Shown here piece by piece: positions 1 to 64,000 of a DNA stretch of 64,000 nt. The notes beneath the pieces are model-generated. The model saw only the letters and a list, made by a program, of their open reading frames with translations, searched no databases and was not told the DNA's origin. This stretch comes from Eutreptiella sp. 'Long Island Sound 2002'. Taxonomy: Eukaryota; Protista; Euglenida. Numbering within the stretch: the first letter of the stretch is position 1; each line of letters opens with the position of its first letter. Location: NCBI GenBank assembly GCA_964036045.1, contig OZ038378.1:146878001-146942000 (forward strand). Reading direction: 5' to 3'. Both the position numbers and the translations under genes were made by a program.

Positions 1-880
1 TTACCACCAACGGTGAAACCATCGTAGGTATAGTGTATGTCGCACGAAGTACAGGTGCCCTTCACAAGTTGAATATCCTTCGGCCCCCCCTAAGGAAGAA
101 CGGGAACGCAATATGGTACTTACAACATTGGCATAGCGGATTACATCGTACGCGGACAGAGCACCTCAGCATTCCCCAATACTTCCAGAGTGGTAACATG
201 GGCTGCTTCCAGATTCCCACCGCACGCGTGGCAGGCATCACAGAACGGCAACAAATACATCGGCGGCTGGTATGTCAACTCCAAAACGCCACATTGACGC
301 AAGCGATTGAGGGCGCGGAACACATGCATCGAAGTTGCCTTGATTCCCACGGTCTGCAAGTCTACCAACAGTGCGTTGATGGGCCTTGTGGGCCAAGGAT
401 GCGACCAGAATTGCCTATAGTGCTCTGCATAGCGAGCAACATATGTTGCAACCACGTCCTCGACTGAATCGTAATTCATGGTGATGCACAATATCCTGTA
501 GAATGGGTGATGGAAAAGCCGTGGTCACAAATGCACAGGCTGCATGATGCCCTTGCCTTGTAACTTGCACTTGTAACCCTGTAAACCAGTCTCACTTGTA
601 ACCCCGCGGAAAACGCGGAAAATCGCAACGCAACAGACGCAACAATCAGAATTGGCCCACTTGTGGGCAAGGTGGCTACGTCACCCCTGCCTACGCCTAC
701 GCCTATGAGAAAGGAAAGGAAGAAAGAAAGCCCCTGAATGCCTCCTTCTCGAGCCGGGGAAAAGCTCGAGGCAGGGATCTTCAAGCCCCTCATTGCCTCC
801 TCCTCGAGCCGGGGTATGAAAGCTCGAGGCAGGGATCTTCAAGTGCCGGTCTCGGCGAATTGGCTACATCTCACCATGAT

Positions 881-1325
881 GGTTGGGGCCCAAAAGAGGG
901 CGGAAATGCTACATCACCCCTGCATTCTCGGGGGTCCCCAACAAAGGGAACAAAATCAGAAGTCAAAACCTACGCCGGGGGTCACCCTGATGCACCACGC
1001 AACAAAGCGTGGATTCAAATATTGTCCCGGTTTCCTCAATAGCACCGGACGGTTGGGGCCCAAAAGAGGGCGGAAATGCTACATCACCCCTGCATTCTCG
1101 GGGGTCCCCAACAGAGGGAACAAAATCAGAAGTCAAAACCTACGCCGGGGGTCACCCTGATGCACCACGCAACAAAGCGTGGATTCAAATATTGTCCCGG
1201 TTTCCTCAATAGCACCGGACGGTTGGGGCCCAAAAGAGGGCGGAAATGCTACATCACCCCTGCATTCTCGGGGGTCCCCAACAAAGGGAACAAAATCAGA
1301 AGTCAAAACCTACGCCGGGGGTCAC
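881..1325. repeat. 170-bp tandem repeat, ~2.6 copies
   Basis: Units start at 881, 1051 and 1221; near identical. Confidence 0.95.
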
Positions 1326-1847
1326 CATGACGCCCCTAGGGGCCCCTAGTATACCGTAGTATGGGTCTCCAGTACGGCCAGACGCCCAAATAGCCACCGC
1401 TATAGAGCGGGGAGGCACAATCAGAATTGGCCCACTTGTGGGCAAGGATGCGGCAAGGTGGCTATATAACCCCTGCCGCCTAGGGGATCCCCGGCGCCTC
1501 AGAGCGGGGGGCAGAATCAGAAAAGAGCCCACAAGTGGGCAAGGTGGCTACATAACCCCATTGGGCGCCTTCGGCGCCCGTTGGCTCCTTGGGCCCATAC
1601 CTTTGACAACTAACTGTCGGCCGGAGGCCCCTGGGGGGGGGGGGGTTAGTTGGCGTCCTAGGACCCGCGGAGTCGCCCCCCCCCTACCCCCCCCCTACCT
1701 CCCCCCCCTACCTTCCCCCCCCTACCTCCCCCCCCTACCCCCCCCCCCTACCTCCAAGGTAGGGGGGGGCGACTTCGTGCGATATATGCCCCCAAATTGG
1801 GGCTGGACCGGCAGCGGCTGTCCTGAAGGAGCCGGATTTTTTTTTGG

Positions 1848-2053
1848 TTAAGGACAGCCCCGAAGGGCAGCTGCCAGAGACCACCAACCGCCAACCGCCA
1901 CCAACGGACAACCGCTGCCAACCGCCACCAACCGCCAACCGCCACCAACGGACAACCGCTGCCAACCGCCACCAACCGCCAACCGCCACCAACCGCCAAC
2001 CGCCACCAACGGACAACCGCCGCCAACCGCCACCAACCGCCAACCGCCGCCAA
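1848..2053 (+). repeat. (AACCGCC)n-carrying dispersed element, copy 1
   Basis: TTAAGGACAGCCC head followed by CCACCAACCGCC repeats. Confidence 0.85.
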
Positions 2054-3017
2054 CGGGAGAGGGGGTGGCATTGCTGAACGGTGACAATGACCCCCCCCCC
2101 CCTGCCCCCACATACACACAGCAGCTCGAGCGGCTTAGTCACCCGCACCCACACCCTCTTGATGCCGTGCGGTATGCCGGCCCTGGCCCCAGGCGCACAA
2201 ATGCAGTGGGGTCTCGCTGTGATGGGGCGGTTCATGGCACACGCCACTTTGCATCGTCCTTCACTGCCGCTCCCCTCTGAAGTCGTGTGCCTTTCCAGTG
2301 GACGCCGTCCAGTCGCCCTCGGGGGGGGAGGGGGGTCGCACAGGGTACCTCTGCCGAAGGTCCCCCCTCCGCCTTCGACGAGGTCCCCTTGAGTATCCCC
2401 CCCCCCCCCCTCTCCACAACCGTTTGAGTCTCCGAATGTGGCCTCAAACCCCCGGTCCCTTTGGCGGGGGGGGGGGTCGCGCTGGGGAATGGTCCGGGCG
2501 GACAGCGTTGGGGGTGTTGGTGTTGGTGGGGGGTGGGTCTGGGGGGGTGGCCATCCCCCCGGTCCCACGCAACGGCCCCCGATGGTCCCGTGCGCACGGC
2601 CCGGCCCCCGCTCCCCTGCGGCGGTTGAGCGGGGGGACTTCGGGGGGGGGGGGGGGGGAAGTGCCGTGGGGGTGCAAAGTGTGACGGGAGTGGTCCCTCG
2701 GATGCCCAGCAGTCCGTGGGCCGCATGTGCGATGGGACCCCCCGGAATTTGGGGGCTGATGAGGGGGGGAGGGAGGAGGTGGTGGACAAAGAGGATGTCT
2801 ATGGGGCTGGGGATTCTGGCCTGTTTTGGCTTCTTCTTTGGGGTGCCGACAACCGTAGGAGGACGCCCCCCCCCCCCCCTCCACGTGGACCCCTGGATCA
2901 TCTGTGGTTCATGGTCCCAAAACCGGATCATCTGTGGTCCATGGTCCCAAAACGCTGCACAAAATGTAACAAAATGTTTCTCTGGCCCTTTTGGCGCTAA
3001 TGTAGGGTGGTACTATG

Positions 3018-3877
3018 CATTGTCATAGTCATTGTCATAGTCATTGTCATAGTCATTGTCATAGTCATTGTCATAGTCATTGTCATAGTCATTGTCATAG
3101 TCATTGTCATAGTCATTGTCATAGTCATTGTCATAGTCATTGTCATAGTCATTGTCATAGTCATTGTCATAGTCATTGTCATAGTCATTGTCATAGTCAT
3201 TGTCATAGTCATTGTCATAGTCATTGTCATAGTCATTGTCATAGTCATTGTCATAGTCATTGTCATAGTCATTGTCATAGTCATTGTCATAGTCATTGTC
3301 ATAGTCATTGTCATAGTCATTGTCATAGTCATTGTCATAGTCATTGTCATAGTCATTGTCATAGTCATTGTCATAGTCATTGTCATAGTCATTGTCATAG
3401 TCATTGTCATAGTCATTGTCATAGTCATTGTCATAGTCATTGTCATAGTCATTGTCATAGTCATTGTCATAGTCATTGTCATAGTCATTGTCATAGTCAC
3501 TGTCATAGTCATTGTCATAGTCATTGTCATAGTCATTGTCATAGTCATTGTCATAGTCATTGTCATAGTCATTGTCATAGTCATTGTCATAGTCATTGTC
3601 ATAGTCACTGTCATAGTCATTGTCATAGTCATTGTCATAGTCATTGTCATAGTCATTGTCATAGTCATTGTCATAGTCATTGTCATAGTCATTGTCATAG
3701 TCATTGTCATAGTCATTGTCATAGTCATTGTCATAGTCATTGTCATAGTCATTGTCATAGTCATTGTCATAGTCATTGTCATAGTCATTGTCATAGTCAT
3801 TGTCATAGTCATTGTCATAGTCATTGTCATAGTCATTGTCATAGTCATTGTCATAGTCATTGTCATAGTCATTGTCA
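3018..3877. repeat. (CATTGTCATAGT)n 12-bp minisatellite, ~71 copies
   Basis: Near-perfect array; two CACTGT variants at 3498 and 3606. Confidence 0.98.
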
Positions 3878-4457
3878 CGTTGTCCATCTGTATGGGTCTC
3901 ATCCTGGAATGGACTGCAATCATCCGGAAGCCCCGAAAGTGAACAGCAATCATTCAGAGATGCGCCCCCCCGCAACCACGTGCGTCACCCCAGCACCCCC
4001 TCCCCCCTTTGGCGCCTCCCCCCCCCCCTTCCCAACGCGGTGCTCAGCAATGGCCCAGGAGGAGGGCCTCGGGCTGGGGTGTGTGTGTGGGTGGGGGGGG
4101 GGGGGGGGCGCTATACTCGGGTAAATGTGTCTGGGCACAGTGTCTACAAACTATACACCGGGTCTACGGACTATGCGTAAACGCGTATACGTATACACAC
4201 ATACGCGTATACGTGTATACGAAGTGTATACGTACATATCTGGAGCGCCCCATGCCTTAGGCCTGAGCGCGGCGCAGCGGCAGGGCCACGGGCCGGGGGC
4301 CCACCAAACCGAACCACCCCCCCCCCCCTCCGCATGCCACGGAGTGTTGGAAGGGGTCCTCCGCTGCCCCGGAGGGTGTGCGAGTGGAAGGGCCGCACGG
4401 CCCTCCACCGCGGCCCGTTGCCCGCCCACGCCCCCCGTGCCCCCCCCCTGTGCTCAG

Positions 4458-4610
4458 GGACGTACTGCGGGGTGGCGGACGGGGGCCAGCAGGCGGACGC
4501 CTACTGGAATCAGATGGTGGAGGTCCCCGTCCCCCCCAACCAGGCCTCCGACCCCCTGACCGTCGCCTTCAACGTCGTGGACGCCCAGACCGGCGTGCTG
4601 CTCTGCGAAG
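4458..4610 (+). CDS. Gene A exon (C2-like: GTYCGVADGGQQADAYWNQMVEVPVPPNQASDPLTVAFNVVDAQTGVLLCEG)
   Basis: Acceptor ctgtgctcag, donor GTATGCCC at 4611; WNQ...V.D pattern typical of C2 beta-sandwich strands. Confidence 0.8.
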
Positions 4611-7600
4611 GTATGCCCCGCGCGTGTGTCACGGGCCCCCGGGCGCTGGGCAGGGCCCGGCCTGATCCTCCGGGGCATTTGGGGGGGGGGGCGCCGGGGC
4701 CGGACGTGAGGGCGTGCGAGGGCGCGGGCATGTGCCGCGTCTGGAGCGGAGGGTGTCGGTGTGGCGGCCAGAAAGTTTGTTGGTGTGCGGGGCCTGCCCG
4801 GGGGCTGCAAGGTGGCCTTGGCGGGGGGTTGGGGGATCTTGGTCATAGTCCCCTGTTCCATCACCCCCTTCCCCCCGGGGAGCAGGGGGCCTCCAACGCC
4901 CCCGCCCCCCTCTTGGGGCCACTGTCTCCCCCCCCCCCCCAGGGGACCTGCCGCATTCCAGGTGCCCATATTCCAACCCCCCCCCCACCCCCAATCATGG
5001 GCTCCGCAGTCGGCCTCCTTCCTGTGCCTGGGGGGGTCAGGGGTCTGAGAGCGCGCCCATCGGGGGGGGGGGGGGTACCCCAACATACATCACCTCAAAA
5101 TGAACCCCATGACGCGCTGATCATTTGGTACATACACAAGTGCGGTAAGAATTTATTTCAGAAAAATGTTTTCCGCACCGCAGCATCCGGTAAAAAACAA
5201 ACAAAATGGGCTCTTGGACTTGGGAGCCTAATTTCTCAAACCCCTGCAGACCGTCTGTCCCCAATGATGGCCTGCTTGAAGGCCTGCTTAATGGCCTGTA
5301 ATGGCTCATACCCCCCCCCCCCCGGCCCCCCTTTGGAGCAATTTCCCACGCGCCCAAGGCCATCACGCTGCGGTCCCGCAGCCCATGGGGTGTAGTACAG
5401 AGGAGGGGTGGGCAGGGTCCGCTCCCCCCCCCCCCCTCTTGCGGCCGATGACCGCCGGGGCAGCCTCGGCGGGGGACGGCCTCGCCTCTGCCGGACGTCT
5501 GCCGGACGTCAGCAGCCCGGGCCAATGAGCTCGGGCGGGGGGGGGGAGGCCACGTGGGGATGGGGGTATGGGGCCGGTGTGTGCGGTGTTGCTGGTTTGG
5601 GTGTGTGATGCGGTACCCCAACGCCGTACCATTCCACAAGCGCGTGCCCGACAGTGTGTACCACTGTGCCCTCCGTTCCGAGGCATGGCCAATGCCAACG
5701 GCAGGTCTGATCCAGCCCTTTTGGACGTCCCCCCTCTTTGAGGACCCCCAACACGGCACTCCACGCCCGATGTCCCGATGGTGACGTCACGTTGGCTTTA
5801 TCAAACCCCCGGCACCGCGCAGCCCCCCCCCCCCCCCCCCCTCCATCGGAGGCAGCCATGTAAATGATGCGGTCATACCCATGTTCCGGGGCCGTCATGC
5901 ATTGCTCAAAGCCGCACACCCGGTGTTAGTGCAGGGCCTCCCCCAAATCGTGACCATTTTGGGTACCGCCGCCGAATCGTGACAGTGCCACGGGCTGAGG
6001 ATCGGCCCCTGAACATGGATCCCGCCGGCATCGCCGGGGGGCACGCCGTGTGCCATGTCACGCCCCACACAACCGCCGTCAGGTCCATGTCAGGCCATGT
6101 GCCATGGCCCTGGGCCGGGCATGACGGCGTGTGTATGTCGCCCGGGGGGGGGGGGGGGTCTGTGTGTGTGCCGGGGGGGGGGGGGGGGCTTCATGGGTTT
6201 GGTGGTGCGCCTCCTCTGGGGCCTGCCTCGCCCTCAGGCCGTCTTCCGCTGGACACGCTGCTCAATGCCAAGAACCCCAACATCAAAGTGCCGCTGGAGG
6301 TCAATGTATGTTGATGCGCCCCCCCCTTCGCCGGCCCACACACATGGGACCGCCTGACATTCGAACGGCCGTGAGCCGCAGGAGGACGCAGGAGGAGGGG
6401 GGTACCCCCGCCCCCTTTTGGGACCCCCCCCCCCCAGACCAAAGGGACCATCATGGCAATGCAAAGCGAACTTTACCAACATCCGATGGGGCCACTCCCT
6501 CCCCCCCCTCTACTACTTCTCTGGCCCAGGCCCTCGTTAGGGCCAGTCCGCCGTCCCATTCCCATGTCCCAATGGGGGGGGGGGGGCAGACGCAAGAAGG
6601 AGGGGCACCCCCCCCCCCCCAGACCAAAGGGACCACCGTGAGAAAACATGAGATTTACCATCGGGAACATCCGATGGGGCCATCATCGGTACACACAATT
6701 GTGGGTCCCGGACCCCCCCCCCCCTCTCCCTGCCCCCCCTTCTAATGTCCGCCTGCACATGGGGCCCTGATCTTGGACCCCTCTCACCCGCCGCAGCCTC
6801 CAGACCTCCCCAGGGGCGCTGCTCTGTGGCCGCCCCCCCCCGCCCCATCCCCCACGATGACAGACACCCGGGCCCTTGGTGGCCGAGGCGCCCAGGGTCG
6901 TCCCTGGCCATGGGACCTCCTCTACTTCAAAGGTTGGCGGTTGGCGGTTGGCGGTTGGTGGCGGTTGGTGGCGGTTGGCGGTTGGTGGCGGTTGGCGGGT
7001 GGTGGCGGTTGGTGGCGGTTGGTGATCCCCAGGGGCTGTCCTGAAGGGCTCACATGCCTTTCCCATGGCACACAACCCACGTGGCAAGAGCACAGCGAAG
7101 AGGGTCAGCAGCATCTCCCTCAGCGCGGGGGCTATGTGGTGGTGTGGCGTTGGCGGCCATGGATTGGGGTGTGGACCAGGCCCTCATCAAGGCCACGGGG
7201 CAGAGCTGTCCTTGGGAATCAAGATTCTTGTTTTGTTTTGGTCATTCCCTGGGCCATGAGGCAAGGGGCACACGGCACGACCAACGCGGTGGGACGTGGA
7301 ACGCAGGGCCCAAGGGGGTGTCGGATCACCAAGCGTCCCCCATCAACGCTGCATTCTGCCCTCTGCCCTCAAGAGGGGGGGGGGGAAGGGGTCGTAATGC
7401 CAACAGAAACGAACGTTCACGGGGGCACTCTCTGCTTCATGGCCATGGGACCTCCTCTACCTCCTCCACCTCCTCTACTTCACTGCACCCCCCCTCCCCC
7501 CACTAGACCTGGGCCTGGTCCTACAAGGGACCACAGAGCTGCAGGATCAAGGGACCCATTGCCACACCGTGCCCCCCCCCCCCCCCACACACACACGCAG

Positions 7601-10600
7601 TGACGCGTGGTACGTCGCCCCCCCCCCCCCCCGGGCTGTGCACTGCGGCGGCGGGAGTGGCGCGGGCCCTGGCATTCCTGCGGGCAGCCCCAGTGCGGAC
7701 TTGGGTGGATGGGCACCGCTGCCTGCGGAGGCAGAGGGTTCAAGGGAAGGACAAGGGGAACTGGCGAGAGGCCCATAGGTACACAACCAGGCGTTATGCC
7801 ACCCCCCCCCCCCTTGCGCATGGGCGACGTCTGCCTATGCATGTGTGAGACATCGGGGGGAGAAAAAGAACGAAGGGCCACGGAAAATGAAGACCAACAG
7901 CCGTGGGTGCCCCTCCAGTCATAATCCATGCGTCTGTGGGACGGGGGGGGGGGGGGGGGCGGTGGAGAGGGCCGCAACAATGGGTATTTGGTGAAACTTA
8001 GTACCCGACCGTGTACAACTTAGTCAAATGTGGTAAAACTTCGTGGAAACGGGGTAAAACTTAGTCAACAAAAATTCTTTTTTTTAATTTTTAAAGAAAA
8101 AATATTGTTTCCAGTACATAAAAATAGAAAATGTCTAATAAGTTTTACCATACCCCCGCCTTCCCTCATTTTGACCAAGGAACTCGACACTTCGATGGTA
8201 GGTGGTAAGGGGAAGCGTTGGAGTCCATCACCCCAACTCGAGGGGCCACACCGAACCGGGGGGGTCCATCACCCCAAGTTTTTTTTTACCAAGTAAAACA
8301 CTCAGTAGACCAAAAAACCTTTTTACGAAGAAAAAAAAACAATGCACATCACGCGTGTTGCATAGAGGCCTCAACCTCCGCACCCTGCCCACCGAAAAAC
8401 CCCCCGCCTCCCTCTCCGCCTCCCCTTCCCTCTGTCGGTGGTGCCAACCGGACTGTCCCCGTTCCACTGCCCCGTGTCGGGCCCACACGGAGGAGGGCAC
8501 CGGGGCTCATACAGGGCCCTCCACCCGCACGTCTGTGTCCAGGTGTACGATCATGAGACCCGTCAATGGATCGTCGAGAAGGGCGGGGTCCTCCACTGCA
8601 ACGTGGCGTTGGATGATGGCGGTGTGTGACATGGCCCAGGGGGGGGGGGGGGTTACTCGAGGGGGATGGACGACGCCCCAGCCCCTGCGGGTCAGGACGG
8701 GGGAGCGGTGCGTCGCTCAATGGAACGGCCGCTCGAAGGCCAGGAAGGCGTCCCCTGGCCTGCCACGTGGATGGGGGGTAGTTGGCCTCAGGGCTCGGGG
8801 GGCCTTGGTGGTTCTCCTCCCGACCAACAATGTCAATGGCCGATCAAGGGGAGCTGGGTGTCGCTCAGCGTCAGCCCAGTACCCGTGTGCCACTCAGTAA
8901 GATCCGCTCTCGGCGCATCGGACACTCAGTAGGAACCGGCCGGGGCCGTGTCCGGCTCCGTAGGATCCGGCCCCGTCTGATCACGTCCGATGTGCCGGGA
9001 TGTGAGTGGCAGGTCTGCGGCCGGTTGATCAAGATGGATCACATCCCACCAACGCCGAAGAGGAACGCCTGCAGCACCGCAGCACGTTCCGGGGGGGCAA
9101 TCTCTGGTGTTTTGGGGGCGGAGGTGCCCCCTGCACCGCGTGGGCGGGAGAAGGGGGGGCTGTGCGTGCCGTGCCGCCAGCGGACCGGCGAGGGGCTGTG
9201 TGTTGCCTTGGGGGTGTGGGAAGGGCTGGGTAGGTGTGAGGGGGGGGGGGGGGGTCACATGCGCCCCCATCAGGTCATGGTGTGTGGTGGTGGGGCATGG
9301 CCCCATGTGTGTGAAGTGCGTGTGGGGGCTGCATCTGTGAGGCCGCCTCCGGGCGGGCGTTGAGGTCAAGCATGTTTCTTCCGCAGCATGCCGCAGCACC
9401 CGGTTTTTGGAGCTGCACACGGGGGTGTTGAAGCATGCCGCAGCATGCTGCAGCACCAAGAATCATCAGATTGACTACTGTGGGACAGGTGACAAACATT
9501 GGACTTTCCGGGAGCTGAACCAATGCCTCTGACATTCTGCACCGAGGCATATACCACTACAGTAATGACCACATCTGACACACTTGGGTCCAAGGACCAT
9601 GTACAGCGCGCGGGATGAAAATGTTTTGGCAAATCGAGGGACGTTTTGCATTTCTACCGGGGGGGGGGGGGGTTCCGCGGGGGGAATTTTCCGCGGGGAA
9701 AATTCTGTATTTCAACTCGCTGCGGATTTTGGCCTGTGTAAGCCACCGTAGGACCCGTTTGGGTTTTTTCCCATGGCAGAACTATCATTGATAACTGCAA
9801 AGGCTTTGAAGGTCGCCAACGTTCTTGAAGCACACAGCTTGTGAATTCTCGATCATTTGCAAAAACGTCGTGCATTGGGTGTTGTCCCAAAGGCAATCCC
9901 AGCTGATCTTATCGCAAAGCGTAAAGCATGTGCGTAGTACATGTTGCATTTTAGGTTTTCAGACATCTGCAGAATCATTGCGCGTTGCTTTGTTGTATTG
10001 TGTGTCTTTTGGGGATCGCAATCCCAGGATCCCCTTTGTTTGCAATGCACTCAAGATTTGGGAGGTGCGGAATTTTCCCCTTGATTTTTTGGGACAGGTG
10101 CGGAATTTTCCCCTGCGGAAAAAACCCTGTACAGAACCCCCCCCCCCCCCCTGTACATGATTCTAACGACAGGGCAACACCGCGGAAGGTGTGTTTGGGG
10201 CCTGGGACGGAGATCCGGGGCACCGGGAACCCGTTTTGCTGGAAAACCGGACCGCCAAGCACCCACGTGTGCAGCGTGAAGCATGCCGCGGCGTGCTGCG
10301 GCACAGGAATTTCTTCTCAGGGACTGCACGGGCTTGGTTGAGGTCTGGACTGCACGCGTGAGGGTGTCGCACATGGAGGGGGCCAGGGCCTGGGGGTGTG
10401 GGGACGGTGGTGCTGCGAGGGCCGAGGCCGGGCGGCATGTGGGCCGCCCGCGCTGCCAAATGGGGGGCAGTGCGGTCCGGAGCGCGGGGGGGGGGGGGGG
10501 GGGGCGGGCGCGGGCGATGGACCGACGGCGGCCGGAGACAACCGACGCCGCGTTGTGCGGGCGCCGTTGGAGGTCCCACGCCTCCGGGGGGGCGGCGGTG

Positions 10601-13600
10601 GTATGGGGGGCGTGGCGGGACGGGGAGCGTCGCGTGTGCTGGTCAGGCCCTACCCTCGTCATTGGCTGTGTGCCCCTTTTGTGTGCAGGTGGCGGCGGCG
10701 ATGGCGGCGAAGCGATGGACCCCGTGCCTGCGCCGGAGGGTGTGTGTTGTGGGCGGTGCGCCCGCCCGCCCCCAGGGCCTGCGGAGGAGGGGGCGGGGCG
10801 GCACGGCCCCGGCCGGGCCCTCACACTTTCCATTGCGTGGGGCTGGGGGGGGGGGGGGTAGAGATGCATGGGGCAGGGTGGGAGGTACCCCCCCCCTCCT
10901 CCAGGGCGCCCAGCCTGTGCCCAGCCACTGTCCCCCTGACGACAAGTGCCGGCCTCAACGGTATTTGTAACCGACAGTAACCGCCCCTCAACCGCTTTGG
11001 CAACCCCCTTCAACCGCCTGCCTAACCGCCGCTGAGGCCGCCTCGCCCAAAAAGCGAAGGGGGCCCGTGGCCCGGACCTCCTTCACGCCTCCCGGCGGGG
11101 CCAGAGGCACCCCCGCACCCCAGGAAACGTACCGGTGCTTCTGTTTGGACCCGGTCCGCCTCCGGGGGGGGGGGGGTCAGCATTTGGGCGGCGATGCGGT
11201 GGGACATGGGGTGGACGGCCGTGGACCTCACGACCGTCTGCTCCGGCACCGGATGTCATGGCGGGTTATGACTGAGCCGGCCCCATGGCGCCCCCTGCCC
11301 CCCCCCAATAGACGGGGGGTGGCTGTCAGCGGGTCCAGTCCCCCCCCCCCCCCCCCCCCGTCCCCGCACACCCACTTAAGCCCCCGGACCCCCCCCCCAA
11401 ACCCTCGGCCCAGAGGATCGGATCCCGTCACGCGGCCCTGTGCAGTGCACCGCCTTCTTTACTTTGTTCCAGCCCCTCATACCACAGTAGACCCCCGTGA
11501 CCGGGTCATGGGGTCAGGGGGTGGGCCGGCCGGCGGGGGTCCCCCCCTCGAAGTGACACGGATGTGATGCAGAGGGCCAATGGCACAGAGGCCGCAGCAC
11601 CGCAAGTACCCGCCCCAGTCCCACGCCCGCGGGGGTGAGGGTGGGGGGGGGGTGCCGGGGCGGAGGCCCAGGCGTGCGGTGAAGGACGGGGCACACCACC
11701 GCACACGAGGGGCACCGGGGGTGGCCCTCCACTGGGCGTGGGGCAGAAAGAGAGGGACAGAGGGGCCGTGGAGCCCCCCCCCCCCCCTCCCAAATGGGGG
11801 GTGGGCGTGCGGGCAAATGTGTGGAGTTGGGGGGTCTTGGGGGGGGGGGGGGGGCAGAGGGGGTTCATGGCGGTGCGGACCGCCAGCGTTTCCCTGGTCA
11901 GAGGGAAGGGCCCGCAGGGTGTGTGCCGGACCCGGTGGCCTTGGGGCGGGGGGGGGGGGGCGACAGCTCTGGAGCCCCCGGACGTCCCCTCCACCTCCGC
12001 AATGCAGCAACGCCCGCTGGTGTCGTTTCCGCGTTTGCGGAGCCCAGTCGTTGGTGTGCCGGGGCTGTGCTGAATGTGGCGGGATGTGCCGTTTGCGTGT
12101 CAGCAGCGCCCAATAATTGGAGTATTGGGGGCTGTGCTGGTTGTTGCCGGGGGTCGTTTGACTGGTTTTGCTGCCCCCCCCCCCCCCCCCCCGTGTGTCA
12201 TGCAGGTCCGCCCCCCGGTAGGGCCTCCGTGCAGGCCCTTTCCCCGGGTCGAGGCCAGGAGCACCGGCCGCAGCGGCCGACAGAACGCAGCGACCCGACG
12301 CAACATGCGAAGGGAAGACCGGGTGACTGTCCAGGGCCCCGTAAAGGAGCAACAACCCGACGGAATGTCACACGGGGGGTCGGCGAACAAGGCCAAGGCG
12401 CCCACCGTGTGCCCGTTTCGTTGGACTGGCGCTGTGGCGCAGGGCCCTCGACCCGAGGGCCAAGGGCGGCCTTTGTGTCAGTCATGGCAACAGGCCTCAT
12501 GGCGTTGCCCGCCACCGCACCCCTCCCCCCCCCCCCCCCCCCCGCGAGGGGCCTACAGGCGAGTGGATGGGCACGGGCTGGAGGGGGTGGGTGGAGGAGA
12601 TGCCCACGGGGCTGCCCCCTGTGCCTTTGCTGGTCTTGAGGGGCGAAGAAACCCGCGGTCGTGCCGTGTGGGTGTGTGGGGGGGGGGGGGGGGCAGAGAG
12701 AGGGCACCGCAAAGTGCACCCGAGTGTCCGAGGGCCTGTGGCAGGGGGTTAGCCAGGGCCCCGCAGAGGGCGCAGAGGTCCACAGGGAGGGGGATCGGCG
12801 TGAGCGGGTGTAGTGCATGTCCACTGGGCCGGCGCGGGGGGGGGGGGGGTAGGCCTGGCTCATGGGGCCCCAGATCTGCGGGGGGATGGGGGCACGGGGA
12901 AGGGCCTGTCCGCAGGGGGGGGGGGGGGGGGGGCGCTGGTGGTGGGGCGGGGGCCATGCCCCCGGGGGGGGACGTTCAGCGCCGCGCCCTCTGTCGCAGG
13001 GGGACCCCCTGAAGAAGAAGAAGGAGGTCATCATCGGAGGCGTGGAGGACAGCAGTGCCATGCGGGAGAAGGAGCTGGAGATCGGCCGCCGCGGTGCGTT
13101 TTGGGGGGTGTTGTGTGCCCCGCCCTCGTGCCCATGCGACCCACTTCCACTGCCCTCGCCCGCGTTGTCATGAATGGAGTGCTCCTTCCCCCACAGCCAA
13201 AGCCCCCCCCCCCCCCCCCCCACGGGCGGTGCCTGCATTCCCACACATCCCCCATCGGGCGCCAGCAGCCCTGTTCCATCGGAGAAAAGGGGGATGGTCA
13301 GATCTGTGCACCCGAAGATGGCCCAACGATCTTCACAAAAATTGGACTTCCCCCGACGGACCCGGAGGGGGTGGGGGGGGCTGTGGAGTTGGGGGGGGGT
13401 GTGTGGAATGCCCCTCCGCCCCCCCTTTCAAACAAATCTGAGCGACGGGGATCGGCGCGGTGGCTGCCTGGGGGCTGCGGGTTGGGCCGCGGTGCTCGGG
13501 GCGCTAGACAAGGGGGGCTGCACCCGGAGACTTGGGGGGGGGGGCAGTCCGTTGTGGACGGGGGGCGTGTGGTCTGCGCCGCCTCGTTCGACGGGCCGAC

Positions 13601-16600
13601 CCCCCGGCCGGGCCCACCAACCGCCACCGCTCCGCACGTGACGTCGCAGGGCAGGGGCTGCCCCGCAGACCTGCCCCCCCCCCCAAACGGTGTGCCCCCG
13701 GGGCAGACCACATGTGATGTGCGGTGGAGGCGGACGGGGCATGGGCTGTGGGCTGTTTGGGAGGGGGCATGGCCCAGGGCCTCTGTGCGGCAGACGCTGG
13801 GCCCCGGAGGGCGTTGTGCGTGAACCGGCCACTGCGCTGCGCGCCGCCCCCCCCGGCACTGTTCTGAGAGGGGGGGGCCCAGGACGTGCGCCCCCCTTCC
13901 GCATCGGCGGGGGAAGAGCGCCCTCCACACTTCACCGTCCGAGAACGACTGAATGTGAGGCGGGGGAGTGGACGCCGTGAGGGCCAGTGGGGGTCGGGGG
14001 GGCGGACAGTCCACCCTCATCCCCCCCCCCCCCCACACACACCGTCTCCACTGGCACACCCACTCCCCCTCTGATGCCCCGCCCCCTGCGTTGTCCCCCT
14101 TTCATGGCCTTTGTTTTGCGGAAGTGTGTGTGTGTGTTCGGGGGCAGGGGGGCGGGGCTGCTGCGTTTTTGGGGCCGGCCATTAAACGCCCCACGCCCCG
14201 GGCCACGGCCACCGGGGGGTTGGGTGGGAGGCAGCGCGTTCCCCTGGACCCCCGGGCGGGTTTGGGGACGGCAGAAGGTCCGGTTTTGTGCGGGTGCTCG
14301 TGTGTCGCTCGTCATGGGCCGATGGTTAAGGACAACCCCGGAGCCCGCCAACCGCCAACTGCTGCCACCTACCGCCAACCGCCAACCGCCACCCGCCAAC
14401 TGCTGTCAACTGCCACCAACCGCCAACCGCCACCCGCCAACTGCTGCCAACTGCCACCAACCGCCAACTGCCACCCGCCAACTGCTGCCAACTGCCACCA
14501 ACCGCCAATCGCCAACCGCCAACCGAGACCATGAAGCAGCGAGCGTCCCCGTGAACATTCGTTTGCTTTGGTGTTACGAACCCCCCCCCCCCTTAAGGAC
14601 AGCCCTGCTGCCGGTGGCACATGATCCCCCTCCCCCTCCTCTTGCCTGGGGGCCCTGTGGGCGCCCCCCCCTCCCCCGGGACCGAGGGCCCTGTGCGCCG
14701 CACCCCCTCTTCCGCAGCGATGGTCAGTGAACTGGAGGACGCGGAGGCGCTGGGCGGGAGCAGCTGGCGATCGAGGAGCGCTACCTGAGGGGGCTGCTGC
14801 ACGCGGACCATGTGCGGGAGGCCGCCGCCGTCGCCCACAGGGCCCGTGCCCGGGGCAAACAGGTCCTGCCCCCCCCCACACCCCCCACACACCCCCGCTG
14901 CCGCCATGGCCCCGTGCCGATCTGGAGGATGCCCCCTGGGGGGGGGGGCGTCCTCCTGGAGGCTGCCCCCCGCCACCGGGGGCACAGGCCGCGGCGGAGC
15001 AGCCGCAGCGCGCGCCCTGCGGGGCTGTGCTCCCCCCCCCCCGTCCCTACCCCCCCCCCAAAACAAAGATAATGGGGGGGGGCTCCCAAAGATGGGGACA
15101 TCATGGGCCTCTTGCAGTCCTTTGCCCCCCCCCCCCAAGTCCGTTCACCCCCCCCCCCCCAAAGTCCACGAGTGGAGGGGGCGCCCCTGAGAAGGCCCCC
15201 CACGTCCGTCCCCCCGGCAGTACACCCCCCGGGCGTACCCCATCCGCCGTCACGCCCCCCCCCCCCCCCAATACACCCACAACCACTGAAAAGGGCCCCC
15301 CAAAACCCCTTTTTTTCAAAGCAACGCCCGCAGTTCTGTGCCCAACGTCCGACCGCCTGCCCTTCGACGGGGGGGGGGGGGGCGCCGGTGGTCTTGGGGT
15401 GCCCCCAACACCGACCCCCCCTCCCCCCCCGATGGCCCAGGGCGAGGGCCGGTGCCCTCCTCCGTGTGGGCCCGACACGGGGCAGTGGAATGGGGACTGT
15501 CCTGCGTTGGCACAACCGGCGGAGGGAGAGGCAGGGGGCGTGTGGGGGGGGGGGGGGCGAGGCAGGGGGGGGAGGGGGGGGGCACGAGGGGGGGGGGAGA
15601 GGCAGATGGGGCACCGCCGCCTGCGGAGGGGGAGGGGTCAAGGGAAGTGGAAGGGGACGTGGCGAGAGGCGCCGCCCGCCGCAGACCCCCCTCCGTCCGC
15701 CAGCGCTGAGAGGGAGGGCGCGGGGGGTAGACAGACCATGACCTTCCGATGGAGAGTGCATGGGCGCATCACAAACACTGGACTGCCCTGTGCCCCTGTG
15801 CCGAGGGGGTGTAGTGGATACCCCCCCCCCCCCACCCACCGGCACACCATCCAAAGGCAATGGGGCGGGGGGTGGGCATTGGAAAGGGGGAGGGGGTACC
15901 TCCCCCCCCCCCCCTCCCCCTCCAGGGCCCTACGCCCTCCGGGGGGGTCATGCCCCTGCCTTGTACACGGGCCCTGGGGATCGGCTTGGCCCGGGAACAG
16001 CCCCCCTCCCCCCCCCCCCCAAAGGCCCTCTGGATGGTGCGGTAGGCCAGAGCCTACAGCCAATCCGGAATGATGGCGCCCCCCCCCCACCCCCATTGAC
16101 GTCCGCTCGATGCCTCTCAATGGTCTGCGCCAGAGAACACCCCCCGCCTGCCCAGCCCTTGGCCACAGGCATTGCTCTCCTGCCGTCAGATAAGATCATT
16201 CGCTTTGGGGGGGGGGGGGGTGGCTTTCTGAGCGTCTACTTTTTTTCGACTGAAAGGCGCTATGGTACCACTGATGAGGATTTGGTTGTGCTGACGTGTG
16301 CTTGACTGTTGACTAGCACACCACACGACGGGGGGGGGGGGGGGGCTGGTATGACGTGTGCTTGACTGTTGACTAGCACACCACACGACGGGGGGGGGGG
16401 GGGCTGGTATGACGTGTGCTTGACTGTTGACTAGCACACCACACGACGGGGGGGGGGGGGCTGGTATGACGTGTGCTTGACTGTTGACTAGCACACCACA
16501 CGACGGGGGGGGGGGGGCTGGTATGACGTGTGCTTGACTGTTGACTAGCACACCACACGACGGGGGGGGGGGGGGCTGGTATGACGTGTGCTTGACTGTT

Positions 16601-19600
16601 GACTAGCACACCACACGACGGGGGGGGGGGGGGCTGGTATGACGTGTGCTTGACTGTTGACTAGCACACCACACGACGGGGGGGGGGGGGCTGGTATGAC
16701 GTGTGCTTGACTGTTGACTAGCACACCACACGACGGGGGGGGGGGGGCTGGTATGACGTGTGCTTGACTGTTGACTAGCACACCACACGACGGGGGGGGG
16801 GGGGGGGCTGGTATGACGTGTGCTTGACTGTTGACTAGCACACCACACGACGGGGGGGGGGGGGCTGGTATGACGTGTGCTTGACTGTTGACTAGCACAC
16901 CACACGACGGGGGGGGGGGGGCTGGTATGACGTGTGCTTGACTGTTGACTAGCACACCACACGACGGGGGGGGGGGGGGCTGGTATGACGTGTGCTTGAC
17001 TGTTGACTAGCACACCACACGACGGGGGGGGGGGGGGCTGGTATGACGTGTGCTTGACTGTTGACTAGCACACCACACGACGGGGGGGGGGGGGGGCTGG
17101 TATGACGTGTGCTTGACTGTTGACTAGCACACCACACGACGGGGGGGGGGGGGGGGGCTGGTATGACGTGTGCTTGACTGTTGACTAGCACACCACACGA
17201 CGGGGGGGGGGGGGGGGCTGGTATGACGTGTGCTTGACTGTTGACTAGCACACCACACGAGGGGGGGGGGGGGGGGGCTGGTATGACGTGTGCTTGACTG
17301 TTGACTAGCACACCACACGACGGGGGGGGGGGGGGCTGGTATGACGTGTGCTTGACTGTTGACTAGCACACCACACGACGGGGGGGGGGGGGGGCTGGTA
17401 TGACGTGTGCTTGACTGTTGACTAGCACACCACACGACGGGGGGGGGGGGGGGGCTGGTATGACGTGTGCTTGACTGTTGACTAGCACACCACACGACGG
17501 GGGGGGGGGGGCTGGTATGACGTGTGCTTGACTGTTGACTAGCACACCACACGACGGGGGGGGGGGGGGCTGGTATGACGTGTGCTTGACTGTTGACTAG
17601 CACACCACACGACGGGGGGGGGGGGCTGGTATGACGTGTGCTTGACTGTTGACTAGCACACCACACGACGGGGGGGGGGGGCTGGTATGACGTGTGCTTG
17701 ACTGTTGACTAGCACACCACACGACGGGGGGGGGGGGGGCTGGTATGACGTGTGCTTGACTGTTGACTAGCACACCACACGACGGGGGGGGGGGGCTGGT
17801 ATGACGCCCGCCGTACGCCCCCAGTCCCGACCCGGAACACCATTCCGCCTGCCGTGCACCTGCAGAGGAACAGGCCCCCCGCCCTCCGAATCAAGAGGAG
17901 TGCCCTGCCTGCCAGCCCCCGGTCTGGTCAGGGGGGGGTAGGGGCTGTGTAGCCGTCCCGCTGCCTCTTGTATCGTGGGGACCTGCGGTAGCGTGGGGTG
18001 TGCCCGAATGCTGCTGCCCCCGTGCGGCCTCCCCGGGGGGGTCTGAGGGGTGATGGGCGTGGGGCCAGGCAGCCGCACGGGGGGGGGGGGGGGCAGGCAG
18101 CCGCACTGCGGGTGCGGTGCCGGTCATCGAGGGCCTGGAGCGCTGCTCTGAGTCAGAGAGGCACAGGCCCTCGCGCATGTGCAGTGCTGCGGGCGTGACA
18201 GCGTGGGCAACCCGGCGGGACGGCGATGGGGGGGGGGGGGAGGGGGGGCGGCACCCCACAGCCCATCCCACTGGGCCAACAGTCACGGCGGATGCCTCGG
18301 CCTTGTGACCCAACCCGGCGTGTTCCTGCCGCGGGCTGCCCCCCCCCCGAATGTCGTGGCGGTTCCCCCTCGGAGGAGGGGGGGCTGCATCACACAACAG
18401 TAGCACTAAACCTGCAGCATCAACTAAAGAAAAGGTTTTCGTCGGCGCCTGGCATCTCCAATGCTTTTTGGGCCAACATAGCCAACATAGCCCCCCCCCC
18501 CCCCCGAGTGGGGGGAGATATTTCGGGGCGGGGGGGGGGGGGGGCTATGTTTCTGATGCAATGCAACATGAAGCACTGGTGTAGGGCTTTCTCTTGTGGC
18601 GGGACCCATGCAGCGATGCAGTCGGTTTCGGGTCCTGGTGTTGCGGGGGGAGGGGGGGGGGTGCCTGATGCCTATGGGGAAACAGAAACAAGGGGCCAAG
18701 ACCGCGGCGTGCGGAGCTGTGTTTGTGTTTTGTGTCCCAGTGCATGCAGCACCCTTACAGGGGGGAGGTGTAGACCTCCTGTGGCAGTCAGCCCCTCCCC
18801 CCCCCACCACCACTAAGGCCAACCACCAAGGCCTTGTGCCAAACCCCCCCAAACGGTTCTGTAGCCCCCCCTCCCCTGTGCCGCCCTACCCCACCCTTCC
18901 GTAGGACCCCCTTTGCACCCTCCCCTCATTCCTGTCCCCCCTCAACATGTCCCCCGTTGGTATCACAAACGCCGTCCCTGTCCCAGATCGCTGAACAAGA
19001 GAGGCAGGCGATGGAGCGCCAGGAGATGCGGGACCGCGAGTTCATCCGGGAGGCGGCCCTCGCGCAGGAGCGGAGTGAGCGGATGGCCCAGCGGCAGGAA
19101 GAGCTGGAGAGGCTGGCGCAGAAGCAGGCAGAAGCGCGCAAGGCCAGCCCCAAAAGGAAGAAGAATGGGGAATGGGGGACCAAGATGGAGTACAATAGCA
19201 GACGCGCCATTGGCAACGTGAGCGCAGGAGTGAGGTGTGTTTGAGTGTGTGTGTGTGTGTGTGTGTGTGCGCGGTTTATGCAAGAGCCCACCACCTGCTG
19301 TGCGCCCACGGTGCGGTTTATGCAAGAGCCCACCACCTGCTGTGCGCCCACGGTGCGGTTTATGCAAGAGCCCACCACCTGCTGTGCGCCCACGGTGCGG
19401 TTTATGCAAGAGCCCACCACCTGCTGTGCGCCCAGGGTGCGGTTTACGCAAGAGCCCACCACCTGCTGTGCGCCCAGGGTGCGGTTTATGCAAGAGCCCA
19501 CCACCTGCTGTGCGCCCACGGTGCGGTTTATGCAAGAGCCCACCACCTGCTGTGCGCCCAGGGTGCGGTTTACGCAAGAGCCCACCACCTGCTGTGCGCC

Positions 19601-22600
19601 CACGGTGCGGTTTATGCAAGAGCCCACCACCTGCTGTGCGCCCACGGTGCGGTTTATGCAAGAGCCCACCACCTGCTGTGCGCCCACGGTGCGGTTTATG
19701 CAAGAGCCCACCACCTGCTGTGCGCCCACGGTGCGGTTTATGCAAGAGCCCACCACCTGCTGTGCGCCCACGGTGCGGTTTATGCAAGAGCCCACCACCT
19801 GCTGTGCGCCCACGGTGCGGTTTATGCAAGAGCCCACCACCTGCTGTGCGCCCACCGTGCGGTTTACGCAAGAGCCCACCACCTGCTGTGCGCCCAGGGT
19901 GCGGTTTATGCAAGAGCCCACCACCTGCTGTGCGCCCAGGGTGCGGTTTACGCAAGAGCCCACCACCTGCTGTGCGCCCACGGTGCGGTTTATGCAAGAG
20001 CCCACCACCTGCTGTGCGCCCAGGGTGCGGTTTACGCAAGAGCCCACCACCTGCTGTGCGCCCAGGGTGCGGTTTATGCAAGAGCCCACCACCTGCTGTG
20101 CGCCCAGGGTGCGGTTTATGCAAGAGCCCACCACCTGCTGTGCGCCCACGGTGCGGTTTATGCAAGAGCCCACCACCTGCTGTGCGCCCAGGGTGCGGTT
20201 TACGCAAGAGCCCACCACCTGCTGTGCGCCCAGGGTGCGGTTTACGCAAGAGCCCACCACCTGCTGTGCGCCCACGGTGCGGTTTACGCAAGAGCCCACC
20301 ACCTGCTGTGCGCCCACGGTGCGGTTTACGCAAGAGCCCACCACCTGCTGTGCGCCCAGGGTGCGGTTTATGCAAGAGCCCACCACCTGCTGTGCGCCCA
20401 CGGTGCGGTTTATGCAAGAGCCCACCACCTGCTGTGCGCCCACGGTGCGGTTTATGCAAGAGCCCACCACCTGCTGTGCGCCCACGGTGCGGTTTATGCA
20501 AGAGCCCACCACCTGCTGTGCGCCCAGGGTGCGGTTTATGCAAGAGCCCACCACCTGCTGTGCGCCCAGGGTGCGGTTTATGCAAGAGCCCACCACCTGC
20601 TGTGCGCCCACGGTGCGGTTTACGCAAGAGCCCACCACCTGCTGTGCGCCCACGGTGCGGTTTATGCAAGAGCCCACCACCTGCTGTGCGCCCCGGGTGC
20701 GGTTTACGCAAGAGCCCACCACCTGCTGTGCGCCCAGGGTGCGGTTTACGCAAGAGCCCACCACCTGCTGTGCGCCCAGGGTGCGGTTTATGCAAGAGCC
20801 CACCACCTGCTGTGCGCCCACGGTGCGGTTTACGCAAGAGCCCACCACCTGCTGTGCGCCCACGGTGCGGTTTACGCAAGAGCCCACCACCTGCTGTGCG
20901 CCCAGGGTGCGGTTTACGCAAGAGCCCACCACCTGCTGTGCGCCCAGGGTGCGGTTTATGCAAGAGCCCACCACCTGCTGTGCGCCCAGGGTGCGGTTTA
21001 TGCAAGAGCCCACCACCTGCTGTGCGCCCAGGGTGCGGTTTATGCAAGAGCCCACCACCTGCTGTGCGCCCACGGTGCGGTTTATGCAAGAGCCCACCAC
21101 CTGCTGTGCGCCCACGGTGCGGTTTATGCAAGAGCCCACCACCTGCTGTGCGCCCACGGTGCGGTTTATGCAAGAGCCCACCACCTGCTGTGCGCCCACG
21201 GTGCGGTTTATGCAAGAGCCCACCACCTGCTGTGCGCCCACGGTGCGGTTTATGCAAGAGCCCACCACCTGCTGTGCGCCCACGGTGCGGTTTATGCAAG
21301 AGCCCACCACCTGCTGTACGCCCACGGTGCGGTTTATGCAAGAGCCCACCACCTGCTGTGCGCCCAGGGTGCGGTTTACGCAAGAGCCCACCACCTGCTG
21401 TGCGCCCAGGGTGCGGTTTACGCAAGAGCCCACCACCTGCTGTGCGCCCACGGTGCGGTTTACGCAAGAGCCCACCACCTGCTGTGCGCCCACGGTGCGG
21501 TTTACGCAAGAGCCCACCACCTGCTGTGCGCCCACGGTGCGGTTTATGCAAGAGCCCACCACCTGCTGTGCGCCCACGGTGCGGTTTATGCAAGAGCCCA
21601 CCACCTGCTGTGCGCCCACGGTGCGGTTTATGCAAGAGCCCACCACCTGCTGTGCGCCCACGGTGCGGTTTATGCAAGAGCCCACCACCTGCTGTGCGCC
21701 CAAGGTGCGGTTTATGCAAGAGCCCACCACCTGCTGTGCGCCCAGGGTGCGGTTTATGCAAGAGCCCACCACCTGCTGTGCGCCCACGGTGCGGTTTACG
21801 CAAGAGCCCACCACCTGCTGTGCGCCCACGGTGCGGTTTATGCAAGAGCCCACCACCTGCTGTGCGCCCCGGGTGCGGTTTACGCAAGAGCCCACCACCT
21901 GCTGTGCGCCCAGGGTGCGGTTTACGCAAGAGCCCACCACCTGCTGTGCGCCCACGGTGCGGTTTATGCAAGAGCCCACCACCTGCTGTGCGCCCACGGT
22001 GCGGTTTACGCAAGAGCCCACCACCTGCTGTGCGCCCACGGTGCGGTTTACGCAAGAGCCCACCACCTGCTGTGCGCCCAGGGTGCGGTTTACGCAAGAG
22101 CCCACCACCTGCTGTGCGCCCAGGGTGCGGTTTATGCAAGAGCCCACCACCTGCTGTGCGCCCAGGGTGCGGTTTATGCAAGAGCCCACCACCTGCTGTG
22201 CGCCCAGGGTGCGGTTTATGCAAGAGCCCACCACCTGCTGTGCGCCCAGGGTGCGGTTTATGCAAGAGCCCACCACCTGCTGTGCGCCCACGGTGCGGTT
22301 TATGCAAGAGCCCACCACCTGCTGTGCGCCCACGGTGCGGTTTATGCAAGAGCCCACCACCTGCTGTGCGCCCACGGTGCGGTTTATGCAAGAGCCCACC
22401 ACCTGCTGTGCGCCCACGGTGCGGTTTATGCAAGAGCCCACCACCTGCTGTGCGCCCACGGTGCGGTTTATGCAAGAGCCCACCACCTGCTGTACGCCCA
22501 CGGTGCGGTTTATGCAAGAGCTCACCACCTGCCGTGCGCCCAGGGTGCGGTTTACGCAAGAGCCCACCACCTGCTGTGCGCCCACGGTGCGGTTTACGCA

Positions 22601-25600
22601 AGAGCCCACCACCTGCTGTGCGCCCACGGTGCGGTTTATGCAAGAGCCCACCACCTGCTGTGCGCCCACGGTGCGGTTTATGCAAGAGCCCACCACCTGC
22701 TGTGCGCCCAGGGTGCGGTTTATGCAAGAGCCCACCACCTGCTGTGCGCCCACGGTGCGGTTTACGCAAGAGCCCACCACCTGCTGTGCGCCCAGGGTGC
22801 GGTTTATGCAAGAGCCCACCACCTGCTGTGCGCCCACGGTGCGGTTTATGCAAGAGCCCACCACCTGCTGTGCGCCCAGGGTGCGGTTTACGCAAGAGCC
22901 CACCACCTGCTGTGCGCCCACGGTGCGGTTTATGCAAGAGCCCACCACCTGCTGTGCGCCCACGGTGCGGTTTATGCAAGAGCCCACCACCTGCTGTGCG
23001 CCCACGGTGCGGTTTATGCAAGAGCCCACCACCTGCTGTGCGCCCACGGTGCGGTTTATGCAAGAGCCCACCACCTGCTGTGCGCCCACGGTGCGGTTTA
23101 TGCAAGAGCCCACCACCTGCTGTGCGCCCAGGGTGCGGTTTATGCAAGAGCCCACCACCTGCTGTGCGCCCACCGTGCGGTTTATGCAAGAGCCCACCAC
23201 CTGCTGTGCGCCCACGGTGCGGTTTATGCAAGAGCCCACCACCTGCTGTGCGCCCACGGTGCGGTCGTAAACCGGTTAGTCCACTGGCTCACCCGTCACG
23301 CTCAGTGAGAGGGGACACGCTACACTAACCACGTCATCCCCGGCGTCTTCCAACCCGAGGGTTACCAACCGGCCTCGTGCGCCGTGGGTGAGCGAGTGGG
23401 CTTCGCCATGGGGACCAAGTGTGCGGCCCCATGGCCCCATATGTCTCTTTGTGCAATCGAAAAGAACACATCAAATGTTGAATAACCACTTCCTTAGTCG
23501 CTATTTGGATGACGGGTTGGTGTTGCACCCCTGGGGTGAAGGTGAAGCGCTGAAGACCCATCTCCGTGGGGTTTATCCGGCAGCTTTGCCATTTGAATTT
23601 GAAAGGTTTGAGGGGACATCAAATGTGGTGTTTTTGGATATATGTTCTGTGAGCATTGTACCGTTGAGGCGCCGCGTCCAATTGGAAAGCGACGCGTTGT
23701 TGTTCGTATGTCCCCCGGGAGCCAATGTGCCCAGGCATATTCGCATTGCATGGGTCCGGGCCGAATTCATCCGGTACATACGAATTCATGCGGTACATAC
23801 GAATTCATCCGGTACATACGCATTTCCGCACACCAACACTTTTTATTTCGCGGCATCGCAGCGGCTCATTGAGGCGCTACATTGGCTGTCCTCCCCCAAA
23901 CATGTGATTGAAAGTCTGTGGATACCGTGGGGTTGTAGGAGGAAGCACACACGACTTCAGAGGGGCTTGCCTCTAGGGGAAGAGGAGGTGCAATGCTCTC
24001 TTTCTCAAGTGGAAAATACGGATGCGAGGGATGGTGGGGGGGGATCGCCTCGAAGAGAGGTTGTTAGATCAAGTGCAGGCGCGTGCGTTGTATACCCCCC
24101 CTTTGGGGGGTCATTCGCGTAGCATACCCCAAGGCATGATATTGGATGTCCAACCCCTTGTAAAATCATTATTTTGCCCAATAAAACGATCTGGGCTGTG
24201 TGTCTGTACGCGTGCTGTGTGCTTATATGTCTGTTTTCTGGGGGCTGCCCAGCCCGTTTATTTGGCCACCTTGTTTTGTGAGCTGCCCCCAGCACCCCTT
24301 GCCTTCCCGCCGGCTCACGGAGCGGTTGCGGCAACCTGCCTCCGTGGAGAGGGCAATGGGCTGTTGCTCTCCTGCAGGGGGCTGCGGGCAGGTGGCTATA
24401 TAGCGTCTAGGTACCACACTGTAGGCGGCAGCAGGGAGCTGAGGTCCTGCGGTTCACTGCCACCTCCAGTAATCTCGAGCGGTGCATCGCCACACTGCAG
24501 AGAGCAGTGTGCAGCTGAACTCCTATGCCACCGTCACAGGGCCCCGACTGGCTTCCCCACCTCCAAGCCCTCCAACGTAACGACCCCCCCAACCCCATCC
24601 CCATCTACACCCCGGACAAAAACACCGTACCACTGCCACTGGCACAAAGGCACCCACATGTATGCCATCCCGGGCGTACACACACCCAGTGACCACCCTC
24701 AGCATACCAGGAAGGCTAGCAGTGTGAAAAAACTCTATTGCCTTCGGCAGTGCACCTCGAAGAGAGGCTGACAGTCAGCCAATCAGTCAGGCAGGCAAGA
24801 AGGCAGTCAGGCAGTTAGTCGGGCAAGCAGGCAGGCAGACAGGCAGATAGAGACACACAGTTTGGGGTTTGTGGCGGACTTGGCTACAAGCAGTGGGGAG
24901 CCCAACGTGTAACTGAAACTGGATATCACATTTTGGGGGGGGGTCAAAAATTTGTGCTCAGAAGGATTTGAACCATGGTCAGGTACAACAAAGCTTACAA
25001 GTCGGCCAGCTCAGCCGGCGGTCGGCCGGCCGGAAATCGAACCACCGACCTGATTGTTGGCAGTCGGGGGCATCCCCATTCGACCGCTGGGGGTTAGAGG
25101 CCTCAGAATCAAAAAATCCAATGGGGGACACGTTTTGCACTTCCTCATGTGCAAAACCCCGGCCATTGCCATCTGGTAAGAGCACCTTGGGCACACGCAC
25201 GCGCACACCCACACCCACACCCACACGCACACGCACACCAGAGTGCATAGGATGGGGTGCATCACATGTCCGTCTCTTCCTTGCCCTTTCCAGTCTGCCC
25301 CCCCCCCCCTTCCCATGCCTGGGGGGCCTGCCTCACCATTACTCAGACCCCCCTCCCGTCTCTACTCCTGTCCGTGCCGCAGGGAGCTGCACAAGGCGCA
25401 GGACGAGCGGCATTGGATGAAGACCTTGGCGCCCAAGACCAACGACCCGTACAGTTACAAGGCCTATCAAGACTGGGAGGGCCGCTTTTTGTTGGAGCGG
25501 GAGGCCAAAGTGGAGGTTTGCCCCACTGCCAGAGAGAATGGGTGCGTCCCTGGAGTGCCGTCCGTCCCCGTCTTTATGTGTTTATTTCTTTCAACACCCA

Positions 25601-28600
25601 CTCGCACACACCACCAAAGCCAACACCGACTACACCCCAGCAGAACCACAAGCAAAACGCCCCATGATGTACCGCACCAACGATGCAAGCAACCCGCAAC
25701 CCTCGGTTGCCCCCAGCTCGGTGCCGGAGGGTAGCAGATGGGCACTTGTCCTGATGCTCCAGATGCGTGCGGTGGGCTCCTGCACCTCGGGGGCTTGTGT
25801 TGCTGCAGCACGGGCACTTTGTGGGAGGCCGTGGTGGCAAGGCCGCCACCCCCCGGGCGCATGCGCCCCCCCCTATCCCCCCGCCCTCATGGATCAGCCC
25901 TCCCCACAGCAACGCCTGCTGCCCCCCCCCCCCCCCAGATCTTTCTGCAACGCGCTCGCCATGAATAGTGCAGAGCGCAGAAGATATTACTGCACCGCAC
26001 TACCGGCAAGTCACGCATTGGTGAGCTGGCACCCATGGCCTTGTGTGACATTCACGTTGGTTGTGGTGAGCACCACCCAGCCTGGGGTCTTCGTGATGAC
26101 CGCATCCCGGGGCACTGATCAGGCCGTCAGAGGAGGACGCCATGGGCAGAAGTTGCATTCTGGAGTCCCCCCCAGGGGCAGGGGGATGCCCGCGGCAGTG
26201 CGGATGCCCGCAGTAGTGCGGATGCCTGCTTGTCATAGCAGAAGGTTCAGGGGCGAGAGGCCAATAGGCGCCGCCACAGGCCAACAGAGCCAACCACCAA
26301 GGCCTAGTGCCAACCCCCCCCCCCCTCCCCTGGGGCCGCAGGCAGGCACTGCCTGGGCGGGCGGTGCGCCGCCGGCACCGTGAGCACGGGCCGTGCCGTG
26401 GCGTGGCTGAGATGGGGCGGCTGATGGGCGTACATGTCCTACACTGCCCTGCGATGTCGGTGTGCAGAGGGATGCCGAGGCCAAGGCCAAGAAGAACACT
26501 GCGGTCCCGCACATCAATCCCCACGTCGACGAGGTATGCCCCGGGCATGGCACTCCGCGTTGGGGCTTGGCGTCCGTACCGCCACCGCCCGTCCGATGTC
26601 GGATCCTTTCGCCTGCCGCCCCCGGTGCCCCTCGCTGCCGGGGGGGTCGAGGGGTGTGGACTCGGAGCCACGGGGGCTGGCGGACCCCTGTTGTCCTTGT
26701 GCCTCTTTCAGGAGCACCGGCACTTGACGGACACGTTCATGGCCGGGGCCAAGGGGCTGATGAAGACCAAGTGGATGATGACCACCACTCTGGACCTGCC
26801 CAGGTACCCCCCTCTCCACCGCCCACCCCCCGAGGCCGCGCCCATGCACTCCACATGGGGCGCCTGCACCCCCCCCCCCCCCCCCCCGCAAGCGTCTTGG
26901 GCAAGCATGTGCAGCCGCAGCATGCCACAGAATGCCGCAGCATCCAATTTTTTTGAGTTCATGTGTCTGTCTGCCTGCTCCTGCTCTGGTTGCACGGGAG
27001 ACATTCTGCCTGCCCCATGTCTCCCCAGTTTGCTTGGCCATGTTGAGCGAACGCTCAGTTTGATGGGCCACATCCAGACAAAGGACCGTTTGCATATGGG
27101 CAACAACACTTTGCGCCATTTGGCTATGATGTATGTCAACAAATCCATTACAGACGATCCGGATGGTGAAAGTGATGAATTCGCCCAACAGTGTTGTGCA
27201 TGTTGTCTCTGATTTTGGAAGTTCAATTCCCCACAGATGTGTAGGTACTCACATGTGCAGGTAGAAGCATGCCGCAGCGTGCCGCAGCACAAGAAAATTT
27301 TCCAAGGGACCACACATGCTTGGTCTTGGGGGGGGGGGGGTCCTGCCCCTCCCCCCCCCCTCCCCCCGGGCCCCCAGGCCCTTCACCGGGGGTCCGGGCA
27401 TGTCACCGTTTGTCTGCGGTTCGGTGGGCAACGGTGTGGACCGCCTGGACCCCGGAAAGCGGCCTTTGTGCCTTCATTCGTGGCTGACCCCTGGGGGACG
27501 TGGTAGAGGGCGCCCTCCGGTCCCTGAGACCCGCGGCGCCGCCCCGGGGGCAGGAATGCCGCCATGGGGGGCAGTGGGGCCCCTGTTCCAGCCCCTCCGA
27601 CACCCCCCCCCCCCCCCAAACCCCCACGAAGAACCTCCACCAACACAAGCAGACCACACAAGCGAAATGGCACCGGGCGGCGGCTGTGCCTCAGCGTCCC
27701 CAACCGCCAACCGCCAACCGCCAACCGCCAACCGCCGCCAACCGCCAACCGCCAACCGCCACCAACCGCCAACCGCCAACTGCCAACCTTTAAAGTAGCG
27801 CCTTCATGGACCACCGCCTCCATCGAGAGCTAGTGAAGCTGCTCCTCAAGGGTCGAAGGGTATGGCCTGCTGCCGGGGGGGCCTCTGCCGCCCGGTGGCG
27901 GTGGTCGTCCCGTGCCCCGTCGCTGGGGATTGTCTCTGGAGCACAGCGCCAGCAGAGCGCAGGGGGGGGAGGGGGGTAGAGCGGTGGGGGTGGCACTGGC
28001 GCGCTCTCGGAGCACGTGCGGCCGCACTGCAAGCCAAGGCTGGAGCCTCGGAGGAGACCGGGTGCGGCATGGCGGACCGATGAGACCAGCGCCGTGCTCC
28101 CGGGGGTTGTGTTGTCATGAAGGCGGACTGGACAACAACGACGTCATCGCTGACCCTCTCAGAGAGAGAGAGAGGACCGCCCGCTGGTCATGTCCGTTGG
28201 GCTCTCGGTGCTCACAAGCGCAGAGCAGTTGTGTCCATTCCTTTACACCCCCTGACCCCAGGGTCCCGTCATGCACTGCACTGCAGGAGGCAGCGTGTGT
28301 GTGTGTGTGTGTGGGGGGGGGTCTGTGGATGGGTGCGGAACTACTGTGCGGCGTGGGCCTTTGCGAAACAAAAATGCGGGTTCTTTAGGACCGCCCTGGG
28401 CTGAACAGTGCAACCGGTACTTGCTGACCCCCCCCCCCCCGCATGCCCAGGGGGGGGGGGACGCAGCGAGGGGCAGGTTGTGGACGGCCTGAGGACGGAG
28501 GTGTGGGGACGGCCTGAGGACAGAGGTGTGTGGACAGCAGACACAGTCCAACGACCCCCCCAACAACCAGCACAACCCCCAATACGCCAACTACTGGGCG

Positions 28601-31600
28601 CCGCTGACACGCAAACGGCACACCATGCCACATTCAGCACAGCCCCGGCACACCAACGACGGGGCTCCGCGAACGCGGAAACGACACCAGCGGGAGCACC
28701 GGCCGCAGCGGCCGACAGAACGCAGCGACCCGACGCAACATGCGGAGGGAAGAACGGGTGACTGTCCAGGGCCCCGTACAGAAACAACAACAATGTCACA
28801 CAGGGGGGGGTCCATTTCTGTTTTGACCCCCTGTGCGCAAGGCGCGTGGGGGCCGCTTGACCCCTGACAAGCCAATCCCTTGTATTGTGTGCGTGCTCAT
28901 GAACTTGTGCCGCGCCAGCACCCACACGCCCTGGACAGCACACTTGTTATGCGGTGGTGGTGGTGGGTGGTGGTGGTGGGGGGGGGGGGGCTGCTGGCGG
29001 TGGCCGACATGGGCTTGGTACGGTGAGGTGTGGGCTGTCACGTGGTGGTGGTGGTGGTGGCACCTTCAGCACAACGGGCAGCACACGCAGGCCACAGGTG
29101 AGAAAGGACAGCTTGTCCAGGGCCGGAAACTCGTCGCAAACAAGGCTGGGGTGAAGGTGTGGGAGGAAGGGGGCAGCATTGTGCGTCAACTGCCGTTTGG
29201 GGGGGCGGGGTGCCCCCCCCCCCCCCCCACACACACACAGAGAGAGAACACACGGCGCCGTCAGAACAATCAGCCACAGACATAGACACAAACACAGAAA
29301 TGGTAGGGGTACAGGTGTGGATGGGGTGCCATACAAGGCTACCATGGAAGCGCACAAATTATAACCACAAACACACACACACACACACACGTTGAGGATC
29401 GCGAAACAAGAGCAGAGCAAGAAAAGCGGTGAAAGAAAACTCCTCCGGAGCCGCAGGGCAGCCCCAGACATGTTTCGGTCTGGTGATAGAGATGGTAAAG
29501 CGCAGTCCTGGACAGTGGGTGCGGCGTGATATAGATTTGACGGCCCTTAAGGACAGCCCGTAGGGACCACCAACCGCCAACCACCAACCGCCGCCAACCG
29601 CCACCAACCGCCAACCGCCAACAACCGCCAACCGCCAACAACCGCCAACCGCCACCAACCGCCAACCGCCAACAACCGCCAACCGCCAACCGCCGCCAAC
29701 CGCCGCCAACCGCCACCAACCGCCAACCGCCAACCGCCAACCTTTAAAGGAGAGAAGGCCCCATGGCCAGCAAGCAGACCGCCTGGCGTCAGCCCGTGCG
29801 CACGTCGCTGTCGAACACTGCCTCTCCTCCGTGACTCGCTCCCGCCGGGCCCCCGTCCGCCGCTCTCGTGGTGGCAGAACGGGGCCTCTGGTCTTGTGTT
29901 GGCCACTGCCGAGCGGCCGTCATGTGCTGCTGCGCGCGTGCCTTCGCACCTCCGTCCCATAGCACTCCACTCAGGGTTCGCCCTCTGCCCCCTCCCCCCC
30001 CCCCCCCTCGGTCTCCTCCGCAGTGCCAACATGACCAGCGCCGCCCCGTCGCCACTGGGCCTCAAGACCTACCCCCCCGCCGCCTTCTCCGCCGGCCCCC
30101 GCCGCCTCTCGCACAGCGACCGTCTGCAGCCCCTGCCACCCCCTGCCCTGAGTCGCCCCCCCGGGGGCCCACCCGCCCGGCACCAAATACCCAACGCGTT
30201 CCACAGGTATGCCCCAGGGCCACGGGCGTTCATGGGGGGATGGCGCGGGGCGGGTGGCACGGCCGGTGCCCTCAGAGCGCGCCGCCCGCGCAGGGCCCGC
30301 GGAGGGCGACGCCCGCGCGGTGCGTGCGTGTGCAACGCGTGGGGACACCATTTCCTTTCCCTTTCTTCTCTTGTCTGCACCTCACCGCCATCCCCCCCCC
30401 CCCCATAGGGCGCCCGGCGGAGGTGGCGATGGCCGTCGCGATGGTGTACACTTGCCACCGGTGCCCCACACCGCCCTCTCCAAACATCCCTGCCACCACG
30501 ACAGTGCACAAGCACCCCCGGAGATCGCCGAGTTCGACCGCACGCGCGGCGCGATGCGCGGCGCACCCCCCCTCCGGGGCACGGGGGTACGAGCCCCGCT
30601 GCGCACGTGGCACCGCAGGTCACCGGCGCCGCGCTGTTCCGGGGCCTGGGGCCGTGCTCTGCCTCACGGGGGCCCTGGAATGTGCGCGGCGTGCGGGGCG
30701 GCACCGGTGTACTCGTGTGTAGGACGTGCCCATTGGGTGCTCGGCCCCAACCCTCATGCATCGTGTCTCAGGCTGTGCACCACTGCCCATGAGTCTCTGA
30801 CAGTTCATCTCTGGGCAGGAGGTTTGCCGCAATTGTGAGGCCTACAATGGCTCCGCCGGGTTGCGTGTGAGCGCTGATGCTCCACAGACCGGTTTGCAGT
30901 GGCCCCCTCTCGGGCGTGGAAGGCATGGCCTGCGCCGCCCCCGTGCAGAGGCCGGGGGTCCGAAGTCTGGGGCTTGGGGCGGGGGCTGATACGGAGCGCC
31001 GGCGCGGGCGGTGGAGTGGCGCGGTGCTGGTGGTGCCTGTGAAGGCCTTCGCGGGCCAGTCTCAGTGCTGTGGGTTTGGCGCTGGTGCCGAGGAGGGCCG
31101 GCGTTATGAGCGCCGGGATGGCTCGTCGACGGGGGGGGGGGGGGGGGCACCCGATGCGGCGGCTGGGCCGTGGTGCGTGACCACAGCACCCGCACCATCA
31201 GCCCGCCGCCCCTTCTGATGGCGTTCGGTGGGGGCTCTGGTGCTATTGATGGGGGTGGTCTTGGTCTGCAAACGTGTGGTGCCCCCCTGGCAGGCGCCTC
31301 AGCATGGCCCCTCCGCCGAATCGTGCACCGTTCGTGGGAGGGAGGGGGGGCCCATGGGTTGGCCCTCCCGAGGGGCCGTATCGGGAGGGGGTAGCAATCG
31401 GGCCGGCCCGGGCGTACCCACCGGACGTGGTGCGCGGTACTCCCCTAGCGCCTGGGGGATGCAGGCGTTTGCTGGTGCATTGAAAACGCCCGGATGGCGA
31501 TGCGGAGGTGGAGGTGGATGGGCCCGGGGCAGCGCCTTGGCCGGGCCTCGGGGGTGTGCCCGCCGTGTTCTGTCGCCATCCGAAGGGGGTGTCGCAGAGG

Positions 31601-34600
31601 CGCGGTGCTTGTCGGGGGGGTGTACCCAGGGCCATGTGGGGGTCCCGTAAAGCACTCCAAAGCCACCCCGGCCCAGAGGGGGTCCTTTGGGAACGAGATG
31701 TTCTTTTTTTGTTGAGGAACGCCCCTAAGGACCGCCCCAAGGGACCACCAACCGCCAACCACCACCCGCCACCAACCGCCAACCGCCAATCACCACCAAC
31801 CGTGAGCCGCCAATCGCCGCCAACCACCAACCGCCAACCACCACCCGCCACCAACCGCCAACCGCCAACCGCCAATCACCGCCAACCGCCAACCGCCAAT
31901 CACCACCAACCGCCAATTGCCAATCGCCAACCGCCAATCACCACCAACCGCCAATTGCCAATCGCCAACCGCCAATCACCACCAACCACCAATTGCCAAT
32001 CGCCAACCGCCAATCACCACCACCCGTGGGTGAACGTATGAGCTACACACGTTCTTTTTACAAATCTGCCGTTCAGGAACCCTGTTTTTGCCTCTTCAGG
32101 ACCCCCTGCGCCGGATAAGTACACCATCTTGGGAGGCCCTCAAAGGGACACTATTTTGAGGGCTTCTGATGGGGGGCCCTTTGCGGTTGGTTGCATGGCA
32201 TAGCGGGCGCGGGGCACGCACAGTACCGGGCCTCCCCCCCTTTGCCGAGGCCACCGAAGGCGTTCGCACCGGATGGCCTGGGCCTTTTGCGCCGTTCAGG
32301 GGGAGGGGGCGGGTCTCACTGCCGCGGGTGTGTCGTGGGGCGTCCCCTTCTCGAGGCTTCAGTCTCAACGGAGCCCCGTCTTGTGGGGGTGGGGGCGGGG
32401 GGTTGCGTTCCGGGACGCCGTCTCCCGCCGCTGCTGACGCCTGTTTGCCTCTCGTCGGTGCAGTTCGATGTCGGCGACCGGGCCCATGCCAAGTCCCAGA
32501 AACAACGCCGTGTCCGCCCCCACGCCCATCACGGACCCCTCTGCTCTGCAAGGTATGCCCGGGCGACAGGGGGGCCGGTGGGAAGCGCGCCGCAGGGGCC
32601 GTGGGGGAAGGGCACTCGGCTGTGGGGGACTGAGCACCGCATTCATGACAACGTTGGTGAAGGAAGTGGAAGTCGGTCAAACGGGCACAAGGGCGTGGCG
32701 CGCCACTCAAAAACGGACAAAAACGTTGCGATACCCACTGCCCATTCAAAAGTACGGTGCAATAAAGCGTGCAATATCCGCGGTTCCCTGATAATGACCC
32801 AAACTGCGCGCCGCAGGGTGCGCCGTAGGCGCCACGGGATTAGCGTTCCATGTGGCGGAGGGGGTCTGTAAAGGACAGGGTCTGCAGAGGAGGGCCCCTG
32901 CAGAGGACAGGGCCTGTGCCACAGACGGTGCCCACAGCCAAGTCTCCGCATCGGCAACCCCCCCCCTCCCGATCCGTCGCCCCCGCATCCCCTGCACCCG
33001 CTCGCGTGCACAGGGATGGCGCCCATCCCCCCGGGCCCGCCTGCCCCGCGGCGCCCCCCGCCCCTCGTCCGGCAGCAGGCCCAGGCACCGCCCACCACTG
33101 CGGCCAAGCCGCCCGCGCCCGCAGCCTCCGCCACAACGCAGCGGCCGCTGCCACTGATGCACCAGAAGCGGCCCACGGGCGGGCCGCCGCCCACCAACAA
33201 GTTCCGTCCCGTGCGCATCACCGCCGCCGCAGGTGCCGTGCCCCATGCCACACCTGCGCGCTCCTCCGGGCCATGCCCCCCACCCGTGCCATTCGCTGGT
33301 CCCGGGCCTCTCACATGCCATCGTTCAAACCCGGTCTGATGTCCAGTGGCCGGGGCTTCCTGCCCCGCATCTCCCTCTTCTGTGCATTTTGCCCCCACCA
33401 TGCGGCCCCCTTCCCGGCACTTCTCCCATGCACTGCCCCCACCCGCTCTCTCCACGCACTCTCCGCCTTCTCTCTCTTCCTTCTTCCCTCCCTCTCTCCC
33501 CCCCCCACATGCACTCCCTAACATTCTCCCCCTTCCCCATTCCATCCCTTCCCTCGTCCCTATTCCCGTGAGCTCCCTCCATCCTTGTGCTCCCTCCCCT
33601 CCATCACCTCCTCCCTTGGAGATGTGGCTCCTCGGAATGGGGCGTGGCCCCAGATAATGGGCACAACAAGCCCTGAGGCCTCCTGTTACCACAGCCCGCC
33701 ATGCAACACTGTTGTCACACCCTCCCGCCGCAAGACACGTCGTCGATGTGCGGTCTCGCATTCGCAAAAGACCTCTTCATCCTCGTTTTCACACAAGTGT
33801 GGCTTCCACGTGATGGCAGGCATTTGCAAGACCGGCCACCCACCGCAGGCCACTGATGCAGACAATATGTGGTGATCCACCCCTTTCAGCATTCCAACCT
33901 GGCCATAGCACCAAACTTGCCCACTTCTTGCTCCCGTCTGGAGGTACGGCATTTTGCAAACCGCCTCCCTTGCATATCCTCTGAAGAAGGTTGCTTGGGC
34001 CCGCAGGGGGTTCTAGGTTGAGCTTGCCGGAGGCTTAGCGCAGGTCATCCCAAGCCCCATCAGCCCGTATTATGCACAGTTCAGCAAATTACTGTTACCC
34101 CGTGGCACACAAAACGTCTCCATGTCATGCACGACCAACTCCTCGTACAAGAACATTATTTCAGGTGGTTGCAGCCCTTGGGACTATCCGACGACATCTG
34201 GCAGATCCATTGCACCCACCGTGCGCTGTGCGAAAAGTCGGCTGTTTTCCACCACCGGTAGCCATGGGTCCCAGGGTCCTGAATTCTGCACCCTACAGCC
34301 CCTGCTGGTGCACCAGGGATTTTGTCTTTTTAGTCTGATGCTTGCCACGGGTCCCAGGGTCCTGAAGTCTGCATCCTACAGCCCCTGCTGGTACACCAGG
34401 GATTTTGTCTTTTTAGTCTGATGCTTGCCACAGGTCCCAGGGTCCTGAATTCTGCACCCCATGCTGTTTTGAATTGATCATGCATGCTTCTGTAGGGGGG
34501 TGGTTTTCAGGGGTGTTCCCGTGATAAACAACGTAATAATTGGCGCCGTGCGAAAACGCCCCCTTTGTAAACAGCATGTCAAGCCACATGCCAAAAGTGT

Positions 34601-36753
34601 GGGAGTAGAGACTTTTGCATATTTTTTCCTAGGCACCCAGTACACCGCCTGCCCCCCCCCCCCCCCCCCGCCCCCCATTCCCATGCACATGCAAAATTGG
34701 CAAAATGATGGTCAGACGGGCTCCTCGTGACTAGTCAAGACTGTACGTGCGCTTGTTTGGGGTATGACAAAGACAAGTCATGGCATTGGGGATAACGGCT
34801 CAGATTGCAATGTGCATTTGTACTTCCTAGTTAAGTTGGCTTAGCACAACATTGCTGTGAACAGAAGGGGTTGTCACTGGCATGAACTAGCCCTTCTTTT
34901 CCTCCACAATCGACACACAACCACATCACATTACATTTCTTCCCTCAAAAACTGTGATGAGAACAAACTAGGGCCACAACATTCTTTTGTTTAGACAAGG
35001 CCATGCATGCGCAAGGGTGCCAGGGATGAAGAAATTATACCCAGAGGTGCTAGTGCACCAATTTAACATTTTAGAATGGCAAATAGGGTCACGGTGTGTG
35101 CATTCTCATATGTGTGCGCAACTACAATTTGCTTGGTTGTGGAAAGTTTCCCAAACTGTGAATTGTAGGGAAGGTGGGAACAGCTTTGTGATGAGTGGGT
35201 TTCACCCGTTGTCAAAGCAGCTCACTATATTCACTACGATATTCCCCTTGCAATTTGTCCGTGTTTCTTTGTGCCATTGGTAAGCTGCAGACCTGCAGAC
35301 CCATTGCGTTTGGAATACAAGCCTCCGCCTCCAATTGCGGCATGCCCAACAAAAAATTTGCTCGCGTTGCTATGCCCCTCTGCCATTGGTTCTAGCCTCT
35401 CAGTATTGCATATTATTACCCTTTGTACCCTATTTTCTTCTTATTCTCCTCGTTCCTTGGTTTTGGCCCCAAAGTGTGATGAAGTCGAATCGCCCACAAC
35501 GTCGGCCCAAATTGTCACCATTGTTCAAAAGTACGATGGTTGGCATGGCAAGGCTGCATGCAAACTTCCCAATGCCGTAGGCACTCAACAAAGCTCCAAA
35601 GCGAGATCATGTGAAGGATTATCAAAGTGACCTTCAAAAAAAAAGAGCACCCAATACACAAGAGGCCCCCATTTAGCCCCTACATTTTAGTGCTTTGTTC
35701 CTTGCACACATGAAGGCTTGCTTGAATAGTCGGGCTGCATTAAGCCGTGTGCATAGTATAGATGCAGAGCAAAAAAAAATTATGCATCACATGTCTATCA
35801 CGCTTCTCAGTCGGTTATTGGCACAGGCCATGCTGTTTTGCTGCTTTGTTGCTGCTTCGTTGTTGGCCTCACTAACAAGTGTTTGCCACCAACCCTACCT
35901 TCGACGAGTAGCACTACTTTGGACAGGCCACTGTAGTGTTTTTCCGCTTCTGCGTTCGCTTTCACGTGCACACTTCACTCATGTAAGCTTAGGTCCCGGC
36001 ATAGAGACCACATGTTTGTGTGACAAGTTTCTGCTTTGACCCCTCAGTAGACGAGTGTCATTTCAGTTATCTCCATCCCAACAACCCTCCCGTAGAGGCA
36101 CACAAGTGTGTGCCTCCTTCTTGAAATATTCCAAGACACCTCCCACATGCACTCGCTTTTGTGCCGTTTTCTTCACGTCCCATGTATCCATTCAGTACCA
36201 CTTTGTGTCATACATTCTAGGCCCGAGACTTCTGGTGCGTAGAGGGCACTCAATTGTGTGTTTGTGTGCTACATGCACTCCCTCACTTGCGCCGAAAATG
36301 AACACAAAGCTTTCAGCCAAAATGAAGCAAGCTCTTGTTTGAAGCCTAGCGCGCGAAGCAATCAATAAGCAGACAAACAATGAAACTCCAATTTTCGGGA
36401 TCTTTCTGAATTCTCCAAAGTAAGCTTTTGGGCTTGAGATTTGGGGCTCATCGGCTAAATGACAAAAGGAAAACCACAACGGCCGTGCACCACCTCCCAT
36501 CTGCCGCATGCACCCCCTCCTCTCCCCACCTCCTGCCAGCACTCCGTGTCCCCCTCCATCCCTCACCTCCACAGCGAAGAAGGACCCCGTGAAGAACTCG
36601 CCATCCCCAGTGCTGAGTGGTAAGCCCCCGGATCTTGATTTCATGGAATTCCAGGATTCTCCTCTGGACGATGGGTTTGGAGTGGCGGACTGGAACCAGC
36701 ACATCGCCAACTTCGAGGCCTCGTTGCGCTCCCGAAACCGGCTCCAGGCGTAG
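4458..36753 (+). CDS. Multi-exon gene A: unnamed protein with C2-like N-terminal region, central coiled coil and Pro-rich C-terminus (~600 aa recovered; first exon(s) not found)
   Basis: Hand-built model from AG/GT-bounded, GC3-rich segments: 4458-4610, 6238-6305 (or 6299), 8543-8621, 10689-10739 (tentative), 12980/13000-13093, 14718-14862 (1-nt frameshift), 18987-19234, 25383-25515, 26468-26533, 26712-26803, 30024-30206, 32464-32552, 33014-33232, 36575-36753 (TAG). Phases chain apart from the 10.7-13.0 kb junctions and the frameshift. First exon starts in phase 1, so upstream coding sequence is missing. Confidence 0.75.
5061..5324. mobile_element. Probable MITE with G(n)TA / TAC(n) termini
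   Basis: Inverted G14TA ... TAC13 ends around an AT-rich interior; no clean TSD found. Confidence 0.45.
6238..6305 (+). CDS. Gene A exon (GRLPLDTLLNAKNPNIKVPLE[VN])
   Basis: Acceptor cgccctcag; phase 1 matches the previous exon; donor GTATGT at 6306 (alternative GT at 6300, same phase). Confidence 0.8.
6925..7048 (-). repeat. (AACCGCC)n-carrying dispersed element, copy 2
   Basis: Reverse complement: CCTTCAGGACAGCCC head ... CCAACCTTTGAAG tail. Confidence 0.85.
8543..8621 (+). CDS. Gene A exon (VYDHETRQWIVEKGGVLHCNVALDDG)
   Basis: Acceptor gtctgtgtccag, phase 0 in and phase 1 out; reads as the last C2 strand. Confidence 0.8.
9367..10336. mobile_element. hAT-type non-autonomous element related to the 26.9-kb one, with a nested insertion
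   Basis: 8-bp TSD GTTGAGGT at 9359-9366 and 10337-10344; ends CAAGCATG.. / ..GGGCTTG; shared subterminal GCATGCCGCAGC motifs. Confidence 0.8.
9657..10153. mobile_element. ~500-bp MITE with G-run/C-run TIRs nested in the hAT element
   Basis: Left CCG(n)TTCCG, right CAGAAC(n)TG; AT-richer interior; subterminal GGAATTTTCC motifs; TA on both flanks. Confidence 0.6.
10689..10739 (+). CDS. Gene A tentative exon (GGGGDGGEAMDPVPAPEG)
   Basis: Acceptor ccccttttgtgtgcag and phase 1 entry fit; donor position ambiguous. Confidence 0.4.
12980..13093 (+). CDS. Gene A exon (..GDPLKKKKEVIIGGVEDSSAMREKELEIGRR)
   Basis: GC3-rich and protein-like; two possible acceptors (exon start 12980 phase 1, or 13000 phase 0); donor GTGCGT at 13094. 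Confidence 0.7.
14325..14526 (+). repeat. (AACCGCC)n-carrying dispersed element, copy 3
   Basis: GTTAAGGACAACCCC head plus repeat. Confidence 0.85.
14718..14862 (+). CDS. Gene A exon with an apparent 1-nt deletion (AMVSELEDAEAL[G]REQLAIEERYLRGLLHADHVREAAAVAHRARARGKQ)
   Basis: Acceptor ctcttccgcag; both halves are protein-like but in different frames, switching at ctgggcgggag. Confidence 0.65.
16293..17808. repeat. Tandem array of 26 units: 44-bp core plus variable G-run
   Basis: Core CTGGTATGACGTGTGCTTGACTGTTGACTAGCACACCACACGAC followed by about 12-17 G. Confidence 0.97.
18987..19234 (+). CDS. Gene A exon, coiled coil (IAEQERQAMERQEMRDREF...RAIGNVSAGV)
   Basis: Acceptor ccctgtcccag; E/R/Q/A-rich helix; phase 2 donor at 19235 matches the next exon. 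Confidence 0.85.
19266..23264. repeat. 42-bp minisatellite, ~95 copies, intronic
   Basis: Unit GTGCGGTTTAYGCAAGAGCCCACCACCTGCTGTGCGCCCA(CG/GG). Confidence 0.98.
23388..24122 (+). mobile_element. Penelope-like retroelement relic (RT palm/thumb)
   Basis: RYLDD at ~23499, FLD at ~23631, then P.HIRIAWVRAEFIRYIRI, which fits the PLE-type RT C-terminal region; no upstream RT domains or GIY-YIG seen. Confidence 0.65.
25383..25515 (+). CDS. Gene A exon (RELHKAQDERHWMKTLAPKTNDPYSYKAYQDWEGRFLLEREAKVE)
   Basis: Acceptor gtccgtgccgcag; phase 2 in, phase 0 out. Confidence 0.85.
26161..26322 (+). repeat. ~160-bp dispersed element ending in a C-run; second copy at 58551-58712
   Basis: Highly similar direct copies; 3' fragment at 18813-18850. 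Confidence 0.85.
26468..26533 (+). CDS. Gene A exon (RDAEAKAKKNTAVPHINPHVDE)
   Basis: Acceptor ggtgtgcag; donor GTATGCCC at 26534; phase 0/0. Confidence 0.8.
26712..26803 (+). CDS. Gene A exon (EHRHLTDTFMAGAKGLMKTKWMMTTTLDLP)
   Basis: Acceptor gcctctttcag; phase 0 in, phase 2 out. Confidence 0.8.
26902..27322 (+). mobile_element. 421-bp hAT deletion derivative retaining the C-terminal dimerisation-domain fragment
   Basis: TIR CAAGCATGTG / CACATGCTTG; 8-bp TSD GTCTTGGG at 26894-26901 and 27323-27330; internal frame VERTLSLMGHIQTKDRLHMGNNTLRHLAMMYVNK matches the hAT dimerisation pattern. Confidence 0.85.
27700..27795 (+). repeat. (AACCGCC)n-carrying dispersed element, copy 4 (no head)
   Basis: Repeat plus CCAACCTTTAAAG tail. 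Confidence 0.8.
28543..28812 (+). repeat. Dispersed ~270-bp element; rearranged copy at 12013-12380
   Basis: 5' half matches 12013-12170 inverted; 3' half matches 12258-12380 direct. Confidence 0.85.
29546..29749 (+). repeat. (AACCGCC)n-carrying dispersed element, copy 5 (head and tail)
   Basis: CCCTTAAGGACAGCCC ... CCAACCTTTAAAGG. Confidence 0.9.
30024..30206 (+). CDS. Gene A exon, Pro-rich (SANMTSAAPSPLGLKTYPP...QIPNAFH)
   Basis: Acceptor tctcctccgcag; donor GTATGCCC at 30207; strong GC3 bias identifies the frame. Confidence 0.75.
31720..32025 (+). repeat. (AACCGCC)n-carrying dispersed element, copy 6
   Basis: CTAAGGACCGCCCC head plus a longer degenerate repeat. Confidence 0.8.
32464..32552 (+). 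CDS. Gene A exon (SSMSATGPMPSPRNNAVSAPTPITDPSALQ)
   Basis: Acceptor ctcgtcggtgcag; donor GTATGCCC at 32553; phase 2 in, phase 1 out. Confidence 0.75.
33014..33232 (+). CDS. Gene A exon, Pro/Ala-rich (GMAPIPPGPPAPRRPPP...FRPVRITAAA)
   Basis: Acceptor cgcgtgcacag; phase 1/1. Confidence 0.7.
36575..36753 (+). CDS. Gene A terminal exon (AKKDPVKNSPSPVLSGKPPDLDFMEFQDSPLDDGFGVADWNQHIANFEASLRSRNRLQA*)
   Basis: Acceptor ccctcacctccacag; phase 1 matches; ends in TAG. Confidence 0.75.
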
Positions 36754-39700
36754 CCCCGCCTCTGCCCCATCTTCGCCACCATCCGAGCCCCACCCCACCC
36801 CACAACACAGTGACTGAGCAGGAGATCCTCAGCCCCTGAGGCCCTCTGTCCCACTCTGGTTGGTCCCCCTTTCCCCTGTTCAATGCGACGGTTGTCGTTG
36901 TGCGTCAGGCCTTGCGCCGCAAGTCGGAGGAGAGGCCTTTTTGGAGGGAGGAGCCCCCCTCTAACCCCCAGTCCACCGTCTGCCACGCGCTCCCATGGGC
37001 CCACGTCTGTGGTCGGGGGTGAGGGGGGGGGGGTCATCGGGGGTGGCGGGACCGGGGGCCGTGGGGAGGCTTTGTAGGTCTGCCATCCCCTGTGACTCGG
37101 ATCCGGGGTCTACCCCGGGATCCAACCGAAAGGCTGTCGCCCGCTCCTTGGCCCTGGGGGAGGGGTCTGCGTTTGGGGGCACGCCCGCACACACATGGCG
37201 TCGTATCCACAGGACCGGACCTGGAAAAGGGGGAGGGCGAGGCACCCCCCCCCCCTCTGCCCGTCCAAGCCCCAGGCCCACAGTGCACGTGTGGCTCCAA
37301 AGGTGGACGGCCTGTGGAGCCCGGGAGGGGGGGGCATCCCGGGGCCCACCGCGTCCGCCCACAATGGCCACCGTATTTTTTTTTGTTGGGGGGGGGGGGG
37401 GGGCGGGTTGTGATGGTGGTCCCCGTCCGGCAACGAAGAACAGGCGGCGACAAACCAGAGGAAGGCCGCACCGGTGCCTGCCCTTCTCGTGCGCAAAGCC
37501 CCGACTTCACCGACCCCCCCCCCTCCCCCTCCGCAACAGCCGCTACACCCCCCCCCCCCCCTCCCCCTCAGTCCGTCTCCATGTGCCCTGTGTGTCCCTG
37601 TCCTGCGTGCCATGTCAGCACCGCGTCGTGCTCTGGGCGGACGGCGGCGACCGGATGTCCACTCACCAGATCGTGCCCGGGGGGCCTCCCACGGCCCTTG
37701 GCACACACCCCCCCCACACCCCCTCCCCCACACTCTCCACGTGACTGTATCTGCATGTTCCTCTGCCTCTCTCCCTCCTTCCCCTCCTTCCCCCCGGTTC
37801 CCCCCTCCCCTCCCCCTCCTCCCCCCCATGACCCCTCGGTTCCCGCATCTAAACTGCACTGCAACTCCTCCCCCACCGCAGCATCGCCCCAAATGCCCCC
37901 CCTCCCCCCCCAATGCCCATCGTCGGGGGGAAGGTCGGGCACCCCGTGCCCCACGTCGCCAGGGCACCCGCCCCGAGGGCGAGGGGACGGCGGTCCCCCC
38001 GACCCATTTCACAAGGCCCTGAGGCGCCGCATCAGCAACGGCCGTGCCCCACCGGCAGCGGGTGTTGCTGCTGCGCTTTGTTCGGCGCGTTCGCCGCCGT
38101 CCGCGCCAAAAGGGGGATTGCGAGGCCCCTCCTCTCGACAGCCCTGCCCCCCCCGGCCCCCGCTGACCTCCGTGTGTGTCGTCCTGCATGTCCACGTCCT
38201 GCGTCCCCCACTGCCTGACCCTCTCCCTCTCTCCACGTCCCACGTCGTTCCCGTGCCCTCGCGGCCCCGCCTCTGCACACGGGCCGGTACCGGAGGTCGC
38301 GTGCACACGGGCCGGTACCGGAGGTCGCGTGCGCTCTGCAAATGTCGAGTTGTTTTGGACGGGGCATCTTCGGTCATCGCGTTCATGTCCGAGCCTCCCC
38401 GGGTCTCGGGCGTGCCAGGCCCCCGCCCCCCGTCCCTCTGAGCCCGTGCCGAGAGCCCGGACACACGGATGGGCTGGGGCAGGGCCGTGGCGCGCCGGCC
38501 GTCCGGCCCCACGGCCCCCGATGCGCCATCGTGGCACGGGGGCGGCGCAAGGCGGCCGCAGGTGACCGCTCCCACGGAACGCCGCCCCGGCCGGTGTGCG
38601 CGGACGTCCGCGGGTCCCGGCGGCAAAGCGGACGCGCCGACTGCATTTCCGAGGGATTGTGTTGTGGGCCGCCCCCGCCCGCGGGCCGCGGCACCCCCTC
38701 CGCCCCATCACCCCTTCGCCTAACCCCCCCCCTGCCTGCCCTACTCCCTGCCGGCCTTTGTGCCGCCCCCTCTAAACCCATTGCCCCGAGGCCCCAGAGC
38801 TTGTGTTTGAGAATCCTCTAAACCGCAGCGCCCTCCTTCTCTCGCCAGCCCCCCTGATCCCTCTGAGCCTCGTCCGATGGTTTGCCTTTGACTCCCGCAG
38901 CCCCGGGCACATGCCGCCGGGGCCGGGTGCACAGGGGCGCGAAGCCCCGTGCGGACGCAGGGGGGGGGGGGCGCATCGCGCTCAGGTCCCCTGCCTCCCC
39001 TAGTCAACGAGGGAAGAGGAGGCGTAGGAGGTACCCGCATCGGTGCACGGGTCCATAGACGTCCGCTGCAGCAGATCCATCGCAGATCCCATTGCCATCG
39101 CACCACCGCTGGGGCGCCCTCAATGGGGAAGGTGGGGGTATCAAGGGTGGCCTTCGTGAATGGCGCCGCGGTGCTCGTTGGGCAGGTTCGGGGGCCACAG
39201 ATGAGGGCCGCCACGGATCTCCCACTCCCGAGCCCCTACACACACGGACACTCACCACCTCCACAGATGCTCTGGCCGAGGGGAGGGGGCGGCTGCGGGA
39301 GGGCGCCGGTAGCTCGCCCCTTCTCAGAGATGAGCCGAGGCAGAGCGCGCCCTCGTTATGACAGTCAACCCGGAGACCCATGCGGGCCTTCCCCTATCGC
39401 ATGGCGTTGTTCCCACACACACACACACACGGGGCAGAGCACCCGACGCGGGGCGCGTGGCCCTCCCCCCCAGGGCCTCACATCAACACGACCTCATCCC
39501 ACGGGGGGGGCCCACGCATTATCCTGCGCCCCACACGACCCGATCCCGCAGTACGGCCAGGCCCCTCCGGCCTCCCCCGGCGCTGCGCTAACCCTCTACC
39601 GCCGCCAGCACCTCGTGCCCCCGTGCCCATGGAGGCGGGCCCTCCGCCGCCTCCGTGGCCTCCGTGCCCCCGCAACACCCGGACGTCACCCCCTCCACAA

Positions 39701-40583
39701 CAGTGCCACCGCTGCGGGCAACCCCCGCATCCGCGGGAACGCCGGCGGTGTAGCCGCTTGTCCGCTGCCGGCCCACGTTTGTTCAAGGCCCCATCGATGG
39801 TGGGGGACCAGAGATGACAAGTGTCGGTCCCTGTGCCGTGGCGGGCCCTGCCATGCGACCCTGCAACCCCCTCCCCCGCACGCCACAGGGGCACGGTGCA
39901 GCCCCGCGGAGCGGCGGGACACCCGCCCCACCCTGACCCGCCTCCTGCGCTTTTCCTCGCCTAAGAGATGTATGGGGGAACACCCAATGCAGCGTGGGCC
40001 CGCGGCGCATGGGTCAGGCAGCGGAAGGAGATCGATGCTGGCGATGATGGGCATCGCCGGCGGTGTTTGTATTGGATGTTGCACGCTGGAGCACCGCCCC
40101 TTGGGGTGCTCCGATGGCAACCCCCTCTCCATTGTACACAACGTGCTCGTACCCCCGCCTGTGGGGATGGAAGCGTAGTTGTGGTCGTACAAGGACAGTG
40201 ATTGTTTTCTGTTGGCTGCTCTCTTGCTTGTGCCCATTTGGAGGGAAGGGGGTGTGCATCCGTGTGCCTCGTGTCTTTTGTTTTGGATGCCCCCTTTGCG
40301 TTCGTTCTGTTCCCTGTTCGGTGCCTTTTTGTTTTTGGGGTGAGGGGGCAGACGGGGCCTGGCAGGAGAGGAAGGCAAAATCAGGCATCGACTTCGCAGA
40401 CCTGGACACAGGGCTAGTATTGCCGGAGGGGGGGGGGGGGGGCGTTTAAAGGGGTGAGCTTGGTACTTTTTTTTTTTGGCAGTGTGCGACTTTTGAACCC
40501 GCACCCTCTTTTTACCACTGGCCCAGGTTTTCCGCCCCTAGGGATTGCATATGTCCATTGATGTGTGTGGGTCTCTCTCTCTG

Positions 40584-40618
<35 letters not shown>

Positions 40619-40639
40619 TTCTGAGTGTCTAATCAATGT

Positions 40640-41900
40640 TGCAAGGTGCCCATACCACCATGGCTGTGTGATTTGGTCGTCTTCTCATCTCACTGGGCCG
40701 TGGGTTGGTACTGACGAGAATACTGGTCGCTCAGATTTCCATTTGGACATCCGGCGCAAGGCCTGTACCGTGCACATGGAATCCGGGGATTTCGCAGTCG
40801 GGGGTGTGTTGAGGCATGGAGGGGGTGTAGCAGACTGGTCACAGTGTGTTTCGGGTGCCACATGAGGTATGCATTCCAATTTTGGGGGGCAGATGTGCAT
40901 TGCATTTGGAAACTTTGCCCGCAGAACCCCCTTTTGTGAATTTGGTGTACCATTGGTGACAGAAGGGGGGCTGCCATACCGGAAGGGCAAGTACATCGGT
41001 TCGCTGCGTCAATTTCGTGATGATATCTTGTTAGGGACAGACGCACCTGCCCATGAACAGGCAGTCTTACAGGGGGCGTGGGACCTCAACGTCGTCACGA
41101 CTGCGTGACCAAACACGACTGCTGCTGGTGTGGTTGCCAAGGTGGTGGGCGTGGTGCTCATTGGGCAACCCCATGGACAGGGCACTGGTTTTGTTCAGCC
41201 CTTGGCTTTGACTGCCAACTGGCAATCGCACTCAGTGAAGATGTAGCCAGACACATCCCTGTCACTCTACCCATGGAAAGGCGCTCGGCCGCCAATGGTC
41301 ATTTTCTTTGACTGGCTGGTTGCCCTGACGAGAACAGAGCCCTCAGCACCTTTTCTACCACCGGGTTGGCATGTATTACGTGTGTGTGCGTGTGCGTCAG
41401 GCCTGTTGCTCTAAATCTAGTGGCACTTGACAGCGTGGCTGCAGCAGTAGGGGTCAGGGAGAAGTCAGGATTCTCAGTACTGCATTGCATCTGCGCTGAC
41501 CAGTGCCACACATTGCGCTGTTCCCAACCAACCGAAAGACGTCCAGGGCTGCCCGGCAGCTCCTGAGGAGTTTTCTTTCACCGCTTTCTTGCGTTGTTCT
41601 CGTTTGCGGTTCCCATCGTGTGTGTTAGGGTCGAGCCCCCGGTCTAGTTGTGTATTGCCGGTTGCTGACTGAGTCCCCCATATCTGGAGCATTTGTATTG
41701 GAGTGTGGGTGTTTCTCTTTCACACTTTCCGCTTTGGTTGTGACAAAGTGTGTGTCTGTGCCTATCATTCAGATCGTTGCGTGGGGATGGGGCAAATGGT
41801 TCACCGTTGGCAAGCAGGAGCCCATTGCAGAGGCATGTCAAGGCCTGAGTTTCCGAGTGTCTATTTTGTGTTTTCGGGCATGCAGGTCCGCCACATGTAT
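40640..41900 (+). mobile_element. Degenerate reverse-transcriptase relic (PLE-like)
   Basis: RQFRDDILLG at ~41007 in broken frames; ~110 bp (41520-41625) also occurs inverted at 29385-29480. Confidence 0.45.
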
Positions 41901-41919
41901 TGCCCGGCGAGCCTCTGCA

Positions 41920-43488
41920 ATGAAGCACCGTGGACCGCTCGCCGCCCTCATTGTCCTGTGCCTGCCCTTGACCTTCTTCGTGGGCCTGCGCTACGAGGGG
42001 CAGCAGGTCCAAGCAGATGACCTCCTCCCCTACCGGGCGCCCCCGCACGCCTCCGCAGCCGCCACAGGCCCACCGACCGCATCGCCGGCGGCTGCCGCGC
42101 CGGGCGGTGCGGCCATGCGCCGCACGGAGCCGGCGACGGCCCCACCGTCACGGGGCACTGTCCACTCCATGCCCTTGACCTCCCCCATCGCCCCCCGGGA
42201 GCATCCCCCACACGCGACGTCCGGGTCGCCGCGGCCCCACGACGCCCCTGCCGCTCCCAACGGCACTCACGCCGATTCGGAGCCGCGCGCGCGGCCCGAG
42301 ACGGAGCCGCACGCGCGGCCCTCCGCACCGCAGGCGGCGCCGGGACCGCCGGGGTCTAAGGCCCCAAGGGCGGTGACGCTGCTGATGACGCACATGCAGG
42401 CGTTCAGCAACCGGTGGCTGCACCCCAGGGAGTTCCCGTGCCCCCTGGTGAAGTGCGTCGTGCACAAGGCCAACAAGACGGACTTCCAGGCGCAGCTGCG
42501 GCGGGCGGACATCCTGCAGTACGACTCGACCCTCCTGCGGTCCGGCGGGGCGTTCGAGTACGACCTGAGGGGCAACCCGCAGCGGCTGTTCCTGATGATG
42601 GTCAACGTCGAGAACCTCCGCCGGCACCTGGAGTTCTACCGGACCCTCAACTGGTGGGTGGGCTGGCTCTGGAAGGATCCCACGCTGTGGGAGCACTTCC
42701 ACATTGTCTCCTCCACGGAGCCCGGGTCCATCGCCCCGTACAACTACTGGGTGGACTGGATGGAGGCGGAGGCGGTGCGCCCGTACGTCGCGCAGTACCA
42801 GAAGCGCGCGCGCAGGTTGAAGCACGCGGCGCCCCTGGTGCTGTTCATGTCCTCGCACCAGGGCCGGCCGTTCACGCTGTTCAACGCCACGACCGACCGG
42901 GCCAAGCTCGCGAAGGCCATGCTCAAGGCGGTCAGCATGATGGTCGTGGGGCAGGTGCGGCAGCTCATGGGCATGGCGCCCAACGCCAAGAAGGACTTCG
43001 GCGACTGCCCCCAGATCCGGCACCTCCCGTACTCCACTCTGTGCATGCTCAGCCAGTACCTGTTCTTCTTCGTGGTCGAGAACTCGGTGGACTGGGGCTA
43101 CGTGTCCGAGAAGGTGTACTACAGCCTCGCGGTGGGCACGGTCCCGGTGTACCTCGGGGCCCCGGACATCGACAACTACGTGCCGCCCCGGTCCATCATC
43201 AAGGTGACCGACTTCCCCTCGTTGCAGGCCCTGGGCGGCTACCTCAAGTGCCTCGTGAACATGCGGCCGGACCTCTACGACTACTATCTGAACTGGAAGT
43301 CCCGCACGAACGAGGCGTGGGCGGCGTGGTCCTCCATGGCCAGCCACCCCTTCTGCAGGGCGTGCAGTCTGGTGGCGCGCAACGACAGCGTCCTGTACGA
43401 CCGGAAGGCACGGGTGCCGCGCGTGCTCAAGCACGTCTTCCCCAGCGCCGAGGGCTCTCAGAGGCCGTTCCCGGAGTGCATGCCGTAG
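41920..43488 (+). CDS. Glycosyltransferase family 10 (alpha-1,3/4-fucosyltransferase-like), type II membrane protein, 522 aa, intronless
   Basis: N-terminal MKHRGPLAALIVLCLPLTFFVGL signal-anchor, Pro/Ala stem, and the GT10 motif YLFFFVVENSVDWGYVSEKVYYSLAVGTVPVYLGAP..IKVTDFPSLQALGGYL; very high GC3. ATG 41920 is preferred over the track's 41650 start. Confidence 0.9.
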   Translation: MKHRGPLAALIVLCLPLTFFVGLRYEGQQVQADDLLPYRAPPHASAAATGPPTASPAAAAPGGAAMRRTEPATAPPSRGTVHSMPLTSPIAPREHPPHATSGSPRPHDAPAAPNGTHADSEPRARPETEPHARPSAPQAAPGPPGSKAPRAVTLLMTHMQAFSNRWLHPREFPCPLVKCVVHKANKTDFQAQLRRADILQYDSTLLRSGGAFEYDLRGNPQRLFLMMVNVENLRRHLEFYRTLNWWVGWLWKDPTLWEHFHIVSSTEPGSIAPYNYWVDWMEAEAVRPYVAQYQKRARRLKHAAPLVLFMSSHQGRPFTLFNATTDRAKLAKAMLKAVSMMVVGQVRQLMGMAPNAKKDFGDCPQIRHLPYSTLCMLSQYLFFFVVENSVDWGYVSEKVYYSLAVGTVPVYLGAPDIDNYVPPRSIIKVTDFPSLQALGGYLKCLVNMRPDLYDYYLNWKSRTNEAWAAWSSMASHPFCRACSLVARNDSVLYDRKARVPRVLKHVFPSAEGSQRPFPECMP

Positions 43489-45329
43489 AGCGGCGCGGCA
43501 CTGGTGGGGTCCGCGTAACAGGGCCGGCCTCGGGCGTTGCGCGTGACGCTACACGACTCGAAGGGCCAGCGGGCAGTAGGGGGTTGGCGAGGGGGCAGCA
43601 GGCGCTGCAAGGGTTGCCGGGAAGTGGAGGTGATGGAGCGCCGTGGGGATTGCCCTTGCAACGTTAGGGGTCCCCCACTACGCGGTGCTGAGGCATTGGC
43701 TTGCTTTGGGGTCACCGACTAGGCACACCAGCAGTGAACGGGAACAAGCGGCGAATGAAGGCCTACCGATCCGGGCCCCCCACCACAACATGTGCACTTT
43801 CGCTCTTCACAAGGCCCTATTGATGGCTCTCTTGCCCCAAAACACCACCAGATGCCCTGTCCCCATTGCCTCCGCTCTACCAATTGTTCTTAATGCAATC
43901 TCTATCCCTCCACCCAGACCCCCACACCTCGATCCAGTCCGGCGGGTGCTCTCCTTCCGATCCCCACCATCCCCTCGCTCCCCGGGGCGGGGGGGGGGGG
44001 CAGGGCACGGGGGGTGCCTACCCGCGAGGCCTGACACCAACCCTCCCCCCCACCCCCACTCCTCTGAACCCCTCAACCCATACTAGTTAGCACCTGGTTA
44101 GAACTGGCAATTTGGGCGCCAACGGCGCCTGGAATTTTTTTTTTGAGCTTGGAAAATTTTGCAACACACTTCATTTCCCCCCACTTGTTTACGTTCAAAA
44201 TGCTAACAATGAGTCTGGGAGTGCCGTGCCACGTGTCTTCTTCTGCTGGCCGGGTGCTGATTCACAGGTACATCTGTTGGAATACGGTACTGTTTTTCAT
44301 TTGTTGTGAGTGGTAAAAACCAAATTTCACCCCACTTGTGTATATTCAATTTGTGTATATTCAAAATGCTCAAAGTGAAACGTGGAATTCAAAAATGCCC
44401 CCAAAATGGAGAAAGATTTTCGACCCCCCCCCCCCTCCCCCGGACCCCCCACCCACACCACGGGGGCTGGTGTCTAGAACTGAACTGCAGACCCCCCTGT
44501 GGGGCAGGGCCTTGCTTTGATTTTCATTCCGGGAGTGGGGGGCACCCCCTTGGACCCCCCCAACACAAGGATAGCCCAACCCATGTAACTGGACTAGCTG
44601 CAGCCGTCTTATTCATATGCTCCTCTCTGTTCCTGTCTTAAATGTGCTTCATACTCCTGACTCATAAGTAGATTAACCCAGCGCGACCATGTGTTTGCTT
44701 GACGGGGCAATTTTGGGGGGGGGTGTCGCACATGCCCCCAAGGCTAAGCGTTGATTCATCACAGGCCTCCCCTTACCTCCCCTTGCCCTCCCTCTAACCT
44801 TACCATCACCATAAACCTAATCCTAACCTTTGCAGCCAGTTGGTTTGGCCATGCCAGCCATGTTGATTAGGCTGAACAAGATCCCTCAAACTTTGTTCAT
44901 GGCTGCTTTTGCCACATCATTGCTATCCATTTTGGACCCCAACAGTACCTCTGACCCTAGCCTAGGGTTAGAGCTCGGGTTAGGGTCACCGAGCTGGTGG
45001 AACCAGTCTTGGTTTTATAACCCTCTTTAGTGTCTAGGGTGGACCCAACAGGTTTGGCAAGCAAGCAGCAAGCAAGCAAGCAGCAAGCAGCAAGCAGCAA
45101 GCACGCGCGAAATGGGGGAAAAGCACAGCTCCGTCGTGGTGCTTCGGATTTGGCCAAAATTTTGGTGGATGCTACCTATGGGTGTGAGGGACAACCACAC
45201 AAAGTATGAGCCAGAAACTCAATGGTGGCGGCCGGGAACGGGTACCTCCCGGTTTTGGTAGCGTTGGTGCGTATTCTGGGAATGCCGGATAGCTAGTGCA
45301 CACGGGCTACCATCTACTGCATTTCACGT

Positions 45330-47930
45330 GTGTTAGGCACAATCATGGCAACGTTGTCCTCGTACACGAGTAAGGTGCCTGCCCGTGATGTAGTGTGGCC
45401 ACGCCGACTGCGTGCTTGCCCATCGGAACGGGACACATCGATGGGGTCGTGCATGGTGTTGACGACTAATTTGGCTAGGACCGACTACATCCCTTTCGAG
45501 ACGCTGATGGGCCGGTAACTTTTTGCATTGTCAGGCCATCAGGCTTTGTAGATCATAGTGATGCGCACGTTGAGCCAATGCCGTGGTACAGTACCCTGCT
45601 CCCATACGCAGCGAATGGCCGTGTGTAGGTGCCATTGAAGATCACGGGAAAACCATTGGAACAGGTGAGGTGCAATATGGTCAGAGCCGGGAGCCTTGTG
45701 TTTTGCTTGTCTGAGGGCGTGTTGGAATGCAGTCCACGACGGCGGATTCCTGGTTGAAATTGTTCTGTGTTTGGATGGTGAGTGGAGCTGCTTACTTGCC
45801 TCCTCGGGGTCCGGTGTTGGGTCTCCGGCAAAGCACGCCAGATGTTGCCGAACCGACTCAATGTCATGCTGAGGGCTGGTGACTTTGAAGGGGGTCATGA
45901 GCCACACCTTAAATGCACGGAAGCACGTTGATCTGCCGCGTACCGCTGTTGCATGGAATTTTCGCAGATCACGTTACACCTTTTTTATATGCACCTTTGC
46001 CCTGCAATCAGTCCAATTTTGGAGAGCTTGTTTGGACATGGAGTTCTCTGATAGGGTGTGGCGCAGTTGTGCTCCATGATGGGGTTCGGATGCGCGTGGA
46101 CAAAGGCAATTGCTTGCAATATGGCTTTAGCTCGCGGTAGCGCTTGTAGTTGATCTCCACTGGGTACCCAGTGCTCTTTTGATCACTCCGGCATGTGTGG
46201 TTGGAATTTGTGAAAGGGAGATTGGCCGGCGCGAAATGGAGGGAGCGGCATGCACTGTGCGTGCACTGTGCACGTTTTTAATCCAGTAATTTACTTGACA
46301 CCATTGTTCCGCTTTGTTGTTGACCCGTGAGGGGCTAGGTTGCTCAAGTAGTAGCCCATTTCACCCCACATGCCCTGAGGAATGCATTGTGCATGCTCCT
46401 GTGACCTGACATTCTGTCGAACGTGCCATGAGGGTCATCCTAACTCAATTCAGACTACGAGAGACTGATGAGATACCCATTTCCCGGCTGTTTTCCTCGT
46501 GCCAATGTTGCTGTCCAGTGCCTTTTTGTGAGTGTCCGTTTGGGGGGTGTAATTGCCCCAAAGGCTGCGCGCGCGGTGCACCGTGCACCCGTGCTCACTA
46601 ATGACGGCACCCAAAGGGTTGGGCATGGTGACAGCTACGCCAAGGTGGTCTGCTGCATGCGGCTAGGTGATGGTGTTTGTGGCCATTCATGGGTTGACCT
46701 CCCAAAACGCTGGTGTGACGAGGTTAGTATCAAGGCGTCGTCCTTTGTTGTGTGTGAAGAGGGTATTGGGGTCTGAGCTGGGTGCATAGGCCAACACTGG
46801 ATCCTGCAACCCCACATTCTCAAGGCGGTGGTGCCATAAGTGTGTGGGTTCAGGCTTCCCCCAGATGGAGTCGTTGAAGTCTCCCAAAATTAAGCCTAGG
46901 ATAGGCACACTTTGCAGCCACATATCCAAAGCCTCACATTGGGGTTTGGAGAAGGCTCCGTGTATATTCACCACAGAAAAGGGTGGTTGGGCAGAGAGAC
47001 TTTGATTATGCGGGCCATGTCTCGCATAGGAGGGAGTTTGACCGGGTTTTTGCGCGATATCCAATGTATCATATACTTCGGGCGCCCAATTTCCAAGAAC
47101 TATCTTGAGTACTCATGAACATTTCGAATCAACGCCCCCCCCCAAAAAAAATACGGTTTGAACAAGAGTGTTCGTTGCACAATGTGGAGGCATGCGCAAC
47201 TACTGAGTGTCGGGGTTGTTGTCCCCGTAGGAGATGCGGACATGGCGGCCCTCCATTGATGCTATCCATGCTGTGTGGTGTGATCCACGTTGAAAAGGGA
47301 CTCCTGTAAGGCTATGATCGATGGCTTCCATAATTTTGGTGAGCAAGTGACCCCACCGTAGCAGGGACACGAAGATTTCTCCCACATTGAGTGGGAGAGA
47401 GGTCATGTGTGGCACATGTGAGTTGGTGGGCCTGGGTTGGGATGGATATCATTGGCAAGGGTGCATAAGTGTTTAGGGAGGAGTTGAGGTAGGTGTCGAA
47501 ATGCATCGTGAGGCGGCCAATGGTAAGACAAGAGAGGTGCCCAGATTTGTTGTGGGGCAGGACAAGGCTGGGTGGTGGCAGCAACATGGAATACAAGGAG
47601 GATAATAACACAGAGCCGGGACATCAGGGAGTAGTGCTAGGGGTGCGCCGTCGGTGTGGGGGGGTTACCCATGTGGGTCTTGCTCCGATGGTGTGGAAGC
47701 ATATGGACCCAATGGGGCAAGTAGACTGTGTAACAGGAGGACGGTGTGGCCACAATGCCCGAGGTCATCGGGATAGGGGCGAAGATCATAATGCAGATCC
47801 AAATTGATGGCTGCCACATTTTGTACCGACCCATAGTACGGGGCATCTCAATGAACAAGTGGAACAGTCCCGGAAGAAGAACACCATAGTTGCACGGAGT
47901 GCGGCACACATCTGGACCCCATCCCCCCAT
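45330..47930 (-). mobile_element. Degenerate APE-type LINE (endonuclease plus RT N-terminus)
   Basis: Minus-strand frames: VVNIHG..ILGDFND..RLD (46687-47064, AP endonuclease); KAPGSDHI..W....I.MIYK (45539-45907); then *WPDNAKSYRPISVS; several stops. Confidence 0.85.
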
Positions 47931-47934
47931 ATTG

Positions 47935-49650
47935 ACTTATGCTGTTGTGTGGCAATTTGGTCCCCCTAACTTATGGTGTTGTGTGGCAACTTGGTCCCCC
48001 TAACTTTTTGTGTTGTGTGGCGACATGGTCCCCCTGACTTGTGGTGTTCTGTGGCAACTTGGTCCCCCTAACTTATGGTGGTGTGTGGCAACGCCCCCCC
48101 CTCATTTATTGTGGTGTGGCAACTTGGTCCACATACCTTATTGTGGTTCGTGGCAATGTAGTGCCCCGAACTTGTGGTGATGGGTAACAACTTGGTCCCC
48201 CTAATTTATGGTGTTGCGTGGCAATTTAGTCCTCCCAGCCATGGTGGTGCATGGCAACTTGGTCCCCCTAAATTCTAGTGATGCGTGGCAACTTGGTCCC
48301 CTTATCTTATGGTTCTGTGGCAACTTGGTCCACCTAACTTGTGGTGTTGTATGGCAACTTGGTCCCCATAACTTATGGCGTTGCTTGGCAACTTGGTTCC
48401 CCTAACTTAGGGTGGTGTGTTGCAATTTGTTGGCATCAACTTATCGTGTTGTGTGGCAACTTGGTCCCCCTAATTCATCGTGTTGTGTGGCAACTTTGAC
48501 CCCCTAACTTGTACTCTCGTGTGGGAACTTGGGGGGCGCCTTAAGCGCAGTGCGCGCGCAGTGCAACTATTTGGGCGCCTGGCTGTACTAGAGACCCATA
48601 CTTTCAGATACTCGGGGCCCCTAGGGGCATCATGGGGCCTCCCCTCTTCAAGCGCAGAGCCTCTTCCTGTACCGTCACAGGGGCGATGGTAGGGGGAACC
48701 ATGGGGCGCCTCTCCACGACCGAGTGCACCTACCTACCTACCTACCTACTTGAGCTGGGGCAGTTTGGGTCACCTAATTCTAAGGGCGTTTCCAAGGGGT
48801 GTGCTTGGGGGCTCTTTGGGGGGAACATAGTCTAAAAGTAGCGCGCAGTGCAAAGATTCCCCCTTGCACCCCCTAACTTATGGTGGCGCATGGCAAATTG
48901 GTCCCCATACCTCTTAATGGTGTGTGACAACCTTGGTTCCCCTAGCTTTTGGGAGCGTGTGGGAACTTCGTTCCCCTAACTTATAATGGTGTGTGACAAC
49001 CTGGTTCCTCTAGCGTATGGTGGTGCGTGGCAATTTGGTTGCCCTAACTTGCGGTGTATTGTGGCACCCTGACCCCCCTCCCTTACGGTGGTGTGTGGCA
49101 ACTTCGTCCCCCTGACTTATGGTGTTGCGTGGCAATTCAGCCCTCCCAAGTTATGGTGGTGCATGGGAACGTAGTCCCCCTAAATTCTGTTGGTGCGTGG
49201 CAACTTGGTCCCCCTATCTTGTGGTGTTGTGTGGCCCCTTGGTGCCCCTCCCTTCTGGTGGTGTTTGGCAATTGGGTACCCCTGGCTTCTGGTGGTGCGT
49301 GGCACCTTGGTCCCCGCAAACGTATGGTGTTGTGTGGCAAGTTTGTCCCCCGAACTTGTGGTGATGTGTGGCAACTTAGTCCCCCGAACTTGTGGTGGTG
49401 TGTGGCAACTTAGTCCCCCGAACTTGTGGTGGTGTGTGGCAACTTAGTCACACCAACTTATCGTGTTGTGTGGCAACTTGGTCCCTGTAACTTATAATGG
49501 AGTGCGACAACTTGGACCCCCTAGCTTCTGGTGGTGTGTGGCAACTTGGTCCCCCTATCTTATGGTGTTGTTTGACAACTTGGTCCACCTAACTTGTGGA
49601 GGTGCGTGGCAACCTCGTCGCCCTTGATCCCACTCACGTACGGTGGTGTG
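47935..49650. repeat. Degenerate ~34-bp minisatellite interrupted by a ~340-bp insertion (48531-48870)
   Basis: Consensus GTGGCAACTTGGTCCCCCTAACTTATGGTGTTGT. Confidence 0.9.
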
Positions 49651-50200
49651 TGGTAATATAATATATGCGGTTTTGCCTACCGCATCAGAGAGCCCTCTGG
49701 TATACGCATGTGAACTCTGGATCTTTGCCATGTGCCCCGCGTTGCGGGGATCCACTGTATCATATGCTGGAGACGCCCACTTTCCCAAGCACGGTCTTGA
49801 GTACTCTTTGAACTTCTGGAGTCAGCCAAAAAAAAAAACTTGGGGCGATTTCAAGCGGGTCCAGGTGTACTCGACGCAAAAGTGGCACAGCAGCGCCAGC
49901 ATCCTCCCCTAACCACTGGACACATGTTTGCATGTCGGCAACCACCAGAACCTTCGTCTAGGCCTTTTGCACATGCTCCGGGGTGTATAGAAAGGTTGTT
50001 GCGGGTTTCAGCGCATGCAGTTGACATGCAGCGCAGGGCCCACAGTGCACACTCTTCATACCATGCCGGACAAGACCCCTTCCCTGTGGTATCAGGGGGG
50101 TGAGTGGCGCAAGTGGGGTATTTTCAAGCGGCAAACGCCTGGAAAGCACAGCTATTGTTGATCGCTGCAGGATGTGATGGATAAACAGAGGTGTTAGGTG

Positions 50201-52780
50201 CAGGGGGGGGGGGGTTCTGAGAAATCCGATAGCGTGGGGGGTTTTGAAAACCCCCCCCTTTTTTACAAATGGTCCGAAGGGGGGTTTTAAGGGTGTTTTT
50301 CGACGCACGCACATCATTTGTGCGATTTTTTTTCCGGTGTTGTTCTTTTAGACTGCACATCCAGAGTTTTGTCCTTGCCCCCAATTCAGCCACTTTTGAT
50401 TTTGTCCCCTTAGCTAGGGACCCCCCACAATGCAAGGGTGACGTTGCATTTCCGCCCTTTTTTTGGACATTTCTGATTTCTGATTGGCTCATCTGTGCAC
50501 AATGTCTTGGAATCTCTTTACCAAGGCGGTGCAACCCTTTTGAAACCATGTGGTGCACCCCTTGTCTTGGACAAAGAAGATAAATTTTTGGGGACCGCCC
50601 CGGACACCAAAGGAATGGAGGATAGCGATCCTACCGATGCTTGTTCCCTGGAATCCTGGCTGCGTTGTCATGGTTCAGACCGAAATCGAGCCTATGTCCC
50701 ATGCGCCAACGGACACACCGTGCATATTACACAACTTGTCAATGAGTATTTCAACGGCAACGTTGAACATGTGTCAACCGATCGGCTACGGCGCACGGCA
50801 CAAACCGCCCGGTTTGGTCAAACCCCCACGAATGTAAACAATGTTGCATTGTCTGACAATTGCAATTTTGATGAGGACGCGGTCACGGTGGGTGCTATCT
50901 TTCTTGCACTTGTGACCTTCATATGGGGCTCGCAACGGACGTGTTCCGTGGGCACATTTAGTTTTTCATGGTGCACCGTTGACGGTGCACGGGTTTATGG
51001 TACCACGAAGGAGGCGCTTGCGACGGGACATGCCATCCCCGTAACGGGTCAATTTTTGCCTTTTGTCGTTATGACCACTGATCCAACCTTGTTGCGGTGG
51101 ACGGGGCGGTTTGGTCCGGAATGTGAGTTTCGGAATGGGCATGTGGTTTTTTTGGATGCCCAAATGGACGCCGATGGTCGTTGGCTGATTCCAGTGGGCA
51201 CCCTGTCTGCCTTTGTGAAAACTGCAAAGGTACCCAATTGTCCTCAGTTGCGTGCAGAGCCATACGCTGGTGTGGCACATAGTAGCGTGCGGCCCGCAGA
51301 AGCAACGGAATTTTGTTTGTTTTGTGGAGTGGCCATTGCTTTGGCAAGGATGCGTCATCATGTGGCAGTGCACTTGCAGAAAGGAGAGGTGGTAACGGAC
51401 CCAAGGATGCATGGTGAGGCCGAACCTTGTGGTTTTTGTGGACGCACAACAGGCACGTGTACCACAAGTATTGTGGGCAAGAAAATCAGTAGCACATGCC
51501 CGTGTGTGGTCCCATTGCAGCTCGCAATGGCCATGCGCAAACAAGAAAACATGCCCCGTGAATGTCCTATTCCCGGGTGCAGTGCCACCCCGTGGGTTTT
51601 GAACATCAAAACTCACTTGGCTCGGTGCCATCCAACCGTGCCACCCAACACCGTTGATTTGACGGAATGGGTTGTAGTCGGGCAGACAAAAAAAGAGAAA
51701 AAAAAGGGGCGAGCCAAAAAAATCCCCATGGTGATGAAGCCCAAGATGACTTTGAAAGTGGCAAAGGCGGTGGACAACGAGAGTGCGTCCTTCTCTGAAG
51801 CCTCTCTTGGACGCTCCGATTGGGACTGGAAACCGGAGGAGGATGCAAGCTCTGTGGAATCTAGGTCTTCCGCAGATAACGATTCGTCTAGCGGTAACGA
51901 GAGTTCCGCAACTTCCGAGGATGGCAATTGGTCCTCTTCTTCCTCATCTTCTTCCTCTTCCACCTCTTCTTCCAGGGTGGAAGTTGTCCCGCAAAAGAAA
52001 GCCGTTCCTGGCAAGGGCACAACGCGGCCCATCACCGCTACCAAGCAAAATGCGAAGAAGCGTTGCACGGTGAAGACGTCAGGGCGGAAGAAGTAGGCGG
52101 AGCTACATGCACACACACACACACACACGTCACAAACGGATACCTCCCCCACCCCCTACACCTCCTCGCTCTCCCTCTCCTTCCCTTGTAGTTGCATGCA
52201 CACTAGGACTGGAAGGCCCACACAATGGCGCGGGGAGGGAGGCCTGGCCAGCCATAGCCTTAAGGGCCTCCCGAGTTGCGTCGGCCGACCAGTATAGTCA
52301 CACACACACACCCCTTCTTTTAGGCCCTCCCCTTGACGCATTTCCCACCCCATGGTGTATTTCTAACCCCATGATGCATTCCGAACCCCATGACGGACCT
52401 TGATGCGGGTCAACCCCCATGCTGCAATTCTAACTCCATGGTGTACTTCGAACCCCATGACCGCCTCGGAGACCCACAGTCCCGAGGTTTCTGGTACCCA
52501 CGGCCGGAAATACCCAAGCCGATGAAGCCCTACCATAGACGTTGGTAGGGGCGGTGCGAATTGTCGGATCACACCTGGGCCGCATACCCAACTTTTCGGA
52601 GGTGCCCGACACTATGTTCTTCATTGGGGGGGGGTTTGGGGGGCTGGGGGGCCGTTTCCGCGGACAATACCCCCGCGCAGCGAAAAACCCCCTTAAACCC
52701 CCCCCCCCAAAACCCCCCCCCTTTTACATTTGGCTCTGGGGGGGGGTTTAAGCATGATATCCGAGAATCCCCCCCCCCTG
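50201..52780 (+). mobile_element. 2,580-bp TIR DNA transposon (hAT/P-like ends), probably non-autonomous
   Basis: Perfect 8-bp TSD GTTAGGTG at 50193-50200 and 52781-52788. Left end CAG11TTCTGAGAAATC written as CA+G12+TTCTG; right end reverse-complement CA+G10+ATTCTCGGATATC. Imperfect inverted subterminal blocks of ~100 bp. Confidence 0.9.
50495..52096 (+). CDS. Transposon-borne ORF (533 aa open frame; first ATG 50615) with several Cys/His clusters, acidic Ser-rich and basic C-terminal tracts
   Basis: Uninterrupted frame inside the TSD-bounded element; motifs CLFC..RHHVAVH, PCGFCG, CPC, CPIPGC..HLARCH; codon usage unlike the GC3-rich host genes. Confidence 0.7.
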   Translation: MHNVLESLYQGGATLLKPCGAPLVLDKEDKFLGTAPDTKGMEDSDPTDACSLESWLRCHGSDRNRAYVPCANGHTVHITQLVNEYFNGNVEHVSTDRLRRTAQTARFGQTPTNVNNVALSDNCNFDEDAVTVGAIFLALVTFIWGSQRTCSVGTFSFSWCTVDGARVYGTTKEALATGHAIPVTGQFLPFVVMTTDPTLLRWTGRFGPECEFRNGHVVFLDAQMDADGRWLIPVGTLSAFVKTAKVPNCPQLRAEPYAGVAHSSVRPAEATEFCLFCGVAIALARMRHHVAVHLQKGEVVTDPRMHGEAEPCGFCGRTTGTCTTSIVGKKISSTCPCVVPLQLAMAMRKQENMPRECPIPGCSATPWVLNIKTHLARCHPTVPPNTVDLTEWVVVGQTKKEKKKGRAKKIPMVMKPKMTLKVAKAVDNESASFSEASLGRSDWDWKPEEDASSVESRSSADNDSSSGNESSATSEDGNWSSSSSSSSSSTSSSRVEVVPQKKAVPGKGTTRPITATKQNAKKRCTVKTSGRKK

Positions 52781-52913
52781 GTTAGGTGTATGGGCCGTGC
52801 ACATAGAAGTTTTGGGTGCCTGGAGGACGTTTGGATATTTCAGGTTTGTGATGGGCCTGATCCCGCGTGTGCATGCCTCCCTTTTGTGAGCGGCCCTTCT
52901 TTTTGGGCTTAGA

Positions 52914-54641
52914 ATGAAGCGACGCTTGTCCGATGAAAATGACCGTAAATCAAGACAAAAGCAGCGGCATTTTGTGGACGTAGACGCCGAGACCCCAATC
53001 GATGCGGATGCGGATGCGGTCGGCGATGAACAAGTTGACGCTGATTCGGATGCCGATCTGCAACGGGCCATTGCCCTGAGCTTGGCGGAGTTCGAGGCAA
53101 ATGCCGGGACCCCGGCCACGGCGGCCAGCCCCAAGGCCTGTGACGTGCAGGGGCCCGACCCGAATGACTGCACACCCTCACTCTCCGCCCCTCCGCAGGC
53201 GGCCACCTCCTCCGCCTCCGCCACACCTCCCGCCCCTCCCCCGCCGCAGCCCACCCCCACCCCCCCTCAGAGCGCGCGCGGCGGCCCCAACTCGTGGCTC
53301 GGGGCGCTGCACGCCGAGCGTCTGGCGCGCAGGGGAGGGGCCCCGGCGCCGGCCCCGCGCGGCGCGTCGCCGCCCCCGAAGGCCGCGCGCACCTTCTCCG
53401 GCGACACGTTCTACCTGAACCGCCTGGCGTGCGCCGGCGCGGCGCGGTGCCCGCACACCGTGACCTTCGAGGAGCTGGTCGACAAGGCCCACCTGCAGTC
53501 CGGCATCTTCACGACCTTCTGCTTCGACCCTGAGTTCCTGCTGCCGCGGGTGCGCCGGGCCACGCCCGTCACCATCGTGAAGCACTGGGCCCCGCCGGAG
53601 GAGAGAGCCGGGCACTTCCTGGTGCGCGAGAACGTGACCTGCCTGCACCCGCGGCTGGACCGCTTCCAGAGCATGCACGCCAAGCTCTACGTCCTGCTGT
53701 TCCCGGCCTTCGTCCGCGTCGTCGTCACCAGCGCCAACCTGACGCAGGGCGACTACGAGGGCGTCCTGCAGAACTTCTGGGCGCAGGACTTCCCTCGCAA
53801 GGCGGCGCGGGCGACCCCCGCGGGGGGGGGCCGCGGCCTCGGCGCCGGCTTCCGGCGGGAGCTGTACGCCTTTTTGGAGCAGCTGCCGCTCAACCCGAAG
53901 TTTCTGGACGCGTACGATCTGGAGGCCGCCCGCGTGGAGCTGGTGGCCTCAGTGCCCGGGAGGTACGCGCGCGACGACCGCGGCCGGTACGGGTGCCTGC
54001 GGATCGCGGGTCTGCTGCGGAAGTACAGCGTGACCGCCGCGCCGGGCGCCGCCAGCGACGGCCTCTGTGCCGGGCTCCGCGCGCAGCCCCTGTGGCACCA
54101 CGTCAGTTCGCTGGGCAGCCTCACCCAAAAGTGGTTGGACTGGTACGCGGCCGCCCTGCGCGACGGCCCCGGCGCCGCGGGCGTCGCGATCGTGTTCCCG
54201 TCGGACGCCACCGCCCGGGCCACCGGCGACGCCCGGAACGGCTGCGGGGTGATCTGCTGCAGCCGCAAGGCCTACGAGGCGGCCGCCTTCCCCCGGGGGG
54301 CGCTGCACCACTTCATCAACGCGGGCCCCGCCGCGCGGACCACGCACCTGTCGCACTGCAAAGTCCTCCTGCAGGCGACCCCCACGCCCGAGGGACCCGG
54401 CAGCCACTTCGGGTGGGCTGTGGTGGGGTCGCACAACCTCTCGGCCGGGGCCCTGGGGCGGCCCGAGAAGGACGGGGCGCAGGTGCACATCGGGAACTGG
54501 GAGCTGAGCGTGTTCTTCCCCCCGGCCGCCCTCACGCTCTGTCAGGACGGGGCGGGCCCCACGGCGATGCCCGTCCCGTTCCGGTGCCCGCCCCCCGCGT
54601 ACCGCGCGGGCGACACGCCTTTCTTGGACTTCGGCAAGTAG
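52914..54641 (+). CDS. TDP1: Tyrosyl-DNA phosphodiesterase 1 (PLD superfamily) with N-terminal ubiquitin-interacting motif, 575 aa, intronless
   Basis: Two HxK...N catalytic motifs: MHAKLYVLL..RVVVTSANL and SHCKVLL..WAVVGSHNLS..ALG; also ELVASVPG, SSLGSL, NWELSV and a terminal P.PF..PP..Y...D.PF; UIM-like DADLQRAIALSLAE. Confidence 0.92.
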   Translation: MKRRLSDENDRKSRQKQRHFVDVDAETPIDADADAVGDEQVDADSDADLQRAIALSLAEFEANAGTPATAASPKACDVQGPDPNDCTPSLSAPPQAATSSASATPPAPPPPQPTPTPPQSARGGPNSWLGALHAERLARRGGAPAPAPRGASPPPKAARTFSGDTFYLNRLACAGAARCPHTVTFEELVDKAHLQSGIFTTFCFDPEFLLPRVRRATPVTIVKHWAPPEERAGHFLVRENVTCLHPRLDRFQSMHAKLYVLLFPAFVRVVVTSANLTQGDYEGVLQNFWAQDFPRKAARATPAGGGRGLGAGFRRELYAFLEQLPLNPKFLDAYDLEAARVELVASVPGRYARDDRGRYGCLRIAGLLRKYSVTAAPGAASDGLCAGLRAQPLWHHVSSLGSLTQKWLDWYAAALRDGPGAAGVAIVFPSDATARATGDARNGCGVICCSRKAYEAAAFPRGALHHFINAGPAARTTHLSHCKVLLQATPTPEGPGSHFGWAVVGSHNLSAGALGRPEKDGAQVHIGNWELSVFFPPAALTLCQDGAGPTAMPVPFRCPPPAYRAGDTPFLDFGK

Positions 54642-54739
54642 CACCGTGGCCCAGGCGTGTGGCGGAGGCGGGGGGGGCGGGGGCTGCCGCGAGGCTGGGC
54701 AGCACAACCACAAATGGACACTCGATGAACCGCGAGCGA

Positions 54740-55278
54740 CCCAAACACTGCACAGCCAACGCCAACCCAAACACTGCACAGCCAACGCCAACCCAAACAC
54801 TGCACAGCCAACGCCAACCCAAACACTGCACAGCCAACGCCAACCCAAACACTGCACAGCCAACGCCAACCCAAACACTGCACAGCCAGCGCCAACCCAA
54901 ACACTGCACAGCCAACGCCAACCCAAACACTGCACAGCCAACGCCAACCCAAACACTGCACAGCCAACGCCAACCCAAACACTGCACAGCCAGCGCCAAC
55001 CCAAACACTGCACAGCCAACGCCAACCCAAACACTGCACAGCCAACGCCAACCCAAACACTGCACAGCCAACGCCAACCCAAACACTGCACAGCCAGCGC
55101 CAACCCAAACACTGCACAGCCAACGCCAACCCAAACACTGCACAGCCAACGCCAACCCAAACACTGCACAGCCAACGCCAACCCAAACACTGCACAGCCA
55201 ACGCCAACCCAAACACTGCACAGCCAACGCCAACCCAAACACTGCACAGCCAACGCCAACCCAAACACTGCACAGCCA
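54740..55278. repeat. 26-bp minisatellite, ~21 copies, downstream of TDP1
   Basis: Unit CCCAAACACTGCACAGCCAACGCCAA. Confidence 0.97.
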
Positions 55279-58200
55279 AAGCCATACTCCGGAGGCGCGC
55301 TTTCACAGAGCACAACCAACGGAGGTACCCACCCGCAAACCCGACCGATGGATCATCCCCCGAGCGCCCCCCCATATCCGAAGGCACGTGTCTGCACTCC
55401 TGCCAACCGCGTTGGTCACCCACGACGCCGGCACCCGCCGCTGCAGCCGTGGCCCATAGGCCGAGTGCCCCTGTGCAGACCCTTCGGAGCCCCGCCCAAC
55501 CCCCGCCCACCGCCGACGCTTGCGACGTTTTGTGCCCCTTTTTTGGGGCTTGGGGGGCATGTGGACGAGCAGTGGGTGTAGTGTACCCACAGGCCGCCCC
55601 CGCCCTCCGTAGGGGCTGGTGTGACGGTAGCCCCCCCCAAGGCCTGGGTGGCAGGGGCTACCGGTGGTTGGGGGGGGGGGGGGGGGTAATAGTCCCCGGG
55701 AAGCCTCCGGGGGGGGAGGGGGGCGGCAGCAGAGGGCCCCGGACGAGGGGGGGCGTCAAGGCGGCATTCGGGGCAGCTCGGGTTTGTGCTGCGGGAGTGG
55801 CACGGCAGAACGGAACAGTGGAGCGGCACTTGAACTGAGTGCGTGTGGCAGGAGGTCCGGATTGTGCGGGTCGGTTCAACGCCGGAGGCCCTGGCCCCCC
55901 CCTTTCCGAACCGACCAACGGAGCACCGACGGTGGCGGCCGCGCTGTGACGGTGTGTCATAGGCCGCCCAGGCCCTGACCCCCCCCTCTGACCCAAGGCA
56001 CAGGGGGCGTCCACGCACTCGCTCCGCGCAGCAGTGACCAGGGGCGCAATGGACCGGCACCACCGGTCGCCCCCGAACACCGGCCGGAACGATGACCGCC
56101 ATGGCCCATGAGTGGGGGCAGTCGGGGGCCAGTCAAGGCTGCCTCCGTCCCGGGGGCCCCAATGCCGCGCCGCAGGGACTGGCAGGGGCGGCGCGGCCTC
56201 CCACTCCGCGTGTCCCCCGGCGGTGCCCGGCCCTCCCTTCGTGCGGTGCCATGGCTTTGTGCCGGTCCCTACCCCTTGGGCCTGCAGCCCCAGGGCCGTG
56301 TTGCCCTCTTCTCCCGCTCCCAGGCCCTCCAGATGGTCCTCCCTCACACAGACCCGTTTGCCAAAAGGCGTCTCGGCCCTTGACAAGCGTTGCTTTCCTT
56401 CCTGCGCCCTTCGTATGCCGCTGCTGAGGACGGAGCAGCACAGCGGATTGTCCCGCTGCTCACAGCAGATCGGGTTCCGCAGGGGGGAGCACGCGCCCTG
56501 GTCACGGGGTTTCCACAAACACAAGCGGAAAAAGAGGTTGGCAATGGCTCCCGAGACACTGGTAATGGTACATTCGGGCAACAAGCGCAGGCATGCACGA
56601 CGGCATTCGAACACAACACCCTGAGGCCGCTGGGCCTTGCAAGTACACTCACTGCCGTGCCTTGCTGTGCGCTGCCATTCCCTCCACGCCACGCCACGCC
56701 CTGGCCCGCAGATGGGGATGCGAAGCCTTGGGCGTAGGCACGGGGGGGCTGTGCAGGACAATTAGGAGCGCCATAGCCTCGTCCGTCAGCAGGTGCCAGA
56801 CATGGGGGGCGCACCGCGCGCTGTGCGGAAACTCGGCCGTTTTCCACCGCCGGTAGCCATGGGTCCCAGGGTCCTGAACTCTGCACCCCCGATGCTGTGT
56901 TGAATGGATCATGCCCGCTTCTGTATGGGAGGTGGTTTGCAGGGGTGTTCCCGCGAGAAACACCGTCATACTTGGCGCTGTGCCCGCGCTGTGCACGCAC
57001 TCGCTCCCATACGCCACATGCCCACCCGGCGTGTACGGCGGTCGTGCATCGCAGATGTGCAGTCAGGAAGTAGGGGACACCATCTCAAGGAGGGCCGCCA
57101 GCATGGGTCCGTGGGGTTAGTACTCATACCCGATCAATGTAGTGGGGGGTAGGCCAACAGACGACAATTTTGAGCCTGGGGCATAGACTTGGCTGAACTG
57201 ACTGTCGGCCCAAACTCCAGCCTCCGCATCGTGTCCGCAAGGAGGCACACGGGGCCATGCCTCCAGCTGACCAGGGAACAGGTCAGAGCTCGGTAAACGG
57301 GAGGAAATGCAATCCATGACCCGATGGGTCACGAGGTGGCCGACAACCTGATCCTGGACCCGGGGATTATCACCCGAGAGATCAACGGGAAGTTGCAAAA
57401 ACAAAAAACGTTCTGTCGTTCAGAAACACGGTGGTGCCCCCGAGCAAGAGAGAAAGAGGACATCTGAGCAGAACAACCTTTTAATTGCCTCCAATCTCGC
57501 TCGCTTGTTTTACTGGTCGCATGCCTCGAAGGTGGGGCAGGCAGTACGATAGGCCCGCACCCCGAACGGAAATTGCTGCCCCCCCCCATGTGCCAATGAC
57601 TACAAAACTGTTGCACGGGTAAATATGCCTGTGCCCGAAGAATCGTCATCAGTCAGTGACACCTTGAGCGTAGGAACAAAACCAAAGAACCATGACAACC
57701 CACACACCAGCAATCCAGAGACAACACCCCCCCAGGGCAGTTGGCCAAGCGTCATGCCCGTCAACAACCCCCTGCCCCTGCCCCCCTACAGCCATGGAGC
57801 GCAGGGTCCGGAGGACGTGCTTGGCCAGCCCATATGCAGGGGTGTGCACCACCGAGGTGGTCTTGGAGCCCGAGGATCGGCCATCGAGTCCCAATGCAAA
57901 CCTCTCCCCTTTCCCCTGCCCCGCTGTGGGAAACAGATGCGGGCGCCTGGTCCTGCCCCGGTGCACAAGAAGGGAGGTCGCACAACGGGTGCAGCGAAAG
58001 AAGAGATCTTCGGCAACATGTCATCGGTGCCTTGCACTGCAGTCACCTTTCACACACACACACACACACACACCCTCTGTTTCAATGGCCGCAAGATGAT
58101 GTGCAGCAAATAGGTCATGTGGCGCGTCAGGCTGGTCATATTTCTAGGGAATGCCGGGCTAGTAATGGAGATGCCCCGGAGGGAGGGAGGGGGGCAGCCG

Positions 58201-58550
58201 GGCCCAGTCCTTGTGTGCGACCCTGCCCCCCCACCCCCCGTAGGTTTTCGAAGACAGTGCTCCTGGCGGTGTGACAGGTAGGACCATAATAGGTGTTCAT
58301 TTTTTTCGGCCATAAACAGTGATGATTCAGGACTAACAAGTGGTTGAAATGGTTGTGGAGGGTTGTGGAGGGTGTGGTTCTGCTGCTTCTCTTTTTGTTA
58401 TCTTGGTGAAGCCAAGTCACACATCGTGAGTATCCTTTTGGTTCGGGGCGATGTGTGAGTCTGGATACGTAGGCCACACACCCAACTGTTCGGAGCCCCC
58501 CCCCCCCCCCCAGAAAAAACACCCCCTGCCCCCCCCCCACCCAGGATTCT

Positions 58551-58712
58551 GGATTCCCCCCCAGGGGCAGGGGGATGCCCGCGGCAGTGCGGATGCCCGC
58601 AGTAGTACGGATGCCTGCTTGTCATAGCAGAAGGTTCAGGGGCGAGAGGCCAATAGGCGCCGCCACAGGCTACCAGAGCCAACCACCAAGGCCTTGTGCC
58701 AACCCCCCCCCC
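58551..58712 (+). repeat. ~160-bp dispersed element, second copy
   Basis: Matches 26161-26322. Confidence 0.85.
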
Positions 58713-58883
58713 ACCCCTCCACCCCAGCGGTCCTGAGTACACCTGGACTAACGGCTGAAAGTGTCTATGGCGGGGACATTCAGTCTATCAGTACCGACCA
58801 TTGATCCCCCCACCCCAGCGGTCCCCCGGACCGCCCCCCCCCCCCCCCCCCCCTTACTGTGGAATACTTTGGCACGTCCCAAG

Positions 58884-59350
58884 GCTGCTACCAACCCTGG
58901 GTACTGCCAACCCTCGGTGCTACCAACCCTTCGTGCTGCCTACCCTGAGCGGTGCCCACACTGCGCACAATCGATCCTGGGTGCCCAACCGTGGGAGCTG
59001 CCTACCACTGGTGTTGTCGACCACAGGTGCAGCCAACCTTGGGTACTGCCAACCCTGGGTGCTCCCCACCCTTCGTACTGCCTACCCTAAGTACTGCCAA
59101 CCCTAGGTCCTGCCCACCCCAGGCACTGCCAACCCTGGGTGCTCCCCACCCTAGGTCTGCCGACCCTAGGTGCTGCCAACCCCAGGCACTGCCAACCCTA
59201 GCGTCTGCCCACCCTAGGTGCTGCCAACCACAGGCACTGCCAACGCTGGGTGCTGCCAACCCTCGGCACTGCCAACCTTGCGCTCAGCCAACCATGGGTA
59301 CAGCCAACCCTGGGTGCTCCCAATCCGGGGTGGTGCCTACCCTGGGTGCT
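58884..59350. repeat. Degenerate ~16-bp-based tandem repeat
   Basis: Recurrent CTGCCAACCCT(A/G)GGT(G/A). Confidence 0.75.
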
Positions 59351-60290
59351 CACAAAATGCATGCACAATCCGTTGGAGACTTGGCAGTGTCCTGCCTCTG
59401 CCCCCTCCTTGGTGCCCAAAGCCACCAAACTACAATCCGTACCTGCACCATTTTGTAAACGGTCATTTATTCGCTTGTGAACACACGATTCAGACCAAAT
59501 GAGAGGGTCAGAGTCAGAGTCGGAGTCAGGCAGGCACACTGGACGGGTTGCTGGGGCTTGTATCATTGTTTTTTGGACATTGTTCCTAAAGAGTGAATGA
59601 ACTACCACCGGAATGGCCCCGTATGCAGGGGGCTGGACCCATTGTGGATGTGACTTGCATCCGTGTCATGTGGGTCATCTGTGGTAGGACAGTCTTGGCT
59701 GGTCGGTATTTCAGTGTTGCACAATTTGCATTTTTCATAGAGTTGTTCAAGACAGGGGGTGCCTACTTTTGTCTGCACAAATCTCATGACTGTCCTTGAT
59801 TTTGCCCATGAGCACCAAAAGGGGTCTCAGGGGGCCATTCAAACAGGGGGGGGGGGGGGTCATGGTGGGTTGGAGTGATGGTGCTGGTGTGCACATGGGG
59901 GGCGGGTGTGGGGGTGAGTGTGGCGCAGGTGCAGGCGCAGATATGGGCGTGAACCACACCCCTGCCCATGTCCGCGACCGTTGGGAGGAGGAAGGGAATG
60001 GACAAGGTTTGAGCCTCCCCCTCAATGCCCGCACCAGCGACTTGATAGCAGCCTGCCCCCATCTTGTACCATCCAATACCCTGTCTGGAAGGCGCGCTTC
60101 ACCCATGCAACCCGTGCTTGCTTCTTCCTAAATGACCGTGGACCAGGTGCATCCAGATGCACACTCCGAGTCCATGGGGGGGTTTGGCGACTCCAGCACT
60201 GACTTGTGCGCGCTGGGGGTGTGCATCTGCAAAGAGGGGGGGGGGGGAGGGGGCATCCCTCCCACGCAATCCTGCATTTCCAGCCTCGGT

Positions 60291-62907
60291 ATGGCAGCAG
60301 CCTATCAAATGGGCGGCTACGCGCCCATGAGGAACAGCTTCCCCGCCCCGCCCCCGGGCCCGGGCCCACTCCCGTACAGTGCCCCGCACGGACCGCCCCC
60401 GGGGCCCTACGGGGCCCCCTACGACTACAATGGCCCTTACGAGGGCGGCCCCCACGCCTACAGCCACGCCGCCCCGTCCCCTGCCGGTTCCCCCGGAGGC
60501 GCAGGGGAAGCGGCGGTCGTTGGCGAGAGCGGCATGTCTCCGATCGGGAAGTTGATTCCGATGCACCGGCGATTCCATTCCCGTGGCTGGACCGCCCTGC
60601 CTCAGTTTGAGATTGCCTTCCTGCCCTTCGACGCCCAAGGCCTGCGCGCGCAGATCCTCAACAGCCCCCACCTCCGCGACAACCCCCTGAACGACCTTTT
60701 CGATGGCAGCAAAGGGATCTACTTCAACTTCGCGGCGCAGGGGCCGGCCTACGAGCGCTTCCAGGCCGCCTGCCCCTGGCTCGACGCCATGTATCGGCAG
60801 ATGCGGCACCATCCGCAGGCCAATGCCTTCGTGTTGAATGCGCTTGTGCTGCCGGTGGGAACCCCAGCTCAGGTGGCCCTGCGTACCTGCCTGCGCCTCG
60901 TGTGTGCCTGTTTGTATGTGCCTGTGTGTGTGTCTGTGTACGTGCATGTGAACATTTTTGCCTCTACTACGTTGGTGTTGGTGACTCTGCATGGCGGCAG
61001 CGTGTATGTATGAGTGTGGCTAATGTAACGCACGCAGTGCAAGAACTTCCACTTTGTTGCCAAAATGGCACATCTTGTGGCGCCATGTTCTCCATCCAAC
61101 CCCCCGTCCTCCCGCCTTCCAAGGACAGGAAGGATTTGGTGAGTTGGTGAGGCTCACGGTCACGCCCATGGCCCATGAAACATGGTGCTGGCCTTGCGTA
61201 CGGTGGTGGGTCCCGGTTCTTCGTTGGGGCCGCACCTTCCGGTGCTGGGAAGGCTCAACACACATCTTGCGGTCTGCCGAGTTCGCACTTGCGCCGCACC
61301 TGCTGGTGGGGCTTGGCTGGCATCGTGTGGCTATGCCGGCTGCTGGTGACGCTGAGCCGGCGGGGGCCTCTTCTGGCACCTTCATGGCACCGGTACCGGT
61401 ACGGGTACTGGTGCATCCGCGCCCTGACCCACTTGCTGCGCCCGTACCCCCTGCAGCCCACCATACCATACCACACAAGGCGCACCCACACACCCGCACC
61501 AGGCCATTGCTTAGTGGCTGGTTGATACTATACGGGGGGGGGAGCTCTGAGGGTGGGTGGGTGGGTTTGTCTGGGGTTTCCCCGTCTGTGGGAAAAATGC
61601 AGGTACCCCCGCTTTTTTGCGTGGGTGGGTGGGTCGGTGGGCTTGGTAGATCGCCAATGTCGTTCATGGGCCGAGGCACATTGTGACACACGGGGGTGCT
61701 GCCACTTTGTGCAGACCTGTTTTGCTTTACGTTTTTGTCATGCCACCAAACAATGTGAATGTGGGATGATCAGTTTGGGTCACCTAATTCTAAGGGCGAT
61801 TCCAAGGGGTGTGCCTGGGGGCTCTTCAGGGGGAACATAGTCTAAAAGTAGCGCGCAGTGCAAGGATTCCCCCTTACGTCAGAAAATGTCAATGACCCAG
61901 TGGTTAAGGCACTGGTTTTGCATGCAAAAGGCATGGCTTCAAACCCTGCCATGCACATTTTCAGCACATGCTATGGAGTGGTCAACCTGAACCTCCACAA
62001 TTTCTCTGTGACCCCACCCCCCCTTTCAGCTGCAGACGAGAACAATACACCATGGCGTCATGCCAAAACCCCCCCTCAGGGTATGTGGGGGGTGGGTGGG
62101 TGGGTCTGAGGGTGGGTGGGTGGGTCAGCCAAACTCCCGGGAGGGCCAACTTAACACCCCCCCCTCCCCTCCCCCAAGTATCACTAACAATCATCAGTAC
62201 CATGTGACAACACCCCCAGAACAGATGGCGCACACTGTCAAAGGAAGGAGCATACCTGAAACACACTGGCCACACGTCGCCGTTTGGACAGCGGCGGTGG
62301 GACGGTACCCAAGAGTGCAAGGCCCAGGGCCAACCGGCACGGCATGGGAGGGGGGGCGCTTACCCAGACGGCCCAAGAAACATTCGATGGCCGTCTTGCC
62401 CGGCGACCTCAAGGCAACGTTCGGCACTGATCCGGTTTGCGCTGCAGTGCAGCGAGGCAAAACAATGTACTGCGAGTCGTGGCTATGACCACATGCCTAT
62501 GTCACGGGGGCATGCATGAGCCTAGTATCCGTTGCTCGTGGCCCCCGGTATCCCTAAGCAGTGGCCTGACCCACACAGTCCCTCTGTCCCCCCCCCCCCT
62601 CCCCTGGCAGGCCCACTATGACAGCACCCTGGGGACCTGGCCCGTGGGCGTCAACGTGTTGTACGTGGACATCCCGGAGGACATGGAGGGGGGCGAGCTC
62701 GAGCTGTACTCCACCGCCGTCCACAAGTACGTCCCCGGCCGGAAGCCCCTGCAGCGCGTGAGGCCCCAGGTCGGGATGCTCTGCCGCTTCCGGGGCGACA
62801 TGTTCCACAAGGTCAACTCCATGAAGCGGGGGTCGCGGCCCCGCATCAGCCTCGTGCTGGAGGAGTACGTCCTGGCGGACCCCACGCGGGTCGCGATGGG
62901 GGGCTGA
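60291..62907 (+). CDS. 2OG-Fe(II) oxygenase superfamily protein, 2 exons (60291-60872, 62611-62907), ~292 aa
   Basis: Phase-0 GT/AG junction gives ..NAFVLNALVLPVGTPAQ|AHYDSTLG..VLYVDIPEDMEGGELEL..FRGDMFHKV..RISLVLEEY: HxD...H iron triad plus distal Arg; Pro/Gly/Tyr-rich N-terminal extension. Confidence 0.85.
61890..61956 (+). pseudogene. tRNA-Ala(TGC)-like relic or SINE head
   Basis: A-box-like CAGTGGTTAAGGC, TTGCATG anticodon loop, B-box-like GCTTCAAACCC; stems pair poorly. Confidence 0.4.
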
Positions 62908-62971
62908 GGCTCAGGGTTTCAGGCAGGTCACTTTGTAGTGGACAAGAATTTTTTGTTTTGGCTAAAAAATG

Positions 62972-63110
62972 TGGCGGGTGACCGACGGCGGTTGGCGGGT
63001 GACCGACGGCGGTTGGCGGGTAACCGACGGCGGTTGGCGGGTAACCGACGGCGGTTGGCGGGTAACCGACGGCGGTTGGCGGGTGACCGATGGCGGTTGG
63101 CGGGTAACCA
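62972..63110 (-). repeat. 21-bp tandem variant (GGCGGGTRACCGACGGCGGTT)n
   Basis: About six copies; shares the AACCGCC core on the minus strand. Confidence 0.8.
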
Positions 63111-64000
63111 TCTGGACACTGGACACTGGATACTCCAGCGTTTTTTTTAATGAAAAACCGTCCTGATTTCAGGCAATCGCTGACGCATCGCCAGTCATTC
63201 AGCCTTTTCTCCGCTTGCCCCCCCCCCCCCTCCCCGTGCCTCCCGCCGCGACACCTCCCGCCCTCGCGCTTCAACGCCCCCGCGACAGCGCCGTCCCCTC
63301 CTATGCCCCGGGGGGTGTGGGCATGAGGGAGGCTCTTGGTGGAGGTTTGGATGGGGCTGGGCACGGAGGGGCGGTCGATGAGAGGCCCCCTCCCGCCCCC
63401 CACGTCCGCAGCGGCAGAACCGTTTGGAGGGGGCAGACGTGGGGCGGCAGAACACGGGAATGAGAACGAACGGTTGCCTGATGGGGGGGCGTGGGGTGGG
63501 GGGCGTGGGGTGGGGGGCGTGGGGTGCATGACGGTCCCCAGCCCCTGGGGTGGGGGGGGGGGGGATCCGCAGTGCACGGGGGACCCGGGCTTGCCCCTGG
63601 GTACTACCCCAGTACTCCCGCCGAGAGGAGGCGCGGGGGGGGGGGAGGTGGTTCTGTTCGAGGGTCGGGTCGTTCTACGGTGCAGAGGACCGCGGCCTCG
63701 CACCCCCAACGTCCCTGCACACATCTCTACTGGGCTTTCAAGGGTTTTAGGACCGTGGCATGGACACTGCAGGCCTGCCCCCCCCCCCCAAAAAAAAACA
63801 AATTGCTCTTGGGGACCTCTACGAGTGCCTCCGCCATACAATCTTTGACCCCCCCCCCCCACACCCGACACCCCCCCCCCTCTCCAGCGCAGATGGTGAT
63901 CCATCCCCCCCCCTTATTGCACGGCCCCTGCCGTCCCGCGTGCCATGTGCCCGATCATGTAAATACCACCATCCCCCCCCCCCACTCCACTCGAGGCTGG

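Follow-up and report, generated by a model that had tools for sequence, protein, structure and literature searches.

The question raised by this locus is whether a long open reading frame lying between two transposon ends is a gene carried by the element or a part of the element itself. Within the stretch of DNA analysed here (64,000 nucleotides of the genome of the euglenid Eutreptiella sp. 'Long Island Sound 2002', hereafter the window), the letters GTTAGGTG can be read directly at 50193-50200 and again at 52781-52788 as a perfect 8-bp target-site duplication (TSD). The unit between the two copies (window 50201-52780, 2,580 bp) begins with CA-G12-TTCTGAGAAATCCGATA and ends with TATCCGAGAAT-C10-TG, that is, with inverted CAG...CTG ends, and a repeat search of the window places terminal inverted arms at 50204-50226 and 52756-52778 (23 nt, 83%) and subterminal inverted blocks at 50279-50309 and 52674-52704 (31 nt, 84%). 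The features of the unit and its flanks are as follows.

50193-50200, no strand: left TSD, GTTAGGTG, identical to 52781-52788
50201-50231, plus strand: 5' terminal inverted repeat (TIR; CAG12TTCTGAGAAATCCGATA), with the same terminus in nine other copies
50201-50479, plus strand: 5' terminal block of 279 bp with G-run/TTT subterminal motifs and a G6T4-A4C8 palindrome, common to full-length copies
50480-50481, plus strand: internal-deletion junction, a 2-nt filler by CTGATT/GATT microhomology
50482-52096, plus strand: transposase remnant, the C-terminal 533 codons (ORF 50495-52096), without D, D, D(2)H and E
50879-51193, plus strand: small beta-barrel domain, ORF residues 129-233 (AF2 pLDDT >90)
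51314-51634, plus strand: zinc-finger region (CxxC...HxxxH, CGxCG...C, CPxxxC...HxxxxH), its Cys/His columns nearly invariant in alignments A1 and A3
51686-52093, plus strand: low-complexity tail with a basic patch, a Ser/Asp/Glu-rich stretch and a basic C-terminus, from the translation
52097-52780, plus strand: non-coding 3' region, holding (CA)n runs and, at 52331-52480, some six subterminal repeats of the CCCCATG type
52750-52780, minus strand: 3' TIR, without 7 bp (ATTTCCG) present in all nine other complete copies
52781-52788, no strand: right TSD, GTTAGGTG, by direct reading

The element in the window belongs to a family present in high copy number in the 2.28-Gb euglenid genome. There are 3,574 first-look candidates for the unit, and the dozens of places scored are 91-97% identical, a recurrence well beyond chance; part of the candidates were scored, and the family copy counts are thus lower bounds. 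Other copies share the termini, and all ten copies with both ends in hand carry perfect 8-bp TSDs, every one different from the others, which bears out the initial annotation in its description of a TIR element with a true TSD. Insertion of family members makes 8-bp target duplications. Complete members, of about 6.6-9 kb, appear to make up a cut-and-paste DNA transposon family, in which an imperfect TIR of about 30 bp starting with CAG would be followed by the 279-bp 5' block, a variable 85-bp tandem array, a single transposase gene that has no introns and reaches up to 1,573 codons, and a 3' non-coding region of about 700 bp that carries short subterminal repeats. The 5' TIR matches the 3' end at about 27 of 31 nt in complete copies, C19 among them; the 3' TIR reads ATATCCGATTTCCGAGAATC... 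in the other copies and ATATCCGAGAATC... in the window copy, and the CCCCATG-type repeats of the 3' region (repeat family D1) occur in all other copies as well. A search of the genome yielded no precise empty site for the window copy, and a diverged paralogous site (C18) is without the element but also lacks about 340 bp of flank. With its TSDs, the window copy occupies C1:146,928,193-146,930,788 of the genome and sits 133 bp upstream of a TDP1 gene.

Comparison with longer copies shows what sets the window copy apart. Its 279-bp 5' block is 93-96% identical to positions 1-279/280 of other copies; in full-length copies this block leads into the 85-bp array, not into an ORF, and it is precisely at element position 279/282 that all other copies and the window copy part. 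At the breakpoints the full-length copies read ...TTTCTGATTT and then, past the break, TGCCCC on the 5' side, and ...CACAGATTGGCTC on the 3' side, the site lying at window ~50479-50482. The deletion (~5.7 kb against the C19 copy, ~6.3 kb against a complete copy) extends from the 5' block to codon ~499 and took out the 85-bp repeat array, the transposase N-terminus and all three catalytic residues, leaving both ends and the C-terminal third of the transposase frame. From the filler and the microhomology at the junction, we infer that it probably arose by interrupted gap repair or by end joining after excision. Considering that the family termini and the TSD are present, that the interior is collinear with longer copies and that the catalytic core is missing, window 50201-52780 is very probably a non-autonomous, internally deleted copy of a P-like cut-and-paste family. 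An 'internally deleted member of an undescribed large-transposase family', proposed initially as one of two options, is what the data show, longer members encoding a DDE/RNase H transposase. The window copy would be unable to move alone and could at best be mobilized in trans by full-frame copies; without the 85-bp array, and with a shortened 3' TIR, even this may fail.

The single uninterrupted 533-codon frame is indeed present at 50495-52096, with a 'start' that is a GTG (bacterial code table) and that lies 14 nt past the deletion junction. It is not the intact gene that it was first taken for, being the last 533 codons of a far longer transposase frame: it corresponds, collinearly and with 508 of 533 residues identical (95%), to residues 499-1030 of the 1,030-aa frame of copy L003. 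Within the retained part, the beta-barrel domain is kept in fungal homologues and shows weak similarity to Tudor/KOW/PWWP/BAH-type barrels (Z <= 5.2 in a structure search with the C-terminal part alone; Foldseek with the same part gave zero matches at E <= 0.001). For the zinc-finger region, the family profile matches a C2H2 finger protein at E 0.0014 and Pfam zf_C2HC_14 is sub-threshold; relatives carry a similar low-complexity tail. The stretch matching the window ORF is likewise open in about half of the other copies, so that an open frame says little about age, and the window frame would still be open only because the family is young. A recent insertion, as originally claimed, is borne out only in part: the TSD is perfect, but the copy has diverged by about 3% from its nearest relatives.

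The longer copies also indicate what kind of transposase was lost. The C5 copies, among them the one at C5:35,530,310-35,536,954, contain one stop-free 1,573-codon transposase frame according to the genome search table, and the AF2 transposase model (pLDDT 85.5, pTM 0.82) finds its best Foldseek match in the Drosophila P element transposase 6p5a (E 5e-11, TM 0.66). Structure comparison (VIA) of the model with residues 148-567 of 6p5a gave Z 17.4 over 382 residues at 3.8 A, far above Transib at Z 10.1, RAG1 at Z 9.3 and Hermes at Z 6.3, and the insertion domain of the predicted structure superposes on that of 6p5a. Among PDB sequences, the family profile matches the same P transposase (E 9e-5), with DE placed on D230 and DpKHllK on D339-x2-H342 (D339-T-P-H342), and phmmer with the single protein found nothing. 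The DDE triad is D83, D190 and E406 (L003 numbering), the matching D, D and E columns being invariant in 32 fungal relatives, and the D(2)H motif follows the second D as D227-P-P-H230; all of these residues lie upstream of the breakpoint and are absent from the window copy. We suggest that this enzyme belongs with the P element/THAP9 transposases as a very divergent relative, with a predicted RNase H-fold DDE core that carries a D(2)H motif, would be split by an alpha-helical insertion domain, and appears to be extended by a lineage-specific N-terminus and a C-terminal beta-barrel/zinc-finger module.

Neither the window ORF nor the three ORFs of L034 nor the L003 frame of 1,030 aa had a usable match in Pfam; on the euglenid protein, Tnp_P_element, Tnp_P_element_C and the TNP-like RNaseH/GBD models had no match at E <= 10, and none of the P-element, THAP9 and THAP models was significant. 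PF21787 (TNP-like_RNaseH_N) weakly matches one of the 32 relatives (E 8.5e-4, below the curated cut-off), and a search of the euglenid genome with it gave no match, a result without weight because the search controls gave none either. The THAP domain (PF05485) had no match in the L034 N-terminal ORFs or in the 32 long relatives, and a different Cys-rich N-terminus is present; in the N-terminal 387-aa ORF of L034 no profile similarity to the fungal N-termini was found, and this ORF gave a weak atlas lead (0.75) to a Herpes_teg_N-type cysteine protease. Since no P-type Pfam model matched significantly, the link to P elements rests on one modest profile E-value together with a predicted structure. 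The expectation that longer members would encode a DDE/RNase H fold was confirmed: they have a 1,573-codon frame, a P-element fold and no Pfam family.

Relatives came from an exhaustive HMMER search against 1.84 billion proteins, where a word-indexed protein search had given nothing. There were 1,047 matches, and the named long relatives are hypothetical, uncharacterized proteins of Agaricomycetes (mushrooms), in which the C-terminal module of the transposase is conserved.

This conservation bears directly on the second option proposed initially, a cargo-carrying element with a captured host gene between transposon ends. The absence of a Pfam match on the ORF, which gave the initial annotation its impression that no transposase core was present, would suit such a capture. 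Considering, however, that the ORF aligns collinearly, at 95% identity, with the C-terminus of the family transposase, and that this C-terminus is shared with the fungal homologues, the cargo gene is refuted and we give it practically no weight. An assignment of the element to hAT or KDZ (Zisupton/Dileera) instead of a P-like lineage is also very improbable. The 8-bp TSDs and CAG termini do fit hAT, which was named beside P in the initial annotation, and the P side of that lead has held while the hAT side has not: the family profile picks out the P transposase and none of the hAT chains, the structural score for Hermes is Z 6.3 where P reaches 17.4, and there is neither a BED finger nor a hAT C-terminal dimerization domain. 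For KDZ, the 8-bp TSDs of Zisupton/Dileera and the CA..TG termini of Kyakuja, all common in Agaricomycetes (PMC12730594), agree with the element and with the Agaricomycete proteins that are the named relatives of the euglenid family; against both superfamilies, Pfam shows no hAT dimerization domain, DUF659 or KDZ_trans match in the euglenid protein or the 32 long relatives, and it is through Pfam alone that KDZ was set aside, the KDZ_trans and CxC models matching 0 of 33 proteins.

Another alternative is that the truncated copy is not inert and that its C-terminal beta-barrel/zinc-finger protein, which from the first in-frame ATG (ORF codon 41) would have about 493 aa, regulates the family as a poison subunit or as a titrator of DNA or partners. 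Internally deleted P elements encode repressors, of which the KP type is an example, and the logic here would be similar: the window frame is open, the 279-bp 5' block is kept directly upstream of it, and what is left of the transposase is a module both folded and conserved. We nevertheless regard such a role as unlikely. The junction is unique among the candidates scored (40/181), which argues that this variant has been neither amplified nor selected; comparison of the window ORF with other copies gives a dN/dS of 0.47-0.91, near neutral for the window copy; and half of the copies keep the frame open by youth alone. We regard the window copy as an ordinary product of internal deletion in a P-like lineage that is very divergent and unnamed.

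As a routine dead deletion derivative, the window copy itself is of little import beyond the point that annotation should treat its 'gene' as what remains of a transposase and not as a host protein. Its parent family matters more. Literature searches found no description of the transposon lineage, and we tentatively propose, at somewhat less than even weight for the whole taken jointly, that the family is an unnamed superfamily-level sister lineage of P elements, characterized by a giant (~1,500 aa), THAP-less transposase, a conserved C-terminal beta-barrel/zinc-finger module and 8-bp TSDs, and found to date only in a euglenid and in mushrooms (Agaricomycetes). Such a distribution, if true, would mean either that the lineage is of deep ancestry and was lost on a massive scale, or that it passed horizontally between kingdoms. 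More than 1,000 uncharacterized proteins, mostly Pfam-less 'hypothetical proteins' of mushrooms, gain a testable identity as P-like DDE transposases, and the P-type fold is extended to euglenids and Agaricomycetes. Moreover, full-frame copies in the euglenid genome may still be active, and the family offers copies whose 1,573-codon frame is complete, whose ends and TSD are defined, and which can be tested for activity.

Finally, several known systems resemble this family in part. The hAT elements (Ac, Hermes) likewise have 8-bp TSDs, CAG-starting termini and a DDE core with an alpha-helical insertion domain, but the GTTAGGTG TSD of the window copy does not fit the hAT target preference, which is nTnnnnAn. 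Transib and RAG1, second-best in the fold search (Z 9-10), have the same overall architecture of RNase H fold and insertion domain, and differ in their 5-bp TSDs, their much lower score and the absence of a sequence-level match to the euglenid family. The KDZ elements (Kyakuja, Dileera, Zisupton) likewise combine large transposases with Cys-rich zinc modules, and have 7-8-bp TSDs, in some cases CA..TG termini, and great abundance in mushrooms (PMC12730594); for the euglenid family, in contrast, both sequence and fold speak for P. The P superfamily (the Drosophila P element, 1360 and Galileo, and human THAP9) is also cut-and-paste, with TIRs, 8-bp TSDs, an RNase H DDE core broken by a long insertion domain and a D(2)H motif about 37 residues past the second D, and internally deleted non-autonomous copies are likewise abundant in it. 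The spacing of D, D, D(2)H and E follows that of P elements, the D-to-E distance being about 216 residues in the euglenid family, against 228 in P and 227 in Galileo (PMC4168063). Fungal P elements are listed only in Pucciniales and Allomyces, whereas the hosts here are a euglenid and Agaricomycetes, from which canonical P elements are not reported (PMC5751038). The euglenid family further differs from the P superfamily in having no detected THAP domain and no above-threshold Pfam P-element or THAP9 model, in a protein of roughly double length (as many as 1,573 codons, against 751 aa), and in the addition of an 85-bp tandem array inside the element, a lineage-specific N-terminus of about 500 aa and the C-terminal beta-barrel and zinc-finger module.

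Direct reading of window 50193–52788 bears out the ends, the perfect 8-bp TSD and the single 533-codon frame described in the initial annotation. The surrounding DNA (contig C1 of the 2.28 Gb assembly) is GC-rich and eukaryotic, and the element lies 133 bp upstream of the TDP1 start and ~6.7 kb downstream of a fucosyltransferase gene:

41650–43488, GT10 fucosyltransferase gene, intronless
50193–50200, left TSD, GTTAGGTG, read from the sequence
50201–52780, element between the TSDs, 2,580 bp
50495–52096, 533-codon frame (ORF listing)
52781–52788, right TSD, GTTAGGTG, read from the sequence
52914–54641, TDP1 (tyrosyl-DNA phosphodiesterase, with UIM), intronless (PF06087, E 8e-53)

The element starts with CAG12TTCTGAGAAATCCGATA and finishes with TATCCGAGAATC10TG, and a repeat search gave terminal inverted arms of 23 nt at 83% and a subterminal inverted block of 31 nt at 84%. 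It belongs to a genuine family of mobile elements. Searching with it in its own genome returned 3,574 first-look candidates, 40 of which were scored to give 56 matches at 91–97% identity; since scoring covered a fraction of the candidates, these copy counts are lower bounds. Further copies with these termini were found, and all ten copies with both ends read have perfect 8-bp TSDs, all mutually different (GCTATGGT, TGCATGAC, GGGGTGCC, CGCCCCCT, CCCAAACC, GAGGTCAC, GGCAGGGC, GGGCCACT, GTTGCGGC and, for the window copy, GTTAGGTG). At 2.58 kb the window copy is the shortest, and the longest copy measures 8.28 kb. The TIR of complete copies is ~31 nt with ~27 matches; the 3' TIR of the window copy lacks 7 bp (ATTTCCG) present in 9/9 other copies with both ends.

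What had been taken for an intact gene is the C-terminal part of a transposase. Locus L003, a copy on contig C5, has a 1,030-codon open frame, and the window ORF corresponds to its residues 499–1030 (508/533 identical). When the genome was searched with residues 1–500, the frame surrounding the match in two identical C5 copies, 24.8 kb from each other inside a segmental duplication, was reported to run for 1,573 codons without a stop. Of all copies seen, these two have the most complete coding part. L003 lacks 11 codons (KFTRHDMQDML) found in the C19 copy (L034), where there are separate ORFs of 387, 318 and 663 aa; given the 1,573-codon C5 frame, these are pieces of one gene, broken by a ~600-bp deletion plus a stop or frameshift between its first two ORFs. 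The relevant features are:

C5:35508372–35509871, identical C5 copy (L004)
C5:35533163–35534662, identical C5 copy (L003)
D83 (CVDEVA), L003 numbering, catalytic candidate
D190 (GTDGD), L003 numbering, catalytic candidate
D227-x2-H230 (DPPHLFKN), L003 numbering, catalytic candidate
E406 (PAENLF), L003 numbering, catalytic candidate
L034:2954–4114, minus strand, transposase N-terminus, ~390 aa, with HxxxxL...YWYLDSHG and several CxxC
L034:4851–7329, array of 85-bp units between 5' block and gene (also in L032 and L035)

Residue 499 comes after all four catalytic candidates, so the window copy carries none of them, as the earlier remark that no transposase core was visible would have it. The 533-codon stretch is also open in about half of 29 other copies, and dN/dS of the window ORF against other open copies is 0.47–0.91; the open frame thus reflects the youth of the family and not selection on the window locus.

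The initial annotation had offered two readings of the element, a carrier of cargo or an internally deleted member. Cargo capture is ruled out because the window ORF is the tail of the family's own transposase, collinear with its C-terminus, and it is the second reading that holds, longer copies keeping both the array and the coding part missing here. In every other copy the match to the window copy ends at element position 279/282, and the 279-bp 5' block of longer copies is followed by a tandem array of 85-bp units and then by coding sequence. The number of units varies strongly (~29 in C19, few in C6, C20 and C5, none in the window copy), and the array may hold candidate transposase-binding sites. 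The window copy is an internal deletion derivative, with the junction ...TTTCTGATTT-CT-GATTGGCTC... set against parental sides ...TTTCTGATTT/TGCCCC... and ...CACAGATTGGCTC..., that is, a 2-nt filler beside CTGATT/GATT microhomology. Filler and microhomology suggest a junction left by gap repair that was cut short or by end joining. The junction was seen at no other locus when 40 of 181 candidates were scored, so there is no sign that the derivative amplified. Another copy (L008:~1460–1530) carries a different internal deletion, joining ...HPDW (CCTGATTGG) to the GATTGG site also used at the window junction; microhomology at this short motif may repeatedly give rise to breakpoints.

No precise empty site was found in the own genome, only a paralogous one on C18. 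Twice there (C18:38742379–38742816 and C18:38809853–38810290), homologues of the flanks are separated by 18 bp; they match window 49840–50000 and 52921–53180 at 82–86% identity and represent a TDP1 duplicate that lacks the element. Because ~340 bp of flank is absent as well, the site does not count as precisely empty. The comparison indicates that window 50001–52920 may be an intron or variable 5' region. The left flank is abutted by a 38–41-nt stretch (window 49801–49841) that has 35 or more exact copies genome-wide and resembles the end of a further high-copy repeat. Elsewhere in the window are a ~4.3 kb tandem array of a 39-bp unit (18926–23330; six frames all open, with 13-aa periodic translations), a long 6-bp microsatellite (~3000–3950; translations (TM)n, (VI)n or (HCHS)n) and, just downstream of TDP1, an array of a ~63-bp unit (54650–55400).

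Pfam gave nothing meaningful for any transposase piece, and a word-indexed protein search gave no match. Exhaustive HMMER searching recovered 1,047 proteins at E <= 0.001, many of them fragments at 60–95% identity that presumably derive from this euglenid or related ones. Among the long matches (22–35% identity), those with names all belong to Agaricomycetes and are hypothetical proteins (Ceratobasidium, Pleurotus, Exidia, Plicaturopsis, Tephrocybe, Ephemerocybe, Mycena, Rhodofomes and Schizophyllum), and an ESM atlas search returned only unnamed Basidiomycota clusters. The D, D and E columns are invariant across 32 fungal relatives. The long relatives match no Pfam family, except that one of them hits the P/THAP9 model TNP-like_RNaseH_N below threshold. 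Fungal P elements have been reported only in Pucciniales and Allomyces (PMC5751038). Diverged subfamilies at 32–38% amino-acid identity occur elsewhere in the genome (C14:33021681, C5:65791670, C3:113201379, C11:59906732, C1493:44566 and C12:46661112), several with open frames of 860–1,290 codons. Within this genome the lineage has diversified.

A 69-member profile (A1) searched against PDB sequences found the Drosophila P element transposase 6p5a (E 9e-5), aligning DE with D230 and DpKH with D339-x2-H342. The AlphaFold model from this alignment is confident (pLDDT 85.5, pTM 0.82), its only strong Foldseek matches are 6p5a and 6pe2 (E 5e-11, TM 0.66), and the P-like fold rests on this prediction. 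The longer members with a DDE/RNase H fold that the initial annotation had proposed to look for thus exist, the model fitting the P element best (VIA-align Z 17.4; 382 residues, 3.8 Å; model 1–443 on chain 148–567), ahead of Transib (Z 10.1), RAG1 (Z ~9) and Hermes (Z 6.3). At 216 residues from D to E and 37 from D to D(2)H, the spacings nearly match the published values for Galileo and P (PMC4168063). Of the initial lead to hAT and P elements from TSD and TIR, the P half therefore stands; hAT identity is ruled out by the Hermes score and by the lack of hAT Pfam matches in the long relatives, and KDZ identity, as far as Pfam tells, by the lack of KDZ_trans matches. The part retained in the window copy is predicted to form a small beta-barrel, then zinc fingers, then a low-complexity tail; barrel and fingers are conserved among fungal homologues, and the best structural relatives of this module, none convincing, are Tudor/KOW/PWWP/BAH-type barrels (Z <= 5.2). 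The N-terminal ~390 aa match no Pfam family and have no detectable similarity to fungal N-termini, the sole lead being a weak atlas match to Herpes_teg_N-type cysteine protease clusters (0.75).

Literature searches found no published description of this lineage. Unlike P elements, the family has no detected THAP domain, reaches threshold with no curated P-family model, and encodes a transposase of different size with an added C-terminal module; on these grounds we file it as P-like and not as a P element proper. Like P elements, it has a predicted DDE/D(2)H RNase H core with an insertion domain, 8-bp TSDs, cut-and-paste movement and many internally deleted copies, and the predicted model points to a divergent, as yet unnamed P-like lineage of transposons.
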